A stretch of 64,000 nucleotides of DNA from an uncultured bacterium. GTDB taxonomy: Bacteria > Patescibacteriota > Minisyncoccia > Phycocordibacterales > Phycocordibacteraceae. How positions within the stretch are numbered: position 1 is the first letter of the stretch; the number at the start of each line of letters is the position of its first letter. The DNA is taken from contig CAWKPH010000001.1 in the NCBI GenBank assembly GCA_963851445.1, forward strand, positions 553,363 through 617,362, given 5' to 3'. Below, one piece after another: positions 1 to 64,000 of this stretch. The notes below the pieces were generated by a model. The model had not been told where the DNA came from, searched no databases, and was given only the letters and a program-made list of their open reading frames with translations. The translations under genes were made by a program, and so were the position numbers.

Positions 1-1535
1 TTGATTTCAAAGGTGCATTGAAGATGCTTGCTGAGAAAGCAGGAGTCGAGATTGTATATGAGAAAGGCGGGGAAAATCGAGACCGCTCAGAGCGATTACG
101 TGAGGCGATGTCGCAAGCGGTGGCTTTTTTTTCCGCTCAGCTTGCCGAGGGCACTGCAGCATATGAATATGCGAAAAAACGCGGATTAAGTCCAGAAACT
201 ATTGCTGCATGGGAGCTCGGATTCAGTCCCGATGCGTGGCGCGCTTTGCTGGAGCATCTTTCGGGTCTCGGTTTCACTCAGGCAGAACTTCTTGCAGCAG
301 GACTAATTAAGGAAGCAGATGGGAGGCCGGGAACTTTTTATGATCGCTTTCGTAATCGTCTCATGTTTCCAATTCGTGACACGGCCGGGCGAACTGTTGC
401 ATTCACAGGTCGAACAATGAAGGACGATGAGCAAGCAAAATATCTGAATAGCCCTGAGACTGATCTTTTTAAAAAATCGGAAGTACTCTTTGGGATGGAT
501 CGTGCAAAGGATGCAATACGGACTCGTGGGTTTCTAATTCTCGTAGAAGGGCAGTTCGACCTTATCTTGCTCCATCAAATCGGTTTTACAAACACAGTTG
601 CTCTCTCAGGCACCGCACTTTCCCCACAGCATCTTTCGCTCATAAAACGTTATGCCGACAACCTGATGCTGTGTCTTGACGCAGATCGCGCTGGTCTTGC
701 GGCGAGCGCGAAAAACGCCCATGCAGCGCTTGCCGCAGGCATGCGCGTAAAGGCTGTACGACTTCCCGAAGGAAAAGATCCGGCTGATCTTGCACTTGAA
801 GATCCTAAAGATTTTGTGAGACGAATAAGTGAAGCGCAGCCCATCATAAGATTCTTTCTCTCAGTTCTCATTAAATCTGAGCCAGATCAAAATAAAGCTT
901 TTGCGGCGGCTGAGAGTATTGTGTTACCACTAATTTCTTCAATCCCAAGTTCTATAGAGCGGGAACGCTTTATAGAAGATACGTCACGAATGCTTGGAAT
1001 GCCGCCTGACGCGATTAGAGTTTCACTGCCACACTCGTTGACCCAGTCCTCCGGTTACTCTAATCGCCTCCCAAATTACAACCATAATTCAGCCAGGAGC
1101 CCTGTTGGCCCTGAATTTCCAGGTCAGCCAGGACGCACTGGTAGGGTTAATTCGGACGAATTATCTAACGAGGGAGTGCCGTCGATGCCCCAAAAGTATG
1201 CGGTCCGCATCCGTGCCATTAGAGCCAATTATCCGGGAACCGACCTTGCACAAAAATTGAAAAACGAGTACGCTCGTATTATTGGCGCAGAGGACTCCGA
1301 GGAGCCTCTCGATGAACGCGCCCTGTTTGAGGCTGGACTCGCCTACGGGGAGTCGCCTTCCGAATCTGATGCAGATGAGCTCGTGCGCGCATTCGAGCAC
1401 GCTGTTCTGTCCGAAAAACTGAAGAAGACGACCGAAGAACTCCGCCGTGCCGAAGCGACCGAGGATATGTCGGTCATATCCACTCTCATTGCCACGTGCA
1501 GAGAGATTTCAATCCAACTCGCGAAACTATCCTAA
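1..1535 (+). CDS. dnaG: DNA primase DnaG, 5'-truncated by the window edge (RNA-polymerase core, TOPRIM and C-terminal region present; the zinc-finger N-terminus lies upstream)
   Basis: The ORF at 18..1535 stays open back to position 3. Motifs RNRLMFPIRD and TOPRIM EGQFDLI...LDADRAG are present. It is followed by rpoD, as in the classical dnaG-rpoD arrangement. Confidence 0.85.
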   Translation, partial: DFKGALKMLAEKAGVEIVYEKGGENRDRSERLREAMSQAVAFFSAQLAEGTAAYEYAKKRGLSPETIAAWELGFSPDAWRALLEHLSGLGFTQAELLAAGLIKEADGRPGTFYDRFRNRLMFPIRDTAGRTVAFTGRTMKDDEQAKYLNSPETDLFKKSEVLFGMDRAKDAIRTRGFLILVEGQFDLILLHQIGFTNTVALSGTALSPQHLSLIKRYADNLMLCLDADRAGLAASAKNAHAALAAGMRVKAVRLPEGKDPADLALEDPKDFVRRISEAQPIIRFFLSVLIKSEPDQNKAFAAAESIVLPLISSIPSSIERERFIEDTSRMLGMPPDAIRVSLPHSLTQSSGYSNRLPNYNHNSARSPVGPEFPGQPGRTGRVNSDELSNEGVPSMPQKYAVRIRAIRANYPGTDLAQKLKNEYARIIGAEDSEEPLDERALFEAGLAYGESPSESDADELVRAFEHAVLSEKLKKTTEELRRAEATEDMSVISTLIATCREISIQLAKLS

Positions 1536-1614
1536 ATCCAGTTGTTTGCATTTCCAAATCACATCGTCTCAATAGAATTTTCATTACAATTATTAATTTC
1601 TAAATACTTTTTCT

Positions 1615-2952
1615 ATGCCTATCACTAAAAAGAAAGCTCTCAAGAAGAAAGCACCCTCAAGTAAGAAGAAGTTCACAAAGAAAACACCAAAAAAGACTCC
1701 TAAGAAAGCTCTACGCAAAGGTGGGCCCAAAAAGCAATCTAAGAGCAAAGGAAGGAAAGTGTCGAAAAAGTCAGTAAAAAAGACAAGCTCGAAAACAAAA
1801 ACGGTAAACAAGACTGCTTTTAATCGATCAAAAGTCACAGCAGTTGTACGTAGTGCTGCAAAAGGTGCTAAGGCAAAAGCAATGAGTGAGCGTGATCAGA
1901 AAGCTGAACACCTCATAAAGAAAGGTCGTGAGCGTGGATACATAACGTACAGCGAGATTTTGAAAGAATTTCCGCACATTGAGAATGATGTGTCATTCCT
2001 CGATGACTTATATGAGCGGTTCACCATCACAGGCATTGACATACTCGAAGGCGGCATGCTTGAAGACAATGCTGACGAATACCTCGCAAGTCGCAATATT
2101 AAGGGCCGCGAGTCTGCTGGCTACGACTCTATTCAGATTTATCTGCGTGAAATTGGTCAGTACCCGCTTCTCACTGCTGCTGAAGAGCGTAACCTCGCCC
2201 AGCGTATCGAGTCGGGTGACGACGAAGCGCGTGGACTACTTATGCGCGCGAACCTTCGCCTCGTTGTCTCTATCGCCAAGAAGTATGTTGGGCGCTCGCC
2301 CGATCTTACACTTCTCGACCTCATTCAAGAGGGGAATTTAGGTCTTCATAAGGCTGTCGACAAATTCGACTGGAAAAAGGGATATAAATTCTCAACCTAC
2401 GCAACATGGTGGATTCGCCAGGCGATTACTCGTGCGCTCGCTGATCAGTCTCGAACGATCCGTATCCCAGTTCATATGGTGGAAACCATAGCAAAATACA
2501 AGCAAGTATCGCGTCGACTTGCACAAGCGCTCGGACGAGATGCTCAGCCCGAGGAGATCGCTGTAGAAATGGGAGTTGAAGTCGACAAGATTTATCAAAT
2601 CGAGAAAATTAATCAAGATACGCTTTCGCTTGAGAACCCCATCGGTTCTGAAGAGGACGATGGGCGCTCAACGCTGGGCGATTTTATTGCTGACGACAAG
2701 ATTCCATCGCCCGTGCAAGAATCTTCAGAGCGCATTCTAACTGAACAAGTCCGTGACATACTTGACGACCTCTCACCTAAGGAACGCAAAATTCTCGAGA
2801 TGCGCCACGGCCTCCTTGATGGTATTTACCACACGCTTGAAGAAGTGGGCAAGGAATTCGGCGTCACTCGCGAACGTATTCGTCAAATCGAAGCTAAAGC
2901 TCTGGAAAAAATCAGAACACACGAGAAGTCTCGTAGGCTCAAAAGTTACTAA
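1615..2952 (+). CDS. rpoD: RNA polymerase primary sigma factor (sigma-70) with a ~90-aa lysine-rich N-terminal extension
   Basis: Region 2 ([45 protein letters not shown]), region 3 and region 4 ([15 protein letters not shown]...[22 protein letters not shown]) are all present. The N-terminus is KKxxPKK repeats. Confidence 0.92.
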
Positions 2953-3016
2953 TTAAGAGAAGGAGAGACAAAGGACATAAGGATACTTCCAGAAGTGTTT
3001 GCGATAAACTATATAA

Positions 3017-6000
3017 ATGCCAAATACTCCCGAATTTGACTCCGCATACAAGGCTCTAAATGTGGAGCAGCGTATTGCGGTCGACGCAATCGACGGGCCA
3101 GTATTTGTTATTGCAGGGCCGGGAACTGGCAAGACGCAGGTTTTAACACTCCGAATCGCGCAGATACTGTTGAAAACCGATACGTCACCAGAGAATATTC
3201 TTGCGCTCACGTTCACAGAGAGTGGCGTCGCAGAGATGAAAGAGCGTCTTACGAAACTCATCGGCAGTCGAGCCTCGAAGGTCCGTTTCCATACTTTCCA
3301 CAGCTTTGCGGAATCTCTCGTAAACCGCTATCCAGATTATTTTCCACGCATTATCGGTGCCCAGGTGGCAACAGATGCTGAGCGCGCGGAGATCCTTGAT
3401 GCGGCGCTTCTTACAGCAGATGTAGAATATCTCCGACCATACGGCGATACTCTCTACTACCACGCAATTGCGAAGAGTGCGATACAAACGCTGAAGCGAG
3501 AAAACGTCACCCCCGAAATCCTTGAAGAAAAAATAGCTGCTTCTGAAAAAGAATTTGAAAAAATTCCAAATAAACGTCATGCGAAAGGAAAATACGAAGG
3601 GAAACTAAAGGGTGAATTTGAAGGATTGCAGAAAAAAATCGCGAAGACACGTGACCTCCTCGCCGTATACAAACTGTATGAGAAGGGACTTGCCGATATA
3701 CACCGATATGATTACGACGACCTGATCCTCGAATCGGTTCGCGCGCTGACTGAGGACGAGGGATTCCGGCGCGAAGTACAGGAAGGATTCTTCTACATCC
3801 TCGCCGATGAGCATCAGGATGCGAATCGAGCGCAGAACGCCATACTTGAGCTTCTCGTAGAATATAGTGATCGTCCGAATTTGTTCATTGTTGGTGACGA
3901 AAAGCAGGCCATTTATCGCTTTCAGGGAGCAGATCTCGACAACGTACAGTATTTTCGGGGACGGTTCGAAGGCACCCGGGTAATCGTACTCAAAGAGAAT
4001 TATCGCTCGACGCAGAATATCTTAGACAACGCACTCGCCCTGATTACGGCCTCCCCAGATGAACGGCTCTCAAGACTGCCTCTTTCCTCGCAAAGGAAAG
4101 AGCAAACTCCACCCATTACCATTGCAAGTTTTAGTACACCAAATGAAGAGGTTGCATACATTGCCGAAAGGATTGAAAAATTACACAAAAAAAGGGAACC
4201 TGATAACGGCGTGTCTTATGAGAACATTGCCATTCTCGTGCGCCGCAATCGTGATGTTCTCTGGTTTGGTGAGCAATTGTCACGCCGAAATATTCCTGTC
4301 TCAGTTGGAGGGGAGGATGCTCTCAATAACCGATTTGTGCGTTCGCTCGTCAGGTTTCTCGAACTTATTAACGAGCCACGTGATGAGCGCCTCGCGGGCG
4401 TATTGTCGCTGCCAGGATTCGATATTTCTGCTGCAGATTCCTGGCGGATTATTCAAAAGGCTCGGAGTGAGAAGATTCCAGTACTCGAGGTGTTGGCGTC
4501 CGAGGGACTTCTCGCTGAGATAAAAGTTGTGGATAAGAAAGCGGTCCGGACGCTTTTTGCAGTTATCACTCACCTCGCTAAGCAAGCCTCCATAGAGCGT
4601 CCTGCTGTTGTCGCGGAGCTTGCTCTAGGCGCCTCTGGGCTCTTGGGAGAGGTTCTTAATGCGACAGACAGAGTCGAGTCTCTCGCTGCTGTACGAGCCT
4701 TTTTAACACTCCTAGAAGAGCTCTCCGAGCGTGAGCATGATGCTCTTTTGCCGCGTGCACTAGAATTAGCGACACTATATGAAGAACGGAATCTCTCCCT
4801 TCCATCTGCTTCACATGAGGTATCTGGTTACGTAAAACTTATGACTGTTCACAAAGCCAAGGGACGAGAGTTTAACTACGTATTCATGCCACATCTCTCC
4901 GAGCAAGTGTGGTCTACACGTGCACATGTGGAGCATTTCCATGTGCCGGATGTGTTGAGTGGGGCAAACGAACTCGAAGATGAGCGCAGACTTTTATACG
5001 TTGGTCTCACTCGAGCAAAAGAACATGCAACTCTTTCCTATGCAAGCACTCGCAATGATGGAAGACTCGTAGAACCCATGCCGCTCCTGGAAGACCTCGA
5101 TCCAAAACTCGTTGAGAAGGTTGTTTATATAAATCAAGAAGTCGATCCGCTCTTGCTACCAAAAAAAGTAGATCACATGAATAGCAAATTAAACAAAATA
5201 GAAAAGAAAAACGATTCGCTAGAACGGTCCAAAGAAAATTTGCCGACGAAAGACGATCTTGCAACACTCCGTGAAGCATTCAACACCCAAGGACTTTCTC
5301 CGACCGCACTCAATAACTATCTTCAATGCCCTTGGAAATATTTCTATGTAAGCTTACTGCGACTTCCAGAAGTGGAGAACAAATACATGCTCTACGGAAC
5401 CGCTATTCATGAGGCCCTTAAGGCATATGCTGATCGTCGCGCTCGCGGTGAAGAAATGGGAGCTGCGTATCTAATTACGACTTTCTCACGCAAACTCTCA
5501 CGTTCACCACTTGCAACCAAAGACATTAAAGAACTCGAAATTAAGGGCGAAAAGGCATTGAATATATGGTGGAAGGAACGCTCATTCACGTGGCCAGAAA
5601 AAGTTGAAGCTGAATTGGCAATTGAAGTCATGTTACTGATTGGAAAGGAAGAATTAAAGTTGCGGGGGAATCTTGATCGCGTTGACACGCTTCCAGGAGG
5701 TCTAGTTCGCGTCATCGACTATAAAACGGGCAAGATACGAAGCCGCAACGAACTTATGGGTAAGACGGTAAGTAGCGATGGAAATTATTACCGGCAGTTG
5801 CAATTCTATAAGCTACTCTTGGCTCGTGCGGCACGACCACGCATAATGCATGATGCTGTAATCGAATTTGTTGAGCCGGACGACTCTGGTCATATTCGCT
5901 CCGAGACATTTGATATTAGTGATGGGGAAGTGAAGGAACTCGAATTGCTCATTGCGAAATCAGTTTCAGAAATCCTCTCGCTCGCATTCTGGAATACGCC

Positions 6001-6061
6001 ATGTGGAGAGAAGAACTGTATTTGGTGCGAGTACCGCTTTGGCCTCGCAAAGCTGGTTTAA
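3017..6061 (+). CDS. UvrD/PcrA-like superfamily-1 helicase fused to a C-terminal PD-(D/E)XK nuclease domain with a Cys4 cluster (AddA/AdnB-like single polypeptide)
   Basis: Walker A AGPGTGKT and motif II LADEHQDAN are present. The C-terminal nuclease core spans ~VIDYKTGK. The sequence ends with a four-cysteine motif, CPWKYFY ... CGEKNCIWCEY. Confidence 0.7.
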   Translation: MPNTPEFDSAYKALNVEQRIAVDAIDGPVFVIAGPGTGKTQVLTLRIAQILLKTDTSPENILALTFTESGVAEMKERLTKLIGSRASKVRFHTFHSFAESLVNRYPDYFPRIIGAQVATDAERAEILDAALLTADVEYLRPYGDTLYYHAIAKSAIQTLKRENVTPEILEEKIAASEKEFEKIPNKRHAKGKYEGKLKGEFEGLQKKIAKTRDLLAVYKLYEKGLADIHRYDYDDLILESVRALTEDEGFRREVQEGFFYILADEHQDANRAQNAILELLVEYSDRPNLFIVGDEKQAIYRFQGADLDNVQYFRGRFEGTRVIVLKENYRSTQNILDNALALITASPDERLSRLPLSSQRKEQTPPITIASFSTPNEEVAYIAERIEKLHKKREPDNGVSYENIAILVRRNRDVLWFGEQLSRRNIPVSVGGEDALNNRFVRSLVRFLELINEPRDERLAGVLSLPGFDISAADSWRIIQKARSEKIPVLEVLASEGLLAEIKVVDKKAVRTLFAVITHLAKQASIERPAVVAELALGASGLLGEVLNATDRVESLAAVRAFLTLLEELSEREHDALLPRALELATLYEERNLSLPSASHEVSGYVKLMTVHKAKGREFNYVFMPHLSEQVWSTRAHVEHFHVPDVLSGANELEDERRLLYVGLTRAKEHATLSYASTRNDGRLVEPMPLLEDLDPKLVEKVVYINQEVDPLLLPKKVDHMNSKLNKIEKKNDSLERSKENLPTKDDLATLREAFNTQGLSPTALNNYLQCPWKYFYVSLLRLPEVENKYMLYGTAIHEALKAYADRRARGEEMGAAYLITTFSRKLSRSPLATKDIKELEIKGEKALNIWWKERSFTWPEKVEAELAIEVMLLIGKEELKLRGNLDRVDTLPGGLVRVIDYKTGKIRSRNELMGKTVSSDGNYYRQLQFYKLLLARAARPRIMHDAVIEFVEPDDSGHIRSETFDISDGEVKELELLIAKSVSEILSLAFWNTPCGEKNCIWCEYRFGLAKLV

Positions 6062-6085
6062 TTCATTTGGACACAATTAACTCCT

Positions 6086-6805
6086 CTAGGTTCCCGAATT
6101 GCCCGACGTATCGAGCACCTTCGCGATTGATTGATCCAGGACTTCTTTCATTGTGTCGTAGGGAACTGAACCAGAAATAACAATAGGTTTCTGGTCTCTC
6201 ACTTCGAGAATATTGTACGGCGAACCTGTTGCGCCCACCGCAACAGCGTTATTGTAATCTTCGGCAACCACTTTTTGATATGTATGTGCACTAAGACAAC
6301 TATTGAATGATCCTGTCGAAATGCCAAGACCTGAAACGATCGTATCGTAACCACTTGGATCGAAAATATTGTCACCCGGAGCGGCTGCTTGTATTGCGTC
6401 AATAAACTTGAAGAAGTCGGGCGTACCACCAAGCGCAGCAACACACTCTGCGGCTTCAGCATGTTCGCCGTCGTTTGGATCAGCACCACTTAGTGGGAAA
6501 TGTCGGTAAACCCATGCCACATTTCCGCTCGGACCGTAGTTTGCCATGACTTCCTCCATCACTTGCTGAAAATCTTTAGAATAGGAAGAATCGATGTCTG
6601 CATATTCGATGATAACAATGGGCGCTGCAGGATTTCCATATACATGATCGGACAGCGAGACAGGATTGGCAGCTTCAGGGTCACCAACTGTTGGCAGTGG
6701 AGCATGATGTCGGGTTATATAAATCGCACCCGCAAGAATGATGCCCGCCAGTACGATTGCGCCAGGAAGGAACCACTCATTCTGACTAGAGACTTTTGAA
6801 TGCAT
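6086..6805 (-). CDS. Membrane-anchored DsbA-like thioredoxin-fold protein lacking the CxxC active site
   Basis: An N-terminal TM helix is followed by a DsbA-family fold. At the position where DsbA proteins carry the active-site CxxC (e.g. S-D-F-Q-C-P-F-C), this protein reads IEYADIDSSYS. Confidence 0.5.
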   Translation of the reverse strand: MHSKVSSQNEWFLPGAIVLAGIILAGAIYITRHHAPLPTVGDPEAANPVSLSDHVYGNPAAPIVIIEYADIDSSYSKDFQQVMEEVMANYGPSGNVAWVYRHFPLSGADPNDGEHAEAAECVAALGGTPDFFKFIDAIQAAAPGDNIFDPSGYDTIVSGLGISTGSFNSCLSAHTYQKVVAEDYNNAVAVGATGSPYNILEVRDQKPIVISGSVPYDTMKEVLDQSIAKVLDTSGNSGT

Positions 6806-6858
6806 GTACGAAAATCATAACATGATGCACATGCACTGCGGATAAAACAACATGTTCA

Positions 6859-7437
6859 TCAAAAAGGCAATGTATGAGTGAGTGATGGTGGAGTTGCAGG
6901 TTCAAGCCACGTCTTTATATCGAGTCGTATGTCATGAATATCACGAAGGTCTTTGAATTTGAGAATACCTTTCTTAAGTGCGTAGTCGAAAAGCTCGCGC
7001 GTGATGCGAACATCCTCGATGCAGTATTCTCGAACCTTGTCTTCGAGTCCCTGTGCCCACCACTCAACAGCCTTGAGTCCATCTCCGCTCTTAGCGCGTC
7101 CAAGTGTTGCTTCAGCAAGCGATTGAAGTCTAATCCGACGCCCAAGTACTTTCTGAACTTCAACCATGAGATCAAGTGATTTAATTGCTGCAAGATTCCC
7201 TGGGTAATAACGGTTGAGTATGGGAATATCGAACATGTCCGAATTGAAACCTACAAGCATTTCAGCGTGTTCTATGATTGACCATAACACTGGAAACTCT
7301 TCCTTCGTATATGAGCTATATTCGTTTGTCTCCGAATCATGAATTGCGACAACTGAGATATCAAGGCGCGAGAGATCTGATCGTGATAGTGCAGGCAATA
7401 TGTTTGAAGTCTCGATATCAAAAGTGATGACACGCAT
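6859..7437 (-). CDS. RNase H-like 3'-5' exonuclease family protein (YprB/PF13482-like)
   Basis: The N-terminal MRVITFDIETSN acidic motif is typical of DEDD/RNase-H-fold exonucleases. Confidence 0.5.
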   Translation of the reverse strand: MRVITFDIETSNILPALSRSDLSRLDISVVAIHDSETNEYSSYTKEEFPVLWSIIEHAEMLVGFNSDMFDIPILNRYYPGNLAAIKSLDLMVEVQKVLGRRIRLQSLAEATLGRAKSGDGLKAVEWWAQGLEDKVREYCIEDVRITRELFDYALKKGILKFKDLRDIHDIRLDIKTWLEPATPPSLTHTLPF

Positions 7438-7446
7438 ATATAAAAG

Positions 7447-8712
7447 CTACTTAAAATATTCGGCAACTTTTGTCCGAGATATCTCCTTTTCATCTCCACT
7501 TTCGAGTATCTTAATGCGGATCATACTTGATGCATCGGCTGCTTCTTGTTCTCCATAAGCAATGAAGAAGGGTATGCTCCGGCGCGATGCATCACGGATT
7601 TGATCTCCAAGGGCTTTATTCGTTGAATTCACAATTGTGCGAATTCCAGCTTTTCGGAGCTCTTGTGCAAATTCTTGAGCATGAAACAAATCGTTTTCTG
7701 AAGGCGTTCCAATGTATACTTCGGGCGACGATGTGGCTTTTGGTAAAATGTTATGCGTCTTAAGAAAGTCGAGCAGCGTTACATCACCAATTGCGAAACC
7801 AATGCAAGGAAGAGGTTCACCCCCAAAAAGTGAAATAAGATCGTCATATCGACCACCCCCACCAATTGCTCGAGGATTCTCAATACTTGTGTCATATATC
7901 TCGAAAACAACTCCAGTATAATAGTCGAAGCCACGCACAATTTCAGGATCAAAGACAGCATTCGTCACTCCACGTTCATGAAGTAGCTTGATGAGTCGAG
8001 TCAATTTCTCTTTTTCCTCCGAGACTCTCCGATCTTCGCCCGACTCGATTGCTTTCAAAGGATCTGATTTTCCAGGGCCGAGCGCAGTTTCGAATTCTTC
8101 TAAGTCCATTTTGCTCTTCTTATCGAGAAGTCGACTGTAGATTCGAACTGCTTCTTCAGTGGCAAAGCCAGTTGCTATACACGCTGCGGAAAGCAATGTG
8201 CGTGAGCTTATGCGAATAACAAAATCCTTTTCCGTCGCACCGAGAGCTTTTAGAATTTCATATGCCAATACTATAATCTCGCAATCAGCTTTTGTATCTG
8301 CAGTTCCCGCCAAGTCGACATTTAACTGATAGTGCTCACGCAAGCGGCCACGCTGAGGACGCTCGTATCTAAAAACATTCGGGATCGAATACCAACGAAG
8401 CGGCAGTGGAATCTCTCGGCGTTTAGCAGCAACCATGCGCGCAAATGTTGGAGTCATCTCGGGGCGCAGCGTCACGCGCCTCTCGCCGCGATCGAGAAAT
8501 GTATATGTCTGCTCGGTTACGATCTCTTCAGAGGTCTTAGATTCGAAGAGTTCAGCGCGCTCAAGAGGAGACGCATTATACTCCTCATAGCCCCACAATC
8601 CGAGCGTTTTGCGGATGACCTGAAAAACGGCACCAAAAGTGCTCCAATCTTCAGGATAGAAATCGCGTACGCCCTTATATGGTTCTGTTCCGATCTGGTC
8701 GCCCTTATTCAT
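7447..8712 (-). CDS. hisS: Histidine--tRNA ligase
   Basis: Class II aaRS motifs are present (YKGVRDFYPED, RYERPQRGRLREHYQLNVD, GGGGRYDDLISLFGG) plus a C-terminal anticodon-binding domain. Confidence 0.92.
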   Translation of the reverse strand: MNKGDQIGTEPYKGVRDFYPEDWSTFGAVFQVIRKTLGLWGYEEYNASPLERAELFESKTSEEIVTEQTYTFLDRGERRVTLRPEMTPTFARMVAAKRREIPLPLRWYSIPNVFRYERPQRGRLREHYQLNVDLAGTADTKADCEIIVLAYEILKALGATEKDFVIRISSRTLLSAACIATGFATEEAVRIYSRLLDKKSKMDLEEFETALGPGKSDPLKAIESGEDRRVSEEKEKLTRLIKLLHERGVTNAVFDPEIVRGFDYYTGVVFEIYDTSIENPRAIGGGGRYDDLISLFGGEPLPCIGFAIGDVTLLDFLKTHNILPKATSSPEVYIGTPSENDLFHAQEFAQELRKAGIRTIVNSTNKALGDQIRDASRRSIPFFIAYGEQEAADASSMIRIKILESGDEKEISRTKVAEYFK

Positions 8713-8808
8713 TCTTCTAGTGTACCAGAGATACTACGAGCTCAAAAAGAACCCGTTCTCTGTTAGCTCAGCTCTTGAAATTTTCTCGCAGAATATGAAG
8801 TTCACTAA

Positions 8809-9372
8809 TCAAACGCCGCTTGCAGAAGGCTGACCGTTACTATTAAGAGCCGCGACTTCACGCATGATAAGATCGCGTATCTCTTGCGGACGTGAGATGT
8901 CATACATGCCGAATTGCTCGCTTCGTCCTGCGGTCTCGACATCAAGTGAACCAAAACTAAAAAGAGTCGGTATGAATCCCTCTACGTCAGTGGTCACGTC
9001 CTGAACGCGGTTCAGGAGGAAACTCGAGACCTTACGGCTAAAAAACCCGTATTGATGAATCTCAACGATACGAGTCGTCGTTATAATCCACACGGTAAGG
9101 TAATAACAGAGGAAGGCGCTGTACGCGCCCATCCACAACAGGAGCCACCAAAGCGCAAGACCAAAGCGGATATAGGAACTGGCTTCCGCAATATCCTTTG
9201 TAAGTGAGGTTCCTATTGTAGGGATGTTGTCTATAAGAGGAAGTAAAAACAGGAGGACGATCGGTAACAGGGCGAACATAATTGTCAGGAATATGTGGCC
9301 AAAGAAAATGATCCAGTGCTTGCGTACAAGGAGGGTAATCTTTTCTCCCGGTTCAAGTTCGAATTCCTCCAT
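8809..9372 (-). CDS. Membrane protein with bacterial PH-like (YdbS/YdbT-type) domain
   Basis: Two central TM helices are flanked by soluble regions. The overall resemblance to bPH_2 proteins is weak. Confidence 0.35.
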   Translation of the reverse strand: MEEFELEPGEKITLLVRKHWIIFFGHIFLTIMFALLPIVLLFLLPLIDNIPTIGTSLTKDIAEASSYIRFGLALWWLLLWMGAYSAFLCYYLTVWIITTTRIVEIHQYGFFSRKVSSFLLNRVQDVTTDVEGFIPTLFSFGSLDVETAGRSEQFGMYDISRPQEIRDLIMREVAALNSNGQPSASGV

Positions 9373-9386
9373 ATACTATATTAATA

Positions 9387-9671
9387 TTATGCAAAAGAAC
9401 TGAGTGCGAGCAGAAATAATCCTGCTGAAACGAATAAATGAAGGGTGAGTGAGGGTATGGCAACCCGTGAAGTATGGCCATACTTGAACCAATGATAGAC
9501 GAAGACAAAAGTGAATATGACCCAGACGAGGAAAATGAGTATTAATACAATGGTGAGCACAGATGCGGGTTGAAGACCCGAGGTAAAAGACTGTGCTGGG
9601 AAAGGAACTTCTTGGACGGGAGATAAAGGACTTCTAGTTACCCCCGTTGAGAGAGAAAGTAGTGAACTCAT
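9387..9671 (-). CDS. Small integral membrane protein (hypothetical)
   Basis: 94 aa with two hydrophobic segments. It is co-oriented with prmC, and its stop is only 14 nt upstream of the 8809..9372 start. Confidence 0.4.
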   Translation of the reverse strand: MSSLLSLSTGVTRSPLSPVQEVPFPAQSFTSGLQPASVLTIVLILIFLVWVIFTFVFVYHWFKYGHTSRVAIPSLTLHLFVSAGLFLLALSSFA

Positions 9672-10471
9672 CAGTCGAATTGTCCCACGATAAGCCTCCG
9701 GCGACCATAGAGGTCTTCGTGGATAGCGACGTCTTTGGCTCCACGAGCTTCAATGAGTTTCGCCGCTTCGCCTATATTACTCACATCACACTCCACCCAC
9801 AGTTCTCCATGGGAACCAAGGAAGTTATGCGCCTCCATCACGATGCGTTTGATAATCTCGAGTCCATCGCTTCCCGCAAAAAGTGCTTCATGTTGCTCGT
9901 ATGCAGATATACTTTCGGGGAGTTTACGGCCTACAGGGATATATGGAGGGTTGCAAACAATAATATTAAATCTAGTATTTGAAATATCTTCAGTATTTTG
10001 TTCGGTGAGGAAATGATTTTCTATAAACGATTCAAACAGGTCGCTCTGACGGATATCAGCTCGACTTTCGTCTAACGCATTAACACGAAGATTGGTCCAA
10101 ATTTGCTGAATGTGTTCTGCAAAAAGTTCGCCAAATGATACTTGCGCATTTGGAAGCTTTGCGAGCACCGAAAGTCCAATCGCTCCTGATCCCGCGCAAA
10201 GATCAAGGAGTCTGAATGAATTTTCACCAAAACGTTCCCGGAGATGAGTAATGAGCATGTCGGTCCACCATTCGGTTTCAGGACGTGGAATGAGGGGTTT
10301 GGAATCGAGCCCAATCTTAAGCCCAAGAAAGGGGATCCATCCGATTACGTAGGCGAGCGGCTCGCCTTTGGCAAGTCGCTCCAAATCTTTTGACAAGTCA
10401 GTTTCAAAATTGCCACTGTATTTTTCACGCAGCAAAAGCTCGGTATTTTGAGTCTTAGAGGGTATTGACAT
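9671..10471 (-). CDS. prmC: Release factor glutamine N5-methyltransferase PrmC/HemK
   Basis: NPPY catalytic motif (VCNPPYIPVG) and a SAM-binding LDLCAGSGAIG motif are present. Confidence 0.85.
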   Translation of the reverse strand: MSIPSKTQNTELLLREKYSGNFETDLSKDLERLAKGEPLAYVIGWIPFLGLKIGLDSKPLIPRPETEWWTDMLITHLRERFGENSFRLLDLCAGSGAIGLSVLAKLPNAQVSFGELFAEHIQQIWTNLRVNALDESRADIRQSDLFESFIENHFLTEQNTEDISNTRFNIIVCNPPYIPVGRKLPESISAYEQHEALFAGSDGLEIIKRIVMEAHNFLGSHGELWVECDVSNIGEAAKLIEARGAKDVAIHEDLYGRRRLIVGQFD

Positions 10472-10483
10472 ATATCTATATAT

Positions 10484-10846
10484 GTGTATAATATTGGCAT
10501 GAATACGCCTACATCAAATACTACCCTAAAGCAGCAACTTGAGCCGCATGTCGTTCGCGACCGCCTTGCTAAGGACATTCGTCGCATCCTCTCAGATTCA
10601 CTTCATCATTTTGATGAAGTTGATCAGGAAATCGAAGATAAATCATTCGACGTCGACGGAGTCGTATCAGGTCGTCCATCACGTGAGCAGCATGCAAGCG
10701 TTCGACGTAGTCTCCCTCAAGCAAACGTACGCCCATACACCAGTGGCCAACAAGCCCCAGTGAACGCGTACACTCTCACAGTCCCTTCACGCGGTAATTT
10801 TATTCCGAGCACCCACTTCTCGAATCCTCGTCCTCAGTCCGCATAA
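10484..10846 (+). CDS. Hypothetical protein
   Basis: 120-aa ORF divergent from prmC and ending at a bidirectional terminator. There are no recognisable motifs. Confidence 0.4.
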   Translation: MYNIGMNTPTSNTTLKQQLEPHVVRDRLAKDIRRILSDSLHHFDEVDQEIEDKSFDVDGVVSGRPSREQHASVRRSLPQANVRPYTSGQQAPVNAYTLTVPSRGNFIPSTHFSNPRPQSA

Positions 10847-10866
10847 GGAGATCGACCATAAACAAG

Positions 10867-10900
10867 AAAATACCCCGGCTTGCACCGGGGTATTTTCTTG
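10867..10900. terminator. Bidirectional rho-independent terminator between convergent genes
   Basis: Stem ATACCCCGG / CCGGGGTAT with loop CTTGCA. It is flanked by an A-run on one side and a T-run on the other. Confidence 0.6.
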
Positions 10901-10909
10901 TAGGTAGGG

Positions 10910-11269
10910 TTAGTAGCTATTGTTGTAGCCGCCGCGATCGCCACCGCCGAAGCCGCCGCGATTACCGCCGCCAAAACCACCTCCACCACGACCATTGTTG
11001 TCGCGAGGAGGACGGTCGCCTTGTGGGCGAGCGAAAGAAACGGAGAGCATACGCCCATCCATTTCCTTGCCATCCCAGCGATCAATGGCTGCTTGGGCTT
11101 GTGTCTCGTCAGCCATTTCGACGAAACCGAATCCGCGTGAGCGGCCGGTCATGCGGTCACTAATAATACTTACCGACGTCACCTCGCCTGCTTCCGAAAA
11201 AGCAGTCTTGAGGTCGTCCTCAGTCGTGCGGTAGGGTATACCACCGACATAGAGCTTGTTTGTTGCCAT
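10910..11269 (-). CDS. RNA-binding protein with RRM domain and Gly/Arg-rich C-terminal tail
   Basis: RNP-2 LYVGGIP and RNP-1 RGFGFVEM motifs, followed by GGFGGGNRGG repeats. Confidence 0.8.
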   Translation of the reverse strand: MATNKLYVGGIPYRTTEDDLKTAFSEAGEVTSVSIISDRMTGRSRGFGFVEMADETQAQAAIDRWDGKEMDGRMLSVSFARPQGDRPPRDNNGRGGGGFGGGNRGGFGGGDRGGYNNSY

Positions 11270-11487
11270 GTGGGCTGTTCTGTAACTTAATAACTCTCGC
11301 TGATCCGAACCTAATCTGGCTTACGCCGCAAAAGCTAGGAGACTGGCGAGTTAGGCCCACTATGCAACAAACCCAGCTAAAACGCAAAGGTCTTAAGAAT
11401 TAACTGTGGATTACTCTACTATTGGAAATTTAAATAAGATTTGAGGATAGAACACTTTTACTCTTACCGAACAGTGAACGAAAAACT

Positions 11488-12708
11488 TTATTCGTAGCGG
11501 AGCGCGTCGATAGGGTTCATTTTTGCTGCTCGACGCGCTGGATACCACCCAAATCCTACACCAATCAACCCCGAAACCCCAAAAGCAAGCAGCACCGAAG
11601 AAAGTGACACGACAGGTGTAATGACACCAGTAAGCGCGACAACGAACGATACAATCCATCCAAGCGCAATCCCGACGACACCCCCGATAAGTGTGAGCAT
11701 AACTGATTCCATAAGAAACTGATTGCTGATATCGCCTTCAGATGCGCCAATAGCCTTTCTAAGTCCGATTTCCTTGGTGCGTTCCGTGACACTTGTGAGC
11801 ATCATGTTCATAATGCCAATTCCCCCCACAAGAAGTGAGATACCTGCAATGGCCCCAAGAAATACGGTGAATGTACCTGTAATTGTAGAAACAGTTGAAA
11901 GGATAGTAGCCTGATTAATAACGCTAAAATCAGCGTTGGCCGGGTCAGAAATACCATGACGTTGTAGAAGCAGAGTGGTAATATCGTTCTCAACTTGTGT
12001 TGTTGCATTGGAGGTTGCTGCCTGAACTCCGATGGAAGTTATATACTGTGCCCCGGTTAGATATTGTTGTGCGGTCGAAATTGGGACAAATACTTCATCA
12101 TCGGTGCTGCCAAATCCAGTTCCACCTGATGCCTGTGTGATGCCGATAACTGTGTACAAAGAGCCATTGATACGGACAGTCTGACCAAGCGAATTGGTAG
12201 TATCACTTCCAAAAAGAGTATCGTTAACAGCAGCCCCAAGTATGGCAACCTGTGCCTCCGTTACCACTTGCTCTTGGCTGAAAAATGAACCTTGTGCGAT
12301 CGTAAGATTGTGTATCGTAGGATAGGTTGGCTGTGTACCGTCGACGGTCGCGTTTATGTTCGTACCAGGCGCCGTAATCTGAAAACCTCGAGCATCTTCG
12401 GCTGCGACCCCAGATACATTGGCTACTTGTGCACTTATTGCTGTAGCATCTGCGAGCGTGAGCGTCTGTGCCGATCCCACTGAACTCCGTACACCGCTCG
12501 TACTAACGGCGCCCGGTCGGACCGTAAGAAGATTCGAACCAAGCGAATCAATACTTGAAGTAATTGACGCTTTCGCTCCGTTACCAATTGCGACGAGTGC
12601 AATTACCGATGCAATCCCGATAACGATACCAAGCATGGTCAGACTCGAACGAATCTTATTGCCTGAAAGCGCAGTAATGGTTTCCGAAAAGAGATCGCCT
12701 GTGGTCAT
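11488..12708 (-). CDS. ABC transporter permease, FtsX/MacB-like
   Basis: An N-terminal TM helix, a large periplasmic domain and a C-terminal 3-TM FtsX-like bundle. It is co-operonic with the ATPase and HlyD adaptor. Confidence 0.75.
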   Translation of the reverse strand: MTTGDLFSETITALSGNKIRSSLTMLGIVIGIASVIALVAIGNGAKASITSSIDSLGSNLLTVRPGAVSTSGVRSSVGSAQTLTLADATAISAQVANVSGVAAEDARGFQITAPGTNINATVDGTQPTYPTIHNLTIAQGSFFSQEQVVTEAQVAILGAAVNDTLFGSDTTNSLGQTVRINGSLYTVIGITQASGGTGFGSTDDEVFVPISTAQQYLTGAQYITSIGVQAATSNATTQVENDITTLLLQRHGISDPANADFSVINQATILSTVSTITGTFTVFLGAIAGISLLVGGIGIMNMMLTSVTERTKEIGLRKAIGASEGDISNQFLMESVMLTLIGGVVGIALGWIVSFVVALTGVITPVVSLSSVLLAFGVSGLIGVGFGWYPARRAAKMNPIDALRYE

Positions 12709-12747
12709 AATATTTATAAAAAGAATGGCATAAAAAGGTAAAGAGAT

Positions 12748-13473
12748 TTAAGTCAAAACATTTTCTTCATCGATCACTGCTTTACGTCGTTCGAAATCGA
12801 TACCGTCACTTACAATTACACCATCCTTAAGACGGATGATGCGCTTAGCGTGCTGTGCAACTTCTAATTCGTGTGTGATGAGGACAATCGTACGTCCATG
12901 TTCTTCGTTAAGCTTCGCGAACGTGTGGAGAACAATCTCCGTCGTACGTGAATCGAGGTTTCCGGTAGGCTCGTCTGCCAGAACGAGTGCAGGGTCGTTC
13001 ACGAGTGCACGCGCAATGGCGACGCGCTGAATTTGTCCTCCTGATAGCTGATTCGAACTATTGTTGAAAAGTGCAGCAGGGAATCCAGCTGCCAAAAGCG
13101 CTTCTTTTGAGCGTGTTTCACGCTCTTCGACCGGTACATCTGCATAAGTAAGGGGCAACATGACATTCTTCAGCACGTTCGTACGGGGCAGAAGATTGAA
13201 TGATTGAAATACAAAACCGATACGGCGTTTACGTACATCTGCAAGCTCGTTGCTCGTCATAGTTGAAACATCTTCGCCATCGAGATCATAAGTCCCTGAG
13301 GTGGGTGTATCGAGACAGCCGAGGATATGCATCAAAGTCGATTTTCCCGACCCCGAAGGACCCATGATTGCTACGAATTCGCCATCAGCAATTTTGAACG
13401 ATACTCCGCGAAGGGCAAACACTTCATTATCTGCGACTTTGTAAATCTTACTAATATCCTTTATCTCAATCAT
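12748..13473 (-). CDS. ABC transporter ATP-binding protein (MacB/LolD-type)
   Basis: Walker A GPSGSGKST, signature LSGGQIQRVAIARAL and Walker B LVLADEPTGNLD. Confidence 0.9.
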   Translation of the reverse strand: MIEIKDISKIYKVADNEVFALRGVSFKIADGEFVAIMGPSGSGKSTLMHILGCLDTPTSGTYDLDGEDVSTMTSNELADVRKRRIGFVFQSFNLLPRTNVLKNVMLPLTYADVPVEERETRSKEALLAAGFPAALFNNSSNQLSGGQIQRVAIARALVNDPALVLADEPTGNLDSRTTEIVLHTFAKLNEEHGRTIVLITHELEVAQHAKRIIRLKDGVIVSDGIDFERRKAVIDEENVLT

Positions 13474-13497
13474 ATGATGCTGACCTCAGACGGCACG

Positions 13498-15540
13498 TTA
13501 ACCACCCCGGCCCGCAAAACCTCCTGCAGCCGCACCTCCTCCACCCCCAGCAGTGGTAGCACCTCCGCTAAATCCACCACCACCCGCTGCACCAGTACCT
13601 CTTGCTGCTCCAGTGCCGCGTAGACCGCCAAAGAGGCTGAATCCGCCTGTACTCGAAGGTGCTGCCTTTGCTGCTGCACCTGAAAGTGTCGAGGTAACGA
13701 CGAATTGTCCGGGGCGAAGTCCGCTCAAAACCTGTACCGTGGTATCGTTCGAAATGCCCACAACGATAGGAACTTCAGTGATGGTCACGTCGCTTTCAGG
13801 AACTGTAATCGAGTGCGAGAATCCGCTTCCGGATAAAACTGTCGATGTCCCTGTGCTGTTTGGGCTGAATCCGCTCGCGTAACTTACAGTTGATGACGCT
13901 GATGTACCTCTGGTAAATCCGGCATAAGGTGCCGTTGACGATGCACCTCGCGTGGGATGTCTCCCTCCCGCACCACCTCTTATTGCCGCGAGAGTCGAAC
14001 TCGCATTCTTAAGGGTCGCCACCTCCACATATGTGGAACCATTCGCGTTGGTTTGAACCGCAGAACTCGAGACTTGTATCGCATCGGAAAGCGAGGACGT
14101 GATGATAGTCGCATCGGCGGTCATACCCGGTTTTATGCGGCTATCGGCAGTGTTGAGTCCGATCTTTACATCGTAGGTGACAACACCGTTACTTACAGTG
14201 CCCACGGGATCAATTTCAGCGACTGTGCCAGTTGCGGTAAGACCATTAATGGCATCAAATGTAATCGTGACCGGTTGGCCAATTTGGATCTTCGTGATAT
14301 CAGCTTCGTTCAGTGAAAGATCGACATAATTTCCGGTTGTGATTAGTGTCGCGACGACAGTTCCGGATCCTGCCTGGTCATACTTATTCACTGGCACGGT
14401 CCCGATGATCCCATTAAAAGGAGCAGTTACAATATAGTCTGATTCATCGGTCTCTGCTTGCGTGACTTCTTCTTGAGCTTTCTCTACCGCAACTTGTGCT
14501 GATTGTACGGTGAGTGGTGTATTACCTGAAGGGGTCAAGGATTGTGTATCCTTTTCTAAATTCTGTTCGGCAGCCGTGAGTGCTGTGTCTGCGCTTGTAA
14601 CACTCGCGCTATCATTGCTGATCGTTGTTTGGTACGAACTGACACTAGAGATCTGACTTGCAAGCTGCGAAGGAACAATGAGCTGTCCTTGCACTACTTG
14701 TGTGTTGATGTAATTCAAGTATATAAGCTCATCGCGAAGCGCTACATCGACGGTTTCGGTCAAGCGGATTGTCGTTTGTGCAAGCTGGTCGACAGCGGTA
14801 GGCGAAATGTTACTTGTATTGAGAGAAGCATATTGAGCTTGGGCTTGTTGATAGGCACTCACGGCGTTCGCATAGTCTTCGGCCACTTGCCGGCTATCCT
14901 CTTGAGATTCCGTCGTATTGATGTAATTCGCATAGGCATCGATGTTTTCTTCGGCTGTGTAGCCAGAAATCGTTGAAAGATTGTGTAGCACGCCGTTCAA
15001 CCCGTTCATCGCGATAGGAAGATCGGTGTATGCTGTCGTTATAGCCCCGGTAGTATTTGCTTGAGCGGTAGTGAGTGCCGTCTGATCGCTCGAGACGCCG
15101 GTTTGAGAGGACGTAAGAGCCTGTTCGTACGTGATCTGGGCACTCTCAAGATCCTGCTGCGCGCTCGCAACTGCCTCAGCGGCATTGGTTGTATCGAGTT
15201 CAGCGACAACGGTACCCGCCTTTACTTGTTCTCCAGGTGTCACATTGAGCTCAGTAATCTCACCGGACGCGGAACCTTGGGGAGTCAGACTTAGCGTATC
15301 GTTGGACGTGACCTGCCCGCTGCCCGTAACCGTTACCTGGAGTGGACCTTGTGTTGTTGCAGCAAGTACGTATTCGCTGCCGGTGCTTCCTGCAGCAAGC
15401 ACGCTGTATCCCCAATACCCCGCAGCAAGTATAACTAACAGAATAACAACACTCGCGACTTTATGCTTGCGCGCGAAAGTGCCAATACGTCGGGTTCCGA
15501 TCTTGATGGAAATCCATAACTTGCTGAAGAAGGTCCTCAT
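13498..15540 (-). CDS. HlyD/MacA-family periplasmic adaptor with a long coiled coil and a Gly/Ala/Thr-rich low-complexity C-terminal tail
   Basis: N-terminal TM anchor, biotinyl-lipoyl-like and beta-barrel segments, and a long Q/A/T-rich coiled coil. The last ~150 aa are dominated by G/A/S/T, ending GGGGFSGGATTAGGGGGAAAGGFAGRGG. Confidence 0.6.
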   Translation of the reverse strand: MRTFFSKLWISIKIGTRRIGTFARKHKVASVVILLVILAAGYWGYSVLAAGSTGSEYVLAATTQGPLQVTVTGSGQVTSNDTLSLTPQGSASGEITELNVTPGEQVKAGTVVAELDTTNAAEAVASAQQDLESAQITYEQALTSSQTGVSSDQTALTTAQANTTGAITTAYTDLPIAMNGLNGVLHNLSTISGYTAEENIDAYANYINTTESQEDSRQVAEDYANAVSAYQQAQAQYASLNTSNISPTAVDQLAQTTIRLTETVDVALRDELIYLNYINTQVVQGQLIVPSQLASQISSVSSYQTTISNDSASVTSADTALTAAEQNLEKDTQSLTPSGNTPLTVQSAQVAVEKAQEEVTQAETDESDYIVTAPFNGIIGTVPVNKYDQAGSGTVVATLITTGNYVDLSLNEADITKIQIGQPVTITFDAINGLTATGTVAEIDPVGTVSNGVVTYDVKIGLNTADSRIKPGMTADATIITSSLSDAIQVSSSAVQTNANGSTYVEVATLKNASSTLAAIRGGAGGRHPTRGASSTAPYAGFTRGTSASSTVSYASGFSPNSTGTSTVLSGSGFSHSITVPESDVTITEVPIVVGISNDTTVQVLSGLRPGQFVVTSTLSGAAAKAAPSSTGGFSLFGGLRGTGAARGTGAAGGGGFSGGATTAGGGGGAAAGGFAGRGG

Positions 15541-15557
15541 ATTTTAAGTACTAAAAA

Positions 15558-16055
15558 TTAATCCGAGGATGTTGTAGGAGTACTCGATCCATTTCCGAGA
15601 ACTGGGGAAAGGATGCGAATCAATTTTGCATCAATCTCACCACCACTCGTTGGTGTGCCAAGCACTACGACCTCGGACCCAATGGCAAGGACATCACTTG
15701 TTACATTGCTGTGCTGATAGCGAATAACTGTATCGCTTCCGAGAACGATTTGTTGTTCCGGCATCTGATTGCTTTCTATTGTAATGCTTGACGATGACAT
15801 GCTCACAATTGTGCCAAAAGCGCCATCAGAGTTAGGCTGATGATCATCGAGGCCAAGCATACCGAGTCCTTGTGATGGATCAACGAAGTTGCGCGCATAA
15901 TTCTCACCCCAATGAGATGGCGACATTCCTTCGTGGTGCCCAACAGCAACCCCGGCTTCAAAAATACATAAAACAATGCATGCAATACTGAAGCCTGCGA
16001 TAATGCCGGCAAAAAGGCGGGAGCGCACGAATCTATTAAGCGAGTCGCGATTCAT
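15558..16055 (-). CDS. Membrane-anchored hypothetical protein
   Basis: N-terminal TM helix and a soluble domain. It sits between the anti-sigma candidate and the efflux operon. Confidence 0.4.
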   Translation of the reverse strand: MNRDSLNRFVRSRLFAGIIAGFSIACIVLCIFEAGVAVGHHEGMSPSHWGENYARNFVDPSQGLGMLGLDDHQPNSDGAFGTIVSMSSSSITIESNQMPEQQIVLGSDTVIRYQHSNVTSDVLAIGSEVVVLGTPTSGGEIDAKLIRILSPVLGNGSSTPTTSSD

Positions 16056-16067
16056 AAATACTTAATT

Positions 16068-16631
16068 TTAGATGCGGAAATGAATTACTGAGGCGCGAAA
16101 TGAGAGGTGCGCAAGAACGATTCCTTGTACAAAATTTTTAATGGAAACGAGTAGCACCGCAATGAGGAAGAGAGTTACTGTTACTTCGACACCAGGAAAT
16201 GCCTGAAGGAGCGACAATGCAAAAACACCAAGATGTGAAGAGATAAGATCAGTATCGGAAATCAAGAGTGGCGCATAGCTCGTAAATCCTGTAGCGCTCG
16301 CTGCACGAACAAGTGCTGGTATAGCGAACATAAGCCCCGCTATGGAGCTTATGCCGGAAAGGGAAGACAGTACAAGTCGCGTACGCGCGTGGCGTTCACG
16401 TTCCCGCTCGAGCGCCAGACATATCCGCTCGCAAAGATACGTAGGTAGTTGCTCTTGCGGCAAAGCTCTAAAAAGCTCCTCATAATTCCTTCCCATATGC
16501 TGTATACGCAGTATAGCTCGGAAATGGTGCATTTTTAGAGAGTAATAGTCCCCATATCGATCTTGCTCAGAGACCCTAAAAAGGGTCCAGAACTTCGACT
16601 CCAGGACACTGCCTAGGTTGTAAGACGCCAA
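16068..16631 (-). CDS. Putative membrane anti-sigma factor
   Basis: It lies immediately downstream of the ECF sigma gene with a 5-nt gap. It has a soluble N-terminus and C-terminal TM helices. Confidence 0.4.
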   Translation of the reverse strand: MASYNLGSVLESKFWTLFRVSEQDRYGDYYSLKMHHFRAILRIQHMGRNYEELFRALPQEQLPTYLCERICLALERERERHARTRLVLSSLSGISSIAGLMFAIPALVRAASATGFTSYAPLLISDTDLISSHLGVFALSLLQAFPGVEVTVTLFLIAVLLVSIKNFVQGIVLAHLSFRASVIHFRI

Positions 16632-16636
16632 AAGCT

Positions 16637-17230
16637 TCAGGCCTCTGCTTCTCTTTTTCTGTATTTCTTTTCAAATTCCTTGCGTAGCGTTATAAGCGCA
16701 CGGCGATGAAGGCTCCGCACAGTATTCGCGGACATTTTGAGAATTTTTGCGATTTCTTCAAACGAAAGTTCTTGCTCGTAGCGCAGATTCAGTATCATCC
16801 GATCGCGCGGCCTAACTTCCTTCAAGGCCTCTTGAACTTCTCCTGCTTGTAGTGCGCGCTCGAAAAGTTCTTCAGGGAGTGGCTCAGGATCGGCGAGCGT
16901 ATCCATAAGTACATTACTGTCATCATCAGCATCGAACCGTGAGAAAGTAACCGATCTGCGCCTGCGCATAATGTCAGTTGCTGTATTTTTTGCGATTGCG
17001 AAGAGCCACGTACGCAGTGAACGTTTAGAATCAAAGCGATTCAAATTACGCCATGCTTTAAGGAATGTTTCCTGAACCGCATCCTGTGCGTCTTCGGTAT
17101 TTCCCATATACCGCACACAGAATGTATATAGTGCTTGAAGATGTCGATTAACAAGCTCTTGAAGTGCTTCGTCATTGCCACTCCGAGCCTTTTCTATGAG
17201 TTCCTGGTCGCTCTGTTGCTCGTCGGGCAT
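16637..17230 (-). CDS. ECF-subfamily RNA polymerase sigma factor
   Basis: Sigma-70 region 2 (DAQDAVQETFLKAWRNLNRFD) and region 4 (LSFEEIAKILKMSANTVRSLHRRAL) are present. Confidence 0.8.
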   Translation of the reverse strand: MPDEQQSDQELIEKARSGNDEALQELVNRHLQALYTFCVRYMGNTEDAQDAVQETFLKAWRNLNRFDSKRSLRTWLFAIAKNTATDIMRRRRSVTFSRFDADDDSNVLMDTLADPEPLPEELFERALQAGEVQEALKEVRPRDRMILNLRYEQELSFEEIAKILKMSANTVRSLHRRALITLRKEFEKKYRKREAEA

Positions 17231-17352
17231 ACGGATTCAGCATACCGTGCCTAGGCTCATTCGTCCCCGCACCTAAGCCCAACACTAAGAAATTATGCTT
17301 TAAAGTGATCATATCTTGTCTCAAATGCAAGATAAATAAGGTACCCCTTAAC

Positions 17353-19887
17353 TCAAACTGTTTTTAGCATGTCGTGTTTAATATCACTAAATGTTCCGTG
17401 TACCTTCTTGCCTGGGTTGAATATGCCCGATGGATCAAAAATACTTTTCGTCTCTTCAAAAAGCGCGACCATTTTGTCACCAAAAAGCATCGGGAGATAT
17501 GGAGTGCGAATAATGCCATCGTTATGTTCGCCAGTGGTCGTTCCCCCATATTTTATGACGAGCGCGTAAACTTTTGGGGCGAGGTCGATGACGACTTGAC
17601 GTACACTAGGCTTCGTAAGATCCATGAGTGGGATAATGTGGAAATTTCCGTTTCCAATGTGACCAGCGACTGTATAAATAAACCTATCTGAATATTCCGC
17701 AAGCAGCATGTCGAGTTCCGGAAGGAATTGTGGGTAGGTATCAGGGGGTACCACGAAATCATCGATAAAAGGCGATGCATAGAGACCATGTACATTCTTA
17801 CGAAGAAGGGCAAAGCTCTCGCGACGTACGATCCAGTATTTCTCCGACTCGCGTTCGTTTTTTTTGATACTCATCTGTAAACCCATGTCTCGAAGGGCAT
17901 CATGTGCTTCTTGTGCCCGTTGAAGCGCTTCTGTGGGGGTATCGGCAGAGAATTCTGCCATCAAAATAAGTTTGGGAACACCTCCGGAAATAACCATGGC
18001 AGTCTCCGGAATGAATGAAAGTCCTAGGCGAAGTGCGCGATTGAAGCCCATTTGCGAGAGCATTTGCGGCATGAATCTAATGGCAAGTTTAAAAGTCTGA
18101 TCATCATACGACTCAAATGATTCAGGATTGAAGGGAAGTACCCTGTGCACTATTTCTGGAAGTATCCTGAGATCTTTCAAGAAAATAACTAACATCGCAC
18201 GGTGACTTTCTTCTTTCACGAGTCGTAATTTTGCTTTGGTCATGAGAGCAAGCGTGCCCTGTGCCCCGCATATTAGACGCGCGAGATTAAAGGTACCTTT
18301 TCCGCTATGAATTACATTCCAAAGTGCGTATCCGGCAGAATTTTTCGATACTTTTGGTCTTGCATTTTGGATCACTTCGGCATTCTCCGTAATAAGTGCA
18401 TGCATCTTACGATAAATTTCGCCCTCGAAGTCCCGCTGGCGCTTCTTTTCTTCCAGTCCTGCCGGGTCAAGATCTTTAAAAGTCGTAAGTGTGCCATCTG
18501 AAAGCACCACCTCAATCTCTTCAATATAATCCTCAGTTTTACCATATTCAAGGGTGCGTTCGCCTCCTGAATTATTGTTCACGATACCTCCTATCGCACA
18601 GAGCTCGCGAGACGCAGGGTAGGAAGGAAGCACAAGATTCCCTCGAGCAAGTGTCTGTTTCTCAAAATCGCGATAGAAGACTCCTGGCTCGGCAACAGCA
18701 GAGCCGTGAGTTATGACGTGAGGTACCGTATCAGATTTTCTATCTGTTTCTTTGTTAATACTTATAATCCTGTTCATATATTTCAAAAAGACAGTGACGA
18801 TGGAATTCGTGAGTGGGCCTCCGCTCATGTCAGTTCCTGCCGATCGGCCAGTCAGGGAAACACTCTGGCCTGCATCTTTGGCAGCTCGTACGGTTTTTAC
18901 TAGCGCAACTACATCCTGTGTATCTTTGGGATATACAACGAGCGATGGCTTGATCTTGAAGAGACTTGTATCGCGACTATATTTTTCGATTTCAGACTCC
19001 GCATCGGTAACGTCACCTTTAATTGCCGACCGTATCTTTTCTTCAAGCTCGTTTGAGATATTTGATTGGGTGTCAGTTGTTGTAATGTCCTTCGTGATGA
19101 CCTTATCGTCACGGATCTCGAGCACTGTACTTACAGGTATCTCATCAAGCAAAGTCTTGATAAACGATGCAGTATCCAGTGGACCTTTTACTGCGTGGGT
19201 TGGAATATCTATTTTCGTAATTACTTCGTCATTACCTCCTTGTGTCAATCGATCTCCGACGTACAGCATTGCCGAAAGAGGCACATGTAATTCCTTTGCT
19301 AGTTGTTGTACGCCATAAGCTTTATCAATGCCTGGCTTTGTTACGTCAATCGAGGTCGCGCCCCCTATTTTCACATCAAAATCGGGCAAGAGCACCTTGA
19401 TCGCTTCCTGAAGTTTCCTTTTCTTTTCGCTGGTGGGGTCCCATCGACGCTTCTCGGCAATGGGTGCCTCCTGGCCGAGTGCGGAGATGGTAACTTGGGT
19501 TCCGCGAGTCTCAATTCGTTCACCATATGAAGGGAGAGAGAAATCGATGACTCCAGAATCTATCGCACCTTGTTCAATCGCTGTTTCTATCCGATCAATC
19601 TCTTTGGGATCAAGATCTTCTTCATATACCTTCGCCCAAGCCTGGTCATGATAAGCGAACATTTCCGCACCTGAAGTTGGGAAGAGGTAAAGATTGCGGA
19701 GTTCAGCAGAGGGCGGCAGTTCCTCGGTGACTTGATGGTGAAGCTGCTCCAATTTTTCACCCGTTATTACGGCAAGAATTGTTTTATTCAAAAGCTCTGC
19801 AATAAGTTTTGCCATATCGGAAGTTATTGGCACCTTACTTTCTGAAAGGGTATCGTCGAGATCAAATATGATAGCTTTCGGGATCAT
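17353..19887 (-). CDS. Fusion protein: N-terminal HAD-IIB (phosphomannomutase-like) phosphatase domain + C-terminal FAD-linked oxidase (GlcD/PCMH-type FAD-binding)
   Basis: HAD motif I IFDLDDTL and motif IV GDRLTQGGNDEV. The FAD-binding PCMH motif is GRSAGTDMSGGPL...AIGGIVNNNSGG. A C-terminal GGTTTGEHNDG motif is also present. Confidence 0.6.
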   Translation of the reverse strand: MIPKAIIFDLDDTLSESKVPITSDMAKLIAELLNKTILAVITGEKLEQLHHQVTEELPPSAELRNLYLFPTSGAEMFAYHDQAWAKVYEEDLDPKEIDRIETAIEQGAIDSGVIDFSLPSYGERIETRGTQVTISALGQEAPIAEKRRWDPTSEKKRKLQEAIKVLLPDFDVKIGGATSIDVTKPGIDKAYGVQQLAKELHVPLSAMLYVGDRLTQGGNDEVITKIDIPTHAVKGPLDTASFIKTLLDEIPVSTVLEIRDDKVITKDITTTDTQSNISNELEEKIRSAIKGDVTDAESEIEKYSRDTSLFKIKPSLVVYPKDTQDVVALVKTVRAAKDAGQSVSLTGRSAGTDMSGGPLTNSIVTVFLKYMNRIISINKETDRKSDTVPHVITHGSAVAEPGVFYRDFEKQTLARGNLVLPSYPASRELCAIGGIVNNNSGGERTLEYGKTEDYIEEIEVVLSDGTLTTFKDLDPAGLEEKKRQRDFEGEIYRKMHALITENAEVIQNARPKVSKNSAGYALWNVIHSGKGTFNLARLICGAQGTLALMTKAKLRLVKEESHRAMLVIFLKDLRILPEIVHRVLPFNPESFESYDDQTFKLAIRFMPQMLSQMGFNRALRLGLSFIPETAMVISGGVPKLILMAEFSADTPTEALQRAQEAHDALRDMGLQMSIKKNERESEKYWIVRRESFALLRKNVHGLYASPFIDDFVVPPDTYPQFLPELDMLLAEYSDRFIYTVAGHIGNGNFHIIPLMDLTKPSVRQVVIDLAPKVYALVIKYGGTTTGEHNDGIIRTPYLPMLFGDKMVALFEETKSIFDPSGIFNPGKKVHGTFSDIKHDMLKTV

Positions 19888-21812
19888 AGAGGAATATGTA
19901 GCGATGGAAGAAGCCGTTTGATAATTTCCTTTTTCGAGAGTGTTGCGACCCCCGTCGCGCAGTCGCCCCCGCCGTAATACACATAGAGCGTATCGTCACG
20001 CAACACAGCACCACACGAAAAGACGACGTTATGGACCTGTCCCTTACGCTCCCATTCAAGTATAGGTTCCAGGATTGGCATTGCCGTTCGAGAAATCACA
20101 CTTATACCGGCTTCCGCATCGAGAAGTGCCGCACCAAGTCGATATGCAAAATCGGGCCCCACCGCGTGGTATAGATAGAGCCACCCTTCTTCAACCCGTA
20201 TCGGTGGAGCAGCGCTTCCCACTTTTATGCCATCCCACATACCAAGCCTTGGAACCATAAGATCGATGCTGCGTTTTATCTTGGCAGTATCCATGGCATG
20301 TGGTGGAGGAAATTCATCAAGGAAATCGACACATATATTCGGATCAATCCGATGGATAAGCATAGTCTTTCCGCCAATTGGTTCAGGAAATATACAGAAG
20401 TCCTTGTCGTTTATGCCCACAGGGCTCAAAAATTGTGGTGACGACCAGTTGAAGTTCCTGGCAAGGAAATCATCGACAGAAATCGTTGAGAGCGCGCCAT
20501 GCGCGAGAACACCATCAAATGCAGTATAGGTGAGATAGAGTACATCACCGATGCGGGTAAGACGAGGATCTTCGGTACCACGTGCTTCTAAAACTTCGCG
20601 TGGTTTATATACTGGGTCAGGTAAACGTTCATCTATGTGGATGCCGTCCTTCGATTGTGCATATCCAAGGCGTGAAATCCCATCCTCTCCCATAGCACGG
20701 TAAAGGAGATGTATCGACCCTTCGAGTTCGATCGCGGCGGCATTGAACGTGGATAGTGATTCCCATGGATGCGAAGGATCTGGAGAAAGTATTGGTTGCT
20801 CGCTGACTCGGTTCATAAATTGAGCACGCTTATCCGCATACATGCAAGAAAGAAGGTCACTAAGAGAAAGCGCAGCTTCAGCCGCTACGGTATCCGCAGC
20901 TCCGTAAAATATGCGCAGAGTATCGCCATTCACGAGCGCGCCGGAAGGAAATACTACATTGGAGACGACGCCATACTTTTCATAAGGTTCTTCGGGTACC
21001 AAGAAGGGAAACTCGGTCTTTGCGAGTATCTGTTGTGGATCGTCAGAATCTAGTAGCAGCGCTTCGATTCCAAAGATCCGATTTCGTTCATCATAATAAT
21101 TTTGAATATGCGAATAGACAAGAAGCCATCCTTCTTTGGTCAAGATGGGAGTGGCGCCAATCTCTACGTGCTCAGTATCAGCACGCCTTACATCTGGAAA
21201 GGCATGATTCTCGAGATGCTCGTGCCATACATTCCAAAATTCGGGATTCCAAAAATCTTCAATATTCGATGCGTGTGCAAGACCAATGGTGGGACGTGGG
21301 TGTTCCTCGGTAAAATCAGTGTGGGCGGTTACCAGCATCACTACTTGGCCGTTGATGCGTTCGGGGAAAAGCGTAGCTGCCTTCGCATTGAAAGGTGTGA
21401 CGAGATGTCTTTCAGTCAGCTCGTCAGGGCGATCGCCTATGGCGACCGCCGCTTTGATGTTATCTGGACCGAACGGATATCCACCTAGCGCAGTGTAGAA
21501 AACATACCACTTACCCTCAAAGAACGTCGCGCGCGGATCTTCGCATCCGTATGTCTCCCAATCTTCTTTAGGGGCAATGACCTGTTTTCGATTTTCGAAC
21601 CCCCCGTCTTTATGCAAACATGTATAACCAATTGTTGAAAAGCCGCGTCCTGGGGTACGAATTTGATCTGGCTCAGCCATCGCTCGATAAAAAAGATGTG
21701 TGTCGCTTTCATGCACAACCGCTGAGGGATTAAAAGTGCCAATCGCTTCAAATGCATTCGCTCGCACAGGCGAGAGAAGTGGATTCCTTGGTGAACGGAA
21801 GACCGATAACAT
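19884..21812 (-). CDS. Tandem double GH130 (glycoside hydrolase family 130, beta-mannoside phosphorylase-like) protein
   Basis: Two GH130-like repeats are present. Each carries the G-x-EDPR motif (YGCEDPRATFF and RGTEDPRLTRIG) and a LFYRAM... N-terminal motif. Confidence 0.7.
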   Translation of the reverse strand: MLSVFRSPRNPLLSPVRANAFEAIGTFNPSAVVHESDTHLFYRAMAEPDQIRTPGRGFSTIGYTCLHKDGGFENRKQVIAPKEDWETYGCEDPRATFFEGKWYVFYTALGGYPFGPDNIKAAVAIGDRPDELTERHLVTPFNAKAATLFPERINGQVVMLVTAHTDFTEEHPRPTIGLAHASNIEDFWNPEFWNVWHEHLENHAFPDVRRADTEHVEIGATPILTKEGWLLVYSHIQNYYDERNRIFGIEALLLDSDDPQQILAKTEFPFLVPEEPYEKYGVVSNVVFPSGALVNGDTLRIFYGAADTVAAEAALSLSDLLSCMYADKRAQFMNRVSEQPILSPDPSHPWESLSTFNAAAIELEGSIHLLYRAMGEDGISRLGYAQSKDGIHIDERLPDPVYKPREVLEARGTEDPRLTRIGDVLYLTYTAFDGVLAHGALSTISVDDFLARNFNWSSPQFLSPVGINDKDFCIFPEPIGGKTMLIHRIDPNICVDFLDEFPPPHAMDTAKIKRSIDLMVPRLGMWDGIKVGSAAPPIRVEEGWLYLYHAVGPDFAYRLGAALLDAEAGISVISRTAMPILEPILEWERKGQVHNVVFSCGAVLRDDTLYVYYGGGDCATGVATLSKKEIIKRLLPSLHIPL

Positions 21813-21814
21813 AG

Positions 21815-22987
21815 TTATACGCCTATTGGCATACTGAGCACAGTGGGGGAAAGAGCCTGAGGCTCATGCTTGAGAAGCTTGTTCACAAATTGCGAAAGAG
21901 AGGTTGTGGCGCTGCAAACGAAATTGTCTGCGGCCCCGTAATACACGGTGAGCCGGTCATTCTCTTTGGCTGTGCCACAGGCATACACAACGCCTGGTTT
22001 TGCACCACCCATCTCATATTCTGTATTGGGTGTAAGCACGGGTATAGGACTGCGTACAATTACCTTTGTAGGGTCATTCTTTTCAAGAAGCATCGCTCCA
22101 ATTTGATAGAGATACTCGCTGCTGGTCGCATGGTAAAAGAGCAGCCACCCCTTATCAGTTTTAACTGGTGCTGGTCCTGCGCCACGCACCCAACTATCCC
22201 AGTGATTCGCGCGCCCTTCGGTCCTGGCTCCTCGTGGACTTTCAATATAAGGTTCTGACGTACCGACTGAGCCAAGATCTTTTCGATAGGCGACCTGAAC
22301 ATTTGGTGAAATGCTATGAAGTATGGCAAACATGCCATTTATTTTCTCGGGGAAAAGCACCCAATTCTTGTGGACTTCATTTTGCCGCGAAAGGAATACC
22401 GGCTTTGACCAATTCCAACGCTTCTTTTTCAGATCGGAAAGCGCAATTGAGGTAGTTGTGATACGCACCGAATCCCAGTTATGAAAGGCCGAAAATGTGA
22501 GATAGACACGATCACCCATGAGTACTGCACGTGGATCTTCTGCGCCACCCCATGACCCACCTGATGCGATTAGTTCAGGATAATGTGCATGGGCATATGC
22601 GCGACGCATCGCATCCAAATGTGGATCAGGCCCTTCAAATGCAAAGACAGGATAGGGAAGACGTTCATCGATATGTATACCGTCCTTTGAAGATGCGTAG
22701 CCAATGCGTGAGACGCCATCGCTGCCAATTGCTCGGTAAAAGAGATGAGTTTTTTCGCCATCACTTATCGCAGCAGGATTCATTACCGCCTCCTTCTCAA
22801 AATCATAACCACTCGGATGAAGAAGGGGATTGCCTTCGTTGCGCTTGAGCGAAAAATCTGCCGTGTCTATGGCATGCTGTTTCTCCATCCGCTTTGGCTG
22901 ACGGAATAATTCCCAAGCACCCCATAAGAAAAGAAATGTGGTCCCCAGCGCGAGCATAATTGCGAGGAATAAGATGATGATACTCAT
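21815..22987 (-). CDS. GH130-family glycoside phosphorylase/hydrolase with N-terminal TM anchor
   Basis: Motifs HLFYRAIGSDGVSRIGYASSKDGIHIDERL and GGAEDPRAVLMGDRVYLTFSAF, after an N-terminal hydrophobic helix. Confidence 0.7.
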   Translation of the reverse strand: MSIIILFLAIMLALGTTFLFLWGAWELFRQPKRMEKQHAIDTADFSLKRNEGNPLLHPSGYDFEKEAVMNPAAISDGEKTHLFYRAIGSDGVSRIGYASSKDGIHIDERLPYPVFAFEGPDPHLDAMRRAYAHAHYPELIASGGSWGGAEDPRAVLMGDRVYLTFSAFHNWDSVRITTTSIALSDLKKKRWNWSKPVFLSRQNEVHKNWVLFPEKINGMFAILHSISPNVQVAYRKDLGSVGTSEPYIESPRGARTEGRANHWDSWVRGAGPAPVKTDKGWLLFYHATSSEYLYQIGAMLLEKNDPTKVIVRSPIPVLTPNTEYEMGGAKPGVVYACGTAKENDRLTVYYGAADNFVCSATTSLSQFVNKLLKHEPQALSPTVLSMPIGV

Positions 22988-23002
22988 AATATTCTTATAA
23001 AT

Positions 23003-23356
23003 TTATACACGTCCGAAATCATCCTCGACACGTTCAATGTCGTTCTCATCAAAGTTTCCGATTGAAATCTCGAGTACCGCTACGCCCTGCTCACCGCCCC
23101 TCAGTCTATGGAGTGTTTCTGGGGGAATTTCAATTTCGTCGTTCATACTGATCTGCCATTCCTTATCACCAACATGAGCAACTCCGTCTCCTCCAATGAC
23201 CTTCCACCATTCTGAGCGGTGCGTATGCTTTTGGAGAGATAGTTCCTTGTTAGCGTCAATGTGCAGAATCTTTACAGTCGAAGGTTCATTTTCAGTAAAT
23301 CGTTCAAACGATCCCCAGGGGCGATGCTCCTCATACCGATTAGACAAAAGGGACAT
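23003..23356 (-). CDS. Cupin-type mannose-6-phosphate isomerase (type II PMI C-terminal cupin domain-like)
   Basis: RPWGSFERF...HRSEWWKVIGG...GD cupin motifs. It is the first gene of the mannoside operon. Confidence 0.65.
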   Translation of the reverse strand: MSLLSNRYEEHRPWGSFERFTENEPSTVKILHIDANKELSLQKHTHRSEWWKVIGGDGVAHVGDKEWQISMNDEIEIPPETLHRLRGGEQGVAVLEISIGNFDENDIERVEDDFGRV

Positions 23357-23483
23357 AAGATATATACAGAATACCTTATAATCGCTCGGTTTACTCTGGG
23401 GAATAAGTGCATAGCAGAATTCATCTTCTCAAGTCAATTCGCCATATAAACTTATGCAAGTATACTAAGCACACCTGTCACTT

Positions 23484-24236
23484 ATGGAACGGATACCTTT
23501 TTTCTCGATTGTAGTTCCTGCCCATAATGAGGAAGCATACATAGGACAGACGCTTGAAAAGCTCTGTGCGCTCGAGTACCCGAAGGATTTCTATGAGGTA
23601 ATTGTCGTCGAGAACGGTTCTGACGATGCTACTCTTATGAAAGCAAGAGAATTTGAGCACGGAAGGGATACCCCTATCAAAGTATTTACCTGTAAGGAAC
23701 CAGGCGTTTCAAGAGCGCGAAATATGGGTAGCACGAAGGTTCGTAGCGATGCGGACTGGGTATTTTTTCTTGACGCCGATACCTTTCCTGACCCACCCTT
23801 TTTGCGATCGTTCCTACGATACCTTGACGCGAATGCATCTAAAAAATTTGTCGTCGGCACAGTATCCCTTGGGCCTTATCCCTCAACCATAGTCATGCGT
23901 GTGATATACGCGGTTACGAATGTATTCTTTTCATTCTCCGGTGCCGCTTACGGCGGCGCACTCCTCATCCGCCGTGAACTACTCGAGTCGATTTCGTTTG
24001 AAGAAGATATTCATGTTGGTGAGGAGGCATCACTCATCACATGCGCAAAACGAAAGGGACGATATTTTTTCTTTTACACTGCATACGCTCACACATCAAC
24101 ACGCAGATTTCAGAATGGTGGCTGGAAAAAAATCCCAATTTGGATAGGAATGTGGATATTTGCTATGATAGTTCCAAACCATGCCTCCATTTCATCCTCA
24201 ATCCATCGTCGCTTCAAGTACAAAGCAGTTCGCTAA
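23484..24236 (+). CDS. Family 2 glycosyltransferase
   Basis: FSIVVPAHNEE...VVENGSDD...FFLDAD (GT-A DxD). Confidence 0.75.
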   Translation: MERIPFFSIVVPAHNEEAYIGQTLEKLCALEYPKDFYEVIVVENGSDDATLMKAREFEHGRDTPIKVFTCKEPGVSRARNMGSTKVRSDADWVFFLDADTFPDPPFLRSFLRYLDANASKKFVVGTVSLGPYPSTIVMRVIYAVTNVFFSFSGAAYGGALLIRRELLESISFEEDIHVGEEASLITCAKRKGRYFFFYTAYAHTSTRRFQNGGWKKIPIWIGMWIFAMIVPNHASISSSIHRRFKYKAVR

Positions 24237-24972
24237 ATTGCATCAAGCAACAACGCATTTTGCATCTCGATTCATCACGACCCCAGTCGCCGCATTCATT
24301 GCTTGGCTCAGTGTTCATACACACATTGCATATCTAGCACTTTTTATCGGTGCCTATCTTGATGCACTTATTGGTCCTTCACTTTTAATACCCGGTGAAG
24401 TCGTGTTCCTTTCGGGTTCGATTCTTGCGGGAAGACACGTTCTTCTTATTTGGCTCGTAGCTCTTTATGTATATCTGGGAGGCATTTTGGGGGATACAAC
24501 AAGCTATTGGATTGGGCGCGCGCTCGGCATTTCTCTTTTTCACGAACGTAAGAAGTTTCTGAACATAAGGCACTATCACAATGCGCGGAAGTTTGTCGAC
24601 AAGTACGGTCCGAAAGCAATTTTTTTTGCTCGACTCGTAGGCCCATTCTCAAAGATCGCACCAACCCTTGCCGGTATTCTCGAAATCCCTTTCGGGACTT
24701 TTCTCCTATATAACATCCCAGGCGTATTGGTTGGTATCGGGGAGTTCCTTCTCATCGGATATATTTTTGGGAATCGCTATGAGCTTGTCCTGTGGCTCTT
24801 TGAGCGATATACGATTCTATTTTTTATTGCGCTTTTTGCAGCACTCCTTATCCATTGGCAATATAAAAAACACCGCGCTCGCAAGAAGCGAAATGGGCTG
24901 AGATACCAAGGATGGGGAAGACAAAACAAAAGATTCCTAAGGAGTAATGGAATTCAGCAGGAAGTGGGGTAG
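24181..24972 (+). CDS. DedA/SNARE-associated family membrane protein (start may be downstream of the annotated overlap)
   Basis: The GEVVFLSGSILAG motif and a multi-TM topology. Confidence 0.7.
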   Translation: MPPFHPQSIVASSTKQFAKLHQATTHFASRFITTPVAAFIAWLSVHTHIAYLALFIGAYLDALIGPSLLIPGEVVFLSGSILAGRHVLLIWLVALYVYLGGILGDTTSYWIGRALGISLFHERKKFLNIRHYHNARKFVDKYGPKAIFFARLVGPFSKIAPTLAGILEIPFGTFLLYNIPGVLVGIGEFLLIGYIFGNRYELVLWLFERYTILFFIALFAALLIHWQYKKHRARKKRNGLRYQGWGRQNKRFLRSNGIQQEVG

Positions 24973-24984
24973 TATAGGTAGCGT

Positions 24985-25845
24985 ATGCTCACATACACGC
25001 AAGCATTCATTCTAGGACTCGTGCAGGGTGTGACTGAACTTTTTCCGGTTTCGAGCCTCGGCCACAGTGTACTTCTTCCCACACTTCTGGGCTGGCAGAT
25101 ATCGCAAAGTGCCCCTATGTTTGTCGAATTTCTAGTCATCACGCACGTTGCGACCGCACTTACCCTACTCGCATACTTTTGGCAGGACTGGATACGCCTT
25201 GCTAAGGGTTTTATTCGGTTGATTTTTACACAAAGTACTAGTCCGACAGATCCGTATAGCCGGCTTGCATGGCTTCTTGTGGTCGCCACCATTCCAGCAG
25301 GTCTTCTGGGCCTTCTCTTCCAGAATTCGATTGAGAACTTATTTTCTGCACCACGTATCGTTGCTGGAATGCTGATTTTGAACGGATTACTGCTCTATAT
25401 AGCTGAAAGCTTAAAACGCCGTCGCACACGTCTCGAAAACACGCGTATCTCGGGTGATGTTGCGATAGTAACTAAACTTTCGTGGCTTTCTGCGTTCGGC
25501 ACGGGACTCATGCAAGCACTCGCACTTATTCCAGGATTCTCTCGTACCGGGGCTTCGCTCACAGGAGGTCTCCTTTCTGGACTTGATCGCGAAAGCGCAG
25601 CACGTTTCTCGTTCCTTCTTGCAACGCCCCTCATACTTGCCGCTGGAGCACTTAAATTGCCACAACTCTTCCATGCTCAGTATCCTGTTATGCCGCTTCT
25701 TTTTGGCGCGCTTATTGCCGCGTGCGCCTCATACCTTTCTGTAGCATTTCTTACGCGGTACTTTAGAACGAACACACTCATACCATTTGCATGGTACTGT
25801 ATCGTACTAGGCGGGCTATCTCTTATCGCTCTTGTCTATTTTTAA
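24985..25845 (+). CDS. uppP: Undecaprenyl-diphosphatase
   Basis: BacA/UppP motifs GLVQGVTELFPVSSLGHS and GFSRTGASLTGG, with 8 TM helices. Confidence 0.85.
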   Translation: MLTYTQAFILGLVQGVTELFPVSSLGHSVLLPTLLGWQISQSAPMFVEFLVITHVATALTLLAYFWQDWIRLAKGFIRLIFTQSTSPTDPYSRLAWLLVVATIPAGLLGLLFQNSIENLFSAPRIVAGMLILNGLLLYIAESLKRRRTRLENTRISGDVAIVTKLSWLSAFGTGLMQALALIPGFSRTGASLTGGLLSGLDRESAARFSFLLATPLILAAGALKLPQLFHAQYPVMPLLFGALIAACASYLSVAFLTRYFRTNTLIPFAWYCIVLGGLSLIALVYF

Positions 25846-25944
25846 TTCTGAGTATCCTTATAGTCACAAGGATCGTATTTATGTTTTCGACCTATACAAA
25901 ATCATGCTAGCGTATAAGAGAAAATGTGACACAGTGAAAAAATC

Positions 25945-26886
25945 ATGAAATTTTCATGCATTTCTGCGGTTATCCCAGTTCATAATGAGGCAGGGAACCT
26001 GAAAAGACTCCACGAGGAGCTCGTCCAGGTACTTTCGACTTGTAGCTCAGAGTACGAAATTATTTATGTAAACGATGCAAGTACTGATGGATCGCTCGCT
26101 GAGCTCCAAACATTGAAGGATTGTACGATTATTAATTTGCGTCGCAAATACGGTCAGGCGACTGCACTCGATGCCGGTTTCAAGGCAGCGAAAGGAGATT
26201 TGATCGTCTCGCTTGACGGCGACGGTCAGAATGACCCCGCAGATATTCCAAAACTACTCCGTGAGCTTGAGGACAAGAATTTCGATGTCGTTACTGGCTG
26301 GCGCAAGCAACGCGCTGACAATCATGGTATTCGAGTCCTTACGCGTATTGGTCGTGCATTCCGGCGGTTTCTCATCCAGGATCCAGCTCATGACACCGGG
26401 TGTACCCTCCGAGTGTATCGCGCCGAAGCTATAAAGAGCCTTGAACTCGGGGGTGAAATGCATCGCTACATACTCGCACTCTTGCGCTGGAAGGGATTCA
26501 CTGTTGGAGAAGTCGTCGTGAGGGACCGTCCACGCTTACATGGCAAGAGCAAATACGGCTATGGCAAGGCTGTACGAGGGCTTATTGATCTCATATACAT
26601 TTGGTTCATTTACAAATATTCACAGCGCCCGCTCCACCTCTTTGGCTATATGAGCTTTGCTGCGCTTGCGGCCGGCGCCATATCCCTTGTTCTCACTATT
26701 TATGACCGCACGGTACTGGGTATCCACCTGAATGACGATGGCTGGTTTTATATCACATTCTTTCTTTTAATCGCGGCAATAATGCTATTCTCATTTGGCA
26801 TCATCATTGATCTATTGCTGCGCATCTACCTCAGTACCTCGTCCGTGCAAAAACCATACTACGTTAAGGATATTCAAAAGATATAG
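25945..26886 (+). CDS. Polyprenyl-phosphate glycosyltransferase (GT2, DPM1/GtrB/ArnC-like) with C-terminal TM helices
   Basis: ISAVIPVHNEAGN...YVNDASTDGS...LDGDGQND, with two C-terminal TM segments. Confidence 0.75.
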   Translation: MKFSCISAVIPVHNEAGNLKRLHEELVQVLSTCSSEYEIIYVNDASTDGSLAELQTLKDCTIINLRRKYGQATALDAGFKAAKGDLIVSLDGDGQNDPADIPKLLRELEDKNFDVVTGWRKQRADNHGIRVLTRIGRAFRRFLIQDPAHDTGCTLRVYRAEAIKSLELGGEMHRYILALLRWKGFTVGEVVVRDRPRLHGKSKYGYGKAVRGLIDLIYIWFIYKYSQRPLHLFGYMSFAALAAGAISLVLTIYDRTVLGIHLNDDGWFYITFFLLIAAIMLFSFGIIIDLLLRIYLSTSSVQKPYYVKDIQKI

Positions 26887-26898
26887 TTTTAGATAACT

Positions 26899-27264
26899 CT
26901 ACTTTTTCTCATTCCAACGCCATGCCGCGTGCTCACCAGTTTTGTAACAAACCCAAAGGACAATGATGGTAATAAGGATGATCCATATAAAGAAACCAGC
27001 GACCACAAGAGCTGAAGCGGGAGTAGAGCCAAGTGCAATAGGATCGTTCGAGAATTGAAGAGTGAAGAGAAGGACCGAGCCCGCAATTATAAGGGCATAG
27101 CCGAGGGTCACAAACCATCCCTCAATGGAGATGGGTACCCACCCAAGGCCATATCTTTTTGCCCTAAACCAGGGCCGTTTTTGATATCTTTTCATGGGTA
27201 GCAAGTGTAGTCCGTGCAAAGAGAAAAAGCAAGTCTTTAGGCCATATTTTCTCGCTTTGTCCAT
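26899..27264 (-). CDS. Small membrane protein (hypothetical)
   Basis: 121 aa with two TM helices. Confidence 0.4.
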   Translation of the reverse strand: MDKARKYGLKTCFFSLHGLHLLPMKRYQKRPWFRAKRYGLGWVPISIEGWFVTLGYALIIAGSVLLFTLQFSNDPIALGSTPASALVVAGFFIWIILITIIVLWVCYKTGEHAAWRWNEKK

Positions 27265-27380
27265 TCAAAGTTCCATAGAAATTGCTTGACAAAAAGGGTC
27301 CCTAGATGATAGGATAGCCCTATGGGTTAGATAGGTCAGGAGGCTCTATTCGTAGAGCCTTTCGCCTTTCTACCTCACTT

Positions 27381-28016
27381 ATGCATAAGATCCTGCCCCT
27401 CATGGGGCTACTTCTTCTAGCAAATAGTGTCTTAGCGCCAACAATGGCCAATGCCCAGACAGCGCCCGGCTCGTTTACCCCGAGTTCGACTAGCGCCCCA
27501 ACAGGCATGACGACCAACCAAGCGGTTCAGGAATCCACAGCGACACCACTCAGTCTCTCGGTGACGCTTACCTCGTATAATGCGGTTCCTGCTCAAACTA
27601 GCCCGACGCCGTGGATCACGGCGAGCGGTGCCCCCTCTGACTCGCAGGTAATCGCAGCACGATCTCACGATCTTGCGGGCGAGCTACCATACGGGACGAT
27701 TATCGCCATTGAGGGTCCGACCTCTTCTGGTGGGTATACCTGTGGCTATAGCGACGTTCAGGGTCTTATCGGGTATCGCGTAATTGCCGACGAGATGAAT
27801 ATCCGAATGAAAAACAAGGTCGACGTGATGCTTAATCAATACGATACAGTTCCTGTGGGAGACCGATATATAAATCCTGCAGTAGCCCTCGGTGCCTGCG
27901 CTGGAACACACATTCAAATAGTGGGGTACGTTAACCCCCAACATATTCCGAGCACCCAGGCAGGACTTGCAGCTCTCGTAACAGGTGGTCAAGATCTCGC
28001 ATTTGCAAAGTTCTAA
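27381..28016 (+). CDS. Secreted protein, possible 3D (MltA/RlpA-like) domain
   Basis: Signal peptide MHKILPLMGLLLLANSVLA. VIAARSHDLAGELPYGTIIAIEG and the later D/N-rich segment weakly resemble a 3D domain. Confidence 0.35.
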   Translation: MHKILPLMGLLLLANSVLAPTMANAQTAPGSFTPSSTSAPTGMTTNQAVQESTATPLSLSVTLTSYNAVPAQTSPTPWITASGAPSDSQVIAARSHDLAGELPYGTIIAIEGPTSSGGYTCGYSDVQGLIGYRVIADEMNIRMKNKVDVMLNQYDTVPVGDRYINPAVALGACAGTHIQIVGYVNPQHIPSTQAGLAALVTGGQDLAFAKF

Positions 28017-28061
28017 TAGTTTCGATCACTCTCCCAAGATAATCTGCTACACTATTCGGAC

Positions 28062-29537
28062 GTGGAAAGGTGGTTTTCGGTAATGAAGAACCAGCGCGCC
28101 CTAGGCGCAACGATCCTTATTGTTGCCATACTTATAAGTGCTTCGGTGATCTTACTCTATCGACTTGGCGCTGAACCACTTCAGGACTACGATGAAGCAA
28201 CCTATGCGGAAATAACATCTGAAAGCCTCGCTTCACACCACTTCTTCTCTTTTACCTTCCTTGATAATCCTTATTTTAATAAACCGCCTCTTCTTTTTTG
28301 GTTAACCGATGCAAGTAAGTCGATCATTTCGAGTCCTGAACTAGCTGACCGTCTACCTTCAGCGCTCTCAGCCTTGGCGCTTATCGCGTTAATGATACTC
28401 ATTACATACGAGGCAACAGGAAACCCATTCGCTGCAGCCTGGGGCGGCGCCATATTACTGACTACGAGCGCATTTATCGAGCCCGCGCGGCAGGTCCGAT
28501 TCGATCTCCTCGTCACATTTTTCGATCTCCTCGCAGTATATGCCTTTTGGAAAGCTTTCGATCCTCTAAACTCTAGAAATTCTTTTCGTGGTAGGTGGTT
28601 TTTAATCTTTGGAATCTCAGTCGGGCTTGCCGTGCTTGCCAAAGGTCCTATTGCGCTCTATGCGGTCACGCCCATTTTTGGGATCGCCACTGTATATCAG
28701 AATTTCAAATGGATTCGAAACCCCTCATTTTGGTGGGGCATATTGCTATCGCTTTTGATCATTCTTCCCTGGCATCTCTATGAAACATATCGATTTGGGT
28801 TAACCTTTTGGAAGACCTATCTTGTTGATCAGCTTCTTAATCGTGTTGATGAAGTATTTTTTACTATACATCCTACTAATATGGATTATATTTCGTATGC
28901 ATTCGGTTTTGGCGCACCTTGGCTTGCAATTTTTTGCGTAAGTATTATCGTCGCAATCTTCATATGGAACCGCATATCTCCTTCTGTTCGGGCACTTTTT
29001 GCTGCCTCTGTTATTGGAGTCTTTTCGGTCTTTTCGGTTGATTTTATAACTAAAACAAAGGCATTTAATTATCTGATCCCTTTATACCCCTTTGTAGCGC
29101 TTTGCGTCTCACTCATGGGATATGAAATTGGGCGCCTGCGATTCCCTAGGATCCGGACTTTGCTCAGTTTGATTGCAATAGTACTTACGGGAATGGGTCT
29201 TTGGCTCACGATTTTCAATGCATTTCATATCAATTCTTATTACGCGAGTGAGGTATCGCTCGCTGATCAGGAGAAAGCGATCGGGACGCTTCTCAAAGAA
29301 GATCATGCTCCTACCTTCTACGTATACGACACGACCACCCTGGGTTCAATAATGTTCTATAGTGGACTCGTAAAACCAATCTTCATGGGAAGCGCGACAG
29401 CAGCGGTGTCGCAGGGATCATTTGTTCTCTACGAAACTATGCAGCACGATGCGCTCATTGCAAAATACCCCAATTTGTCAGGCATGCCGGTGTATAACGG
29501 AGCCTCCCTCAGCCTAGTTCAAGCCCAGCATGTTTAG
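28062..29537 (+). CDS. GT39/ArnT-like (PMT family) polyprenyl-phosphate-sugar-dependent glycosyltransferase
   Basis: About 11 TM helices, an N-terminal acidic DE motif (DYDEATYAE) in the first loop, and a periplasmic C-terminal domain. Confidence 0.65.
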   Translation: MERWFSVMKNQRALGATILIVAILISASVILLYRLGAEPLQDYDEATYAEITSESLASHHFFSFTFLDNPYFNKPPLLFWLTDASKSIISSPELADRLPSALSALALIALMILITYEATGNPFAAAWGGAILLTTSAFIEPARQVRFDLLVTFFDLLAVYAFWKAFDPLNSRNSFRGRWFLIFGISVGLAVLAKGPIALYAVTPIFGIATVYQNFKWIRNPSFWWGILLSLLIILPWHLYETYRFGLTFWKTYLVDQLLNRVDEVFFTIHPTNMDYISYAFGFGAPWLAIFCVSIIVAIFIWNRISPSVRALFAASVIGVFSVFSVDFITKTKAFNYLIPLYPFVALCVSLMGYEIGRLRFPRIRTLLSLIAIVLTGMGLWLTIFNAFHINSYYASEVSLADQEKAIGTLLKEDHAPTFYVYDTTTLGSIMFYSGLVKPIFMGSATAAVSQGSFVLYETMQHDALIAKYPNLSGMPVYNGASLSLVQAQHV

Positions 29538-29856
29538 TTGAGCGTATCTGAAGCATCATGTTCCGGACGTAGATGAAAAGCGAGGCAATCTGTGCCGTTG
29601 TGAAGACAATATCTCGTATGTGGATGGAATAAATGAGGATAAGCACCGAGCCACCAAGGGATAGATACCAGAAGGACATTGGAATCACTACTGCCTTTTC
29701 TTTTTCGGATTTAATCCACTGTATGATGAATCGAAGAAAAAAGACGAATTGGCCGAAAAAACCAAAAACAACCCAAGGATTAAGTAGCTCGGCACTAAGC
29801 GTTGCAATGGAAGTCATGAAAATAAACGTAAGGTACAGTATACTCTGTAAATGCAA
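29509..29856 (-). CDS. Lipid-A-disaccharide-synthase N-terminal-like (LAB_N) membrane protein
   Basis: FFGQFVFFLRFIIQWIKSEKEKAVVIPMSFWYLSLGGSVLILIYSIHIRD matches the LAB_N signature. Confidence 0.6.
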   Translation of the reverse strand: MHLQSILYLTFIFMTSIATLSAELLNPWVVFGFFGQFVFFLRFIIQWIKSEKEKAVVIPMSFWYLSLGGSVLILIYSIHIRDIVFTTAQIASLFIYVRNMMLQIRSTKHAGLELG

Positions 29857-30294
29857 AAAAGTATTGATAAACAGAAACGTAAGAAAAATAGTAAATTCAC
29901 ACCCGGAAATTTCGAATTAAAAGTCAAAAGATCAAGTGCTGGGCTAGGACTCTTTGCGGGTCAAGATATTCCAAAGGGGAAGTGTGTAATCGAATATTTT
30001 GGTAGGATTGTTAGCAAAAAGGAGGAAGAGACAAGTCGCAGCAAATATCTCTTTGAGATACGCAAAGGAAAGACTATAGACGGTGCGGCGAGAGTTAATA
30101 TTGCTCGTTACGTAAATTATTCACATCGTCCCAATTGTGAATCGGAAATCTACAAAGATAAGGTTTACTATTTTTCGATACGACCTATCAAAACAGGCCA
30201 GGAACTTACGGTCGACTACGGGAAGGAATATTATGATGAACACATAAAGCCTTATGGCTGTCGCTGTGAGATATGCGTACAAAAAGCTCGGTAA
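29851..30294 (+). CDS. SET-domain protein (lysine methyltransferase-like) with post-SET Cys cluster
   Basis: NIARYVNYSHRPNCE and ELTVDYGKEYY motifs, with C-terminal CRCEIC. Confidence 0.6.
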   Translation: MQKSIDKQKRKKNSKFTPGNFELKVKRSSAGLGLFAGQDIPKGKCVIEYFGRIVSKKEEETSRSKYLFEIRKGKTIDGAARVNIARYVNYSHRPNCESEIYKDKVYYFSIRPIKTGQELTVDYGKEYYDEHIKPYGCRCEICVQKAR

Positions 30295-30322
30295 TTAAAT
30301 ATCTAGAGGAACAAAAAAGAAT

Positions 30323-30592
30323 TTACGAAGTCACTGTGTGTGCCGGAAGCCAGTCCATGACCTTTTTACGATGAAGATCTATCGACCACAGATCACCCTG
30401 TTTGAAGAGAGATTCATGAGAACCTTTGAACTCGCGTAGTAGTCCTGAGGTGGCACGAGGAAAACCAATCGGAAGGTTTTGATTATATGCCTTAAGGAAG
30501 TCGGGGAGTGAGACAGGGACTTCGCTTATGCGAGACTTTTCAGCGTATTTGCTCATGCAAACTATAATAACACAAATTGACGCATATATCAA
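30323..30592 (-). CDS. Hypothetical protein
   Basis: 89-aa ORF with no recognisable motifs. Confidence 0.3.
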   Translation of the reverse strand: MIYASICVIIVCMSKYAEKSRISEVPVSLPDFLKAYNQNLPIGFPRATSGLLREFKGSHESLFKQGDLWSIDLHRKKVMDWLPAHTVTS

Positions 30593-30690
30593 ATTCTCCC
30601 AAAGACAGTAGTCTAAATAATTCCTAAGGATACTTAGAGCAAAATGCCGCCCATAATCAGAACTTGTTGCTTCGTATAGTGGTGCATAGA

Positions 30691-31074
30691 TTATTTTTGA
30701 TCATAATCATAGAAAACAGCCTCGATGTTGTGACCATCCGCGTCGTACACGAATGCGCCGTAGTATCCAGGCCAATAGCCCTTACGGTATCCAGGAGCGC
30801 CATTATCCTTTGCGCCAGCTTCGATTGCTGCTTCGTAAAATTTCTCAACCTGCGCTCTGTCCTTTGCACTAAATGCTATATGAAGTGGAACGACTCCCTT
30901 CTCATTTACTCCGATCCAGAAGTCCGTGTTCTTACCATCATTAAAACCAGCTGCTTCGCCGAACTCCATGTTCTGGGTATATCCGAGCGTTGCGAGAACT
31001 TTTGTATAGAAATTTTTCGCTTTGTGATAATCGCTGACGGGAAGACTGGTGTGCGCTATCATGTAGTTTGGCAT
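30691..31074 (-). CDS. VOC/glyoxalase-bleomycin resistance family protein
   Basis: 127 aa with a betaalphabetabetabeta-type pattern. HTSLPVSDYHKAKNFY and later EAVFYDADGHNIEAV are present. Confidence 0.5.
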   Translation of the reverse strand: MPNYMIAHTSLPVSDYHKAKNFYTKVLATLGYTQNMEFGEAAGFNDGKNTDFWIGVNEKGVVPLHIAFSAKDRAQVEKFYEAAIEAGAKDNGAPGYRKGYWPGYYGAFVYDADGHNIEAVFYDYDQK

Positions 31075-31191
31075 TACGATTAGAATATTGTTGAATTATA
31101 TATCAGTATCCATCATGAAAGTGGCATGCTGAGAAATAGCATCAATATACCATTGGACAATTGCCCCCAAATGTACTATTTTTCATAGATA

Positions 31192-31932
31192 ATGAAAACA
31201 CTACAAGTCGTACTAGTTCTCATAGCGGTTATCGTTGTTGCTGGTGGCATGTACTACTTTTTTGTTCGAAGTATGCCAGCTGTTTCTCAGAGCAGCTTCG
31301 CATCCTCAACTTCACAAACGGCCTCAAGTACCGCCTCTTCTACGTCAGGTACTCCAAATCCTACTGTAAGCAGTACTGTTGCAGGTATGAGTGAATATAG
31401 CGATTTGACCTACGGTTTCACATTCTGGTATCCAAGCGCCCTTCAGGTGGTCCCATCTACTACCGATGACAGTGCTAGTTTCCCCGGCGGTACCGAAGTA
31501 GAAAAGCTACAGGTTGGTCCTGAAGGAGCCATTACTATTGCCGTTGTGAATTCTCCAGCGAGCACAATAACTGATGAACCATTTAATCATGCAAGCCCTA
31601 TACCCCAGACAAAATATTTCTACGATGAGATGACAGGGAAGTTGATGGTTACCTATCCCCAAGGCGCAGATGGTGGAAATTCCGCTACAACAACAGTAAA
31701 AGTCTCAAAAACCACTATTTCAGGCTTGCCGATGTTGCCAAGCGGACTCCGTTTTGATGCCACCATAATTCCTCTTAGCACAACCCGGTTTCTTGTAATC
31801 AATGATGGGGGAGGGAGCTCATTCACACCAGATCTTGCGGCAACAATTGCACAAACAGGCGCATCCATAAACTCTCTTGCTCTTATGACGGCCGTTCAGG
31901 CAGAAAGGACCGCTTACAATGTGAGTAAGTAA
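31192..31932 (+). CDS. Membrane-anchored Ser/Thr-rich extracellular protein (hypothetical)
   Basis: An N-terminal TM helix, then a S/T-rich linker (SSTSQTASSTASSTSGTPNPTVSST). Confidence 0.45.
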   Translation: MKTLQVVLVLIAVIVVAGGMYYFFVRSMPAVSQSSFASSTSQTASSTASSTSGTPNPTVSSTVAGMSEYSDLTYGFTFWYPSALQVVPSTTDDSASFPGGTEVEKLQVGPEGAITIAVVNSPASTITDEPFNHASPIPQTKYFYDEMTGKLMVTYPQGADGGNSATTTVKVSKTTISGLPMLPSGLRFDATIIPLSTTRFLVINDGGGSSFTPDLAATIAQTGASINSLALMTAVQAERTAYNVSK

Positions 31933-32016
31933 CGGGAATCACCTTAAGGGAATAGAAAAAACCAGCATCAAAACTGATGCTGGTTTTTTCTTTATCTACG
32001 TACAACAGAGGCTCAA

Positions 32017-32640
32017 TTACCAGTGGATCGAGTCCCACCAATGGCGTATGTAGGTTATTGGTTTAGTCCAGTAGGTGTAAGTTGGGGGAGCTGTGTAGTT
32101 ATAGGCCGGATATACTGCAGCTGGCTCGTAGTAGCTCTGAGGCTGTGGGTAATAGGTTACTGGCTGCTGATAATAGGTTGGATATTGTGCAGGATAGTAT
32201 TCAGTTTGGCATGTATTTGTGCCGCCAGGACCTGAAACTGACATTGTGAACGTCTCATAGGGATATGCAGTGACATACGCACTTCCTTCAGTGTTTACCT
32301 CACCAAGGCTTGAAATATAGCCTGAGTATGCGCCATATGAAGTCCACGAGAGCGTCCCTTGTACTTGCGATCCGTCATAGGTATTCGGCGTCGTGATGCT
32401 TATGGTACAGGTCGGGAGTTGATACGAATACTGTTGGGGGTAATATCCGTTCGAATATTGCTGTTGATACTCGGATGGATAGTATGTTTGCTCGTAATTA
32501 TAGTCAGGTGCCGTGGAAGAATAATAATCCTGATACCCATTGGGTCCCATGACCTGGGCGTGAGCAGCGAGTGAAGGCACTATAAGCACTGCGAGACTTA
32601 TAAATACTACGGAAATCTTACGTATGCTAAACATAAGCAT
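32017..32640 (-). CDS. Secreted Tyr/Gln/Pro-rich low-complexity protein
   Basis: Signal peptide. YYPQQYSYQ-type repeats flank a central folded segment, with more repeats at the C-terminus. Confidence 0.45.
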   Translation of the reverse strand: MLMFSIRKISVVFISLAVLIVPSLAAHAQVMGPNGYQDYYSSTAPDYNYEQTYYPSEYQQQYSNGYYPQQYSYQLPTCTISITTPNTYDGSQVQGTLSWTSYGAYSGYISSLGEVNTEGSAYVTAYPYETFTMSVSGPGGTNTCQTEYYPAQYPTYYQQPVTYYPQPQSYYEPAAVYPAYNYTAPPTYTYWTKPITYIRHWWDSIHW

Positions 32641-32720
32641 TGGTTTAAGGCTGATAATCCGAAGACCACCTCTGGCCCTATTTTATAAGAAATTAGCGAA
32701 GAGGCAAATGACATCCTGCA

Positions 32721-33413
32721 CTACATATGAGCCTCAGGTTCTTCAGATTCGATTTGGTTTACGACCTCCTTTGCAACCGCTTCGGGAGTATCTACCATCA
32801 TCCCGGGACGGCCAGCACCTGAGGAATAGGGGGTCCCGAGTGCATTTGCGCCAAAATCAGTTGCAGTCATCTTTGGATGAAAGACACTCACAACAATGCC
32901 ATCTTCAGCAAGTTCCGCTCGGGCGGTAAGTGAAAGTGCGTTAAGCGCATATTTGGTCGAGGAATAGGCTCCAAGACCAGGGTAATAATTCTTCGACACC
33001 ATCGAGCTAATATTCATGATCATCCCATGGCTCTGCTTACGCATAATCGGAATCACCTCTTGCATAGCGCGTAGCACGGCAAACACATTGAGCTCCATAA
33101 TTTCTTCGTACTCATGTAAATCTATTTTGTCGATTGCCGAACGCATGCCTTGCCCTGCATTGTTGACCAAAATATCGATTCGTCCGAATCTTTTTTCAGT
33201 CTCTTCAATGAGGTTATGAATATCTGCAGGTTTTCTCATATCGGTCTGAATTGCAAGCGAATTTGGGATTTCCGATGCGACTTTCTCGATTTTTTCGACA
33301 GAACGAGCTGCTAGCACAACTTTCGCTCCTCGACGTGCAAGTTCATGCGAGAGCGCAAGTCCGATACCACTGGATGCACCTGTTATTATCGCTACTTTGT
33401 CTTTTACTTCCAT
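32721..33413 (-). CDS. Short-chain dehydrogenase/reductase (likely true start at MEVKDK; the track ORF extends to 33542)
   Basis: TGASSGIG Rossmann motif and a NNAG motif. Confidence 0.8.
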   Translation of the reverse strand: MEVKDKVAIITGASSGIGLALSHELARRGAKVVLAARSVEKIEKVASEIPNSLAIQTDMRKPADIHNLIEETEKRFGRIDILVNNAGQGMRSAIDKIDLHEYEEIMELNVFAVLRAMQEVIPIMRKQSHGMIMNISSMVSKNYYPGLGAYSSTKYALNALSLTARAELAEDGIVVSVFHPKMTATDFGANALGTPYSSGAGRPGMMVDTPEAVAKEVVNQIESEEPEAHM

Positions 33414-33494
33414 GCCCCATTTTAACATGTTTACTATGTAGCTCGGGTTAAGACTTACGAGTTCAAGATCCACATAACTTAATTGTAAAAGAAT

Positions 33495-34010
33495 GTGCGC
33501 TATACTAACCGCGTGAAGAGACGAAAATTTAGATTCTGGCACTTATTGGTAGGAACACTCCTGCTTGTGGCTATTGAATTCCTCGTGCTTCATTTTCTCC
33601 CGGAGACTGCTGCAAGCATCACGCTAGTACTTGTTGTATCGGTTCTAGGTGCGTCTTTCACAATTTATGTTGCCACTGAAGTGATAGAGGAGGTTCGGGG
33701 AGCCTTTCACATGATCGTATTACTTTGCGGGGTCGTATGTGAGTTTGTCGTTTTCTTTGCATTCCAATATCTATTCCTTTTGGTGGTCCAGCCAGCGAGT
33801 TTTCCTACCTTACCTCAAGATCCCTCAAGCCTTTTGCTCCACAGTGTTATGGTTTTTGTCTTCAACCCACTTTATATTCCAGGAACTTCAACCGGGCGAG
33901 TACTCTTACTTATACAAACATTTGCTGCACTCGGACTTGCTTTATTTGTTCTCCAGAATATAAACGAATTTCGCCGTACGTCCCTAGACCACAAAGCACC
34001 TCATGTCTGA
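33495..34010 (+). CDS. Integral membrane protein (hypothetical)
   Basis: About 5 TM helices. Confidence 0.4.
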   Translation: MRYTNRVKRRKFRFWHLLVGTLLLVAIEFLVLHFLPETAASITLVLVVSVLGASFTIYVATEVIEEVRGAFHMIVLLCGVVCEFVVFFAFQYLFLLVVQPASFPTLPQDPSSLLLHSVMVFVFNPLYIPGTSTGRVLLLIQTFAALGLALFVLQNINEFRRTSLDHKAPHV

Positions 34011-34053
34011 AAGAGTGAATTTTGTTCCTCTTGGGTTACCTTTTGTAGCAATT

Positions 34054-34611
34054 TCAGTCTCGTAATTTCTTTGCAAAATGTTGCCAATCAGGCCACTCCC
34101 ATGTGCCACCCCAGTCCCAGCCTCGTGAGGTAAATAGAGAAACGACTGGTTCGTTAACGTGGAAGCTGCCCGGAACCTGTGGATCATGGGTAGCGTCACG
34201 CGGAAGAGTGGTGCCATCACGCAAAAACTGAGGGTTTAGTAAGGGGTTGATATCTATTGCTAGTCCATATGAATGATTTGAGAGTCTATCGGTGTTATAA
34301 ATCAGCCGGTAATTAAAGGCCGAAGTATTATTCTCTCGCATGGATGCATCATCATCCCAATCATAGTGAACTACCGGTATCGCGTGGGTAATAGGAAATC
34401 GAAGCGCACATATTTCTTTAAATATCTCCTGAACCTCTTGAGCAACTTCCTCGTGAAGGATAATCTGCCCTCGATGAAGCAAGTTGTCGAAGGATATATA
34501 TTCTACATCAATGATAGATAGAGTAGTTCTGATTTCAACGGGAATTGTAAGCTTTCCAAGCCCTTCCTCCAGATTTAATGAGCTGTCGATAATTAGTGGA
34601 GTGTTTTCCAT
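34054..34611 (-). CDS. Peptidase M15 (VanY-like D-Ala-D-Ala carboxypeptidase) family protein
   Basis: HSYGLAIDINP LAS-metallopeptidase motif. Confidence 0.6.
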   Translation of the reverse strand: MENTPLIIDSSLNLEEGLGKLTIPVEIRTTLSIIDVEYISFDNLLHRGQIILHEEVAQEVQEIFKEICALRFPITHAIPVVHYDWDDDASMRENNTSAFNYRLIYNTDRLSNHSYGLAIDINPLLNPQFLRDGTTLPRDATHDPQVPGSFHVNEPVVSLFTSRGWDWGGTWEWPDWQHFAKKLRD

Positions 34612-34707
34612 ATGGGATAGTATAGCCCCCTGTATTTATGAGCTTCGCCTGGTAGTTTGAAATTACTATTTCCCTATAGAGAAATTTTAAGATAGAGTAT
34701 CACAATC

Positions 34708-35682
34708 ATGGTGTCTTCAAAAGAAGAAACAAGCTCTCCAGCTCTCAAAATAGAACATTTACAGAAAGTATATGTTGGAGGTGGGGACGGAGGAATGACC
34801 AAGGGGACTACACATGAGGCCCTGAAGGATGTGTCGCTTACAGTTTCAAGTGGCGAATTTTTTGCGTTACTAGGTCCTAACGGCGCGGGTAAATCAACAC
34901 TCATTGGTATCCTTGCTGGCCTCGTGGTGAAAACAAGCGGGAGCGCCGAAGTTTGTGGTATTTCCATAGACTCCAATCCCGAGAAAGCGAAATCCTATAT
35001 TGGACTGGTGCCCCAGGAGTTTAATCTGAATTGGTTTGAGACATCCTTGGAGATCGTTGTAAATCAGGCAGGATATTACGGCATTCCTAGACACAAAGTA
35101 ATGCCAAGAGCAGAGGAGCTTCTAAAGAATCTAGGTCTTTGGGAGAAACGAAATGATCAATCACGCACACTCTCAGGGGGAATGAAGCGCAGGCTTATGA
35201 TTGCGCGCGCGCTCATTCATGAGCCGAGAGTACTCCTTCTTGATGAACCAACCGCAGGGGTTGATGTGGAGCTTCGACGAGAAATGTGGATTTTTTTGCG
35301 AGAGCTTAATAAAAATGGTACAACCATCATCCTTACGACGCACTATCTCGAGGAGGCAGAACAGCTTTGCCGAGAAGTAGCTATTATTCACCATGGAGAG
35401 ATTATCAAGAAGGGAACCGTAAAATCTCTTCTCACGAGTTTAAACTTTGTGACGCTTCTTCTTGACACTGCTGCGCCTGTGCAACCGTCCACGATGACCC
35501 TTCTCAGAGAGTTTCCTCTCACCAAGGTTGACGATATAACCCTTGAGCTGAAACTTATGCCAGGGCAAACGGTTAATGAAGCAATGCGCAAGCTCACGGC
35601 AGTCGGAGTACAGGTACTCAATATTCGAAACACAGGTAGCCGCCTCGAAGAGGTGTTCATTAATATGATAGGAGAAAAATAG
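34708..35682 (+). CDS. ABC-2 type transporter ATP-binding protein
   Basis: Walker A GPNGAGKST, signature LSGGMKRRLMIARAL and Walker B LLLDEPTAGVD. Confidence 0.9.
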   Translation: MVSSKEETSSPALKIEHLQKVYVGGGDGGMTKGTTHEALKDVSLTVSSGEFFALLGPNGAGKSTLIGILAGLVVKTSGSAEVCGISIDSNPEKAKSYIGLVPQEFNLNWFETSLEIVVNQAGYYGIPRHKVMPRAEELLKNLGLWEKRNDQSRTLSGGMKRRLMIARALIHEPRVLLLDEPTAGVDVELRREMWIFLRELNKNGTTIILTTHYLEEAEQLCREVAIIHHGEIIKKGTVKSLLTSLNFVTLLLDTAAPVQPSTMTLLREFPLTKVDDITLELKLMPGQTVNEAMRKLTAVGVQVLNIRNTGSRLEEVFINMIGEK

Positions 35683-35683
35683 T

Positions 35684-36487
35684 ATGGCTCTCCCAATTTT
35701 CTCAACAATGACCAAGCAACGTGCTCCCATTGTGGTGGGGTATCAGACGATGTTGCGGAAGGAAACGGGGCGCATCTTTCGTATTTGGTCTCAGACACTT
35801 CTACCACCCGTGGTAACAACATCGCTCTATTTCGCTATTTTTGGAACCTTTATTGGCTCTCAAGTGGCTCCCATTGAGGGTTTCTCGTATATTCATTTTA
35901 TTGTCCCTGGCCTAGTAATGATGGCCGTTATTACTAGCTCCTACAGTAATGTGGTTTCGACTTTCTTTGGAGCAAAGATGCAGCGATATTTGGAAGAGCT
36001 TCTCGTGTCACCCTTGCCCAACTGGGTCATTATTGCAGGATTTGTCAGTGGCGGAGTGGTACGCTCGCTACTGGTTGCGGTGTTGGTGCTCATCGTATCG
36101 CTTTTCTTCACTCACCTAATTATTTTTAATGCCCTTATTATTTTTACTGCGGCCTTTTTGACCTCGGTGCTCTTCTCCCTTGCTGGTCTCGTCAACGGTA
36201 TTTATGCAAGATCTTTTGATGGTATTAATATTGTACCTACCTTTGTGCTCACACCACTTACTTACCTTGGAGGTGTGTTTTACTCAGTAAATCGTCTACC
36301 TCCTCTCTTTCGCGACCTCTCGCTTATAAACCCCATTCTCTACATGGTGAATGCATTTCGGTACGGATTTTTGGGAATAACCGATGTATCGCTCGGAATA
36401 AGCTTTGCGGTAATGGGGGCTTTTATTGCCGCACTTCTTATGCTTTCCCTCTGGCTTTTTAAAAAGGGAAATGGTCTCAAAAGTTAG
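35684..36487 (+). CDS. ABC-2 type transporter permease
   Basis: 6 TM helices. It is translationally coupled to the ATPase. Confidence 0.75.
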   Translation: MALPIFSTMTKQRAPIVVGYQTMLRKETGRIFRIWSQTLLPPVVTTSLYFAIFGTFIGSQVAPIEGFSYIHFIVPGLVMMAVITSSYSNVVSTFFGAKMQRYLEELLVSPLPNWVIIAGFVSGGVVRSLLVAVLVLIVSLFFTHLIIFNALIIFTAAFLTSVLFSLAGLVNGIYARSFDGINIVPTFVLTPLTYLGGVFYSVNRLPPLFRDLSLINPILYMVNAFRYGFLGITDVSLGISFAVMGAFIAALLMLSLWLFKKGNGLKS

Positions 36488-36543
36488 TGGTATTTAGTCA
36501 AGCCACTAGATGAAGCTAGAGCCCCCTTTGGTATACTGATTCC

Positions 36544-36855
36544 ATGAAATACACACTCATCATGTACACCTTCAAAGGGGATTCGGAAGCAGATTGGCAT
36601 AACGAAATAGCTCAGTTTGTTGAAGCCTTGAACACTGACCCAGATCTTAGTGGAAAAATATCCTATCGTGCCATGAAAACCCGTGGAGGCTCAGACTACT
36701 ACCATCTTGCTATAGCAACAGATGACGAAGCTGCCAAACTTCTCCAGAGCAAAGAGTTCTTCTCACGCTATACGGCACAGAATAGAATCGCATCAGGTGG
36801 AGAAACGAAAGCCACCCCACTTGAGATTGTTGCTGAGACTTCATACCAACCTTAA
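36544..36855 (+). CDS. Hypothetical protein
   Basis: 103-aa ORF. Confidence 0.35.
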   Translation: MKYTLIMYTFKGDSEADWHNEIAQFVEALNTDPDLSGKISYRAMKTRGGSDYYHLAIATDDEAAKLLQSKEFFSRYTAQNRIASGGETKATPLEIVAETSYQP

Positions 36856-36900
36856 ACACACTCACCCATTTCTTAGGGAGGTTAGAATCTTTGAGATGCT

Positions 36901-37530
36901 ATGATTCAGACATATATGGATAAGCTCGCACTCAACGTTCTTGTTTTGAACGCATCCCTTAAGCACGGACCCGATATTTCAAGTACCGAAGAAGTTACGA
37001 ACCAAGTCCTAAAACATATGCGTGAGCACGCTGCGATAGAGGTGAAAGCAATTAGGCTTTCGGATTCGAATATCCCCGTTGGATTAAAATACAAAGAAAG
37101 CGAGGATGATGAATGGCCTCAAATAGTCGAAGAGATCAAGAAAGCGCATGTGGTTATATTCGCTACACCGATCTGGTGGGGTAATCGCTCAAGTCTTATG
37201 CAGCGCGTGATTGAGCGCATGGACGCCTTCGACGAAGATTATCTCAAGGACGGCCGAAGTGCTCTTTTGAATAAAGTCGCAGGAATTGTCATAACCGGAA
37301 GCGAAGATGGGGCACAGGCTGTCATGGCGGGTCTTATGGAGGCTCTTTCATTCTTTAATTTCACACTTCCCCCACAGTGCTGCACCTATTGGGTGGGAGA
37401 AGTCGGCATGGATCCAAAGACTGATAGCGAACGGCGTAAGAAAAACCTCGCAGTCGATAAGATGGCTGAAACCACAGCAAAGAACCTTTGCCAAGCTGCT
37501 CTTGCCATCAAGGCGAATCCTTTTTCCTAA
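36901..37530 (+). CDS. Flavodoxin-like NAD(P)H-dependent FMN reductase family protein
   Basis: VLNASLKHG...VVIFATPIWWGN pattern of FMN_red/flavodoxin_2. Confidence 0.5.
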   Translation: MIQTYMDKLALNVLVLNASLKHGPDISSTEEVTNQVLKHMREHAAIEVKAIRLSDSNIPVGLKYKESEDDEWPQIVEEIKKAHVVIFATPIWWGNRSSLMQRVIERMDAFDEDYLKDGRSALLNKVAGIVITGSEDGAQAVMAGLMEALSFFNFTLPPQCCTYWVGEVGMDPKTDSERRKKNLAVDKMAETTAKNLCQAALAIKANPFS

Positions 37531-38041
37531 AAAGAGTACGATATTCCTCAAGGAGCTTCAGGAAGCGCTCAATCTCAAGCGGGTTAAGTTTTTCGTGATC
37601 TTGAATTAGTATTTCGGGCACGATTACCGACGGAACGTTAAAGAAGGTAAGCAGTCCCTGTATAACGGCGCGAGTGTGTTGCGCCCCATAGTCTTGATTT
37701 TTTTGGTTACTACTTATGAATCCGATAGTCTTCTGGGTATAAATATCGGATGTCCGTACCATATCGAAGAAGTTCTTGAGTACGCCCGGCATACTTTTAT
37801 AGTAGGTGGGTACAATGAAAAGAAGGACCTCTGCTTCTCGCATTTTTGTTAATTCCGCGTGCTGCTCTGGTGTCGAAGATTCAAACGTAACATATTTTCC
37901 ACTGAAGAAAGTATCGAAAGGGATGAGGGATACAAGCGAGCAGGCCACGTGCTTTTCCTCCGCGACCTCAATACACTTCTTGGCCACTATCCGCGTTGTA
38001 TTCTCTTCACGGATCGAGCCAGAAACAATACAAACTTTCAT
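37508..38041 (-). CDS. NADPH-dependent FMN reductase
   Basis: MKVCIVSGSIREENTTR...LLFIVPTYYKSMPGVLKNFFD. Confidence 0.6.
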   Translation of the reverse strand: MKVCIVSGSIREENTTRIVAKKCIEVAEEKHVACSLVSLIPFDTFFSGKYVTFESSTPEQHAELTKMREAEVLLFIVPTYYKSMPGVLKNFFDMVRTSDIYTQKTIGFISSNQKNQDYGAQHTRAVIQGLLTFFNVPSVIVPEILIQDHEKLNPLEIERFLKLLEEYRTLFRKKDSP

Positions 38042-38129
38042 TTAACCAATTATAGTGACAAGTAAGGGAATTGTCTCTAAATCTTAAACGAGCTCCCAAC
38101 ATCACGTTACTATACCTCTGCTGTTTAAT

Positions 38130-38200
38130 GGGAAGTGAGTATAAAAAGAAAACCACCCCTCCGCAGAAACAAAGACATTATGTCTTCATTTTCGCAGAGA
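38130..38200 (+). repeat. Cassette-array repeat, short variant B1 (GGGAAGTGAGTATAAAAAGAAAACC + palindrome)
   Basis: It shares the GTATAAAAAGAAAAC segment with family A. About 40 nt are nearly identical to the copy at ~44591. Confidence 0.6.
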
Positions 38201-38221
38201 GGCGATCACTGTCGAGTTGGC

Positions 38222-38479
38222 TCAGGACCCTTCTTCGGTGAAAGATCCGCTGCCGAACCCGCCTGCCCGGACGAGCGTGTAACACATGAGGCCGCCGAGC
38301 ATGAGAATAATTCCTATAAGCATGATGCCGACGGGAACCCATTCAGACGGCGCCTTCATTTTAGGAAGGAACAGCACCAGGATGCCGATGACGTCCAAGA
38401 AAAGACCGATGCCGCCCGCCACGCCGTACGGAACAGAAGCCTTGAAGCGCTTAAGCTCAACAACTTCGGGATCAACCAT
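38222..38479 (-). CDS. Small membrane protein, 85 aa (cassette gene)
   Basis: Two TM helices. On the minus strand a TTGACA-N18-TATATA promoter lies between repeat A1 and the ATG. Confidence 0.5.
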   Translation of the reverse strand: MVDPEVVELKRFKASVPYGVAGGIGLFLDVIGILVLFLPKMKAPSEWVPVGIMLIGIILMLGGLMCYTLVRAGGFGSGSFTEEGS

Positions 38480-38512
38480 GATTAAATCTCCAGCTAAGGA
38501 TGGCAAATTCTT

Positions 38513-38546
38513 TGTTATATAATCATAATAATGAGTAATTGTCAAG
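38513..38546 (-). promoter_or_regulatory. Sigma70-like promoter (TTGACA N18 TATATA) immediately downstream of repeat A1
   Basis: Read on the minus strand: GCGGAGCCCAAATTAAAC TTGACA attactcattattatgat TATATAA. It precedes the 38222..38479 gene. Confidence 0.5.
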
Positions 38547-38556
38547 TTTAATTTGG

Positions 38557-38631
38557 GCTCCGCATGATAGAGGACGTTAGAACGTGTTTTGTATAAAAAA
38601 TCGCCGAGCCCCTTTCGGAACACGGCGACAC
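38557..38631 (+). repeat. Cassette-array repeat A1 (GCTCCGCATGATAGAGGACGTTAGAACGTGTTTTGTATAAAAAA + hairpin)
   Basis: Full-length family A copy. The following hairpin TCGCCG...CGGCGA plus T-run on the minus strand acts as the terminator of 38632..39132. Confidence 0.8.
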
Positions 38632-39132
38632 TTATTTCAATAGATCGATATGTTCAACTTTTATGTCGTAGAAGATTTTAAGTAACCCTCTGAAACACAA
38701 AATCATCAACTCCAACCAATCCGAACGCATTATGTAGAAATGCCAGCGTATTGTTAATCTCAACGTCTTATCATCGGTATCACGAGTGACTATACCGAGG
38801 AGATTGCGTTCGAGAGGAGGAAAATGAGTCGTAATACACACTTCCTTTTGTGTACTTGAGTAGGTGCTTTCATTCCGTGCTTCGCGTAAAGCAGCCATAG
38901 CTCGCAGTACCGCCGGATTTTCCTGATCCATGCACTGGAGCACTGTTAAACCCTGTTCTACGTTTCTCCGACATTTCTGCTGGATTCCTTCGAGTATGGC
39001 GTCATGCAAACGAGGCTTGAAGAGTGCCCTAAACGGAATGGCAAAATAGCACCAAATATAAAGAACGATGCCTCCTAACACTGACGTAACAAGAAGCAAT
39101 AGTGGCAACCCGTATTCCTGAATCGGATGCAT
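38632..39132 (-). CDS. Hypothetical protein with N-terminal TM helix (cassette gene)
   Basis: 166-aa ORF. The minus-strand promoter GCGGAGC TGACAA ... TATATT sits right after repeat A2. Confidence 0.5.
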   Translation of the reverse strand: MHPIQEYGLPLLLLVTSVLGGIVLYIWCYFAIPFRALFKPRLHDAILEGIQQKCRRNVEQGLTVLQCMDQENPAVLRAMAALREARNESTYSSTQKEVCITTHFPPLERNLLGIVTRDTDDKTLRLTIRWHFYIMRSDWLELMILCFRGLLKIFYDIKVEHIDLLK

Positions 39133-39188
39133 TCTGCACCTCTAAGGTTCAAATTCAAACTAAATATAACACAGTATTCAGAATTGTC

Positions 39189-39232
39189 AGCTCCGCCTCG
39201 TGTATGAGGTTAGAACCTGTTTGGTATAAAAT
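39189..39232 (+). repeat. Cassette-array repeat A2 (GCTCCGCCTCGTGTATGAGGTTAGAACCTGTTTGGTATAAAAT)
   Basis: Variant with a CCTC..GAGG mini-hairpin. It ends 6 nt before the ATG of the plus-strand gene. Confidence 0.8.
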
Positions 39233-39238
39233 ACACCA

Positions 39239-39697
39239 ATGACTCCTCCAAAGGTTACCCCTCTCAAACTCGAAACCTACCTGGCTGTCATTAAGAACAG
39301 TGTTGGTACCCGCATGTTCCGCACCTACTACGCCCTCGTCGACGGGAAGCGGAAAGACATCATGCGTCAGGGTGAACTCTCCTGTGCTTTCTTTGTTTCT
39401 TTCATTCTTTCTGGATTCTCTTTAATTGAAGGCATGCACGGAACCGTCGAAGGCACGGTGAAAGATCTCAAAGCCTCTGGTTGGAGACATACAAAAACTA
39501 TTCGAATTGGATGTGTGATTGTATGGGAACCTATAAAAGGAGATAGAGGGGAAGTACATAGGCATATCGGCTTCTATGTGGGAAATGGGAAAGCCATCAG
39601 CAACGACTACAAGAAGGGAATGCCACGTCTCCATCCCTACAAGACTCGGAAGATTACAGGACTCTATTGGAACTCTAAACTAAATAGCTCCGCATGA
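39239..39697 (+). CDS. NlpC/P60-like (papain-fold) hydrolase domain protein (cassette gene, inverted orientation)
   Basis: Candidate Cys in ELSCAFFV and the HIGFYVGNGKAISN His motif resemble C40 peptidases. The last codons SSA and the TGA stop are supplied by repeat A3 (AGCTCCGCATGA). Confidence 0.45.
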   Translation: MTPPKVTPLKLETYLAVIKNSVGTRMFRTYYALVDGKRKDIMRQGELSCAFFVSFILSGFSLIEGMHGTVEGTVKDLKASGWRHTKTIRIGCVIVWEPIKGDRGEVHRHIGFYVGNGKAISNDYKKGMPRLHPYKTRKITGLYWNSKLNSSA

Positions 39698-39714
39698 TAG
39701 AGGACGTTAGAACC
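39687..39714 (+). repeat. Cassette-array repeat A3 (truncated: GCTCCGCATGATAGAGGACGTTAGAACC)
   Basis: The left half of the family A box only. Confidence 0.7.
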
Positions 39715-39757
39715 TACGTCTCATGATTTTCTCACGAGAATAAGGTATACTCTGCAT

Positions 39758-39931
39758 ATGTTTATGTTTTCCAAGAAATCACAGAAAAAGAACCTCCAGG
39801 AAGTTACCAAGAAGCAGCTCAAGAAAACCATGCCTGTGATTGAATCACTTCGCGACTACGATGCCGGAAAAAAGGACATTTCAACCCGTACCGCCCAACA
39901 GCGTCTGCCAAACATACGAGTTGCTCCGTAG
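39758..39931 (+). CDS. Small ORF (57 aa) upstream of and overlapping doc; candidate antitoxin, not Phd/YefM-like
   Basis: ATG-initiated and lysine-rich. It ends with TAG 11 nt inside the probable TTG start of doc. It is absent from the ORF track because it is under 60 aa. Confidence 0.3.
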   Translation: MFMFSKKSQKKNLQEVTKKQLKKTMPVIESLRDYDAGKKDISTRTAQQRLPNIRVAP

Positions 39932-40277
39932 TCAGGGGCTTGTATCGTTTGCACTCACCACTCAAGCGAAAGATAAGGTGGAAGCAATTGTTGCGAACAT
40001 AACCAACACTTACTATGGGCGCGAAATCTACGTAACGGCCGAGGAGAAGTCCGTTGCTTATTTGTATTTCCTCATAAAAGACCATCCTTTTACAGATGGC
40101 AACAAGCGTACTGCCTCACTCGTTTTTAGTATCCTTTGCGAATTAAATGAACTGACTCCACACTTTGGAAACGAAAATCCAACTCTCGATGAGCTTGCTG
40201 TATTCATCGAAAAGATTCAAGAGGAGGATCACCAATCGGTGATTCGACAGATTGCCGTCTTGATATTTGAGACATAG
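39840..40277 (+). CDS. doc: Doc (death-on-curing)/Fic-family toxin
   Basis: HPFTDGNKRTA matches the Doc-type HxFx(D/N)GNKR motif. Alternative starts are ATG 39861 or TTG 39921. Confidence 0.7.
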   Translation: MNHFATTMPEKRTFQPVPPNSVCQTYELLRSQGLVSFALTTQAKDKVEAIVANITNTYYGREIYVTAEEKSVAYLYFLIKDHPFTDGNKRTASLVFSILCELNELTPHFGNENPTLDELAVFIEKIQEEDHQSVIRQIAVLIFET

Positions 40278-40289
40278 GTTATTCGTTTT

Positions 40290-40372
40290 GCACTATAGAG
40301 GACGTTAGAACTTGTGTATATAAAAAGAAAACCACCTTTCTTAAGGGCAGTTTGTCTGGCTAGGTGATGGAA
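40290..40372 (+). repeat. Cassette-array repeat A4 (GCACTATAGAGGACGTTAGAACTTGTGTATATAAAAAGAAAACC + hairpin)
   Basis: Family A copy lacking the GCTCCGC head. The hairpin CCACC..GGTGATGG precedes the stop of 40379..40891. Confidence 0.7.
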
Positions 40373-40378
40373 ACAAAC

Positions 40379-40891
40379 TCACAGGATAAATACCTCATAC
40401 TCGCAACCATCAACCAGTAAGCCTTCACCACGATTGGGGAAAAAACTCCGATGAGGAACATTTTGTGTCCAATCGACTCTTCCACCCTGCATTTCGATGA
40501 GACGCCAAGCAAGCAGTACGGGAACCTCGTCATGACCAACGACGACAACGTTTTCCTCCATCTGCGCGGTTTCCAGAAGAGTGTCTAGGGCTCGTGTCGC
40601 GTACCCCTGTCCAGATTCTTCCTCCTTAGAGCCTACATAGGGAATAGAAACTCCCACGTGCTTGAGATTGCCGAAGGCGAACAGTATTGGGTGCAGTGTC
40701 GGTCGCTGACCAGAAAGAAGAAGGCGAGCTGTAGTCACACAGGCTTCATCTTCAGAGGTTAGAGCAAAAGTTGCTATGAAGTCTCGTTCGAGCAGCCATG
40801 TACGGGCTCGCTTGATGTCGTTAATCCCATCTACACTTAGGTCACGTCCCTGGCCAAGCTCGCCATGGCGCTGAAAGAAAAAGCGAGCCAT
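40379..40891 (-). CDS. Histidine phosphatase superfamily (SixA/PGAM-like) protein (cassette gene)
   Basis: N-terminal RHGE motif (QRHGELGQG) and a second His in VVVVGHDEV. Confidence 0.55.
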   Translation of the reverse strand: MARFFFQRHGELGQGRDLSVDGINDIKRARTWLLERDFIATFALTSEDEACVTTARLLLSGQRPTLHPILFAFGNLKHVGVSIPYVGSKEEESGQGYATRALDTLLETAQMEENVVVVGHDEVPVLLAWRLIEMQGGRVDWTQNVPHRSFFPNRGEGLLVDGCEYEVFIL

Positions 40892-40984
40892 ATGTCAATC
40901 CTCAATGAAGTTTCTTGGTACGTTATAGCACAATTTGTAGATTTTCAGCTCCCAAACATTACCTTAATATACCTTCCTCATTGG

Positions 40985-41042
40985 AAGGGGAGTGAGTGTA
41001 AAAAAGAAAACAGTCCACCGAAGCAGACTGCTTCGGTGGACT
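40985..41042 (+). repeat. Cassette-array repeat B2 (GGGGAGTGAGTGTAAAAAAGAAAAC + perfect 14-bp hairpin)
   Basis: Short variant. The hairpin GTCCACCGAAGCAG/CTGCTTCGGTGGAC plus T-run on the minus strand is a strong terminator for 41064..41336. Confidence 0.7.
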
Positions 41043-41063
41043 GGATTGACCTCTCAGGCGAGG

Positions 41064-41336
41064 TTAAGGGGTTATGCGGGCGAGGCATCCCAGATCAGCT
41101 TCGACCCGGGCATACTCACCAGGGGAGATCTCGAACTCGACGTCGAGGCAGTCTTCCACGAACTTCGCAATGCCATGCACAAGGCCGATGGTTCCTCCGC
41201 GAATCGCGGTGGTTGCTGGTCTGCCATCGGTCAGAAGTGGCGGTGGCGTACGACGGCCGCAAAAGGTTTGGGTGGCCTGCACGAGGTCGGCATAACAGTA
41301 GCCGCCGATTAGCTTCTTTTCCCGTTTCTGATTCAT
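41064..41336 (-). CDS. Hypothetical 90-aa protein, GC-rich (~60% GC) (cassette gene)
   Basis: The promoter GCGGAGCACAG TTGACA N16 TGATATAGAT and the 5'UTR are nearly identical to those of the 44663..45085 cassette. Confidence 0.45.
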   Translation of the reverse strand: MNQKREKKLIGGYCYADLVQATQTFCGRRTPPPLLTDGRPATTAIRGGTIGLVHGIAKFVEDCLDVEFEISPGEYARVEADLGCLARITP

Positions 41337-41431
41337 CGAATGCTCTCCGCGCTAGAATGAAAGGGTACAAACGGATTTAGATCCGAAGGTTCTCTTTATC
41401 TATATCATATAAAGTATATTCTGTCAACTGT

Positions 41432-41515
41432 GCTCCGCACAGTGCACCAGGTTAGAACCTGTTTGGTATAAAAAGAAAAGGACAGCTTCACACAAATGTG
41501 CGAAACCGTCCTGGT
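41432..41515 (+). repeat. Cassette-array repeat A5 (GCTCCGCACAGTGCACCAGGTTAGAACCTGTTTGGTATAAAAAGAAAAGG)
   Basis: Family A copy with an alternative middle segment. Confidence 0.75.
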
Positions 41516-41527
41516 GTCTCCCAATGC

Positions 41528-41941
41528 TTACTTACGGTTGGACGCCTTGGATGCCGCAGCCGAGGCCAGAGGAAGTGGTGCGGGGATTTCTCCATTGCCG
41601 TAGATTAGCCCGTCGCCTTGGAGGATGTTCGCGATGTCGCGGGTTCCGGAGAGTTTGACGACTGCGTATGAGCCATTCACGGGAACGTCGGTGACGATGC
41701 CGTCGTACTGCTTGCTGTTGATCTGGAGTTTCACCTCTTTCGAGCAGAAGTCCGTGCCGATGCAGTGACAGTAGTCTACGCCTTCACGGCAGGAGTTGCT
41801 GAACTGCCTCGACTGCGCGTACGGGTCTACCTCGCCGCCCGGGAACGGAAAGAGGTTGACCTTGAACGACACCTGGACCGTGCAGTCCTTGCTGGGGTCA
41901 CAGTCGACGGCGTCGATAAACACAGCATGTTTATAGTCCAC
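41528..41941 (-). CDS. Lipoprotein-like protein (cassette gene); the N-terminal signal peptide is apparently separated by a 1-nt frameshift (41942..42050)
   Basis: In the track frame, upstream of the called start, the sequence reads SPLALGACSDNSSS (lipobox LALGAC). MKMILVTCAAISA is encoded in another frame 30 codons upstream. Confidence 0.45.
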   Translation of the reverse strand: MDYKHAVFIDAVDCDPSKDCTVQVSFKVNLFPFPGGEVDPYAQSRQFSNSCREGVDYCHCIGTDFCSKEVKLQINSKQYDGIVTDVPVNGSYAVVKLSGTRDIANILQGDGLIYGNGEIPAPLPLASAAASKASNRK

Positions 41942-42172
41942 TTCGGCATGACCTAGGCTAGTCGAGGCCTCTGCCTTGCTCGACGAATTGTCGCTGCAAG
42001 CGCCAAGTGCGAGCGGAGATTGCCGCGCAAGTAACTAGGATCATTTTCATCTCAGTCTCTTTCCGTGGGGGGTTTCAGATCGATAGGAACAAATTCACTT
42101 CGGAGTCTAGTATGACATGTTAAGATTTCATGTCAAGTTCACGTTATGTTTCAATACCTTGGAATCATCCTG

Positions 42173-42247
42173 GCTCCGCATGATAGAGAACCTTAGAACA
42201 TAGCTGGTATAAAAAGCCACCCAGTCCGCTTTCGCGAAAGGGTGGCA
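42173..42247 (+). repeat. Cassette-array repeat A6 (GCTCCGCATGATAGAGAACCTTAGAACATAGCTGGTATAAAAAG + hairpin)
   Basis: Family A copy. Hairpin GCCACCC..CTTTCGCGAAAG..GGTGGC. Confidence 0.75.
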
Positions 42248-42272
42248 GTTGATCAGTTTTGAGATGCTAAAC

Positions 42273-43322
42273 CTACTTATGGCCAAGCGCTCTCCAATTG
42301 TTCTTGGTCTTGGTGGCATAGATACGTCCCGTTGGTCGTGTAGACCCGAGATACGGGAGCCGTGCCTTGTCCCAAAGCCATTTCCTCCCCGCATCCCGCG
42401 CGAACGCCGGTTTGTTATGGGCCGTGGCAATGTATTCCACAAGATCCACATCGCTTGTACGCCAGACCCGCTCGAGAGTCTTCAGTTCGCGTTCGTTGAG
42501 ACTCGCAATCAGATCGGCCAGGTTAGAAACCGCAAAAAGATATGCAGCCTTAGCGTGGTCGTCTGAACGAAGCCGCATGACACTCCCCGGTATCCTAAGA
42601 TTTGAAGGAAGAGAATGGTTGGCTTTTGAGGCGCCGTTCTGGTGTCCGTGGGCGTCGTAGATGGCGAATGGAGTGAACTGGAACGGTCCAAAGCTAGTGA
42701 TCCCGTCATGTATCGCCGGGATACTTTCCACGAAACGACGACCCCCGTGCCGAAGCAGGAAGTCAAAGTAATCGCGATTGAAGGCACCGTTGTAGCGACC
42801 GGGCAAGAGCTCAGTCATGGCGTATGCCACAAGTGAACGTCCGCCAATATGACTGGAGATCTGCTTGAGCAGCTTGAGCTTGCGCTCAGTTAGACGGTAG
42901 TGCTGGCCGAGTTGTTGCCAATCGAGGTGCGTCTGTAGAAGATGCGCATCCTCGCTAGCATCTGTCTCATACTGGCGAATCGGCATCCTTCCCGGATCTT
43001 TCGTCCGGTATTCAGAAATTAACTGCCGAGCCGTTGCTATAACCGTGCGGCTGTCGCCGTGATTGTTTTCTTTTGCCGTCCACAGCGCGACAAGCCGCTT
43101 GTCCCAATCGACACAAAGTCGAGAGGGGATCACATCATTGCGGCTGCTCAGTCCGATGTAATCGGCGTATAAGTCTGAACCGCGATGTCCGGCAAGGCGA
43201 CCGGTACTGTAGCAACCAGCATGTGAGCTGGTCGTGCGATACGTGGTCACAGCCATTGTCCCGAGAGGGAAGATGGCCATGCCCAGAGCCGCAAGTGCGG
43301 CATATGGTTTCAATGATCTCAT
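42273..43322 (-). CDS. Secreted hypothetical protein, 349 aa (cassette gene)
   Basis: Signal peptide MRSLKPYAALAALGMAIFPLGTMA. The promoter TTGACA N17 ATTATA abuts repeat A7. Confidence 0.5.
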   Translation of the reverse strand: MRSLKPYAALAALGMAIFPLGTMAVTTYRTTSSHAGCYSTGRLAGHRGSDLYADYIGLSSRNDVIPSRLCVDWDKRLVALWTAKENNHGDSRTVIATARQLISEYRTKDPGRMPIRQYETDASEDAHLLQTHLDWQQLGQHYRLTERKLKLLKQISSHIGGRSLVAYAMTELLPGRYNGAFNRDYFDFLLRHGGRRFVESIPAIHDGITSFGPFQFTPFAIYDAHGHQNGASKANHSLPSNLRIPGSVMRLRSDDHAKAAYLFAVSNLADLIASLNERELKTLERVWRTSDVDLVEYIATAHNKPAFARDAGRKWLWDKARLPYLGSTRPTGRIYATKTKNNWRALGHK

Positions 43323-43429
43323 AATTCACCCTCTCCCAAGGGACAGATTGTATTAGGTGGGACAGGCAAAGCCTGCATGAATTAGCCATGTATATAATAC
43401 ATATGATATACATTTTGTCAATTTTAGAG

Positions 43430-43492
43430 GCTCCGCCTCGTGTATGAGGTTAGAACCTATGTATAAAAGAAAACCCGCTGAAGCAGGTTTAG
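43430..43492 (+). repeat. Cassette-array repeat A7 (GCTCCGCCTCGTGTATGAGGTTAGAACCTATGTATAAAAGAAAACC + hairpin)
   Basis: Family A copy with the CCTC..GAGG mini-hairpin. Confidence 0.8.
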
Positions 43493-43514
43493 AATAGTTG
43501 ATGAGTTTCACGCC

Positions 43515-43910
43515 TCAATTCATTGAATGAATTCTGGCATCGTCGTCTGGCACAACTTCTTCGATGCACACGATTGGTCCCTCCTCAGTCATGATTGGCT
43601 GAACTGAGATACCAATCACATCTGGATCGAATATCAAGTTTTCAGAACCGGAGCGAAGCAGAAACTCAACCATGCGAGCTTCTCCGTTAGTCTCATCAAG
43701 GTCGGCATGAAAGACGGTCCCTCGGATCGCACCGAACATGCCATTACCCTTGTTGGTCAAGAGACCATCGCAGCACGGATGAGTGAAATACAGCTTACTG
43801 TCTTTGCCTCCCGATTGAAGTGCCTTGACTGAAGCGCTATGCAGAACCATCCGTTCCATAGCGCTAGTGTTCCTACCTCTCCAATCAAGGAAGATAAGCC
43901 CATTTAGCAT
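43515..43910 (-). CDS. Hypothetical protein, 131 aa (cassette gene)
   Basis: The promoter TTTGACA N17 TATAAA follows the degenerate repeat A8. Confidence 0.45.
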   Translation of the reverse strand: MLNGLIFLDWRGRNTSAMERMVLHSASVKALQSGGKDSKLYFTHPCCDGLLTNKGNGMFGAIRGTVFHADLDETNGEARMVEFLLRSGSENLIFDPDVIGISVQPIMTEEGPIVCIEEVVPDDDARIHSMN

Positions 43911-43990
43911 TTCGAATCCTCTCTACGAACGTATGGTTTACCCAAAGAACAGAGGCTTTATATCTTTATGGCATAGAGTTGTCAAACTCT

Positions 43991-44060
43991 GCTCTGCCTC
44001 TGCTATGAGGTTAGTGGGTGGTATGAAAAGAAAAAGCCCCCATACCGAAGCAGGGAGGTG
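43991..44060 (+). repeat. Cassette-array repeat A8, degenerate (GCTCTGCCTCTGCTATGAGGTTAGTGGGTGGTATGAAAAGAAAAAGCC)
   Basis: It retains CCTCTGCTATGAGGTTAG and TATGAAAAGAAAA. Confidence 0.6.
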
Positions 44061-44088
44061 ATGGTTATCTCAACCTTATCTGTGAAGC

Positions 44089-44481
44089 TTAGGCTTCAGC
44101 TGGAGCTCGAGTGAGATGGAAATCCAGAATAGGGCCTTCGTATCCGCGGAAGAACTCCTCGAGATCGAAAGGCGGCGGCGGACCGGCGTTGGACTCGTGG
44201 TTGACATAGTAGCGGCCAAGCTTGAAGAGCAGGTCAGCAGTGGTAACGTGCGGGAACATTCGCTGGAAGATATTGGCAAAGTTGAATACGCCAATCATCC
44301 AGACATCCATGCTGAGTTTTCCTTCGCGGCTATGCCGCGTAAAGTGCTCCCACACATGCTCGCGGAAATGTTCAATGAGCGTTTCGGGCGTATGATGTTC
44401 AGCAATGCGCTGACACCATTCTTCGTAACCGGCACTAATCTCTTCATTAGTCATTTGGCACCTCCTGGCTTTGTGTGGCAT
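44089..44481 (-). CDS. Hypothetical protein, ~120-130 aa (cassette gene)
   Basis: Histidine-rich and acidic. Confidence 0.4.
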   Translation of the reverse strand: MPHKARRCQMTNEEISAGYEEWCQRIAEHHTPETLIEHFREHVWEHFTRHSREGKLSMDVWMIGVFNFANIFQRMFPHVTTADLLFKLGRYYVNHESNAGPPPPFDLEEFFRGYEGPILDFHLTRAPAEA

Positions 44482-44590
44482 GTACCTTGGTCATTCCAAG
44501 GTATTGAACCATGCGGAATCTGAGCAGAATCTAGCACAGTTGCACAAGGGTTCCAACATCACCCGAAAGAATATTCGGTTGGCAGTTGTA

Positions 44591-44660
44591 GAAGTGAGTA
44601 TAAAAAGAAAACCACCCCTCCGTCGAAACGAAGAAGTGATCTTCGAATCGCCGAGGTGGC
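44591..44660 (+). repeat. Cassette-array repeat B3 (GAAGTGAGTATAAAAAGAAAACCACCCCTCCG + hairpin)
   Basis: Near-identical to B1 over ~40 nt. The spurious plus-strand ORFs 38135..38485 and 44471..44959 both translate this segment as SIKRKPPLRRN. Confidence 0.65.
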
Positions 44661-44662
44661 GG

Positions 44663-45085
44663 TTAGCGGAAGGGATCGCCAGAAACAATCTCGCCCCGCG
44701 TCTCCCCGCTGATCTTGCCGTCGATGTAGTCCATCTCGGATTGCTCCGCGCGTTCGTTAGGGTCCTCCATAAGATAAATATGGATCTCCCGCCGCACCTG
44801 GTTTTTCAGCCAGAAGAAACTCGGAACGAAGCTCACGCCGGTGATGACCAATGTGAACGCATTGAGTACCCTCCAGCTGAAGTGACCGATATGACTCTCG
44901 AGCCACGGCGGTCCAGGCATGAGGGTGGAAGCGATGACCACCCCGAGCAATATCGCTGAGAGAGCGGTCACCCTCTCCCTGTCGCTGAACTTTAGATAGA
45001 TGAGGGCAAAGCCGTAGCCACCCAAAACACCAGCGACGAGGTACGAGTAGCCCCAGGGCCACAAGTCTTGCCAGTGGGCAAACAT
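44663..45085 (-). CDS. Membrane protein, 140 aa (cassette gene)
   Basis: 3-4 TM helices. The promoter GCGGAGCACAG TTGACA N16 TGATATAGAT abuts repeat A9. Confidence 0.5.
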   Translation of the reverse strand: MFAHWQDLWPWGYSYLVAGVLGGYGFALIYLKFSDRERVTALSAILLGVVIASTLMPGPPWLESHIGHFSWRVLNAFTLVITGVSFVPSFFWLKNQVRREIHIYLMEDPNERAEQSEMDYIDGKISGETRGEIVSGDPFR

Positions 45086-45189
45086 GGTTCATGCGTCCTT
45101 TTGGCGCACTATATAGTTGGTGGAAAGAACGGGCAATGAGCCCAAAGGTTCTCTTTATCTATATCATTTAAATTTATTTTGTCAACTGT

Positions 45190-45265
45190 GCTCCGCATGA
45201 TAGAGGACGTTAGAACGTGTTTGGTATGAAAAATCGCCGACGCATCGCTTATGAGCGATAGCAAG
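45190..45265 (+). repeat. Cassette-array repeat A9 (GCTCCGCATGATAGAGGACGTTAGAACGTGTTTGGTATGAAAAA + hairpin GCATCGCT..AGCGATAGC)
   Basis: Full-length family A copy. Confidence 0.8.
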
Positions 45266-45333
45266 ATGTACTTGACAGAGTAAGAATAATATATTATTGT
45301 ATTAACGAATTTTGTTCCTGATGGAGAAAACAG

Positions 45334-45561
45334 ATGTATGCTTTCCGCATTGTTGGAGATTTCGCCGGTCTTATCGGAGCCCTGTGCGGCATGGCCGGGG
45401 TGATACTTTTGCTTTATGGTTGGCACTGTCACAATCGTGCATACAAATCAGCAACTACTGTGGCTGAGTGGCGCCGCGTTGCCCTGGTTTGGTCATGGTC
45501 TGCGTGGCTTCTTGTCCTCTCAGTGGGACTCACAGGGGTGCCAAACCTGCTCATCAAGTAG
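45334..45561 (+). CDS. Small membrane protein, 75 aa (cassette gene, inverted orientation)
   Basis: Two TM helices. It has its own TTGACA-containing promoter region at ~45272. Confidence 0.4.
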   Translation: MYAFRIVGDFAGLIGALCGMAGVILLLYGWHCHNRAYKSATTVAEWRRVALVWSWSAWLLVLSVGLTGVPNLLIK

Positions 45562-45638
45562 AGAACTGGCGCATGCGGAGAAAATCCGTGTGCGCCAATT
45601 ATTTTTATTTCTTTACGACGTTCACGATTTTCACCCTA

Positions 45639-45716
45639 GCCTCGCATGATAGAGGACGTTAGAACATGTTTGGTATGAAAAAGCCCGCATTGCTGCGAGC
45701 TCAGAATGAGAAGGGT
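45639..45716 (+). repeat. Cassette-array repeat A10 (GCCTCGCATGATAGAGGACGTTAGAACATGTTTGGTATGAAAAAG)
   Basis: Family A copy. Confidence 0.8.
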
Positions 45717-46265
45717 TTATGCGTGAGCCAAGACCTTGTCTTCAGAGAACCGATACTCCCCATCAAAGGGTGCAGTCGCCTCTGCAAACTGACTCAAGAC
45801 TTCCGAGACGAGTGGCCAGAACTTGCCATAGCCGATAAATGAGAATTCCTGTTCCAGCAGTCCGAACTCTGCCGTCGCCGAAAGTCTCCACTCATGTTGG
45901 CTGTGTGAGTTTTGTGAGTCATAGATCTTCCCGACGCAAACTCTGAGAAGCCGTTTTGGCCGAGAGAAGTTGGACATGCTCAGATCTTCTTCGCACCTCG
46001 GGATGCCAGCAAGCACTTGCAGGTGAGCGCTGTATTCCTGAGAGTATATCCTCTCCAAAAAAACAAGAGAGGGAAGACCATAGTGGCCGATAAGTTCCGT
46101 CAGTTCTGTGAGAGGACGTACACGATACGGTGGTTGCTTGGGAGATATGATACCCGCGCATGGGAAGTTGATCTCTTCCACACCACCATGGTTCTCGCTC
46201 ACTCTGTCGAAGATCAGACGAGGGGCTGCAAGCAGACCTTCGACGTCGATACGCTCTTGGGACAT
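45717..46265 (-). CDS. Hypothetical protein, 182 aa (cassette gene)
   Basis: Read on the minus strand, promoter CTGACA N16 TATACT and SD AGGAGG lie between repeat A11 and the ATG. Confidence 0.5.
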   Translation of the reverse strand: MSQERIDVEGLLAAPRLIFDRVSENHGGVEEINFPCAGIISPKQPPYRVRPLTELTELIGHYGLPSLVFLERIYSQEYSAHLQVLAGIPRCEEDLSMSNFSRPKRLLRVCVGKIYDSQNSHSQHEWRLSATAEFGLLEQEFSFIGYGKFWPLVSEVLSQFAEATAPFDGEYRFSEDKVLAHA

Positions 46266-46325
46266 GATTGCCTCCTGTGTAATTCCCGATTTCAGTATAC
46301 GATCTGCCCTCGATTTGTCAGCCCC

Positions 46326-46418
46326 GTCACGTATGACGTAAGAACTTGTAGGGTATGAAAAGAAAAAGACCGCCTCCCCGAGACACCGGAAAGACAGTCT
46401 CTGCAGAGAAGCGGTCGT
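46326..46418 (+). repeat. Cassette-array repeat A11, divergent (CGTCACGTATGACGTAAGAACTTGTAGGGTATGAAAAGAAAAAG + long hairpin GACCGC...GCGGTC)
   Basis: The mini-hairpin is replaced by CGTCA..TGACG and TTAGAAC becomes TAAGAAC. The terminator hairpin lies just before the stop of 46429..46770. Confidence 0.6.
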
Positions 46419-46428
46419 GAAAGTGGTC

Positions 46429-46770
46429 TCAAGCCACTTCGGTCACAACACGGTCGATGAGGTTTGTCGGTTCCGACAGCTCCATCTCGAAGAGCTTCTT
46501 CAGGGCGGAGATGCCCATGAGTGTGGCGAGAGCAACCATCTGGTCGTGCTCTTCACGTTTGAAGAGCTTGGTCACCGTCCAGAGTTCACGAACTCGACCA
46601 GGCATGCGTTCGAACTTCAGGCCGACCACCGGTTGGTGCCTGTCACCGACCGATACAAGCTCGATCTTGCGACCGAACTGAGCCAACAAGAAAAGGCTGC
46701 GATCCATGATGTTATCCTTTTGTGAAAAGCCAGACGTCTGGCAACAAATTCGGTACGTATATGAAAACAT
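46429..46770 (-). CDS. Hypothetical protein (probable start MDRSLF... at ~46707) (cassette gene)
   Basis: I chose this over the overlapping plus ORF 46417..46725 because it has a terminator, a repeat and an upstream TTGACA. Confidence 0.4.
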   Translation of the reverse strand: MFSYTYRICCQTSGFSQKDNIMDRSLFLLAQFGRKIELVSVGDRHQPVVGLKFERMPGRVRELWTVTKLFKREEHDQMVALATLMGISALKKLFEMELSEPTNLIDRVVTEVA

Positions 46771-46790
46771 GCACAGGAGCGTTTGTCAAG

Positions 46791-46838
46791 GCTCCGCGCA
46801 GTGCATGAGGTTAGAACGTGTATGTAAAAGAAAAAACC
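46791..46838 (+). repeat. Cassette-array repeat A12 (GCTCCGCGCAGTGCATGAGGTTAGAACGTGTATGTAAAAGAAAAAACC)
   Basis: Family A copy. Confidence 0.75.
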
Positions 46839-46852
46839 TACTCGCGTCTACT

Positions 46853-47320
46853 CTACACGCTTTCGGTTTTCTTGACGGCAAATCTCCAGAAGGGAGCCCA
46901 GCCGGCATCGATGATGCGCACTCGTATTCCATGTCCAGCTCCTGCATGAATACAGGGTACGAATCGGTATCCTCGAGGATCTTCCCATGTATCCTTCGGA
47001 GCTGTGATCGGAGGAGCATGTTCAAGTTGCGGATTGCTTGCCCGAAGCTCAAGTAGCTCTGCGGCATTTACTGCTTCATAACCCTCATTCAGAAGCAACA
47101 TAGCCGTGTCTTCCTTATGGCTGATCCACCAATCGAAGGAAACGAGATCGATTGAAACCGACTGAAGCCCATAACACAGTTGTGGGAAGTGCTCGTCAGT
47201 GAGGCGCGCATCGATGTAGTCTGGCGGATTCTCTTTTAGTGTAATCCGTCTCAGAATGCGTCTGATAGTCTGAGACCCCAGATAGGGAACCTGCACTTCA
47301 AAGTGCTCTACAATTTTCAT
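46853..47320 (-). CDS. Hypothetical protein, 155 aa (cassette gene)
   Basis: Extended -10 TGATATAAC and SD AAGAGG lie upstream on the minus strand. Confidence 0.45.
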   Translation of the reverse strand: MKIVEHFEVQVPYLGSQTIRRILRRITLKENPPDYIDARLTDEHFPQLCYGLQSVSIDLVSFDWWISHKEDTAMLLLNEGYEAVNAAELLELRASNPQLEHAPPITAPKDTWEDPRGYRFVPCIHAGAGHGIRVRIIDAGWAPFWRFAVKKTESV

Positions 47321-47377
47321 TCGACTACCTCTTGTTGATCTAAGTGAGTTATATCACTTTTTTATTTTTTTCAGATC

Positions 47378-47442
47378 CACCTCTGTCATGAGGTTAGAAC
47401 CTATGTATAAAAGAAAACCGCCCAATTGCTTGGACGGCTTGG
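47378..47442 (+). repeat. Cassette-array repeat A13 (CCTCTGTCATGAGGTTAGAACCTATGTATAAAAGAAAACC + hairpin CCGCCCAA..TTGGACGG)
   Basis: Family A copy lacking the GCTCCGC head. Confidence 0.7.
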
Positions 47443-47463
47443 TTTCTTCGTTAAGCTGATCGA

Positions 47464-48018
47464 TTAGAAAATCTCATGAATGAAGCCGAGCTCTTTGGCT
47501 TCTTCGGCACTCATATCCCGATCTTCCGCAAGCAGCTTACGCATCCTGCGAATCGGCATGCCGGTTTTGTCAGAATACATGCGAACGATTGTTTCTTCTT
47601 GCTTAACTGCTTCATCGATGAGTTCCTGCATTCGAGCTTTGCTTTTGACTGAGCTCGTTGGAAGGTTCATCCATGAGTGCCGCCCTTCGTGAACAAGTAT
47701 TGTTGAACCTTCTTCACAAAGGCGACGATCACACATGAGAAGTATCGTTACCGCTGCAGATCTCGCAGCGCCATAGACACGAACGGTCTTGTGGCCCATG
47801 TAGTCTTGCAGAAGCCGAGCGATGAAAAGGCCAGCTCTTTCGTACCCGCCATGACTTGATAGACGTATTTGTATAGCGGGCGAGTCGCGCGCTGTGAGGA
47901 CGGTCATGGCCGCAAGCACATACTCGGCCATTTGTTGGTCGACCTCCCCTTGAAGGAAGAGAGTATTCTTATCCAGCAGCTCTCTTTCGAGACCTGTCAT
48001 GCAATTGTCTAGCGACAT
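47464..48018 (-). CDS. ClpP-like (S14 family) serine protease (cassette gene)
   Basis: GAARSAAVTILLMCD (Ser region) and VHEGRH (His region) line up with the ClpP catalytic motifs. Promoter GCGGAGC ATAAA TTGACG N16 TATTAT. Confidence 0.55.
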   Translation of the reverse strand: MSLDNCMTGLERELLDKNTLFLQGEVDQQMAEYVLAAMTVLTARDSPAIQIRLSSHGGYERAGLFIARLLQDYMGHKTVRVYGAARSAAVTILLMCDRRLCEEGSTILVHEGRHSWMNLPTSSVKSKARMQELIDEAVKQEETIVRMYSDKTGMPIRRMRKLLAEDRDMSAEEAKELGFIHEIF

Positions 48019-48090
48019 TTAACTAACATCTCCGATGCAGACGTAATTTCCTGAATGATAATAACACGAACCAATGATTCGTCAATTTAT

Positions 48091-48150
48091 GCTCCGCCTC
48101 ATAGAGGATGTTAGAACGCGGGTGGTATGAAAAACCGCCCTTTCTTGAGG
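48091..48150 (+). repeat. Cassette-array repeat A14 (GCTCCGCCTCATAGAGGATGTTAGAACGCGGGTGGTATGAAAAACC + hairpin CCGCCCT..AGGGACGG)
   Basis: Family A copy. Confidence 0.8.
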
Positions 48151-48173
48151 GACGGTCTTGAGTGTTATGCGGA

Positions 48174-48530
48174 TCAGAGTCCGTTTCGAGCGTAAAAGTC
48201 CTGAGAAGCTTTGGCGTATGCGGTCGGATCGCCATTGAGCTTTACGACACGGCTGATCATTCCCAACGACCCGCTCCCTTTGAGGCTTCTCAGAACATCA
48301 AGACTACCGTTTGCAAGGTCGATGCGTTCTGGAAAGCCATTCTTGTAGTAGATGTCGCCGCTGCAAGATACGGGATTCGACTCACAGCCCTCCACCCATG
48401 CAGAGACTTCTGCGGGGGGTGGGGAATTGGAGGACGATACGCTGTGATGCTTGCCAAGAACGGCGTGAAAATAGAGGATGGCAAACACGACGATTAGTCC
48501 AAGGAAAAGGTACCGACCACGCATATCCAA
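48174..48530 (-). CDS. Secreted hypothetical protein (likely start ATG at 48524) (cassette gene)
   Basis: Signal peptide MRGRYLFLGLIVVFAILYFHA. Promoter TTGACA N17 ATAATA and SD AGGAGG. Confidence 0.5.
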   Translation of the reverse strand: MDMRGRYLFLGLIVVFAILYFHAVLGKHHSVSSSNSPPPAEVSAWVEGCESNPVSCSGDIYYKNGFPERIDLANGSLDVLRSLKGSGSLGMISRVVKLNGDPTAYAKASQDFYARNGL

Positions 48531-48608
48531 AACCCCTCCTTAGGGCAGTAGCATGAACATTCTGACTGCATCTATTATGCAAAGGTCACAATGCATGTCA
48601 AGTATAAG

Positions 48609-48692
48609 TGCTCTGCTATGAGGTTAGAACGCGGGTATGAAAAAAGCCGCCCGGAGCACAACGAAGTAAACTCCGGGGGCTTCAGGCGGTCA
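48609..48692 (+). repeat. Cassette-array repeat A15 (GTGCTCTGCTATGAGGTTAGAACGCGGGTATGAAAAAAG + hairpin GCCGCCCGGAG..CTCCGGGGGC)
   Basis: Family A copy. The hairpin plus T-run on the minus strand terminates 48690..49529. Confidence 0.75.
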
Positions 48693-49529
48693 GTTGTAAA
48701 TGCGATCCAGATAGAGCACGGTGCCGTAACATTTTTCGCTCCAGAGGATGTGAACGTAGTCTCTCCAGTTCGCAAATGGCAGAATATAGCCGCCGAACTT
48801 CCTGGGCAGGTTATTCGGTAGATATCGCTGCATCTCGTGCCTTGCGCGGTCAGTAAGTGGAAAAAGAATCTTCTGGTCGCCGTACGAGAGAACGGCCATC
48901 GAATCTCCGGTTCTCTGCTGCTGCCGAATCTTCTCCGGAATGACCAGGAAGTCGAACCAGTGCTTTTGGAAGCGCGAGTTCAGGGGTGGTTCTTGCCCAA
49001 ACTCCTCATCGACAGGGCTTGAGTAGCTCGCAATTGCCGGTCGTCCAGGGATGGGCGTCGCGGTCTTGGTGTCGAAGTTGAAGTGCGCAAGGATCCGCAT
49101 GACGTGAGCGAGTGCACCAGCCGCATCCTCCTTGCGGAAGTTTCGAACCTCACTCGTCGGCCAGTTTTGTCCAGGGCACGGAATCTGGCATTGCATGATG
49201 CTGAAGTCGCCTTCGAAAGCGTAACGGACATAGGCGATGCAGTCGTCATTCTTGACGAAACCAACTCCCTCGAGGTGAGCCATGTCCTCGTCTGCTACTG
49301 CACCGGCGAGCAGATTGATCTGCCAGGAATCCTGTGGCGTCGCACCAACATTGCAGACACCGATATGTCCGGGATGGACGTCGGTGATGCGCATCTTGTC
49401 GCTCAGTCCGCAGAACTCGATGCATTCTTGAAGCAGCTTGGCGAACTGCTCGGCGCGTGGCAGAGAGGCTGTCTTGTCGATGTCTCTTTGACGCTCATAG
49501 GCTTCTCGTTCGAGCGATGTGTCGCTCAT
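48690..49529 (-). CDS. Hypothetical protein, 279 aa (cassette gene)
   Basis: Promoter GCGGAGCACAAT TTGACA N15-17 TATATAAA upstream on the minus strand. Confidence 0.5.
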   Translation of the reverse strand: MSDTSLEREAYERQRDIDKTASLPRAEQFAKLLQECIEFCGLSDKMRITDVHPGHIGVCNVGATPQDSWQINLLAGAVADEDMAHLEGVGFVKNDDCIAYVRYAFEGDFSIMQCQIPCPGQNWPTSEVRNFRKEDAAGALAHVMRILAHFNFDTKTATPIPGRPAIASYSSPVDEEFGQEPPLNSRFQKHWFDFLVIPEKIRQQQRTGDSMAVLSYGDQKILFPLTDRARHEMQRYLPNNLPRKFGGYILPFANWRDYVHILWSEKCYGTVLYLDRIYN

Positions 49530-49630
49530 GGTTTGAACCTTTCTTGCTGCTAGAATGAATAGAACGAACGGACTTCAGGAGCCCGTACTGTGGTGTTTTA
49601 TATAATGGAGTTCTGAACTTGTCAAATTGT

Positions 49631-49716
49631 GCTCCGCCTCTGCTATGAGGTTAGAACGTGGGTATGAAAAAACCGCAAGAGAGGGGATTGGACCCTCGTC
49701 CTGCGGCGTCAAAGGT
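49631..49716 (+). repeat. Cassette-array repeat A16 (GCTCCGCCTCTGCTATGAGGTTAGAACGTGGGTATGAAAAAACC + hairpin)
   Basis: Family A copy. Confidence 0.8.
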
Positions 49717-49731
49717 AGTTCTTGCTCGATC

Positions 49732-50406
49732 TCAAACGTACCCTTTGGTTCGTGCCCGTGCGTACATGCTCTCCGCATCAGCCTTTAGCTCCTCGAGGAG
49801 GTGACTGTTCACGGTGAGGGAACTAGGGGCGTCTAACGAGTCAGCTACCTGTCCAACCAGAGCGCCTTCCTGATTTATCATTGGGCTGCCCGACAATCCC
49901 GGATGGATTCCCGGAATCTCGAACAGTCGCACATCCCGAGCACGATCGCGGCTACCAATCCAAATTGCCGATTTGATGATGATGTCCGTGGCACAGCCTG
50001 TAAGGTGGGTATCAGCCAGCGTGCCTTTCCATGCCACCTCGAACCGGTCCTCGGACGACCCCACCACATATTCGGGAATTGCTATAGGCTCGCCCTCACT
50101 TAGAGAGATTGCCCATGGCAACGGCTCGGCGACAAGTGGCCTTTGCAGAATCGCGATGGCACAGTCAAGGTTCTTGGAGAAAGCGACGTTCGGTACAGCA
50201 CAGCGCATGTCGGTTGATACGTGCCGAGCAATTACTGTTTCCGGCACGGCACCAGTAAAATTATGTGCACAGGTAAGGGTGGCGCGGCGGTTGGGGAAGC
50301 AGGCAAAACCAGAACCCCATCCAACCGTCCCATCTTGCTTCCCGATGGTAAAAATGACCATCGCCTGCCGAAGCTGTTGAAGAACTTGTTGGCGGAATAG
50401 GCTCAC
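49732..50406 (-). CDS. Trypsin-like (S1 family) serine protease (cassette gene)
   Basis: His LTCAHNF, Asp DCAIAIL and Ser GLSGSPM motifs. Confidence 0.6.
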   Translation of the reverse strand: MSLFRQQVLQQLRQAMVIFTIGKQDGTVGWGSGFACFPNRRATLTCAHNFTGAVPETVIARHVSTDMRCAVPNVAFSKNLDCAIAILQRPLVAEPLPWAISLSEGEPIAIPEYVVGSSEDRFEVAWKGTLADTHLTGCATDIIIKSAIWIGSRDRARDVRLFEIPGIHPGLSGSPMINQEGALVGQVADSLDAPSSLTVNSHLLEELKADAESMYARARTKGYV

Positions 50407-50465
50407 CTTGCGACCCTTTCATGTCTGATTCCGAAGGGACTATAGCATGGAAATCGAAATTGTCT

Positions 50466-50540
50466 GCTCCGCATGATAGAGGACTTTAGAACGTGTTTGG
50501 TATAAAAAAGGCCACCGAAGGGGTTCCGGTGGGTGAGACT
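50466..50540 (+). repeat. Cassette-array repeat A17 (GCTCCGCATGATAGAGGACTTTAGAACGTGTTTGGTATAAAAAAGG + hairpin CCACCGAAGG..CCGGTGG)
   Basis: Full-length family A copy. Confidence 0.8.
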
Positions 50541-50552
50541 TAGCCTCGAGGA

Positions 50553-50894
50553 TTACTTGTTGCTGCTGATTTGTTTCAGCACACCTGGGCTGCAGGGAAC
50601 CCAGGTGATGGTCATGCTGTCGGCATTGGCCTTGCCCAGCTCTGCACTCATGGTGACGCCATAGCACTCGCCGGAGAGAGAGTCTTTCACGTAGGTGACC
50701 TTGGCCACCGCGGCGCTGGCTGTTTCTGGGTCTGGCTTGCGGGTCTGCACGCCGCACGCACTGAGCGCGAGAACGGAGGACAGAACAACACCGACTTTCA
50801 AGCTTGAGCGGATGCTCATGATATGTCTCCTAAATAGGAACAGTTGCCGAACTAATACTACAGTGACAGTAGGATAGGCACAGTATGTTGTCAA
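50553..50894 (-). CDS. Lipoprotein (likely start MSIRSS..., lipobox LSAC) (cassette gene)
   Basis: Signal peptide and LALSAC G lipobox. Confidence 0.5.
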   Translation of the reverse strand: MTTYCAYPTVTVVLVRQLFLFRRHIMSIRSSLKVGVVLSSVLALSACGVQTRKPDPETASAAVAKVTYVKDSLSGECYGVTMSAELGKANADSMTITWVPCSPGVLKQISSNK

Positions 50895-50963
50895 GATTTG
50901 CTCCCCGATGTGGGAATCTTTATAAAATGAAAAAGGTCGGCACTTGCATGCCGACCCACCAAC

Positions 50964-51701
50964 CTAGTCCCCCTCAACTAAGTATTTAGAAATCCAGCCC
51001 TCCTCACGCGCGATGTTGACGACTCGAGAGGACTCATTGTGCGTCAAGCCGTATTTGGTCTCAAGTCCGCGACGCAAGGCCTCTGTTCTACCGCCAAACA
51101 CCATGAACTCTCCATCAGAATCTTCGAAGCCGAGTTCGCGGAGTAGATCTCGGGTCTTCCACACCGTTTGCCAAAAACGAGTCCGCAGGTCATGTTCGAG
51201 AGACTCTGGTGCTCCGCGGTCTGTATGAAGTGCAAGCAGCTCGCTGACCGTTGGGCGCCTAAAGCGCAGGAACTCCTGATCATTAGGCGCAAAATCATCA
51301 ATGTAGCTCTCCATACACAGGATCAGCTCGAGTGAGACTGTGGGGAGGCCTATTGCCGGCTGCCTCAAGAGCTCTTCCTTTGAGAAAGCTCGTAGAATTT
51401 CTGGTGTCACAGTAGTTTGAGGCATGAAGGGCCAGTCAAAACGAGTCAATCCGAGATCGGTAAGTTTGCGCGTAAAAGTACGCATGGGCGAAGTTGCTTT
51501 GTAGTGACGGATATACTGACGAGAGCTATACAAGACTTGCTCAACCGTAATTACAGAGCAAAGCCATGCCTCGTTCCTTTTTCGTTCTTCAGTATCCTCG
51601 CCAAGAGGTCGACACGCTCTTCGAATCAATTCACTGGTGCTGGTGGAACGCAACCCCAACTGCTCAATAGTCATGTGAAAGATCTGTTCCTTGAGGCTCA
51701 T
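50964..51701 (-). CDS. Hypothetical protein, 245 aa (cassette gene)
   Basis: No recognisable motifs. It is the last minus-strand module before the degenerate repeat A18. Confidence 0.45.
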   Translation of the reverse strand: MSLKEQIFHMTIEQLGLRSTSTSELIRRACRPLGEDTEERKRNEAWLCSVITVEQVLYSSRQYIRHYKATSPMRTFTRKLTDLGLTRFDWPFMPQTTVTPEILRAFSKEELLRQPAIGLPTVSLELILCMESYIDDFAPNDQEFLRFRRPTVSELLALHTDRGAPESLEHDLRTRFWQTVWKTRDLLRELGFEDSDGEFMVFGGRTEALRRGLETKYGLTHNESSRVVNIAREEGWISKYLVEGD

Positions 51702-51795
51702 GGCCTTCTCCTGTCTAGTATCGCTTCCAGGGTCGGAATGCGATATAAAGCTTACCCTAGTGCATTTTGCGTACTAGTCAATAAATACCGACGAC

Positions 51796-51835
51796 TAGTG
51801 CTATGAGATTAGAACGTGTTTGATATAGAGGAAGG
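51796..51835 (+). repeat. Cassette-array repeat A18, degenerate (CTAGTGCTATGAGATTAGAACGTGTTTGATATAGAGGAAG)
   Basis: Retains TATGAG-TTAGAACGTGTTTG. Confidence 0.55.
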
Positions 51836-51846
51836 GCGTATTTGAG

Positions 51847-51879
51847 GGGTTTACAATGAGCCAAAAAGGGGTTTACAAT
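51847..51879 (+). promoter_or_regulatory. Direct repeat GGGGTTTACAAT x2 (22-bp periodicity) upstream of 51887 gene; possible -35/-10 (TTTACA N17 TACAAT) or operator
   Basis: Two identical 12-mers 10 nt apart. They end 8 nt before the ATG. Confidence 0.4.
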
Positions 51880-51886
51880 AACTTTA

Positions 51887-52903
51887 ATGGCAGATGACAA
51901 AGGGGCAGTCGTTGACTTTATATTCAAGAATGTTGAAGAGCATACAACAGATATTGCAGCTCTGCTTGTCCAAGAATTTGGATTTTCCAGACAAAGAGCC
52001 AATTTCTACCTGTCTAGAGAAGTAGAAAGAGGGACACTAATACCTTTTGGGAATACTCGAGCAAGACGTTATTTCCTTGCGGGAGGGAGCCATATTGAAT
52101 TTCAGTTGCCTTTAGAAGGGCTTTCAGAGGATAGGGTTTGGCTAAGATATATAAAACCAATGGTGCTTGCATATCCAAACAACATCTTGCGAATAGCGAA
52201 TTATGGTTTTACTGAGATATTGAACAATGCGATAGACCATTCAGGTGGAACGAGTGCATATGTGAGCCTACAGCGTACGCAGGGAAAGCTTCAATTCACA
52301 ATAATGGACAACGGTATTGGTATATACGAAAAAATAAAACAAGCCCTAAACTTAAGCTCTCCTCGTGAAGCGATACTTCATTTGTCAAAAGGGAAGTTCA
52401 CCACCGATCCATCAAACCATACGGGGCAAGGTATATTCTTCACCTCAAGGATTTTTGATAAGTTTTCAATCTCGTCGGACGACATGTATTATTCTTTTTC
52501 AGGTATGGAATGGTTTCTTTCTAACGAAAAACCAGAGAAGTTTGGTAATGGAACTTCTATACAAATGGAAGTGTCGCTAGATTCAAAAATAACACCAGAA
52601 GAAATAATGGATAAATACTCAGATTTGGAAATAGGGTTCACGAAAACGATAGTCGCAGTGGCTCTGAGTGAAGATCCTAACGACCCACACGTATCTAGAT
52701 CTCAAGCAAAGAGACTAATGATGGGGTTAGAGAAATTTCAAACCATTGTTCTTGATTTTAAGGGAGTAGGATCGGTCGGCCAGGCCTTTGTAGATGAGGT
52801 TTTTAGGGTATTTCAAAATGAATATCCTAATATTAGAATCCAATATATTAATGCAAATCCAGAAGTCGATTTGATGATTAAGAGAGGCCTAGCAACAGGT
52901 TAA
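51887..52903 (+). CDS. GHKL-type ATPase domain protein with C-terminal DUF4325/STAS-like domain
   Basis: ILNNAIDHSGG (N box) and IMDNGIGI (G1 box). C-terminal VVLDFKGVGSVGQAFVDEVFRVF. Confidence 0.5.
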   Translation: MADDKGAVVDFIFKNVEEHTTDIAALLVQEFGFSRQRANFYLSREVERGTLIPFGNTRARRYFLAGGSHIEFQLPLEGLSEDRVWLRYIKPMVLAYPNNILRIANYGFTEILNNAIDHSGGTSAYVSLQRTQGKLQFTIMDNGIGIYEKIKQALNLSSPREAILHLSKGKFTTDPSNHTGQGIFFTSRIFDKFSISSDDMYYSFSGMEWFLSNEKPEKFGNGTSIQMEVSLDSKITPEEIMDKYSDLEIGFTKTIVAVALSEDPNDPHVSRSQAKRLMMGLEKFQTIVLDFKGVGSVGQAFVDEVFRVFQNEYPNIRIQYINANPEVDLMIKRGLATG

Positions 52904-52909
52904 TTAGGA

Positions 52910-53164
52910 TTAAAATCGCAAAAGTTCCCAGCTCTCCATACGAAGGGCACGTGCAAGTCGCTCAATCGTGCCAAGAGTAAGATTTGCTTCTCCGCGCTCA
53001 ATCATTCCAATGTAGTTTCTGCTCAGTCCAGCGACTGAGGCTAGCGATTCTTGACTCAAACCTCGTCGGAGGCGTTCGTTTCTAAGCTTCTTGGCGAAAC
53101 GGGTAAGAACGGTTGACAACCTATCCATACCTGATGGTATTCGTAAACGGCCTACGTGAGGCAC
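52910..53164 (-). CDS. XRE-family helix-turn-helix transcriptional regulator
   Basis: LRRGLSQESLASVAGLSRNYIGMIERGEANLTLGTIERLARAL. Confidence 0.75.
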   Translation of the reverse strand: MPHVGRLRIPSGMDRLSTVLTRFAKKLRNERLRRGLSQESLASVAGLSRNYIGMIERGEANLTLGTIERLARALRMESWELLRF

Positions 53165-53249
53165 GGGAAATAAATCCAGCGTTCGAACCTAAAAATATCC
53201 TTGATTTGTCTGACGAAAATGAGGTTTTTGCCTCAATTCGTCCTAGAAT

Positions 53250-53290
53250 GCTCCGCATGTTGGTCGATGTCAGAACCTAAAAAATGAAAG
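53250..53290 (+). repeat. Cassette-array repeat, degenerate remnant (GCTCCGCATGTTGGTCGATGTCAGAACCTAAAAAATGAAAGG)
   Basis: Retains GCTCCGCATG, CAGAAC and an A-run. Confidence 0.45.
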
Positions 53291-53404
53291 GATTCTGGCA
53301 GCAACCGATCTGGGAGTGTGGTCACAGAATACCAAAGGGAACGATGTTGATAGTACTCCGTTACCAAAAGAGCGTCAAACGCAATATCGGTGTAAACTGT
53401 CTCC

Positions 53405-53953
53405 ATGTCCGATGGTAAAACCATAGAAGAACGTGCCAAGGAGTACGACGAGATTCGTAAGAATGCTGAAGAGCTCTACGCTACTTTCAAGCCTGTTAAA
53501 TGTCTCGCTCTTGGTGGCGAAATTGTGCATTTTACCTCAGAAGGCTTCAATCACCTTGTCTACGATAAGCCGAAGAAGATGCGAGATTTGCGTGCTCAGA
53601 TACTGAGATTCGATATGCTTGAAAGAGCGAAGTTTATTATCGAAACCTCAACGACCTATCAAGAGTATGATGAGGACATACGATACAAGAAGGTGAATAG
53701 GCACGGTAAGTATATTGAGATGCCTGTCATGGTACGTACCTGGGGACTGGTGGCAGTGGTCAGAAACTTTCGTGTAAAAGTCGTCATCAAGCAAGAAGGT
53801 AACGGCAAGAAAGAGTTCTATAGCGTCATACCTGCCTGGTTTACGAAGCAGTACCGAGATATAAAAATGATCCAGAGTTCGACTGGCAAAGGTCTGCTTT
53901 CAGAAGATGATGATGAGGTACTAAAAAACGCCACACAAGGTGGCGCTCTTTAG
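53405..53953 (+). CDS. Hypothetical protein, 182 aa
   Basis: ORF with a lysine-rich middle. No motifs. Confidence 0.4.
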   Translation: MSDGKTIEERAKEYDEIRKNAEELYATFKPVKCLALGGEIVHFTSEGFNHLVYDKPKKMRDLRAQILRFDMLERAKFIIETSTTYQEYDEDIRYKKVNRHGKYIEMPVMVRTWGLVAVVRNFRVKVVIKQEGNGKKEFYSVIPAWFTKQYRDIKMIQSSTGKGLLSEDDDEVLKNATQGGAL

Positions 53954-54235
53954 TATGTCTGTCTCCAGCTCAGAAATTGGCCAGATAGGACTGACGTCCC
54001 GCAGACACCTCACCAGTATACACTTTTGACGCAAGGAGACAAGGTTGTACACAGCCTGAAATATGCCCTACACAAAGCTTCACAGGAGCTTCATTTGGGC
54101 TGGCCGATTTTTAAGACAATTGCTCGAATAAACAAAAAACTCCCCCATAGGGAAGTTCTTTGGCAGAGTAGCGAGCAAACGAGATGCTCGTTCACTCCCG
54201 CAACGCGGCTCTCGGTATACCCGTAAGCGTGGGAG

Positions 54236-54287
54236 GGGAAGGGAGTATAAAAGAAAAAGCCTCGCAACCAGATGTTGCGAGGCTCCC
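54236..54287 (+). repeat. Cassette-array repeat B4 (GGGAAGGGAGTATAAAAGAAAAAG + hairpin GCCTCGCAAC..GTTGCGAGGCT)
   Basis: Short variant. The hairpin plus TTTTCTTTTATAC on the minus strand terminates 54314..54868. Confidence 0.65.
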
Positions 54288-54313
54288 GTGGCTAATCGGG
54301 CTAAGCCTGAATC

Positions 54314-54868
54314 TTAATGCCTCACTCGAAGGCGCTCGAAATCCCGTTTCAACATCCAGATCCTTGGATAGTGATTGTCGCAGGGATAGCCGAGCTTATC
54401 GATAGATTTATTAAGTGGCTCCGACGACCGTTTATAACGAACGGACACGCTCGTGCCATCCCTGCTTTGAGAGAGGCTGGTCAGGGTGCCCGGTTCCAAG
54501 AAACAGCCCTCACCATCGCCGCTCGGAACCCACTGCGGTTTACGGGAGGTATGCACGGTCTCTTTCTTGACCGGACATTCTCCCCGCATGGGACCAGACG
54601 TATAGCAGCGATTGGCAGCCCAAACGTCCGTCGAAGCGACAGTGAAAAGGGCTGCGAGAATGATAATCGAGCGCATGTGAGAGTATCCTTGTATTCGATT
54701 GTGAAGCCAGACAAACTGGCGGTGAACATTCTTGAATAAAGTAGCACGAGTATCGAAGTACGTCAAGGGTTCGTAATGTTTCAATACCTTGTACTCACCT
54801 TTAAAGTACAACCATGGCATACACCCAAAACCCCAGACTGTATTATCCGGGGTTCCCGTCGAAGGCAT
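54314..54868 (-). CDS. Secreted hypothetical protein, 184 aa
   Basis: Internal signal-like segment MRSIIILAALFTVASTDVWA. The true start is probably that Met. Confidence 0.4.
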   Translation of the reverse strand: MPSTGTPDNTVWGFGCMPWLYFKGEYKVLKHYEPLTYFDTRATLFKNVHRQFVWLHNRIQGYSHMRSIIILAALFTVASTDVWAANRCYTSGPMRGECPVKKETVHTSRKPQWVPSGDGEGCFLEPGTLTSLSQSRDGTSVSVRYKRSSEPLNKSIDKLGYPCDNHYPRIWMLKRDFERLRVRH

Positions 54869-55314
54869 GTCGGGTAAGCCTTAAAGAGCATTTCTGCAAA
54901 AGACCTATCTGATCCTGGCCTCTCAGTGTCGAGGGTGCCATTCCTCAACAACTGAGAGGTTATCCAGGATCTTCGTCATCCAGCTCACAGACCCTCGCCA
55001 TTGGTGTCATGCACCAACGCAGGCTTGGAATCCCTGGAATGACGTGGCCGGATAGGCGACCACCTCTGTTGCTTGTACATATCTTCCTGGGCGAGTGCTA
55101 CTCACCGCACTTGTGTGCTGCAGGAAAACAGTATTCATCAAGCATTTCGGACCCTGGTAAGGCTAGGTACTCACTGGCTAGTGAGTACTACATGCTCCAT
55201 TGGTCACCTGAGTGACATGAAGCACCTAGCAAAACCGCTCCGTGGCCCAAGAGAGGGCACATGTACTTGCATAGGGACTTTGCCCTATCAGCTCACGAAA
55301 CTTTCGCGAGCTGA

Positions 55315-55380
55315 ATAGAGGGGAGAAACGAGTTCTCCCAAGTGATAGTTTTGTTTCTGTTGCCAAGCGGGGTATCAGCC
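55315..55380 (+). repeat. Second repeat family, copy 1 (AATAGAGGGGAGAAACGAGTTCTCCCAAGTGATAGTTTTGTTTCTGTTGCCAAGCGGGGTATCAGCC)
   Basis: Near-identical to the copy at ~55732. It contains the hairpin GGGAGAA-cgag-TTCTCCC. Confidence 0.7.
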
Positions 55381-55725
55381 GGCTACTTTATGTCTAATTG
55401 ACTCTCTGTATACAGCGCCGTTGATGGTTACTTCATCTTTGGCGTAGGAAAGCAGTCGGCCATTTTCGAACCAACCAGTCCCGCCATCGCATTCGACTAA
55501 ATCGCCGACCTTGACCTCTGGGTACCACGTGTCGGTAAAATCAACATCTATGACACCAGCTGGAGTGAGTAGTTGCATAGGCGTGACTCGGGTATAACCA
55601 TCTTGTTCGGAGCCGTGATATTCGGCTTCCTTGATGATGGTGCCCTTGAATGCTGAGAGAAAGCAACCCATGGCGTAATCTCCGTGTTTGAAAGAACTAA
55701 TCTCGATAAGGACTCGATTTCTCAA
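55375..55725 (-). CDS. Hypothetical protein, 116 aa
   Basis: Flanked on both sides by the second repeat family. Confidence 0.4.
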   Translation of the reverse strand: MRNRVLIEISSFKHGDYAMGCFLSAFKGTIIKEAEYHGSEQDGYTRVTPMQLLTPAGVIDVDFTDTWYPEVKVGDLVECDGGTGWFENGRLLSYAKDEVTINGAVYRESIRHKVAG

Positions 55726-55731
55726 ATCCTT

Positions 55732-55830
55732 AATAGAGGGGAGAAACGAGTTCTCCCAAGTGATAGTTTTGTTTCCACATCCTTTCGGACTGAGAAACTT
55801 CTGTTGCCAAGCAGGATATCAACCCGCTCC
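55732..55830 (+). repeat. Second repeat family, copy 2 (same 45-bp core, with a 25-bp insertion before CTGTTGCCAAGCAGGATATCAACCCGCTCC)
   Basis: Identical over AATAGAGGGGAGAAACGAGTTCTCCCAAGTGATAGTTTTGTTTC. Confidence 0.7.
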
Positions 55831-55836
55831 GTTCCG

Positions 55837-56277
55837 CTAGTCCGACTCCTCAAGTCGCCTTGCAAGCACCTCCTGGAGAACCAGGGTTGGCAACTGCTCA
55901 GCTAACTTTTCGAAATCGGGAGCATCCTCCCTGTCTTCTTCCCAATCCGACGAACTCCACTCGTGCAGATAGGTAAGTGACAGGGCATGCCTCGTGTTCA
56001 GGATAGACAAGATGCCCTCAAGGCTTCTCGGCTCCTCCTCAACGCAAGGCGGATACTCGTCCCAAAGGTAGGTTTCATTATCACAGTCCGAGAACCGGAA
56101 TACCATGAAATGACCCGTAACCTCTGGCAGGCGGCCCCTTTCCTGAAGAAAGCCCCCGATGGCTTCAGCCTCCGAGGCCTCCACTTTCAGGAGATTGACC
56201 GTAGCTTCGTATTCGGTGATGAGGCTGCTCATAGTCAATCTCCTTTCAAGAGATGTGGGTGGTGCCCGTTGATTCAA
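55837..56277 (-). CDS. Acidic hypothetical protein (immunity-protein-like composition)
   Basis: 146-aa ORF rich in D/E and W. It ends at the repeat. Confidence 0.35.
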   Translation of the reverse strand: MNQRAPPTSLERRLTMSSLITEYEATVNLLKVEASEAEAIGGFLQERGRLPEVTGHFMVFRFSDCDNETYLWDEYPPCVEEEPRSLEGILSILNTRHALSLTYLHEWSSSDWEEDREDAPDFEKLAEQLPTLVLQEVLARRLEESD

Positions 56278-56454
56278 TGTCCATTGGACCTGCGAGTACT
56301 ATACGCTTTCTCTTACATTACGTCAAGTGTTATGACTAAAACAAACACCCTAATATCTCCTTTTAAGATAGTAAATAAAGCATATAATAGAGCTACCCAC
56401 CATTTATCATCAGAACTATTGACTATTTATAATAACTAGCATATACTCGTTTAT

Positions 56455-57186
56455 ATGGATATCTCAGAAGCAATTGCCACTCTCGGTCTCAACGACAAAC
56501 AAACAGCTGTATATATTACTCTCCTCCAACTTGGAAAGGGAAGCGCATACTCAATTGCAGACCACAGTGGCCTTAAACGACCAACAACCTATGTAATTCT
56601 GGAGGAACTGATCCAGAAGGGATTGGCAGAACGAATTCCGCGAGCACGGAAGCAACAGTATCGAGCTATTTCTCCAGAACAAGCGTTTACTGCATTGGAA
56701 GAAAAACTCGCTTTGGCAAAACAGAAATTGCCCGAACTGCTTGCGATGACTAAAAGCACAGACACTAAAGTGAGCGCTGTGTACTTTGAGGGATTAAAGG
56801 GAATTAAGCAGGTTATGGAATACAAGCAGAAAGAGAGTAAGGGAAAGGAGATAGTTGGCTTCTATGCTACGAGTAACGATCTCCCGAAAGAACTCACCGA
56901 ATACTTTACAGAGTGGAACGAAAAGAACCGCAAGCTCGGCATTACTATGCGTGGCATAGTTCCAGACCATGAATCGCTCTCTACATTCAGAAGCTCTGAC
57001 AAAGAGGCTGGCAGGGATATGAAAGTAGTACCTTTTTCTGAGTTCTCATCGGAAGTTGCTATAGATGTCTCTGGAGATGTGGTGCGAATCCAAGACTATA
57101 AAAATCTTCAAGGCGTAGCTATAGAAAATGCGGACGTGGCAAAGACTATGCGAGAGATATTCGAGATGGTGTGGAAGCGGGTTTAG
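56455..57186 (+). CDS. TrmB-family winged-helix transcriptional regulator
   Basis: N-terminal wHTH GLNDKQTAVYITLLQLGKGSAYSIADHSGLKRPTTYVILEELIQKGLAE and a coiled-coil linker. Confidence 0.65.
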   Translation: MDISEAIATLGLNDKQTAVYITLLQLGKGSAYSIADHSGLKRPTTYVILEELIQKGLAERIPRARKQQYRAISPEQAFTALEEKLALAKQKLPELLAMTKSTDTKVSAVYFEGLKGIKQVMEYKQKESKGKEIVGFYATSNDLPKELTEYFTEWNEKNRKLGITMRGIVPDHESLSTFRSSDKEAGRDMKVVPFSEFSSEVAIDVSGDVVRIQDYKNLQGVAIENADVAKTMREIFEMVWKRV

Positions 57187-57534
57187 CAGTGCAGAAATCC
57201 TACGGCCAGGGCTCAGCTTTACTCGTCTTCTGGAGGCGCGAGTTCAAGCTCCATGTCCATGATTCCTGGATGGCTCTTGCTTTGGGAGGAGGATACTCCT
57301 ATCGAGGATATAGATAACATCCTCAAGCATGAAAAGGAGATTTCGGCTCTCAAATTCTAGTCAAGACTGTTCGGATCTCGTTCCACACTTCCAGCACTCA
57401 ATGTTAGAATTGGCTGCTACCCAGTAGTCAAATAAAGCCGAGCATCGCCTCCTTGAATTAAAAGTTTCAATAATGTCCCAACCAGCACCAAAAGTTCAGG
57501 GCCACCGATGCGTTAGCAAAGGTGGCCCTAGGGT

Positions 57535-57873
57535 TTAGGCGGCGGCGAGTTCCGCGGTGAGCAGCTTCTTGACGCCGGTGTAGGAGTTCGAGACGAGCTC
57601 CTTCAGCGTCAGGGTGCGTTCGATCGCCCGGGTGTTGATGTCGGTGATCCGCCGCTCGGACTGCTCCGAATTGAGGAGGCCGAGCACGGCGCCGTCATCG
57701 GTGATCTCGAGAACGACCAGATGACGGTGCCAGTGGCTCTCCCCGACGGTGATCACCCACGGCGCATCGACGCCGGTCGTGTAGCGGGACATGGCAGTGC
57801 GAAAGTCGCAGTTGCCAATGGTTTCGGCCACGGCGAAGACATCAGCAGCAGTCGAAAGGAACTGGGTATTCAT
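57535..57873 (-). CDS. Hypothetical protein, GC-rich (~60% GC) isolated gene
   Basis: 112-aa ORF whose composition contrasts with its neighbours. Confidence 0.4.
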   Translation of the reverse strand: MNTQFLSTAADVFAVAETIGNCDFRTAMSRYTTGVDAPWVITVGESHWHRHLVVLEITDDGAVLGLLNSEQSERRITDINTRAIERTLTLKELVSNSYTGVKKLLTAELAAA

Positions 57874-58186
57874 GCGATATCTCCTTCTTTTAATCGCCCT
57901 TATATGTAAACATAGTATCTCTATATTGTCAAGTTTTTACTTGGCTGCTCTCAACCTTCAATTGCACCACCCAGGCCGGTTCCAAGCAAATTACCTGAAG
58001 TTGGATAACCAAAAATGGTTACACTATCGCCAACGTTGGCATCAGAATCCGTCATGGGGTGTCTCAGCGGCCGTGTGGGGAAACCTGCACGCTCGGCTTC
58101 GGCCGGGACCTGTGGCGGGTTTACTGTGTACCGCTATGGGATTACTCACCAGCCACAAGGCCGTGTGTGTACGTTAGAATATAAGT

Positions 58187-58426
58187 ATGAAGAAGAAAGT
58201 CGTAAAGAAACGAAAAGAGCGTGCGCCCCGTCTTCATCCAGAAGTAGTGAAGGAAATCAAAGAAATGCTCGAAGACCATCTCACTGAAAGAAACATCGCG
58301 AAATATTTAGGGGTGGAGCTGTATCGTGTGAAGTATCTCAAGTATATGAAGACGAGGAAAGCATACGATGCGAGAGTATACGCAGCAGGAGGAAATCGCA
58401 CACCCAAGAAAGCTAAAAATCGTTAG
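58187..58426 (+). CDS. Small basic protein (hypothetical)
   Basis: 79 aa, K/R-rich, directly upstream of the flippase gene. Confidence 0.35.
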   Translation: MKKKVVKKRKERAPRLHPEVVKEIKEMLEDHLTERNIAKYLGVELYRVKYLKYMKTRKAYDARVYAAGGNRTPKKAKNR

Positions 58427-58433
58427 ATAGGGA

Positions 58434-59771
58434 GTGTTATTGAAAACCCTAGCCAAAATAGGAGATATGTTGTACAATCCAAAACAAGCGCATATGCAAG
58501 CGAACACCGCCACAATCGCAAAACCCTTGTTTGATAGAGGGTTTTTCTCTGCAAGCTCGATCATCTTCGCTGGCGCGTTCGTCGTCAATATTCTCAACTA
58601 CATCTTCACACTCATTATGAGCCGCCTGCTTGGAGTGGCTGCATTCGGCGAGGTTGCTGCAATGATAAGTCTCCTGACTATCATCGCAGTGCCCGCAAGC
58701 GCCCTAGCCATGCTTATGACGCGTGAAGTCGCTTTCCGCAGTGCGTCTGGTGGAGATGAGGTGCGCAATCTCTTCCTCTTCCTACGCAAGCACATACTCA
58801 TCGCTGCCTTCGGCTTCTGGGTTCTCTTTTTGGCCGTCGCTCCACTGCTTTCATACTTCTTGCATATACCATACCTGCTCTTTGCAGTATTTAGTCTCAT
58901 ACTTCCATTCTCCATCGCGGGAGCTCTGCAATCTGGTACGCTTCAAGGGTTGCAGGAGTTTTTCACGCTCTCCAAGCAGAATGTTCTTGGCGCAATCATT
59001 AAGCTCGCCATCGCCATCCTTCTTGTGCTTGCTGGATTTTCGGTACTTGGCGTGGTCGTAGCGCTCGTCTGCGCACAGGGTGCTACATGGCTTTTTGGAT
59101 ATCTAGCAACGAAGAGCACGCTTGACCTCTCTCGGGATACCCCACGTCAGCCGATGGATGCGCGGCCCCTCCGTCTCTTCTTCTCCGTGACGCTTATCAC
59201 GACGTTCCTGCTTGCACTCCTGTCGAATACGGATCTACTCCTAGCTAAGCACTTTCTGCCGGAGACGCTTGCGGGGGAATATGGCGGCCTCTTCACGCTC
59301 GGCAACATTATCATCTACGGTATTGGTGCATTCACGACCGTACTTCTGCCTATGGCCTCTTCCGCACGCGCCAAAGGAAACGGAGGAGAGCGGCACATTC
59401 TGGGTCTCTCTATGGCGGTCATAGCGGTTGCTGCCTTTGCCGCGTGGGCGCTCTTCTCGCTGTTCCCAGGGATCATTATCGGTCTTCTCTTTGGAGCACG
59501 GTACCTATCAGTTGCTCCTGTGCTTGGCCGCTACGCCATTGCCGAGGGATGCATCTCGCTCTCGCTCGCGCTTATCAATTATTTCGTAGCTGTAGGCAAC
59601 AAGTCATTCCTTTATATGCTAGGGCTCGGTATTCTGGTGGAAGTGGGGCTTATTTGGTTCAATCACACTTCCATCCTCGCCATCACCACGATGCTGGTCG
59701 CATCTTCCGTGCTCCTGCTCGTACTGATGGCCTCGAATTATTTCTTTACCACTAAGCCACGCACCATATGA
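58434..59771 (+). CDS. Polysaccharide biosynthesis protein / Wzx-like flippase (MOP superfamily)
   Basis: 445 aa with ~12-14 TM helices. Confidence 0.6.
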   Translation: MLLKTLAKIGDMLYNPKQAHMQANTATIAKPLFDRGFFSASSIIFAGAFVVNILNYIFTLIMSRLLGVAAFGEVAAMISLLTIIAVPASALAMLMTREVAFRSASGGDEVRNLFLFLRKHILIAAFGFWVLFLAVAPLLSYFLHIPYLLFAVFSLILPFSIAGALQSGTLQGLQEFFTLSKQNVLGAIIKLAIAILLVLAGFSVLGVVVALVCAQGATWLFGYLATKSTLDLSRDTPRQPMDARPLRLFFSVTLITTFLLALLSNTDLLLAKHFLPETLAGEYGGLFTLGNIIIYGIGAFTTVLLPMASSARAKGNGGERHILGLSMAVIAVAAFAAWALFSLFPGIIIGLLFGARYLSVAPVLGRYAIAEGCISLSLALINYFVAVGNKSFLYMLGLGILVEVGLIWFNHTSILAITTMLVASSVLLLVLMASNYFFTTKPRTI

Positions 59772-60714
59772 AAAAGAAAGTGATCTCCATTGTCATACCG
59801 GTACATAACGAGGAAAAGAATATCCCGCTCGTGTATACAGAGCTGCGAAAGATAGTCGGGGGGGTCCAGCATTCCCCTATGCATACGAGATACTGTTCGT
59901 GAACGACGGGAGCACAGACGGGAGCCAGAAGGCGATTGACGCGCTCGCTGCTGAAGACGAAGCGGTGCGCGGCATCGAGTTCACACGCAATTTTGGCAAA
60001 GAAGCAGCGACCACCGCCGGTATTCGTGAGGCAGCAGGGGATGCGGTGATTTGTCTTGATGCCGACCTACAGCACCCGCCAGCGCTGATACCCGAGTTCA
60101 TCAAACGCTGGGAGAGCGGAGCGGAAGTAGTCGTCGGTGTGCGTTCGAGTAACAATGGGGAAGGCCTCGTGAAGCGCTACGGCTCTAAGCTTTTCTATGC
60201 GCTCATGTCGCGTATCTCGGATACTCCGCTTATCCCGGGAGAAACTGATTTTTGTCTTCTTGACCGTGAGGTGGCGGAAGCATTTAAGACGCTCCGCGAG
60301 CGTGGACGCATGACGCGCTCCCTTATCAGTTGGCTCGGGTATAGAAAGGAAACGATTCCTTTTGCCGCCCCCGCCCGCTTGCACGGGACAGCATCGTATT
60401 CGTTCACGAAGCTCGTGCGGCTTGCACTCAACTCTATTGCCTCTAACTCTCTTTTCCCGCTGCGTGCAGCCGCATATCTCGGCCTCTTCATTACCGTGGG
60501 TTCGTTTGTGCTCGGCGTCGTCGTTTTTGCTGAACGGTATCTCTTTGCCGACGCCCTGCATTGGCATGTCTCGGGCGCAGCACAGCTTTCCATCATTAAT
60601 GCGTTTCTGGTTGGCATCGTGATGATGATGCTTGGGCTCGTCTCCATCTATATCGGCCGCATCAACGAGGAGGTCTCGCATCGACCGCTCTATGTGGCTC
60701 GCAAGCAGAAGTAA
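59768..60714 (+). pseudogene. GT2 polyprenyl-phosphate glycosyltransferase (DPM1-like) interrupted by a -1 frameshift in a G7 homopolymer (59858..59864); the intact frame needs G8
   Basis: ATG 59768 encodes MKKKVISIVIPVHNEEKNIPLVYTELRKIVGG and then stops. Adding one G restores ...GGGPAFPYAYEILFVNDGSTDGS, which is continuous with track ORF 59899..60714. Confidence 0.6.
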
Positions 60715-60720
60715 TAAGTC

Positions 60721-61821
60721 ATGAAGGTACTCTGGCTCACATGGAAAGATAGAAAGAATCCTTTAGCGGGCGGAGCTGAAGTGGTGAATGAAGAACTTGC
60801 GAAGCGACTCGCAGCGGATGGTCATGAAGTGATTTTCCTGGTTGGCGGGTTCACTGGAGGTGAGGCTGAAGAGATGCGCGATGGATTTAAGATTGTCCGC
60901 GTAGGTAGTCGCTTTAGCGTATATTGGCACGCATATAAATACTATAAGAAGCATCTTTCAGCATGGCCAGATTTAGTCATAGACGAAGTAAACACGATTC
61001 CATTTTTCTCGAAGTTCTACGCCAAGCAAAAGAATCTACTGTTCGTACACCAGCTTTGCCGTGAAATCTGGTTCTATGAAATGTTCTTCCCGCTCAGTAT
61101 CATCGGCTACGTTATCGAGCCAATATACCTCTGGCTCCTACGCGACAGGGAAGTCATCACAGTCTCGGAAAGCACCAAAAAAGACCTTATACGTTTTGGA
61201 TTCAAAGCAGAAAAGATACATATAATAAGTGAAGGTATTGAGATTGAGCCATTAGCAGACTTGAATTTAGTGCAGAAGTTCCCACATCCTACTGTCCTCG
61301 CGCTTGGTACTATACGAGCGATGAAGCGTACGGATCATATAGTGAGGGCGTTTGAAATTGCGAAAGCGGCTATTCCAGATTTGGAATTGGTAGTGGCTGG
61401 AAAGGCTGAAGGGAAGTATGGCGAGAAGGTATTAAAGATGCTGAAGGATTCGTCTTATGCGAGTTCGATAAAGTACCTCGGTCCAGTGTCGAAAGAAAAG
61501 AAGATCGAGCTTCTACAGAAATCTCATGTACTTGCAGTCACTTCAATAAAGGAAGGATGGGGACTTGTTGTGACTGAAGCGGGAAGTCAGGGCACTCCAG
61601 CAGTCGTCTATGATGTAGATGGGCTTCGTGATAGTGTTAGGGATGAAAAGACAGGAATCGTTTGTCGAAAGAATACTCCACAGAAGCTTGCGGTAGGTAT
61701 TTCCAATGTGCTCAAAAGTGATACCTATAGTCAGTATTGCGAAAGAACATGGAATCTCAATAAGAAGATTACTTTTAGTAAGAGTTATGAAGATTTTTTA
61801 AATATTATTACTCATGTTTAA
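60721..61821 (+). CDS. GT4 (group 1) glycosyltransferase
   Basis: C-terminal GT-B motifs: EGWGLVVTEAGSQGTPAVVYDVDGL. Confidence 0.75.
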   Translation: MKVLWLTWKDRKNPLAGGAEVVNEELAKRLAADGHEVIFLVGGFTGGEAEEMRDGFKIVRVGSRFSVYWHAYKYYKKHLSAWPDLVIDEVNTIPFFSKFYAKQKNLLFVHQLCREIWFYEMFFPLSIIGYVIEPIYLWLLRDREVITVSESTKKDLIRFGFKAEKIHIISEGIEIEPLADLNLVQKFPHPTVLALGTIRAMKRTDHIVRAFEIAKAAIPDLELVVAGKAEGKYGEKVLKMLKDSSYASSIKYLGPVSKEKKIELLQKSHVLAVTSIKEGWGLVVTEAGSQGTPAVVYDVDGLRDSVRDEKTGIVCRKNTPQKLAVGISNVLKSDTYSQYCERTWNLNKKITFSKSYEDFLNIITHV

Positions 61822-62620
61822 TCCACTCGTATCAGTTATTGTTCCTACTAAAAATTCCTCTCAATTCATAGAGGCTTGCTTGAAATCTATTAAGGAACAA
61901 ACATATAAAAACATTGAGATAATCGTTGTCGATAACAGCTCAACTGATGATACGCAGATTATAGCTAAGAAATATACAGAGCTTGTTTTCACAAAAGGTC
62001 CCGAACGAAGTGCTCAAGTTAATTATGGCGTAGAGAAATCAAAGGGTGAATTTGTATACAAAGTTGATTCTGATTTTACCTTAGACCCTAAAGTTGTTGA
62101 AGAATGTGTATTAGAAGCAAATAAAGGTTTTGATGCGATTATAGTTCATAACTCTCCCGATGTAACTGTCAGCTGGATAGCAAAAATACGAAAATTTGAG
62201 GTAGATATGTATAAATATGACATTACACATTCCTCAGCACGATTTGTTAAAAAAGAAGTGTATCAAAAGATCGGTGGCTTCAATGAAAAGATTACTGCAG
62301 GAGAAGATTATGATTTTCAGAATAAATTAAATAGACAGGGTTACAAGACAGGTTTCATTGTAGCTGAAGCACTTCATCATGGAGAACCAAAATACTTTTG
62401 GCCTCACATGATGAAATATTTTGCTTACGGTAGAGACTTTGTTAATTACAAGGCAGAAAATGAAGAGGAGTCTAAGGAGCAATTAAGCCTTGGTAGATCC
62501 GTATACTTTAAAAATTGGAAGAATTTCCTCAAGCACCCCATTCTTGGAGGCGAATTTATAATTTATACGTTGTTTAAGTTTGGATTTGGAGGCGTTGGAT
62601 ATATTTTTGGAAAACTATGA
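61814..62620 (+). CDS. Family 2 glycosyltransferase
   Basis: VSVIVPTKNSSQ...IVVDNSSTDDT and DSD/GEDYD motifs. Confidence 0.7.
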   Translation: MFNPLVSVIVPTKNSSQFIEACLKSIKEQTYKNIEIIVVDNSSTDDTQIIAKKYTELVFTKGPERSAQVNYGVEKSKGEFVYKVDSDFTLDPKVVEECVLEANKGFDAIIVHNSPDVTVSWIAKIRKFEVDMYKYDITHSSARFVKKEVYQKIGGFNEKITAGEDYDFQNKLNRQGYKTGFIVAEALHHGEPKYFWPHMMKYFAYGRDFVNYKAENEEESKEQLSLGRSVYFKNWKNFLKHPILGGEFIIYTLFKFGFGGVGYIFGKL

Positions 62621-63819
62621 AGATTTTCCACATTGAGCTTGCAAAAACAGGAACCGGCTTAAGCGGCGGAGAAAAGTGCATGGTTGAGATAATTCGTTAT
62701 TTCACTCAAAAGAAGTTAGTAAATGTGATATTGACGACAGACAATGGAAAGGAGCTTTACGAGCGACTTGGTTTGAAGGAAGATGAATACATAAAGTATA
62801 TAACGATTGATTCATTCTGGACTGAGTCGAAATTTCATATATTCATTTCTTATATTCTACGCCTTTTCTACTTCGGCAAGATTAAGAAAAGCATCATCGC
62901 TTCAATAGATAGAGAGAGCGATGTTTTGATGTGCCACTCCGATTTCTTTCCAAACACCATTCCTTCATGGGAGCTTTCTAAGTATTTTAATAAGAAAACA
63001 TTTTACTGGTTCCACATGAAGGCACCAGATATTTGGCGTGGTTATATGGGAGAATTCACAGGTAAGTTTCATTTGCCGAACATACGAATTATTCACTATA
63101 AACTTAACCAAGTGCTATTTAATCTTATTTCTAAAAAAGGGATTATTATAAGTGTGAATCCATATTACAAGAGTCTATTTAAGAAAAAGGGTACCTATCT
63201 CTTAAAGAAATTCGGCGGGGAACAAGTATACACAATCAATAAGTACTCTGGAGTTAAGGCTGGATATACTCAGGAGACTGAAATCAAGTACGATCTAGCC
63301 TTTATGGGTAGGTTTCATCCACAAAAGGGTCTTGATGAAATACCAAAGATACTTAAAGAAATAAAATCCTATAAGCCAGACGTAAAGCTTGTTATTATAG
63401 GTGGTGGCGATGAAGCCCGTGAAAAGAAGTTGCTGAAGGAACTAAACGCACTGGGTCTTCAAGAGAACTTCTATTATGCAGGTTACATTTCGTCCGACGA
63501 GAAGTTTGATTACTTGAGAAGCGCAAAAGTGTTTGTGTTTCCGAGTTATTATGAAAGTTTTGGACAAGTTGCACTTGAGGCGATGGCAAATGGGTTGCCG
63601 GTAGTTGCATACAATCTACCTATATTTAATGTGTTTGAGGAAGGAATGATAAAAGTTCCAGTTTTGGATAATGTAGCTTTTGCAAAAGAAACATACAAAC
63701 TTCTCTCAGATCCAGATTACTATAATAAGATGAAGAGTGAAGCTAGTTCTTATGCTGCAACATTCTCATGGGATAAAACCGGTGAGGAGATATATAAGCT
63801 CATCATGGGTATTTCCTAG
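62617..63819 (+). CDS. GT4 (group 1) glycosyltransferase
   Basis: C-terminal ESFGQVALEAMANGLPVVAY motif. Confidence 0.7.
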   Translation: MKIFHIELAKTGTGLSGGEKCMVEIIRYFTQKKLVNVILTTDNGKELYERLGLKEDEYIKYITIDSFWTESKFHIFISYILRLFYFGKIKKSIIASIDRESDVLMCHSDFFPNTIPSWELSKYFNKKTFYWFHMKAPDIWRGYMGEFTGKFHLPNIRIIHYKLNQVLFNLISKKGIIISVNPYYKSLFKKKGTYLLKKFGGEQVYTINKYSGVKAGYTQETEIKYDLAFMGRFHPQKGLDEIPKILKEIKSYKPDVKLVIIGGGDEAREKKLLKELNALGLQENFYYAGYISSDEKFDYLRSAKVFVFPSYYESFGQVALEAMANGLPVVAYNLPIFNVFEEGMIKVPVLDNVAFAKETYKLLSDPDYYNKMKSEASSYAATFSWDKTGEEIYKLIMGIS

Positions 63820-63821
63820 AT

Positions 63822-64000
63822 ATGTTTAAAAAATTTAAGTTACCCGTTTTTCTGGAAAACATTCTTATAGAGCAGAATGTTTTGGCATTACTTCTATTTT
63901 TCGTGATATTTGTATTGCTCTTTATTCCTATTTGGCATGGGGAGGGTCAATATTGGGATAATAGTTTTCCATTTTTTTCAGATCAGCTTGGCAACTACTT
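63822..64000 (+). CDS. Membrane protein, 3'-truncated by the window edge
   Basis: ATG at 63822 encodes MFKKFKLPVFLENILIEQNVLALLLFFVIFVLLFIPIW... with no stop before the window end. Confidence 0.35.
   Translation, partial: MFKKFKLPVFLENILIEQNVLALLLFFVIFVLLFIPIWHGEGQYWDNSFPFFSDQLGNY

Follow-up and report, generated by a model that had tools for sequence, protein, structure and literature searches.

Introduction

O-antigen glucosylation by gtrABC in Salmonella and Shigella is a surface-glycan step of the GtrB family with ON/OFF phase variation, and there an epigenetic mechanism, Dam methylation together with OxyR at the promoter, does the switching, in contrast to the coding-region homopolymer studied here. 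GtrB (Synechocystis sll0501, PDB 5EKP) and ArnC possess the GT-A domain, the DXD motif and the two C-terminal membrane helices that are also predicted for the protein of the present locus once its reading frame is restored. The restored protein differs from GtrB by a 3-residue Gly insertion at the α1-β2 loop, and its neighbor is a Wzx-like flippase instead of GtrA.

In C. jejuni, wlaN (like cgtB) encodes a GT2 surface-glycan enzyme, a β-1,3-galactosyltransferase, whose intragenic G tract gives the full-length protein at G8, as in the gene described here, and the OFF state at G6 or G9; slipped-strand mispairing is the presumed mechanism, as is proposed here (PMC7142995). The tract lies at nucleotide 331 in wlaN and at nucleotide 91 in the present gene, and the WlaN protein is soluble or peripheral and extends LOS, whereas a polyprenyl-phosphate transferase with membrane helices is predicted here. 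Moreover, G6, G8, G9 and mixed populations occur among and within C. jejuni isolates (PMC7142995), in contrast to the single G7 population seen here from assemblies. In Neisseria, poly-G in the coding region of the glycosyltransferases lgtA, lgtC, lgtD and lgtG likewise sets the reading frame, and toggling of the lgt poly-G/C tracts changes the LOS surface glycan; these tracts range over G9-20 with a cut-off of G9, and the G7 and G8 reported here are at or below such cut-offs (PMC5953494). Dozens of loci of this kind are found in Neisseria genomes, compared with a single tract in 64 kb here. In siaD, switching has been seen at G7. No literature linking simple-sequence phase variation with the Candidate Phyla Radiation or with GtrB-type enzymes was found in the library searched, and a search of the literature for GtrB combined with phase variation at homopolymers returned no match.

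Results

A GT2 Gene Broken at a G7 Tract

The window, i.e., the whole stretch of DNA analyzed (64 kb, about 9% of the genome), contains a glycan locus with the following features:

58434..59771, + strand, Wzx/MOP-type polysaccharide flippase (Pfam PF13440, 3.8e-11, and PF01943)
59768..59902, + strand, GT2 5' fragment in frame 0, with an N-terminus near-identical to P0001, P0003 and P0042
59900..59902, + strand, premature TGA in frame 0, an out-of-frame reading of the conserved FVNDG codons (GTG AAC)
59865..60714, + strand, GT2 remainder in the -1 frame, which is open from 59809
60721-61821, + strand, GT4 (Pfam), intact
61814-62620, + strand, downstream GT2 (Pfam), intact
62617-63819, + strand, GT4 (Pfam), intact

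The reading frame of the first GT2 gene breaks at a G7 homopolymer (59858-59864, + strand) in codons 31-33. An earlier, sequence-only reading of this DNA had proposed that the ATG at 59768 opens a GT2 N-terminus that is split at this tract, and both the coordinates and the frames were confirmed. The 5' fragment consists of 30 authentic codons, which correspond to strand β1 and helix α1 of the GT-A fold, followed by two Gly codons, 12 out-of-frame codons and a stop. Past the tract, frame 0 reads MKKKVISIVIPVHNEEKNIPLVYTELRKIVGGVQHSPMHTRYCS and ends at the TGA; the distance of 14 codons previously given for this stop is correct if counted from the first Gly codon, but the stop lies 12 codons after the tract. 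As sequenced, the allele has no uninterrupted frame and stops after 44 codons.

The premature TGA overlaps, as GTGA, the GTG start of a downstream ORF (59899-60714) of 271 aa (MNDGSTDGS...). This ORF lies in the -1 frame and proved to be the same protein in another frame, as had been claimed; it is present in public collections as P0002 and lacks β1, α1 and β2 of the GT-A fold. The NDGS motif, the DAD (DXD) motif and the two C-terminal membrane helices are all found in the remainder, with no further lesions. An uninterrupted protein of 315 aa is obtained by adding one G (G8), and one of 314 aa by removing two (G5); thus, the frame is open with G8 or G5 and broken with G7. The uninterrupted reading ...GGGPAFPYAYEILFVNDG... 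expected with eight Gs is exactly what the orthologues encode.

The Restored Protein Belongs to the GtrB/ArnC/PgfS Type

In the restored protein, Pfam PF00535 covers residues 7-170, across the tract (E = 1.5e-32, 113 bits versus a cut-off of 23.3). Residues 6-311 align with residues 28-326 of GtrB 5EKP (E = 1.6e-60) and residues 4-311 with ArnC (E ~3e-38), and intact orthologues of 315-316 aa are 82-86% identical to it over 100% of the length. That the two ORFs belong to one gene is supported far beyond chance, because PF00535 spans the tract, the GtrB alignment covers both parts and full-length intact orthologues exist.

Full-length NCBIfam matches were obtained to PgfS (1e-63) and ArnC (5e-44), with scores below the equivalog cut-offs (215 versus 500 bits for PgfS and 151 versus 529 for ArnC). 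The window sequence carries the residues of the invariant family columns, including D47, D98-A-D100, Q102, H103 and R126 among others. For P0001, which is 86% identical, the AF2 model places β1 at residues 5-12, α1 at residues 18-30, and two long helices at residues 213-259 and 270-305. These comparisons show the restored protein to be a bacterial polyprenyl-phosphate glycosyltransferase of the GtrB/ArnC/PgfS type with two C-terminal membrane helices. The earlier description as "DPM1-like" was imprecise, since the match to the archaeal Dol-P-Man synthase structure 5MLZ is confined to residues 5-132 (E = 1e-15), compared with residues 6-311 for GtrB. By descent, the G7 gene is a member of the GT2 family, predicted to be a null allele as sequenced.

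Enzymes of the GtrB/ArnC type work at the inner membrane face, where polyprenyl phosphate receives a sugar from a nucleotide-sugar; this sugar is then passed on to a surface glycan or a protein.

Organization of the Locus

The TGA stop of the flippase gene overlaps the GT2 start as ATGA, and because of this overlap translational coupling of the two genes within one operon is suggested. No terminator-like site was found on the + strand between 57.8 and 61.0 kb, and the flippase-GT2 pair is present in all relatives. The GC content, about 0.54 in the flippase and GtrB-like genes, falls sharply at the end of the GtrB-like gene, with values of 0.35-0.40 in the downstream GT genes (60721..63819). 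In addition, the 3' third of the GtrB-like gene is gone from the closest relative (L002/L003) through an independent loss. On the basis of this loss and of the GC drop, the glycan locus is judged to be evolutionarily labile. Neither Rfam families nor tRNAs were detected in the 64-kb window.

The Tract Is G8 in All Other Assemblies

Comparison of the same tract in related strains, the check proposed together with the original observation, found G8 in frame in all of the nine contigs with a tract at this position (site 1): L002/L003, with 96% aa identity, and L004 and L086-L091, with 86%. In these orthologues, G8 is read as GGG GGG GGT (Gly31-33). G7 is confined to the strain of the window (the window itself and L001), versus G8 in L002/L003. 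The more distant lineage L005/L093 has GGAGGC at site 1 and, in both of its contigs, a G8 run of independent origin, also in frame, further along the gene (codons 115-118, site 2). Therefore, every other assembly, nine with the site-1 tract and two with site 2, has exactly G8, and no other length variant was seen. Because the 96%- and 86%-identical orthologues all carry G8 in frame, the comparison shows G8 to be the ancestral and conserved state, and G7 a derived contraction.

Exact look-ups of the hypothetical ON alleles of this strain (G8 and G5) and of the 44-aa N-terminal peptide found nothing, and the same was true for the hypothetical OFF alleles of the relatives (G7 and G9). A homologue search anchored on the flippase, which avoids a bias toward intact GT2 genes, revealed no further close lineage and a single new locus, L100, with an intact GT2 gene without the tract. 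Two DNA scans of a metagenome collection, with the tract context and the clade-specific coding motif PAFxYAYEILFVNDG as targets, gave no match, the lineage being evidently absent from that collection. In a family-alignment scan of a genome collection, the matches listed reached at most 55% identity, with Patescibacteria MAGs as the nearest genomes; the source genome and its close relatives were not among the matches listed. P0011, which looked 5'-truncated, was considered as a second frameshift and rejected, since its locus shows the gene to be intact and the start to have been mis-called.

Selection on the Gene and on the Tract

Values of dN/dS were 0.061 against L002 (dS 0.30) and 0.058 against L004 (dS 1.45). 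Since the 3' part is undamaged and a dN/dS of about 0.06 indicates strong purifying selection, the frame break is shown to be recent.

Of the Gly codons, GGG is used least (16.5%), and GGGGGG occurs in only one of 92 Gly-Gly pairs of the long ORFs; despite this rarity, G8 has been kept across a dS of about 1.45. In the AF2 model of P0001, sites 1 and 2 both fall in helix-to-strand loops. At site 1 the protein has an insertion that GtrB lacks and, therefore, changes in the number of Gly residues would be tolerated. With p values of roughly 0.03-0.15, calculated post hoc, these data hint that the tract may be maintained by selection.

The window contains one G/C run of at least 7 nt, versus 3.15 expected from dinucleotide-preserving shuffles, and the G7 tract is not statistically unusual. 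A second long G/C tract, which would be a sign of a phasome, was not found within the window; genomes known to phase-vary have many of them. The shortness of the tract, the lack of length variants in other assemblies and the lack of another long G/C tract in the window are observations against a switch.

Discussion

Slippage and a Possible Switch

The G7 tract most likely marks a genuine slippage OFF allele. Codons 31-33 were GGG GGG GGT in the common ancestor of the strain and its closest relatives, encoding a Gly-Gly-Gly loop from α1 to β2. Slipped-strand mispairing during replication would then have removed one G (G8 to G7) in the sequenced population and, because of this lost G, translation coupled to the upstream flippase gene would end after 44 codons. 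The allele would be OFF (null), because the sole remaining ORF lacks β1, α1 and β2 of the nucleotide-binding fold, and its product is presumably inactive. A +1 (or -2) slip in the same G run would restore the frame, so that the locus could act as a simple ON/OFF contingency switch, as in C. jejuni wlaN, where G8 is ON; by analogy, reversion might occur at a useful frequency. A simple-sequence tract within an ORF, with a reading frame that depends on its length, is the mark of a contingency gene, and the G7/G8 pair presents it. Taken as a whole, i.e., a real slippage loss, an OFF state and a reversible ON/OFF switch of a surface-sugar modification, this is the reading that we put forward, tentatively and as somewhat short of probable.

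A real, one-off slippage that knocked out a dispensable gene, G8 being a mere mutational weak spot, is a serious though unlikely alternative. The G7 allele would then mark the onset of gene loss, either in a genome under reduction or in a quickly remodeled glycan locus, and the small-genome Patescibacterium from which the window comes (a 687,765-bp contig) fits such a course, as does the independent absence of the 3' third of the gene from the nearest relative. The fixation of all the other assemblies at G8, with no length diversity, the absence of other long G/C tracts from the window and the shortness of the tract against the usual phase-variation cut-offs also speak for a dead end. By contrast, the rest of the gene carries no second lesion (dN/dS 0.06) and the GT genes downstream are intact. 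It would also have to be explained why a deleterious hot spot that consists of the least used Gly codon was kept over such a distance, and why the sister lineage L005/L093 acquired a second G8 in this gene.

That G8 is a selected, hypermutable contingency tract, kept by a small clade of ultra-small Patescibacteria toward the 5' end of the GtrB-like gene and re-invented at another loop in one sister lineage, is a more doubtful proposal; the sugar-modification switch could then serve, for example, phage escape or altered host-cell attachment.

Real Mutation or Artefact

The sequence-only reading had left the choice between a phase-variable gene and a homopolymer error. The comparative evidence favors a real mutation over an error, given the ancestral G8, the G7 of a second assembly and the lack of any other gene-breaking homopolymer in the window; strict phase variation is unproven, all the others being G8. 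The second assembly, Logan run ERR11630394, was made with another assembler, is also G7 and matches the window at 100% identity across 6816 nt; both assemblies with G7 probably come from one sample or set of reads. Moreover, intact ORFs of the window contain ten A/T runs of 7-8 nt and three C6/G6 runs, so there is no general signature of homopolymer error, and no other split genes or gene-breaking homopolymers were seen among its approximately 80 ORFs. Three overlapping ORF pairs (23.5-25.0, 44.1-45.0 and 48.0-48.5 kb) were considered as candidate split genes and rejected as separate genes or for want of a Pfam match.

It is nevertheless conceivable, if improbable, that the gene is intact in the cells, with G8, and that one G was under-called in sequencing or assembly. 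The 688-kb single contig suggests long reads, with homopolymer indels as their main error mode, and G7 is the longest G/C homopolymer of the window, in a gene that is otherwise perfect, under purifying selection and G8 in all relatives; an error could also have reached both G7 assemblies if they share reads. Against this, the Logan assembly is k-mer-based and gives the identical G7, and the 13 other homopolymers of 6-8 nt, three T8 runs included, are in frame within ORFs that are not split. G7 is thus presumably real in the cells.

Full-length expression of G7 by recoding, through -1 tRNA-Gly ribosomal slippage or transcriptional addition of a G, is very improbable: perfect re-pairing after a -1 P-site slip on GGG GGG G would give the exact G8 product, and the ORF overlap resembles that of recoded genes, but G GGG GGG is not, to our knowledge, a canonical X XXY YYZ slippery heptamer, no stable structure lies downstream (z = +0.74; 155 of 200 shuffles fold at least as well), an SD-like stimulator is absent upstream, known bacterial transcriptional slippage occurs at A/T runs of at least 8-9 nt, and no orthologue has the out-of-frame layout, all being in frame with G8, so that slippery heptamer, stimulatory structure and out-of-frame conservation, the usual traits of a programmed -1 frameshift, are all missing.

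Implications

If an error or a dead-end mutation explains G7, little follows in practice: P0002 is a fragment, to be annotated as a frameshifted GtrB-like gene. If the tract is a selected contingency switch, neither simple-sequence phase variation in the Candidate Phyla Radiation nor a coding-tract switch in a GtrB-type enzyme would have been described before. If G7 is real and reversible, as we tentatively propose, genome-reduced episymbionts would also vary their surface glycans by homopolymer slippage, the cheapest known switch. Slippage switching would then bear on how these organisms cope with phages and hosts, and in the curation of MAGs poly-G tracts of CPR genomes would have to be treated as biology and not as noise.

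Anatomy of the split gene and its product

The sequence-only reading had described a glycosyltransferase (GT2) gene broken by a frameshift in a run of seven guanines, and both the coordinates and the frame break were borne out by the sequence:

58434-59771: upstream Wzx-like flippase gene (PF13440), its TGA overlapped by the GT2 start codon as ATGA
59768: ATG of the GtrB-like GT2 gene
59858-59864: G7 tract
59899-59902: GTGA, in which the premature TGA (59900-59902) overlaps the GTG of the downstream ORF

The frame from the ATG encodes MKKKVISIVIPVHNEEKNIPLVYTELRKIV, followed by GG out of the G7 run, 12 out-of-frame codons and the TGA. This TGA is what the conserved FVNDG codons give when read out of frame; every -1 allele in the gene family would thus terminate at this position. 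The -1 frame stays open over 59809-60714; the earliest start codon in it is GTG 59899, from which runs a 271-aa ORF found in public collections as protein P0002 (source contig of 687,765 bp). The addition of one G to the tract yields a continuous protein of 315 aa, and the loss of two Gs one of 314 aa. The Pfam GT2 domain PF00535 spans residues 7-170 of the 315-aa restored protein, through the tract (E=1.5e-32), confirming that the ORF at 59899-60714 is the same protein in another frame.

Full-length NCBIfam matches of the restored protein were obtained to PgfS (1e-63) and ArnC (5e-44), both under the equivalog cut-offs. Residues 6-311 align with Synechocystis GtrB (5EKP, a solved undecaprenyl-phosphate glucosyltransferase; 1.6e-60), and ArnC structures also align. 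The AlphaFold model of P0001, the 86%-identical orthologue (mean pLDDT 83), has a GT-A core and, C-terminal to it, two long helices. These matches and this model identify the restored product as a GtrB/ArnC-type polyprenyl-phosphate glycosyltransferase, with no particular sugar implied. The initial label "DPM1-like" does not apply specifically, as the Dol-P-Man synthase structure matches residues 5-132 only. In the model, the Gly31-33 codons open the alpha1-beta2 loop (residues 31-38), which has a 3-residue insertion that GtrB lacks. The 271-aa ORF begins at the end of beta2; because beta1, alpha1 and beta2 are missing, its product should be inactive, judging from knowledge of the GT-A fold.

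The tract in related strains

DNA was retrieved for the closest orthologues of the GtrB-like gene, and the tract was read contig by contig. G7 was read in the window and in L001, the Logan assembly of run ERR11630394 (100% identity to the window over 6816 nt). The comparison with related strains that had been proposed from the sequence gave G8, in frame, in the 96%-identical relative (L002 from JGI, L003 from Logan) and in all seven contigs of the 86%-identical lineage (L004 and L086-L091, including NCBI GCA_021833225.1). The window strain therefore descends from a G8 ancestor, and its G7 is a derived 1-bp contraction. The 82%-identical lineage (L005, L093) has GGA GGC at this site, one Gly fewer. 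In orthologues further away (L094-L098, L100) the Gly insertion is absent, and the gene contains no G/C run reaching 5-6 nt.

In L002/L003, homology to the window ends mid-gene at 60330 (L002 5146-5720), and an unrelated 145-aa ORF takes the place of the 3' third of the GT2, which encodes the membrane helices, and of the downstream GT genes. This loss is an inactivation independent of the G7 break. Since the closest relative independently lacks the 3' third, the gene seems to have been silenced or lost more than once within the clade.

Origin and possible reversibility of the break

The dN/dS of the gene was 0.061 against L002 (dS 0.30, 186 codons) and 0.058 against L004 (dS 1.45). No other lesion is present in its 3' 850 nt, and all family-invariant residues are kept. 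The low dN/dS and the undamaged 3' part show that purifying selection on the gene was strong up to a very recent time; the break is therefore either young or not real. Most likely, it is a genuine, recent OFF (frame-broken) allele generated by slippage at an ancestral G8 tract.

We put the chance that this OFF allele is potentially reversible somewhat short of even. GGG is the rarest Gly codon in the window (184 of 1112), and GGGGGG encodes one of the 92 Gly-Gly pairs in long ORFs; GGG GGG GGT was kept across a synonymous divergence of ~1.45 (chance roughly 0.1-0.2). A different in-frame G8 was found in the same gene in the lineage without the first tract:

L093 6345-6352; L005 1080-1087: second in-frame G8, GAG GGG GGG GTA, codons 115-118 ("WEGGVEV"), gene nt 345-352

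Other lineages have GGC GGA or AGC GGA there, and the second G8 may be a mutable tract that arose separately. Outside this gene, G/C runs of at least 8 are scarce (one in ~93 kb of the clade's DNA, one among unrelated loci totalling 527 kb), so two tracts within one 948-nt gene would hardly be expected (about 0.01-0.05, post hoc). In the P0001 model, both tracts code for Gly-Gly within loops that join a helix to a strand, sites that tolerate length changes. Rare-codon conservation, the second G8, the few G/C runs elsewhere and the loop position lean towards a maintained, mutable tract.

Against such maintenance, every other assembly with either tract reads exactly G8, and G7/G8 is short by the Neisseria standard for phase-variable poly-G, whose cut-off is G9 (PMC5953494). 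A dead-end knockout is somewhat less likely than a potentially reversible OFF allele. An exact look-up in a 15-billion-protein collection found neither the ON (in-frame) allele of the window strain nor OFF alleles of its relatives, and a flippase-anchored search, unbiased towards intact GT2, found no further lineage. G/C runs of at least 7 in the window were, if anything, depleted (1 observed, against the 3.15 that dinucleotide-preserving shuffles predict). Runs of 7-8 A or T are frequent in the window and lie in frame.

That G7 is a sequencing error is improbable. Two points speak for it: no G/C run in the window is longer, and the window assembly and L001 were probably built from shared reads. 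However, 10 of 12 A/T runs of at least 7 nt (including all three T8) and three of four C6/G6 runs lie inside intact long ORFs, no other split gene was found among ~80 window ORFs, and the same G7 was recovered in the second, k-mer-based assembly (L001). These points argue against a general homopolymer artefact. Recoding, in which P-site slippage by -1 along the G run would turn the G7 allele into a source of the G8 product, is very improbable: there is no canonical slippery heptamer at the run, no stimulatory RNA structure downstream (z=+0.74) and no out-of-frame arrangement in any relative.

Genomic neighbourhood

Homologues of HisRS and of the GT2 assign the window to Patescibacteria, with relatives of the Parcubacteria/Minisyncoccia-like kind. 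The genes are arranged in the operon-like order flippase-GtrB-GT4-GT2-GT4, with no + strand terminator-like sites in the row. GC content drops from ~0.54 (flippase and GtrB-like gene) to 0.35-0.40 (GT4-GT2-GT4, 60715-64000) exactly at the stop codon of the GtrB-like gene, which suggests a mosaic, horizontally exchanged glycan cassette. Gene content 3' of the GtrB-like gene varies among all the relatives examined. In L086, an intergenic G6-A-G9 tract (186-201) is followed by a 71-aa ORF and a 605-aa serine recombinase (Resolvase/Recombinase domains); the tract sits ~4.5 kb 5' of that relative's flippase-GT2 locus.

The region 17353-29537 is rich in glycan-metabolism genes:

within 17353-29537: 844-aa fusion of a PMM/HAD-like domain and an FAD-linked oxidase
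within 17353-29537: two GH130 phosphorylase-like genes
within 17353-29537: GT2 adjoining a DedA/VTT-domain protein
28062-29537: PMT-family GT-C, which could be an acceptor-side partner of the GtrB-type enzyme

Additionally, 41000-56000 holds ~25 short ORFs (70-350 aa) with 150-360-nt gaps between them and GC up to 0.55; the - strand carries most of these ORFs. None of eight ORFs tested there had a Pfam match, and the region gave no tRNA or Rfam matches; it may be mobile or otherwise unusual.

Relation to known switches

The GtrB family is phase-variable in Salmonella via an epigenetic promoter switch, whereas the present tract is an intragenic homopolymer. The best mechanistic match is wlaN of C. 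jejuni, a GT2 gene in which an intragenic G8 is ON and G6 and G9 are OFF (PMC7142995); the lgt genes of Neisseria also resemble it (PMC5953494). Neither a homopolymer switch in a GtrB-type gene nor simple-sequence phase variation in Patescibacteria/CPR was described in the literature searched. If real, the switch would be a further case of a known homopolymer mechanism, in a GtrB-type gene.
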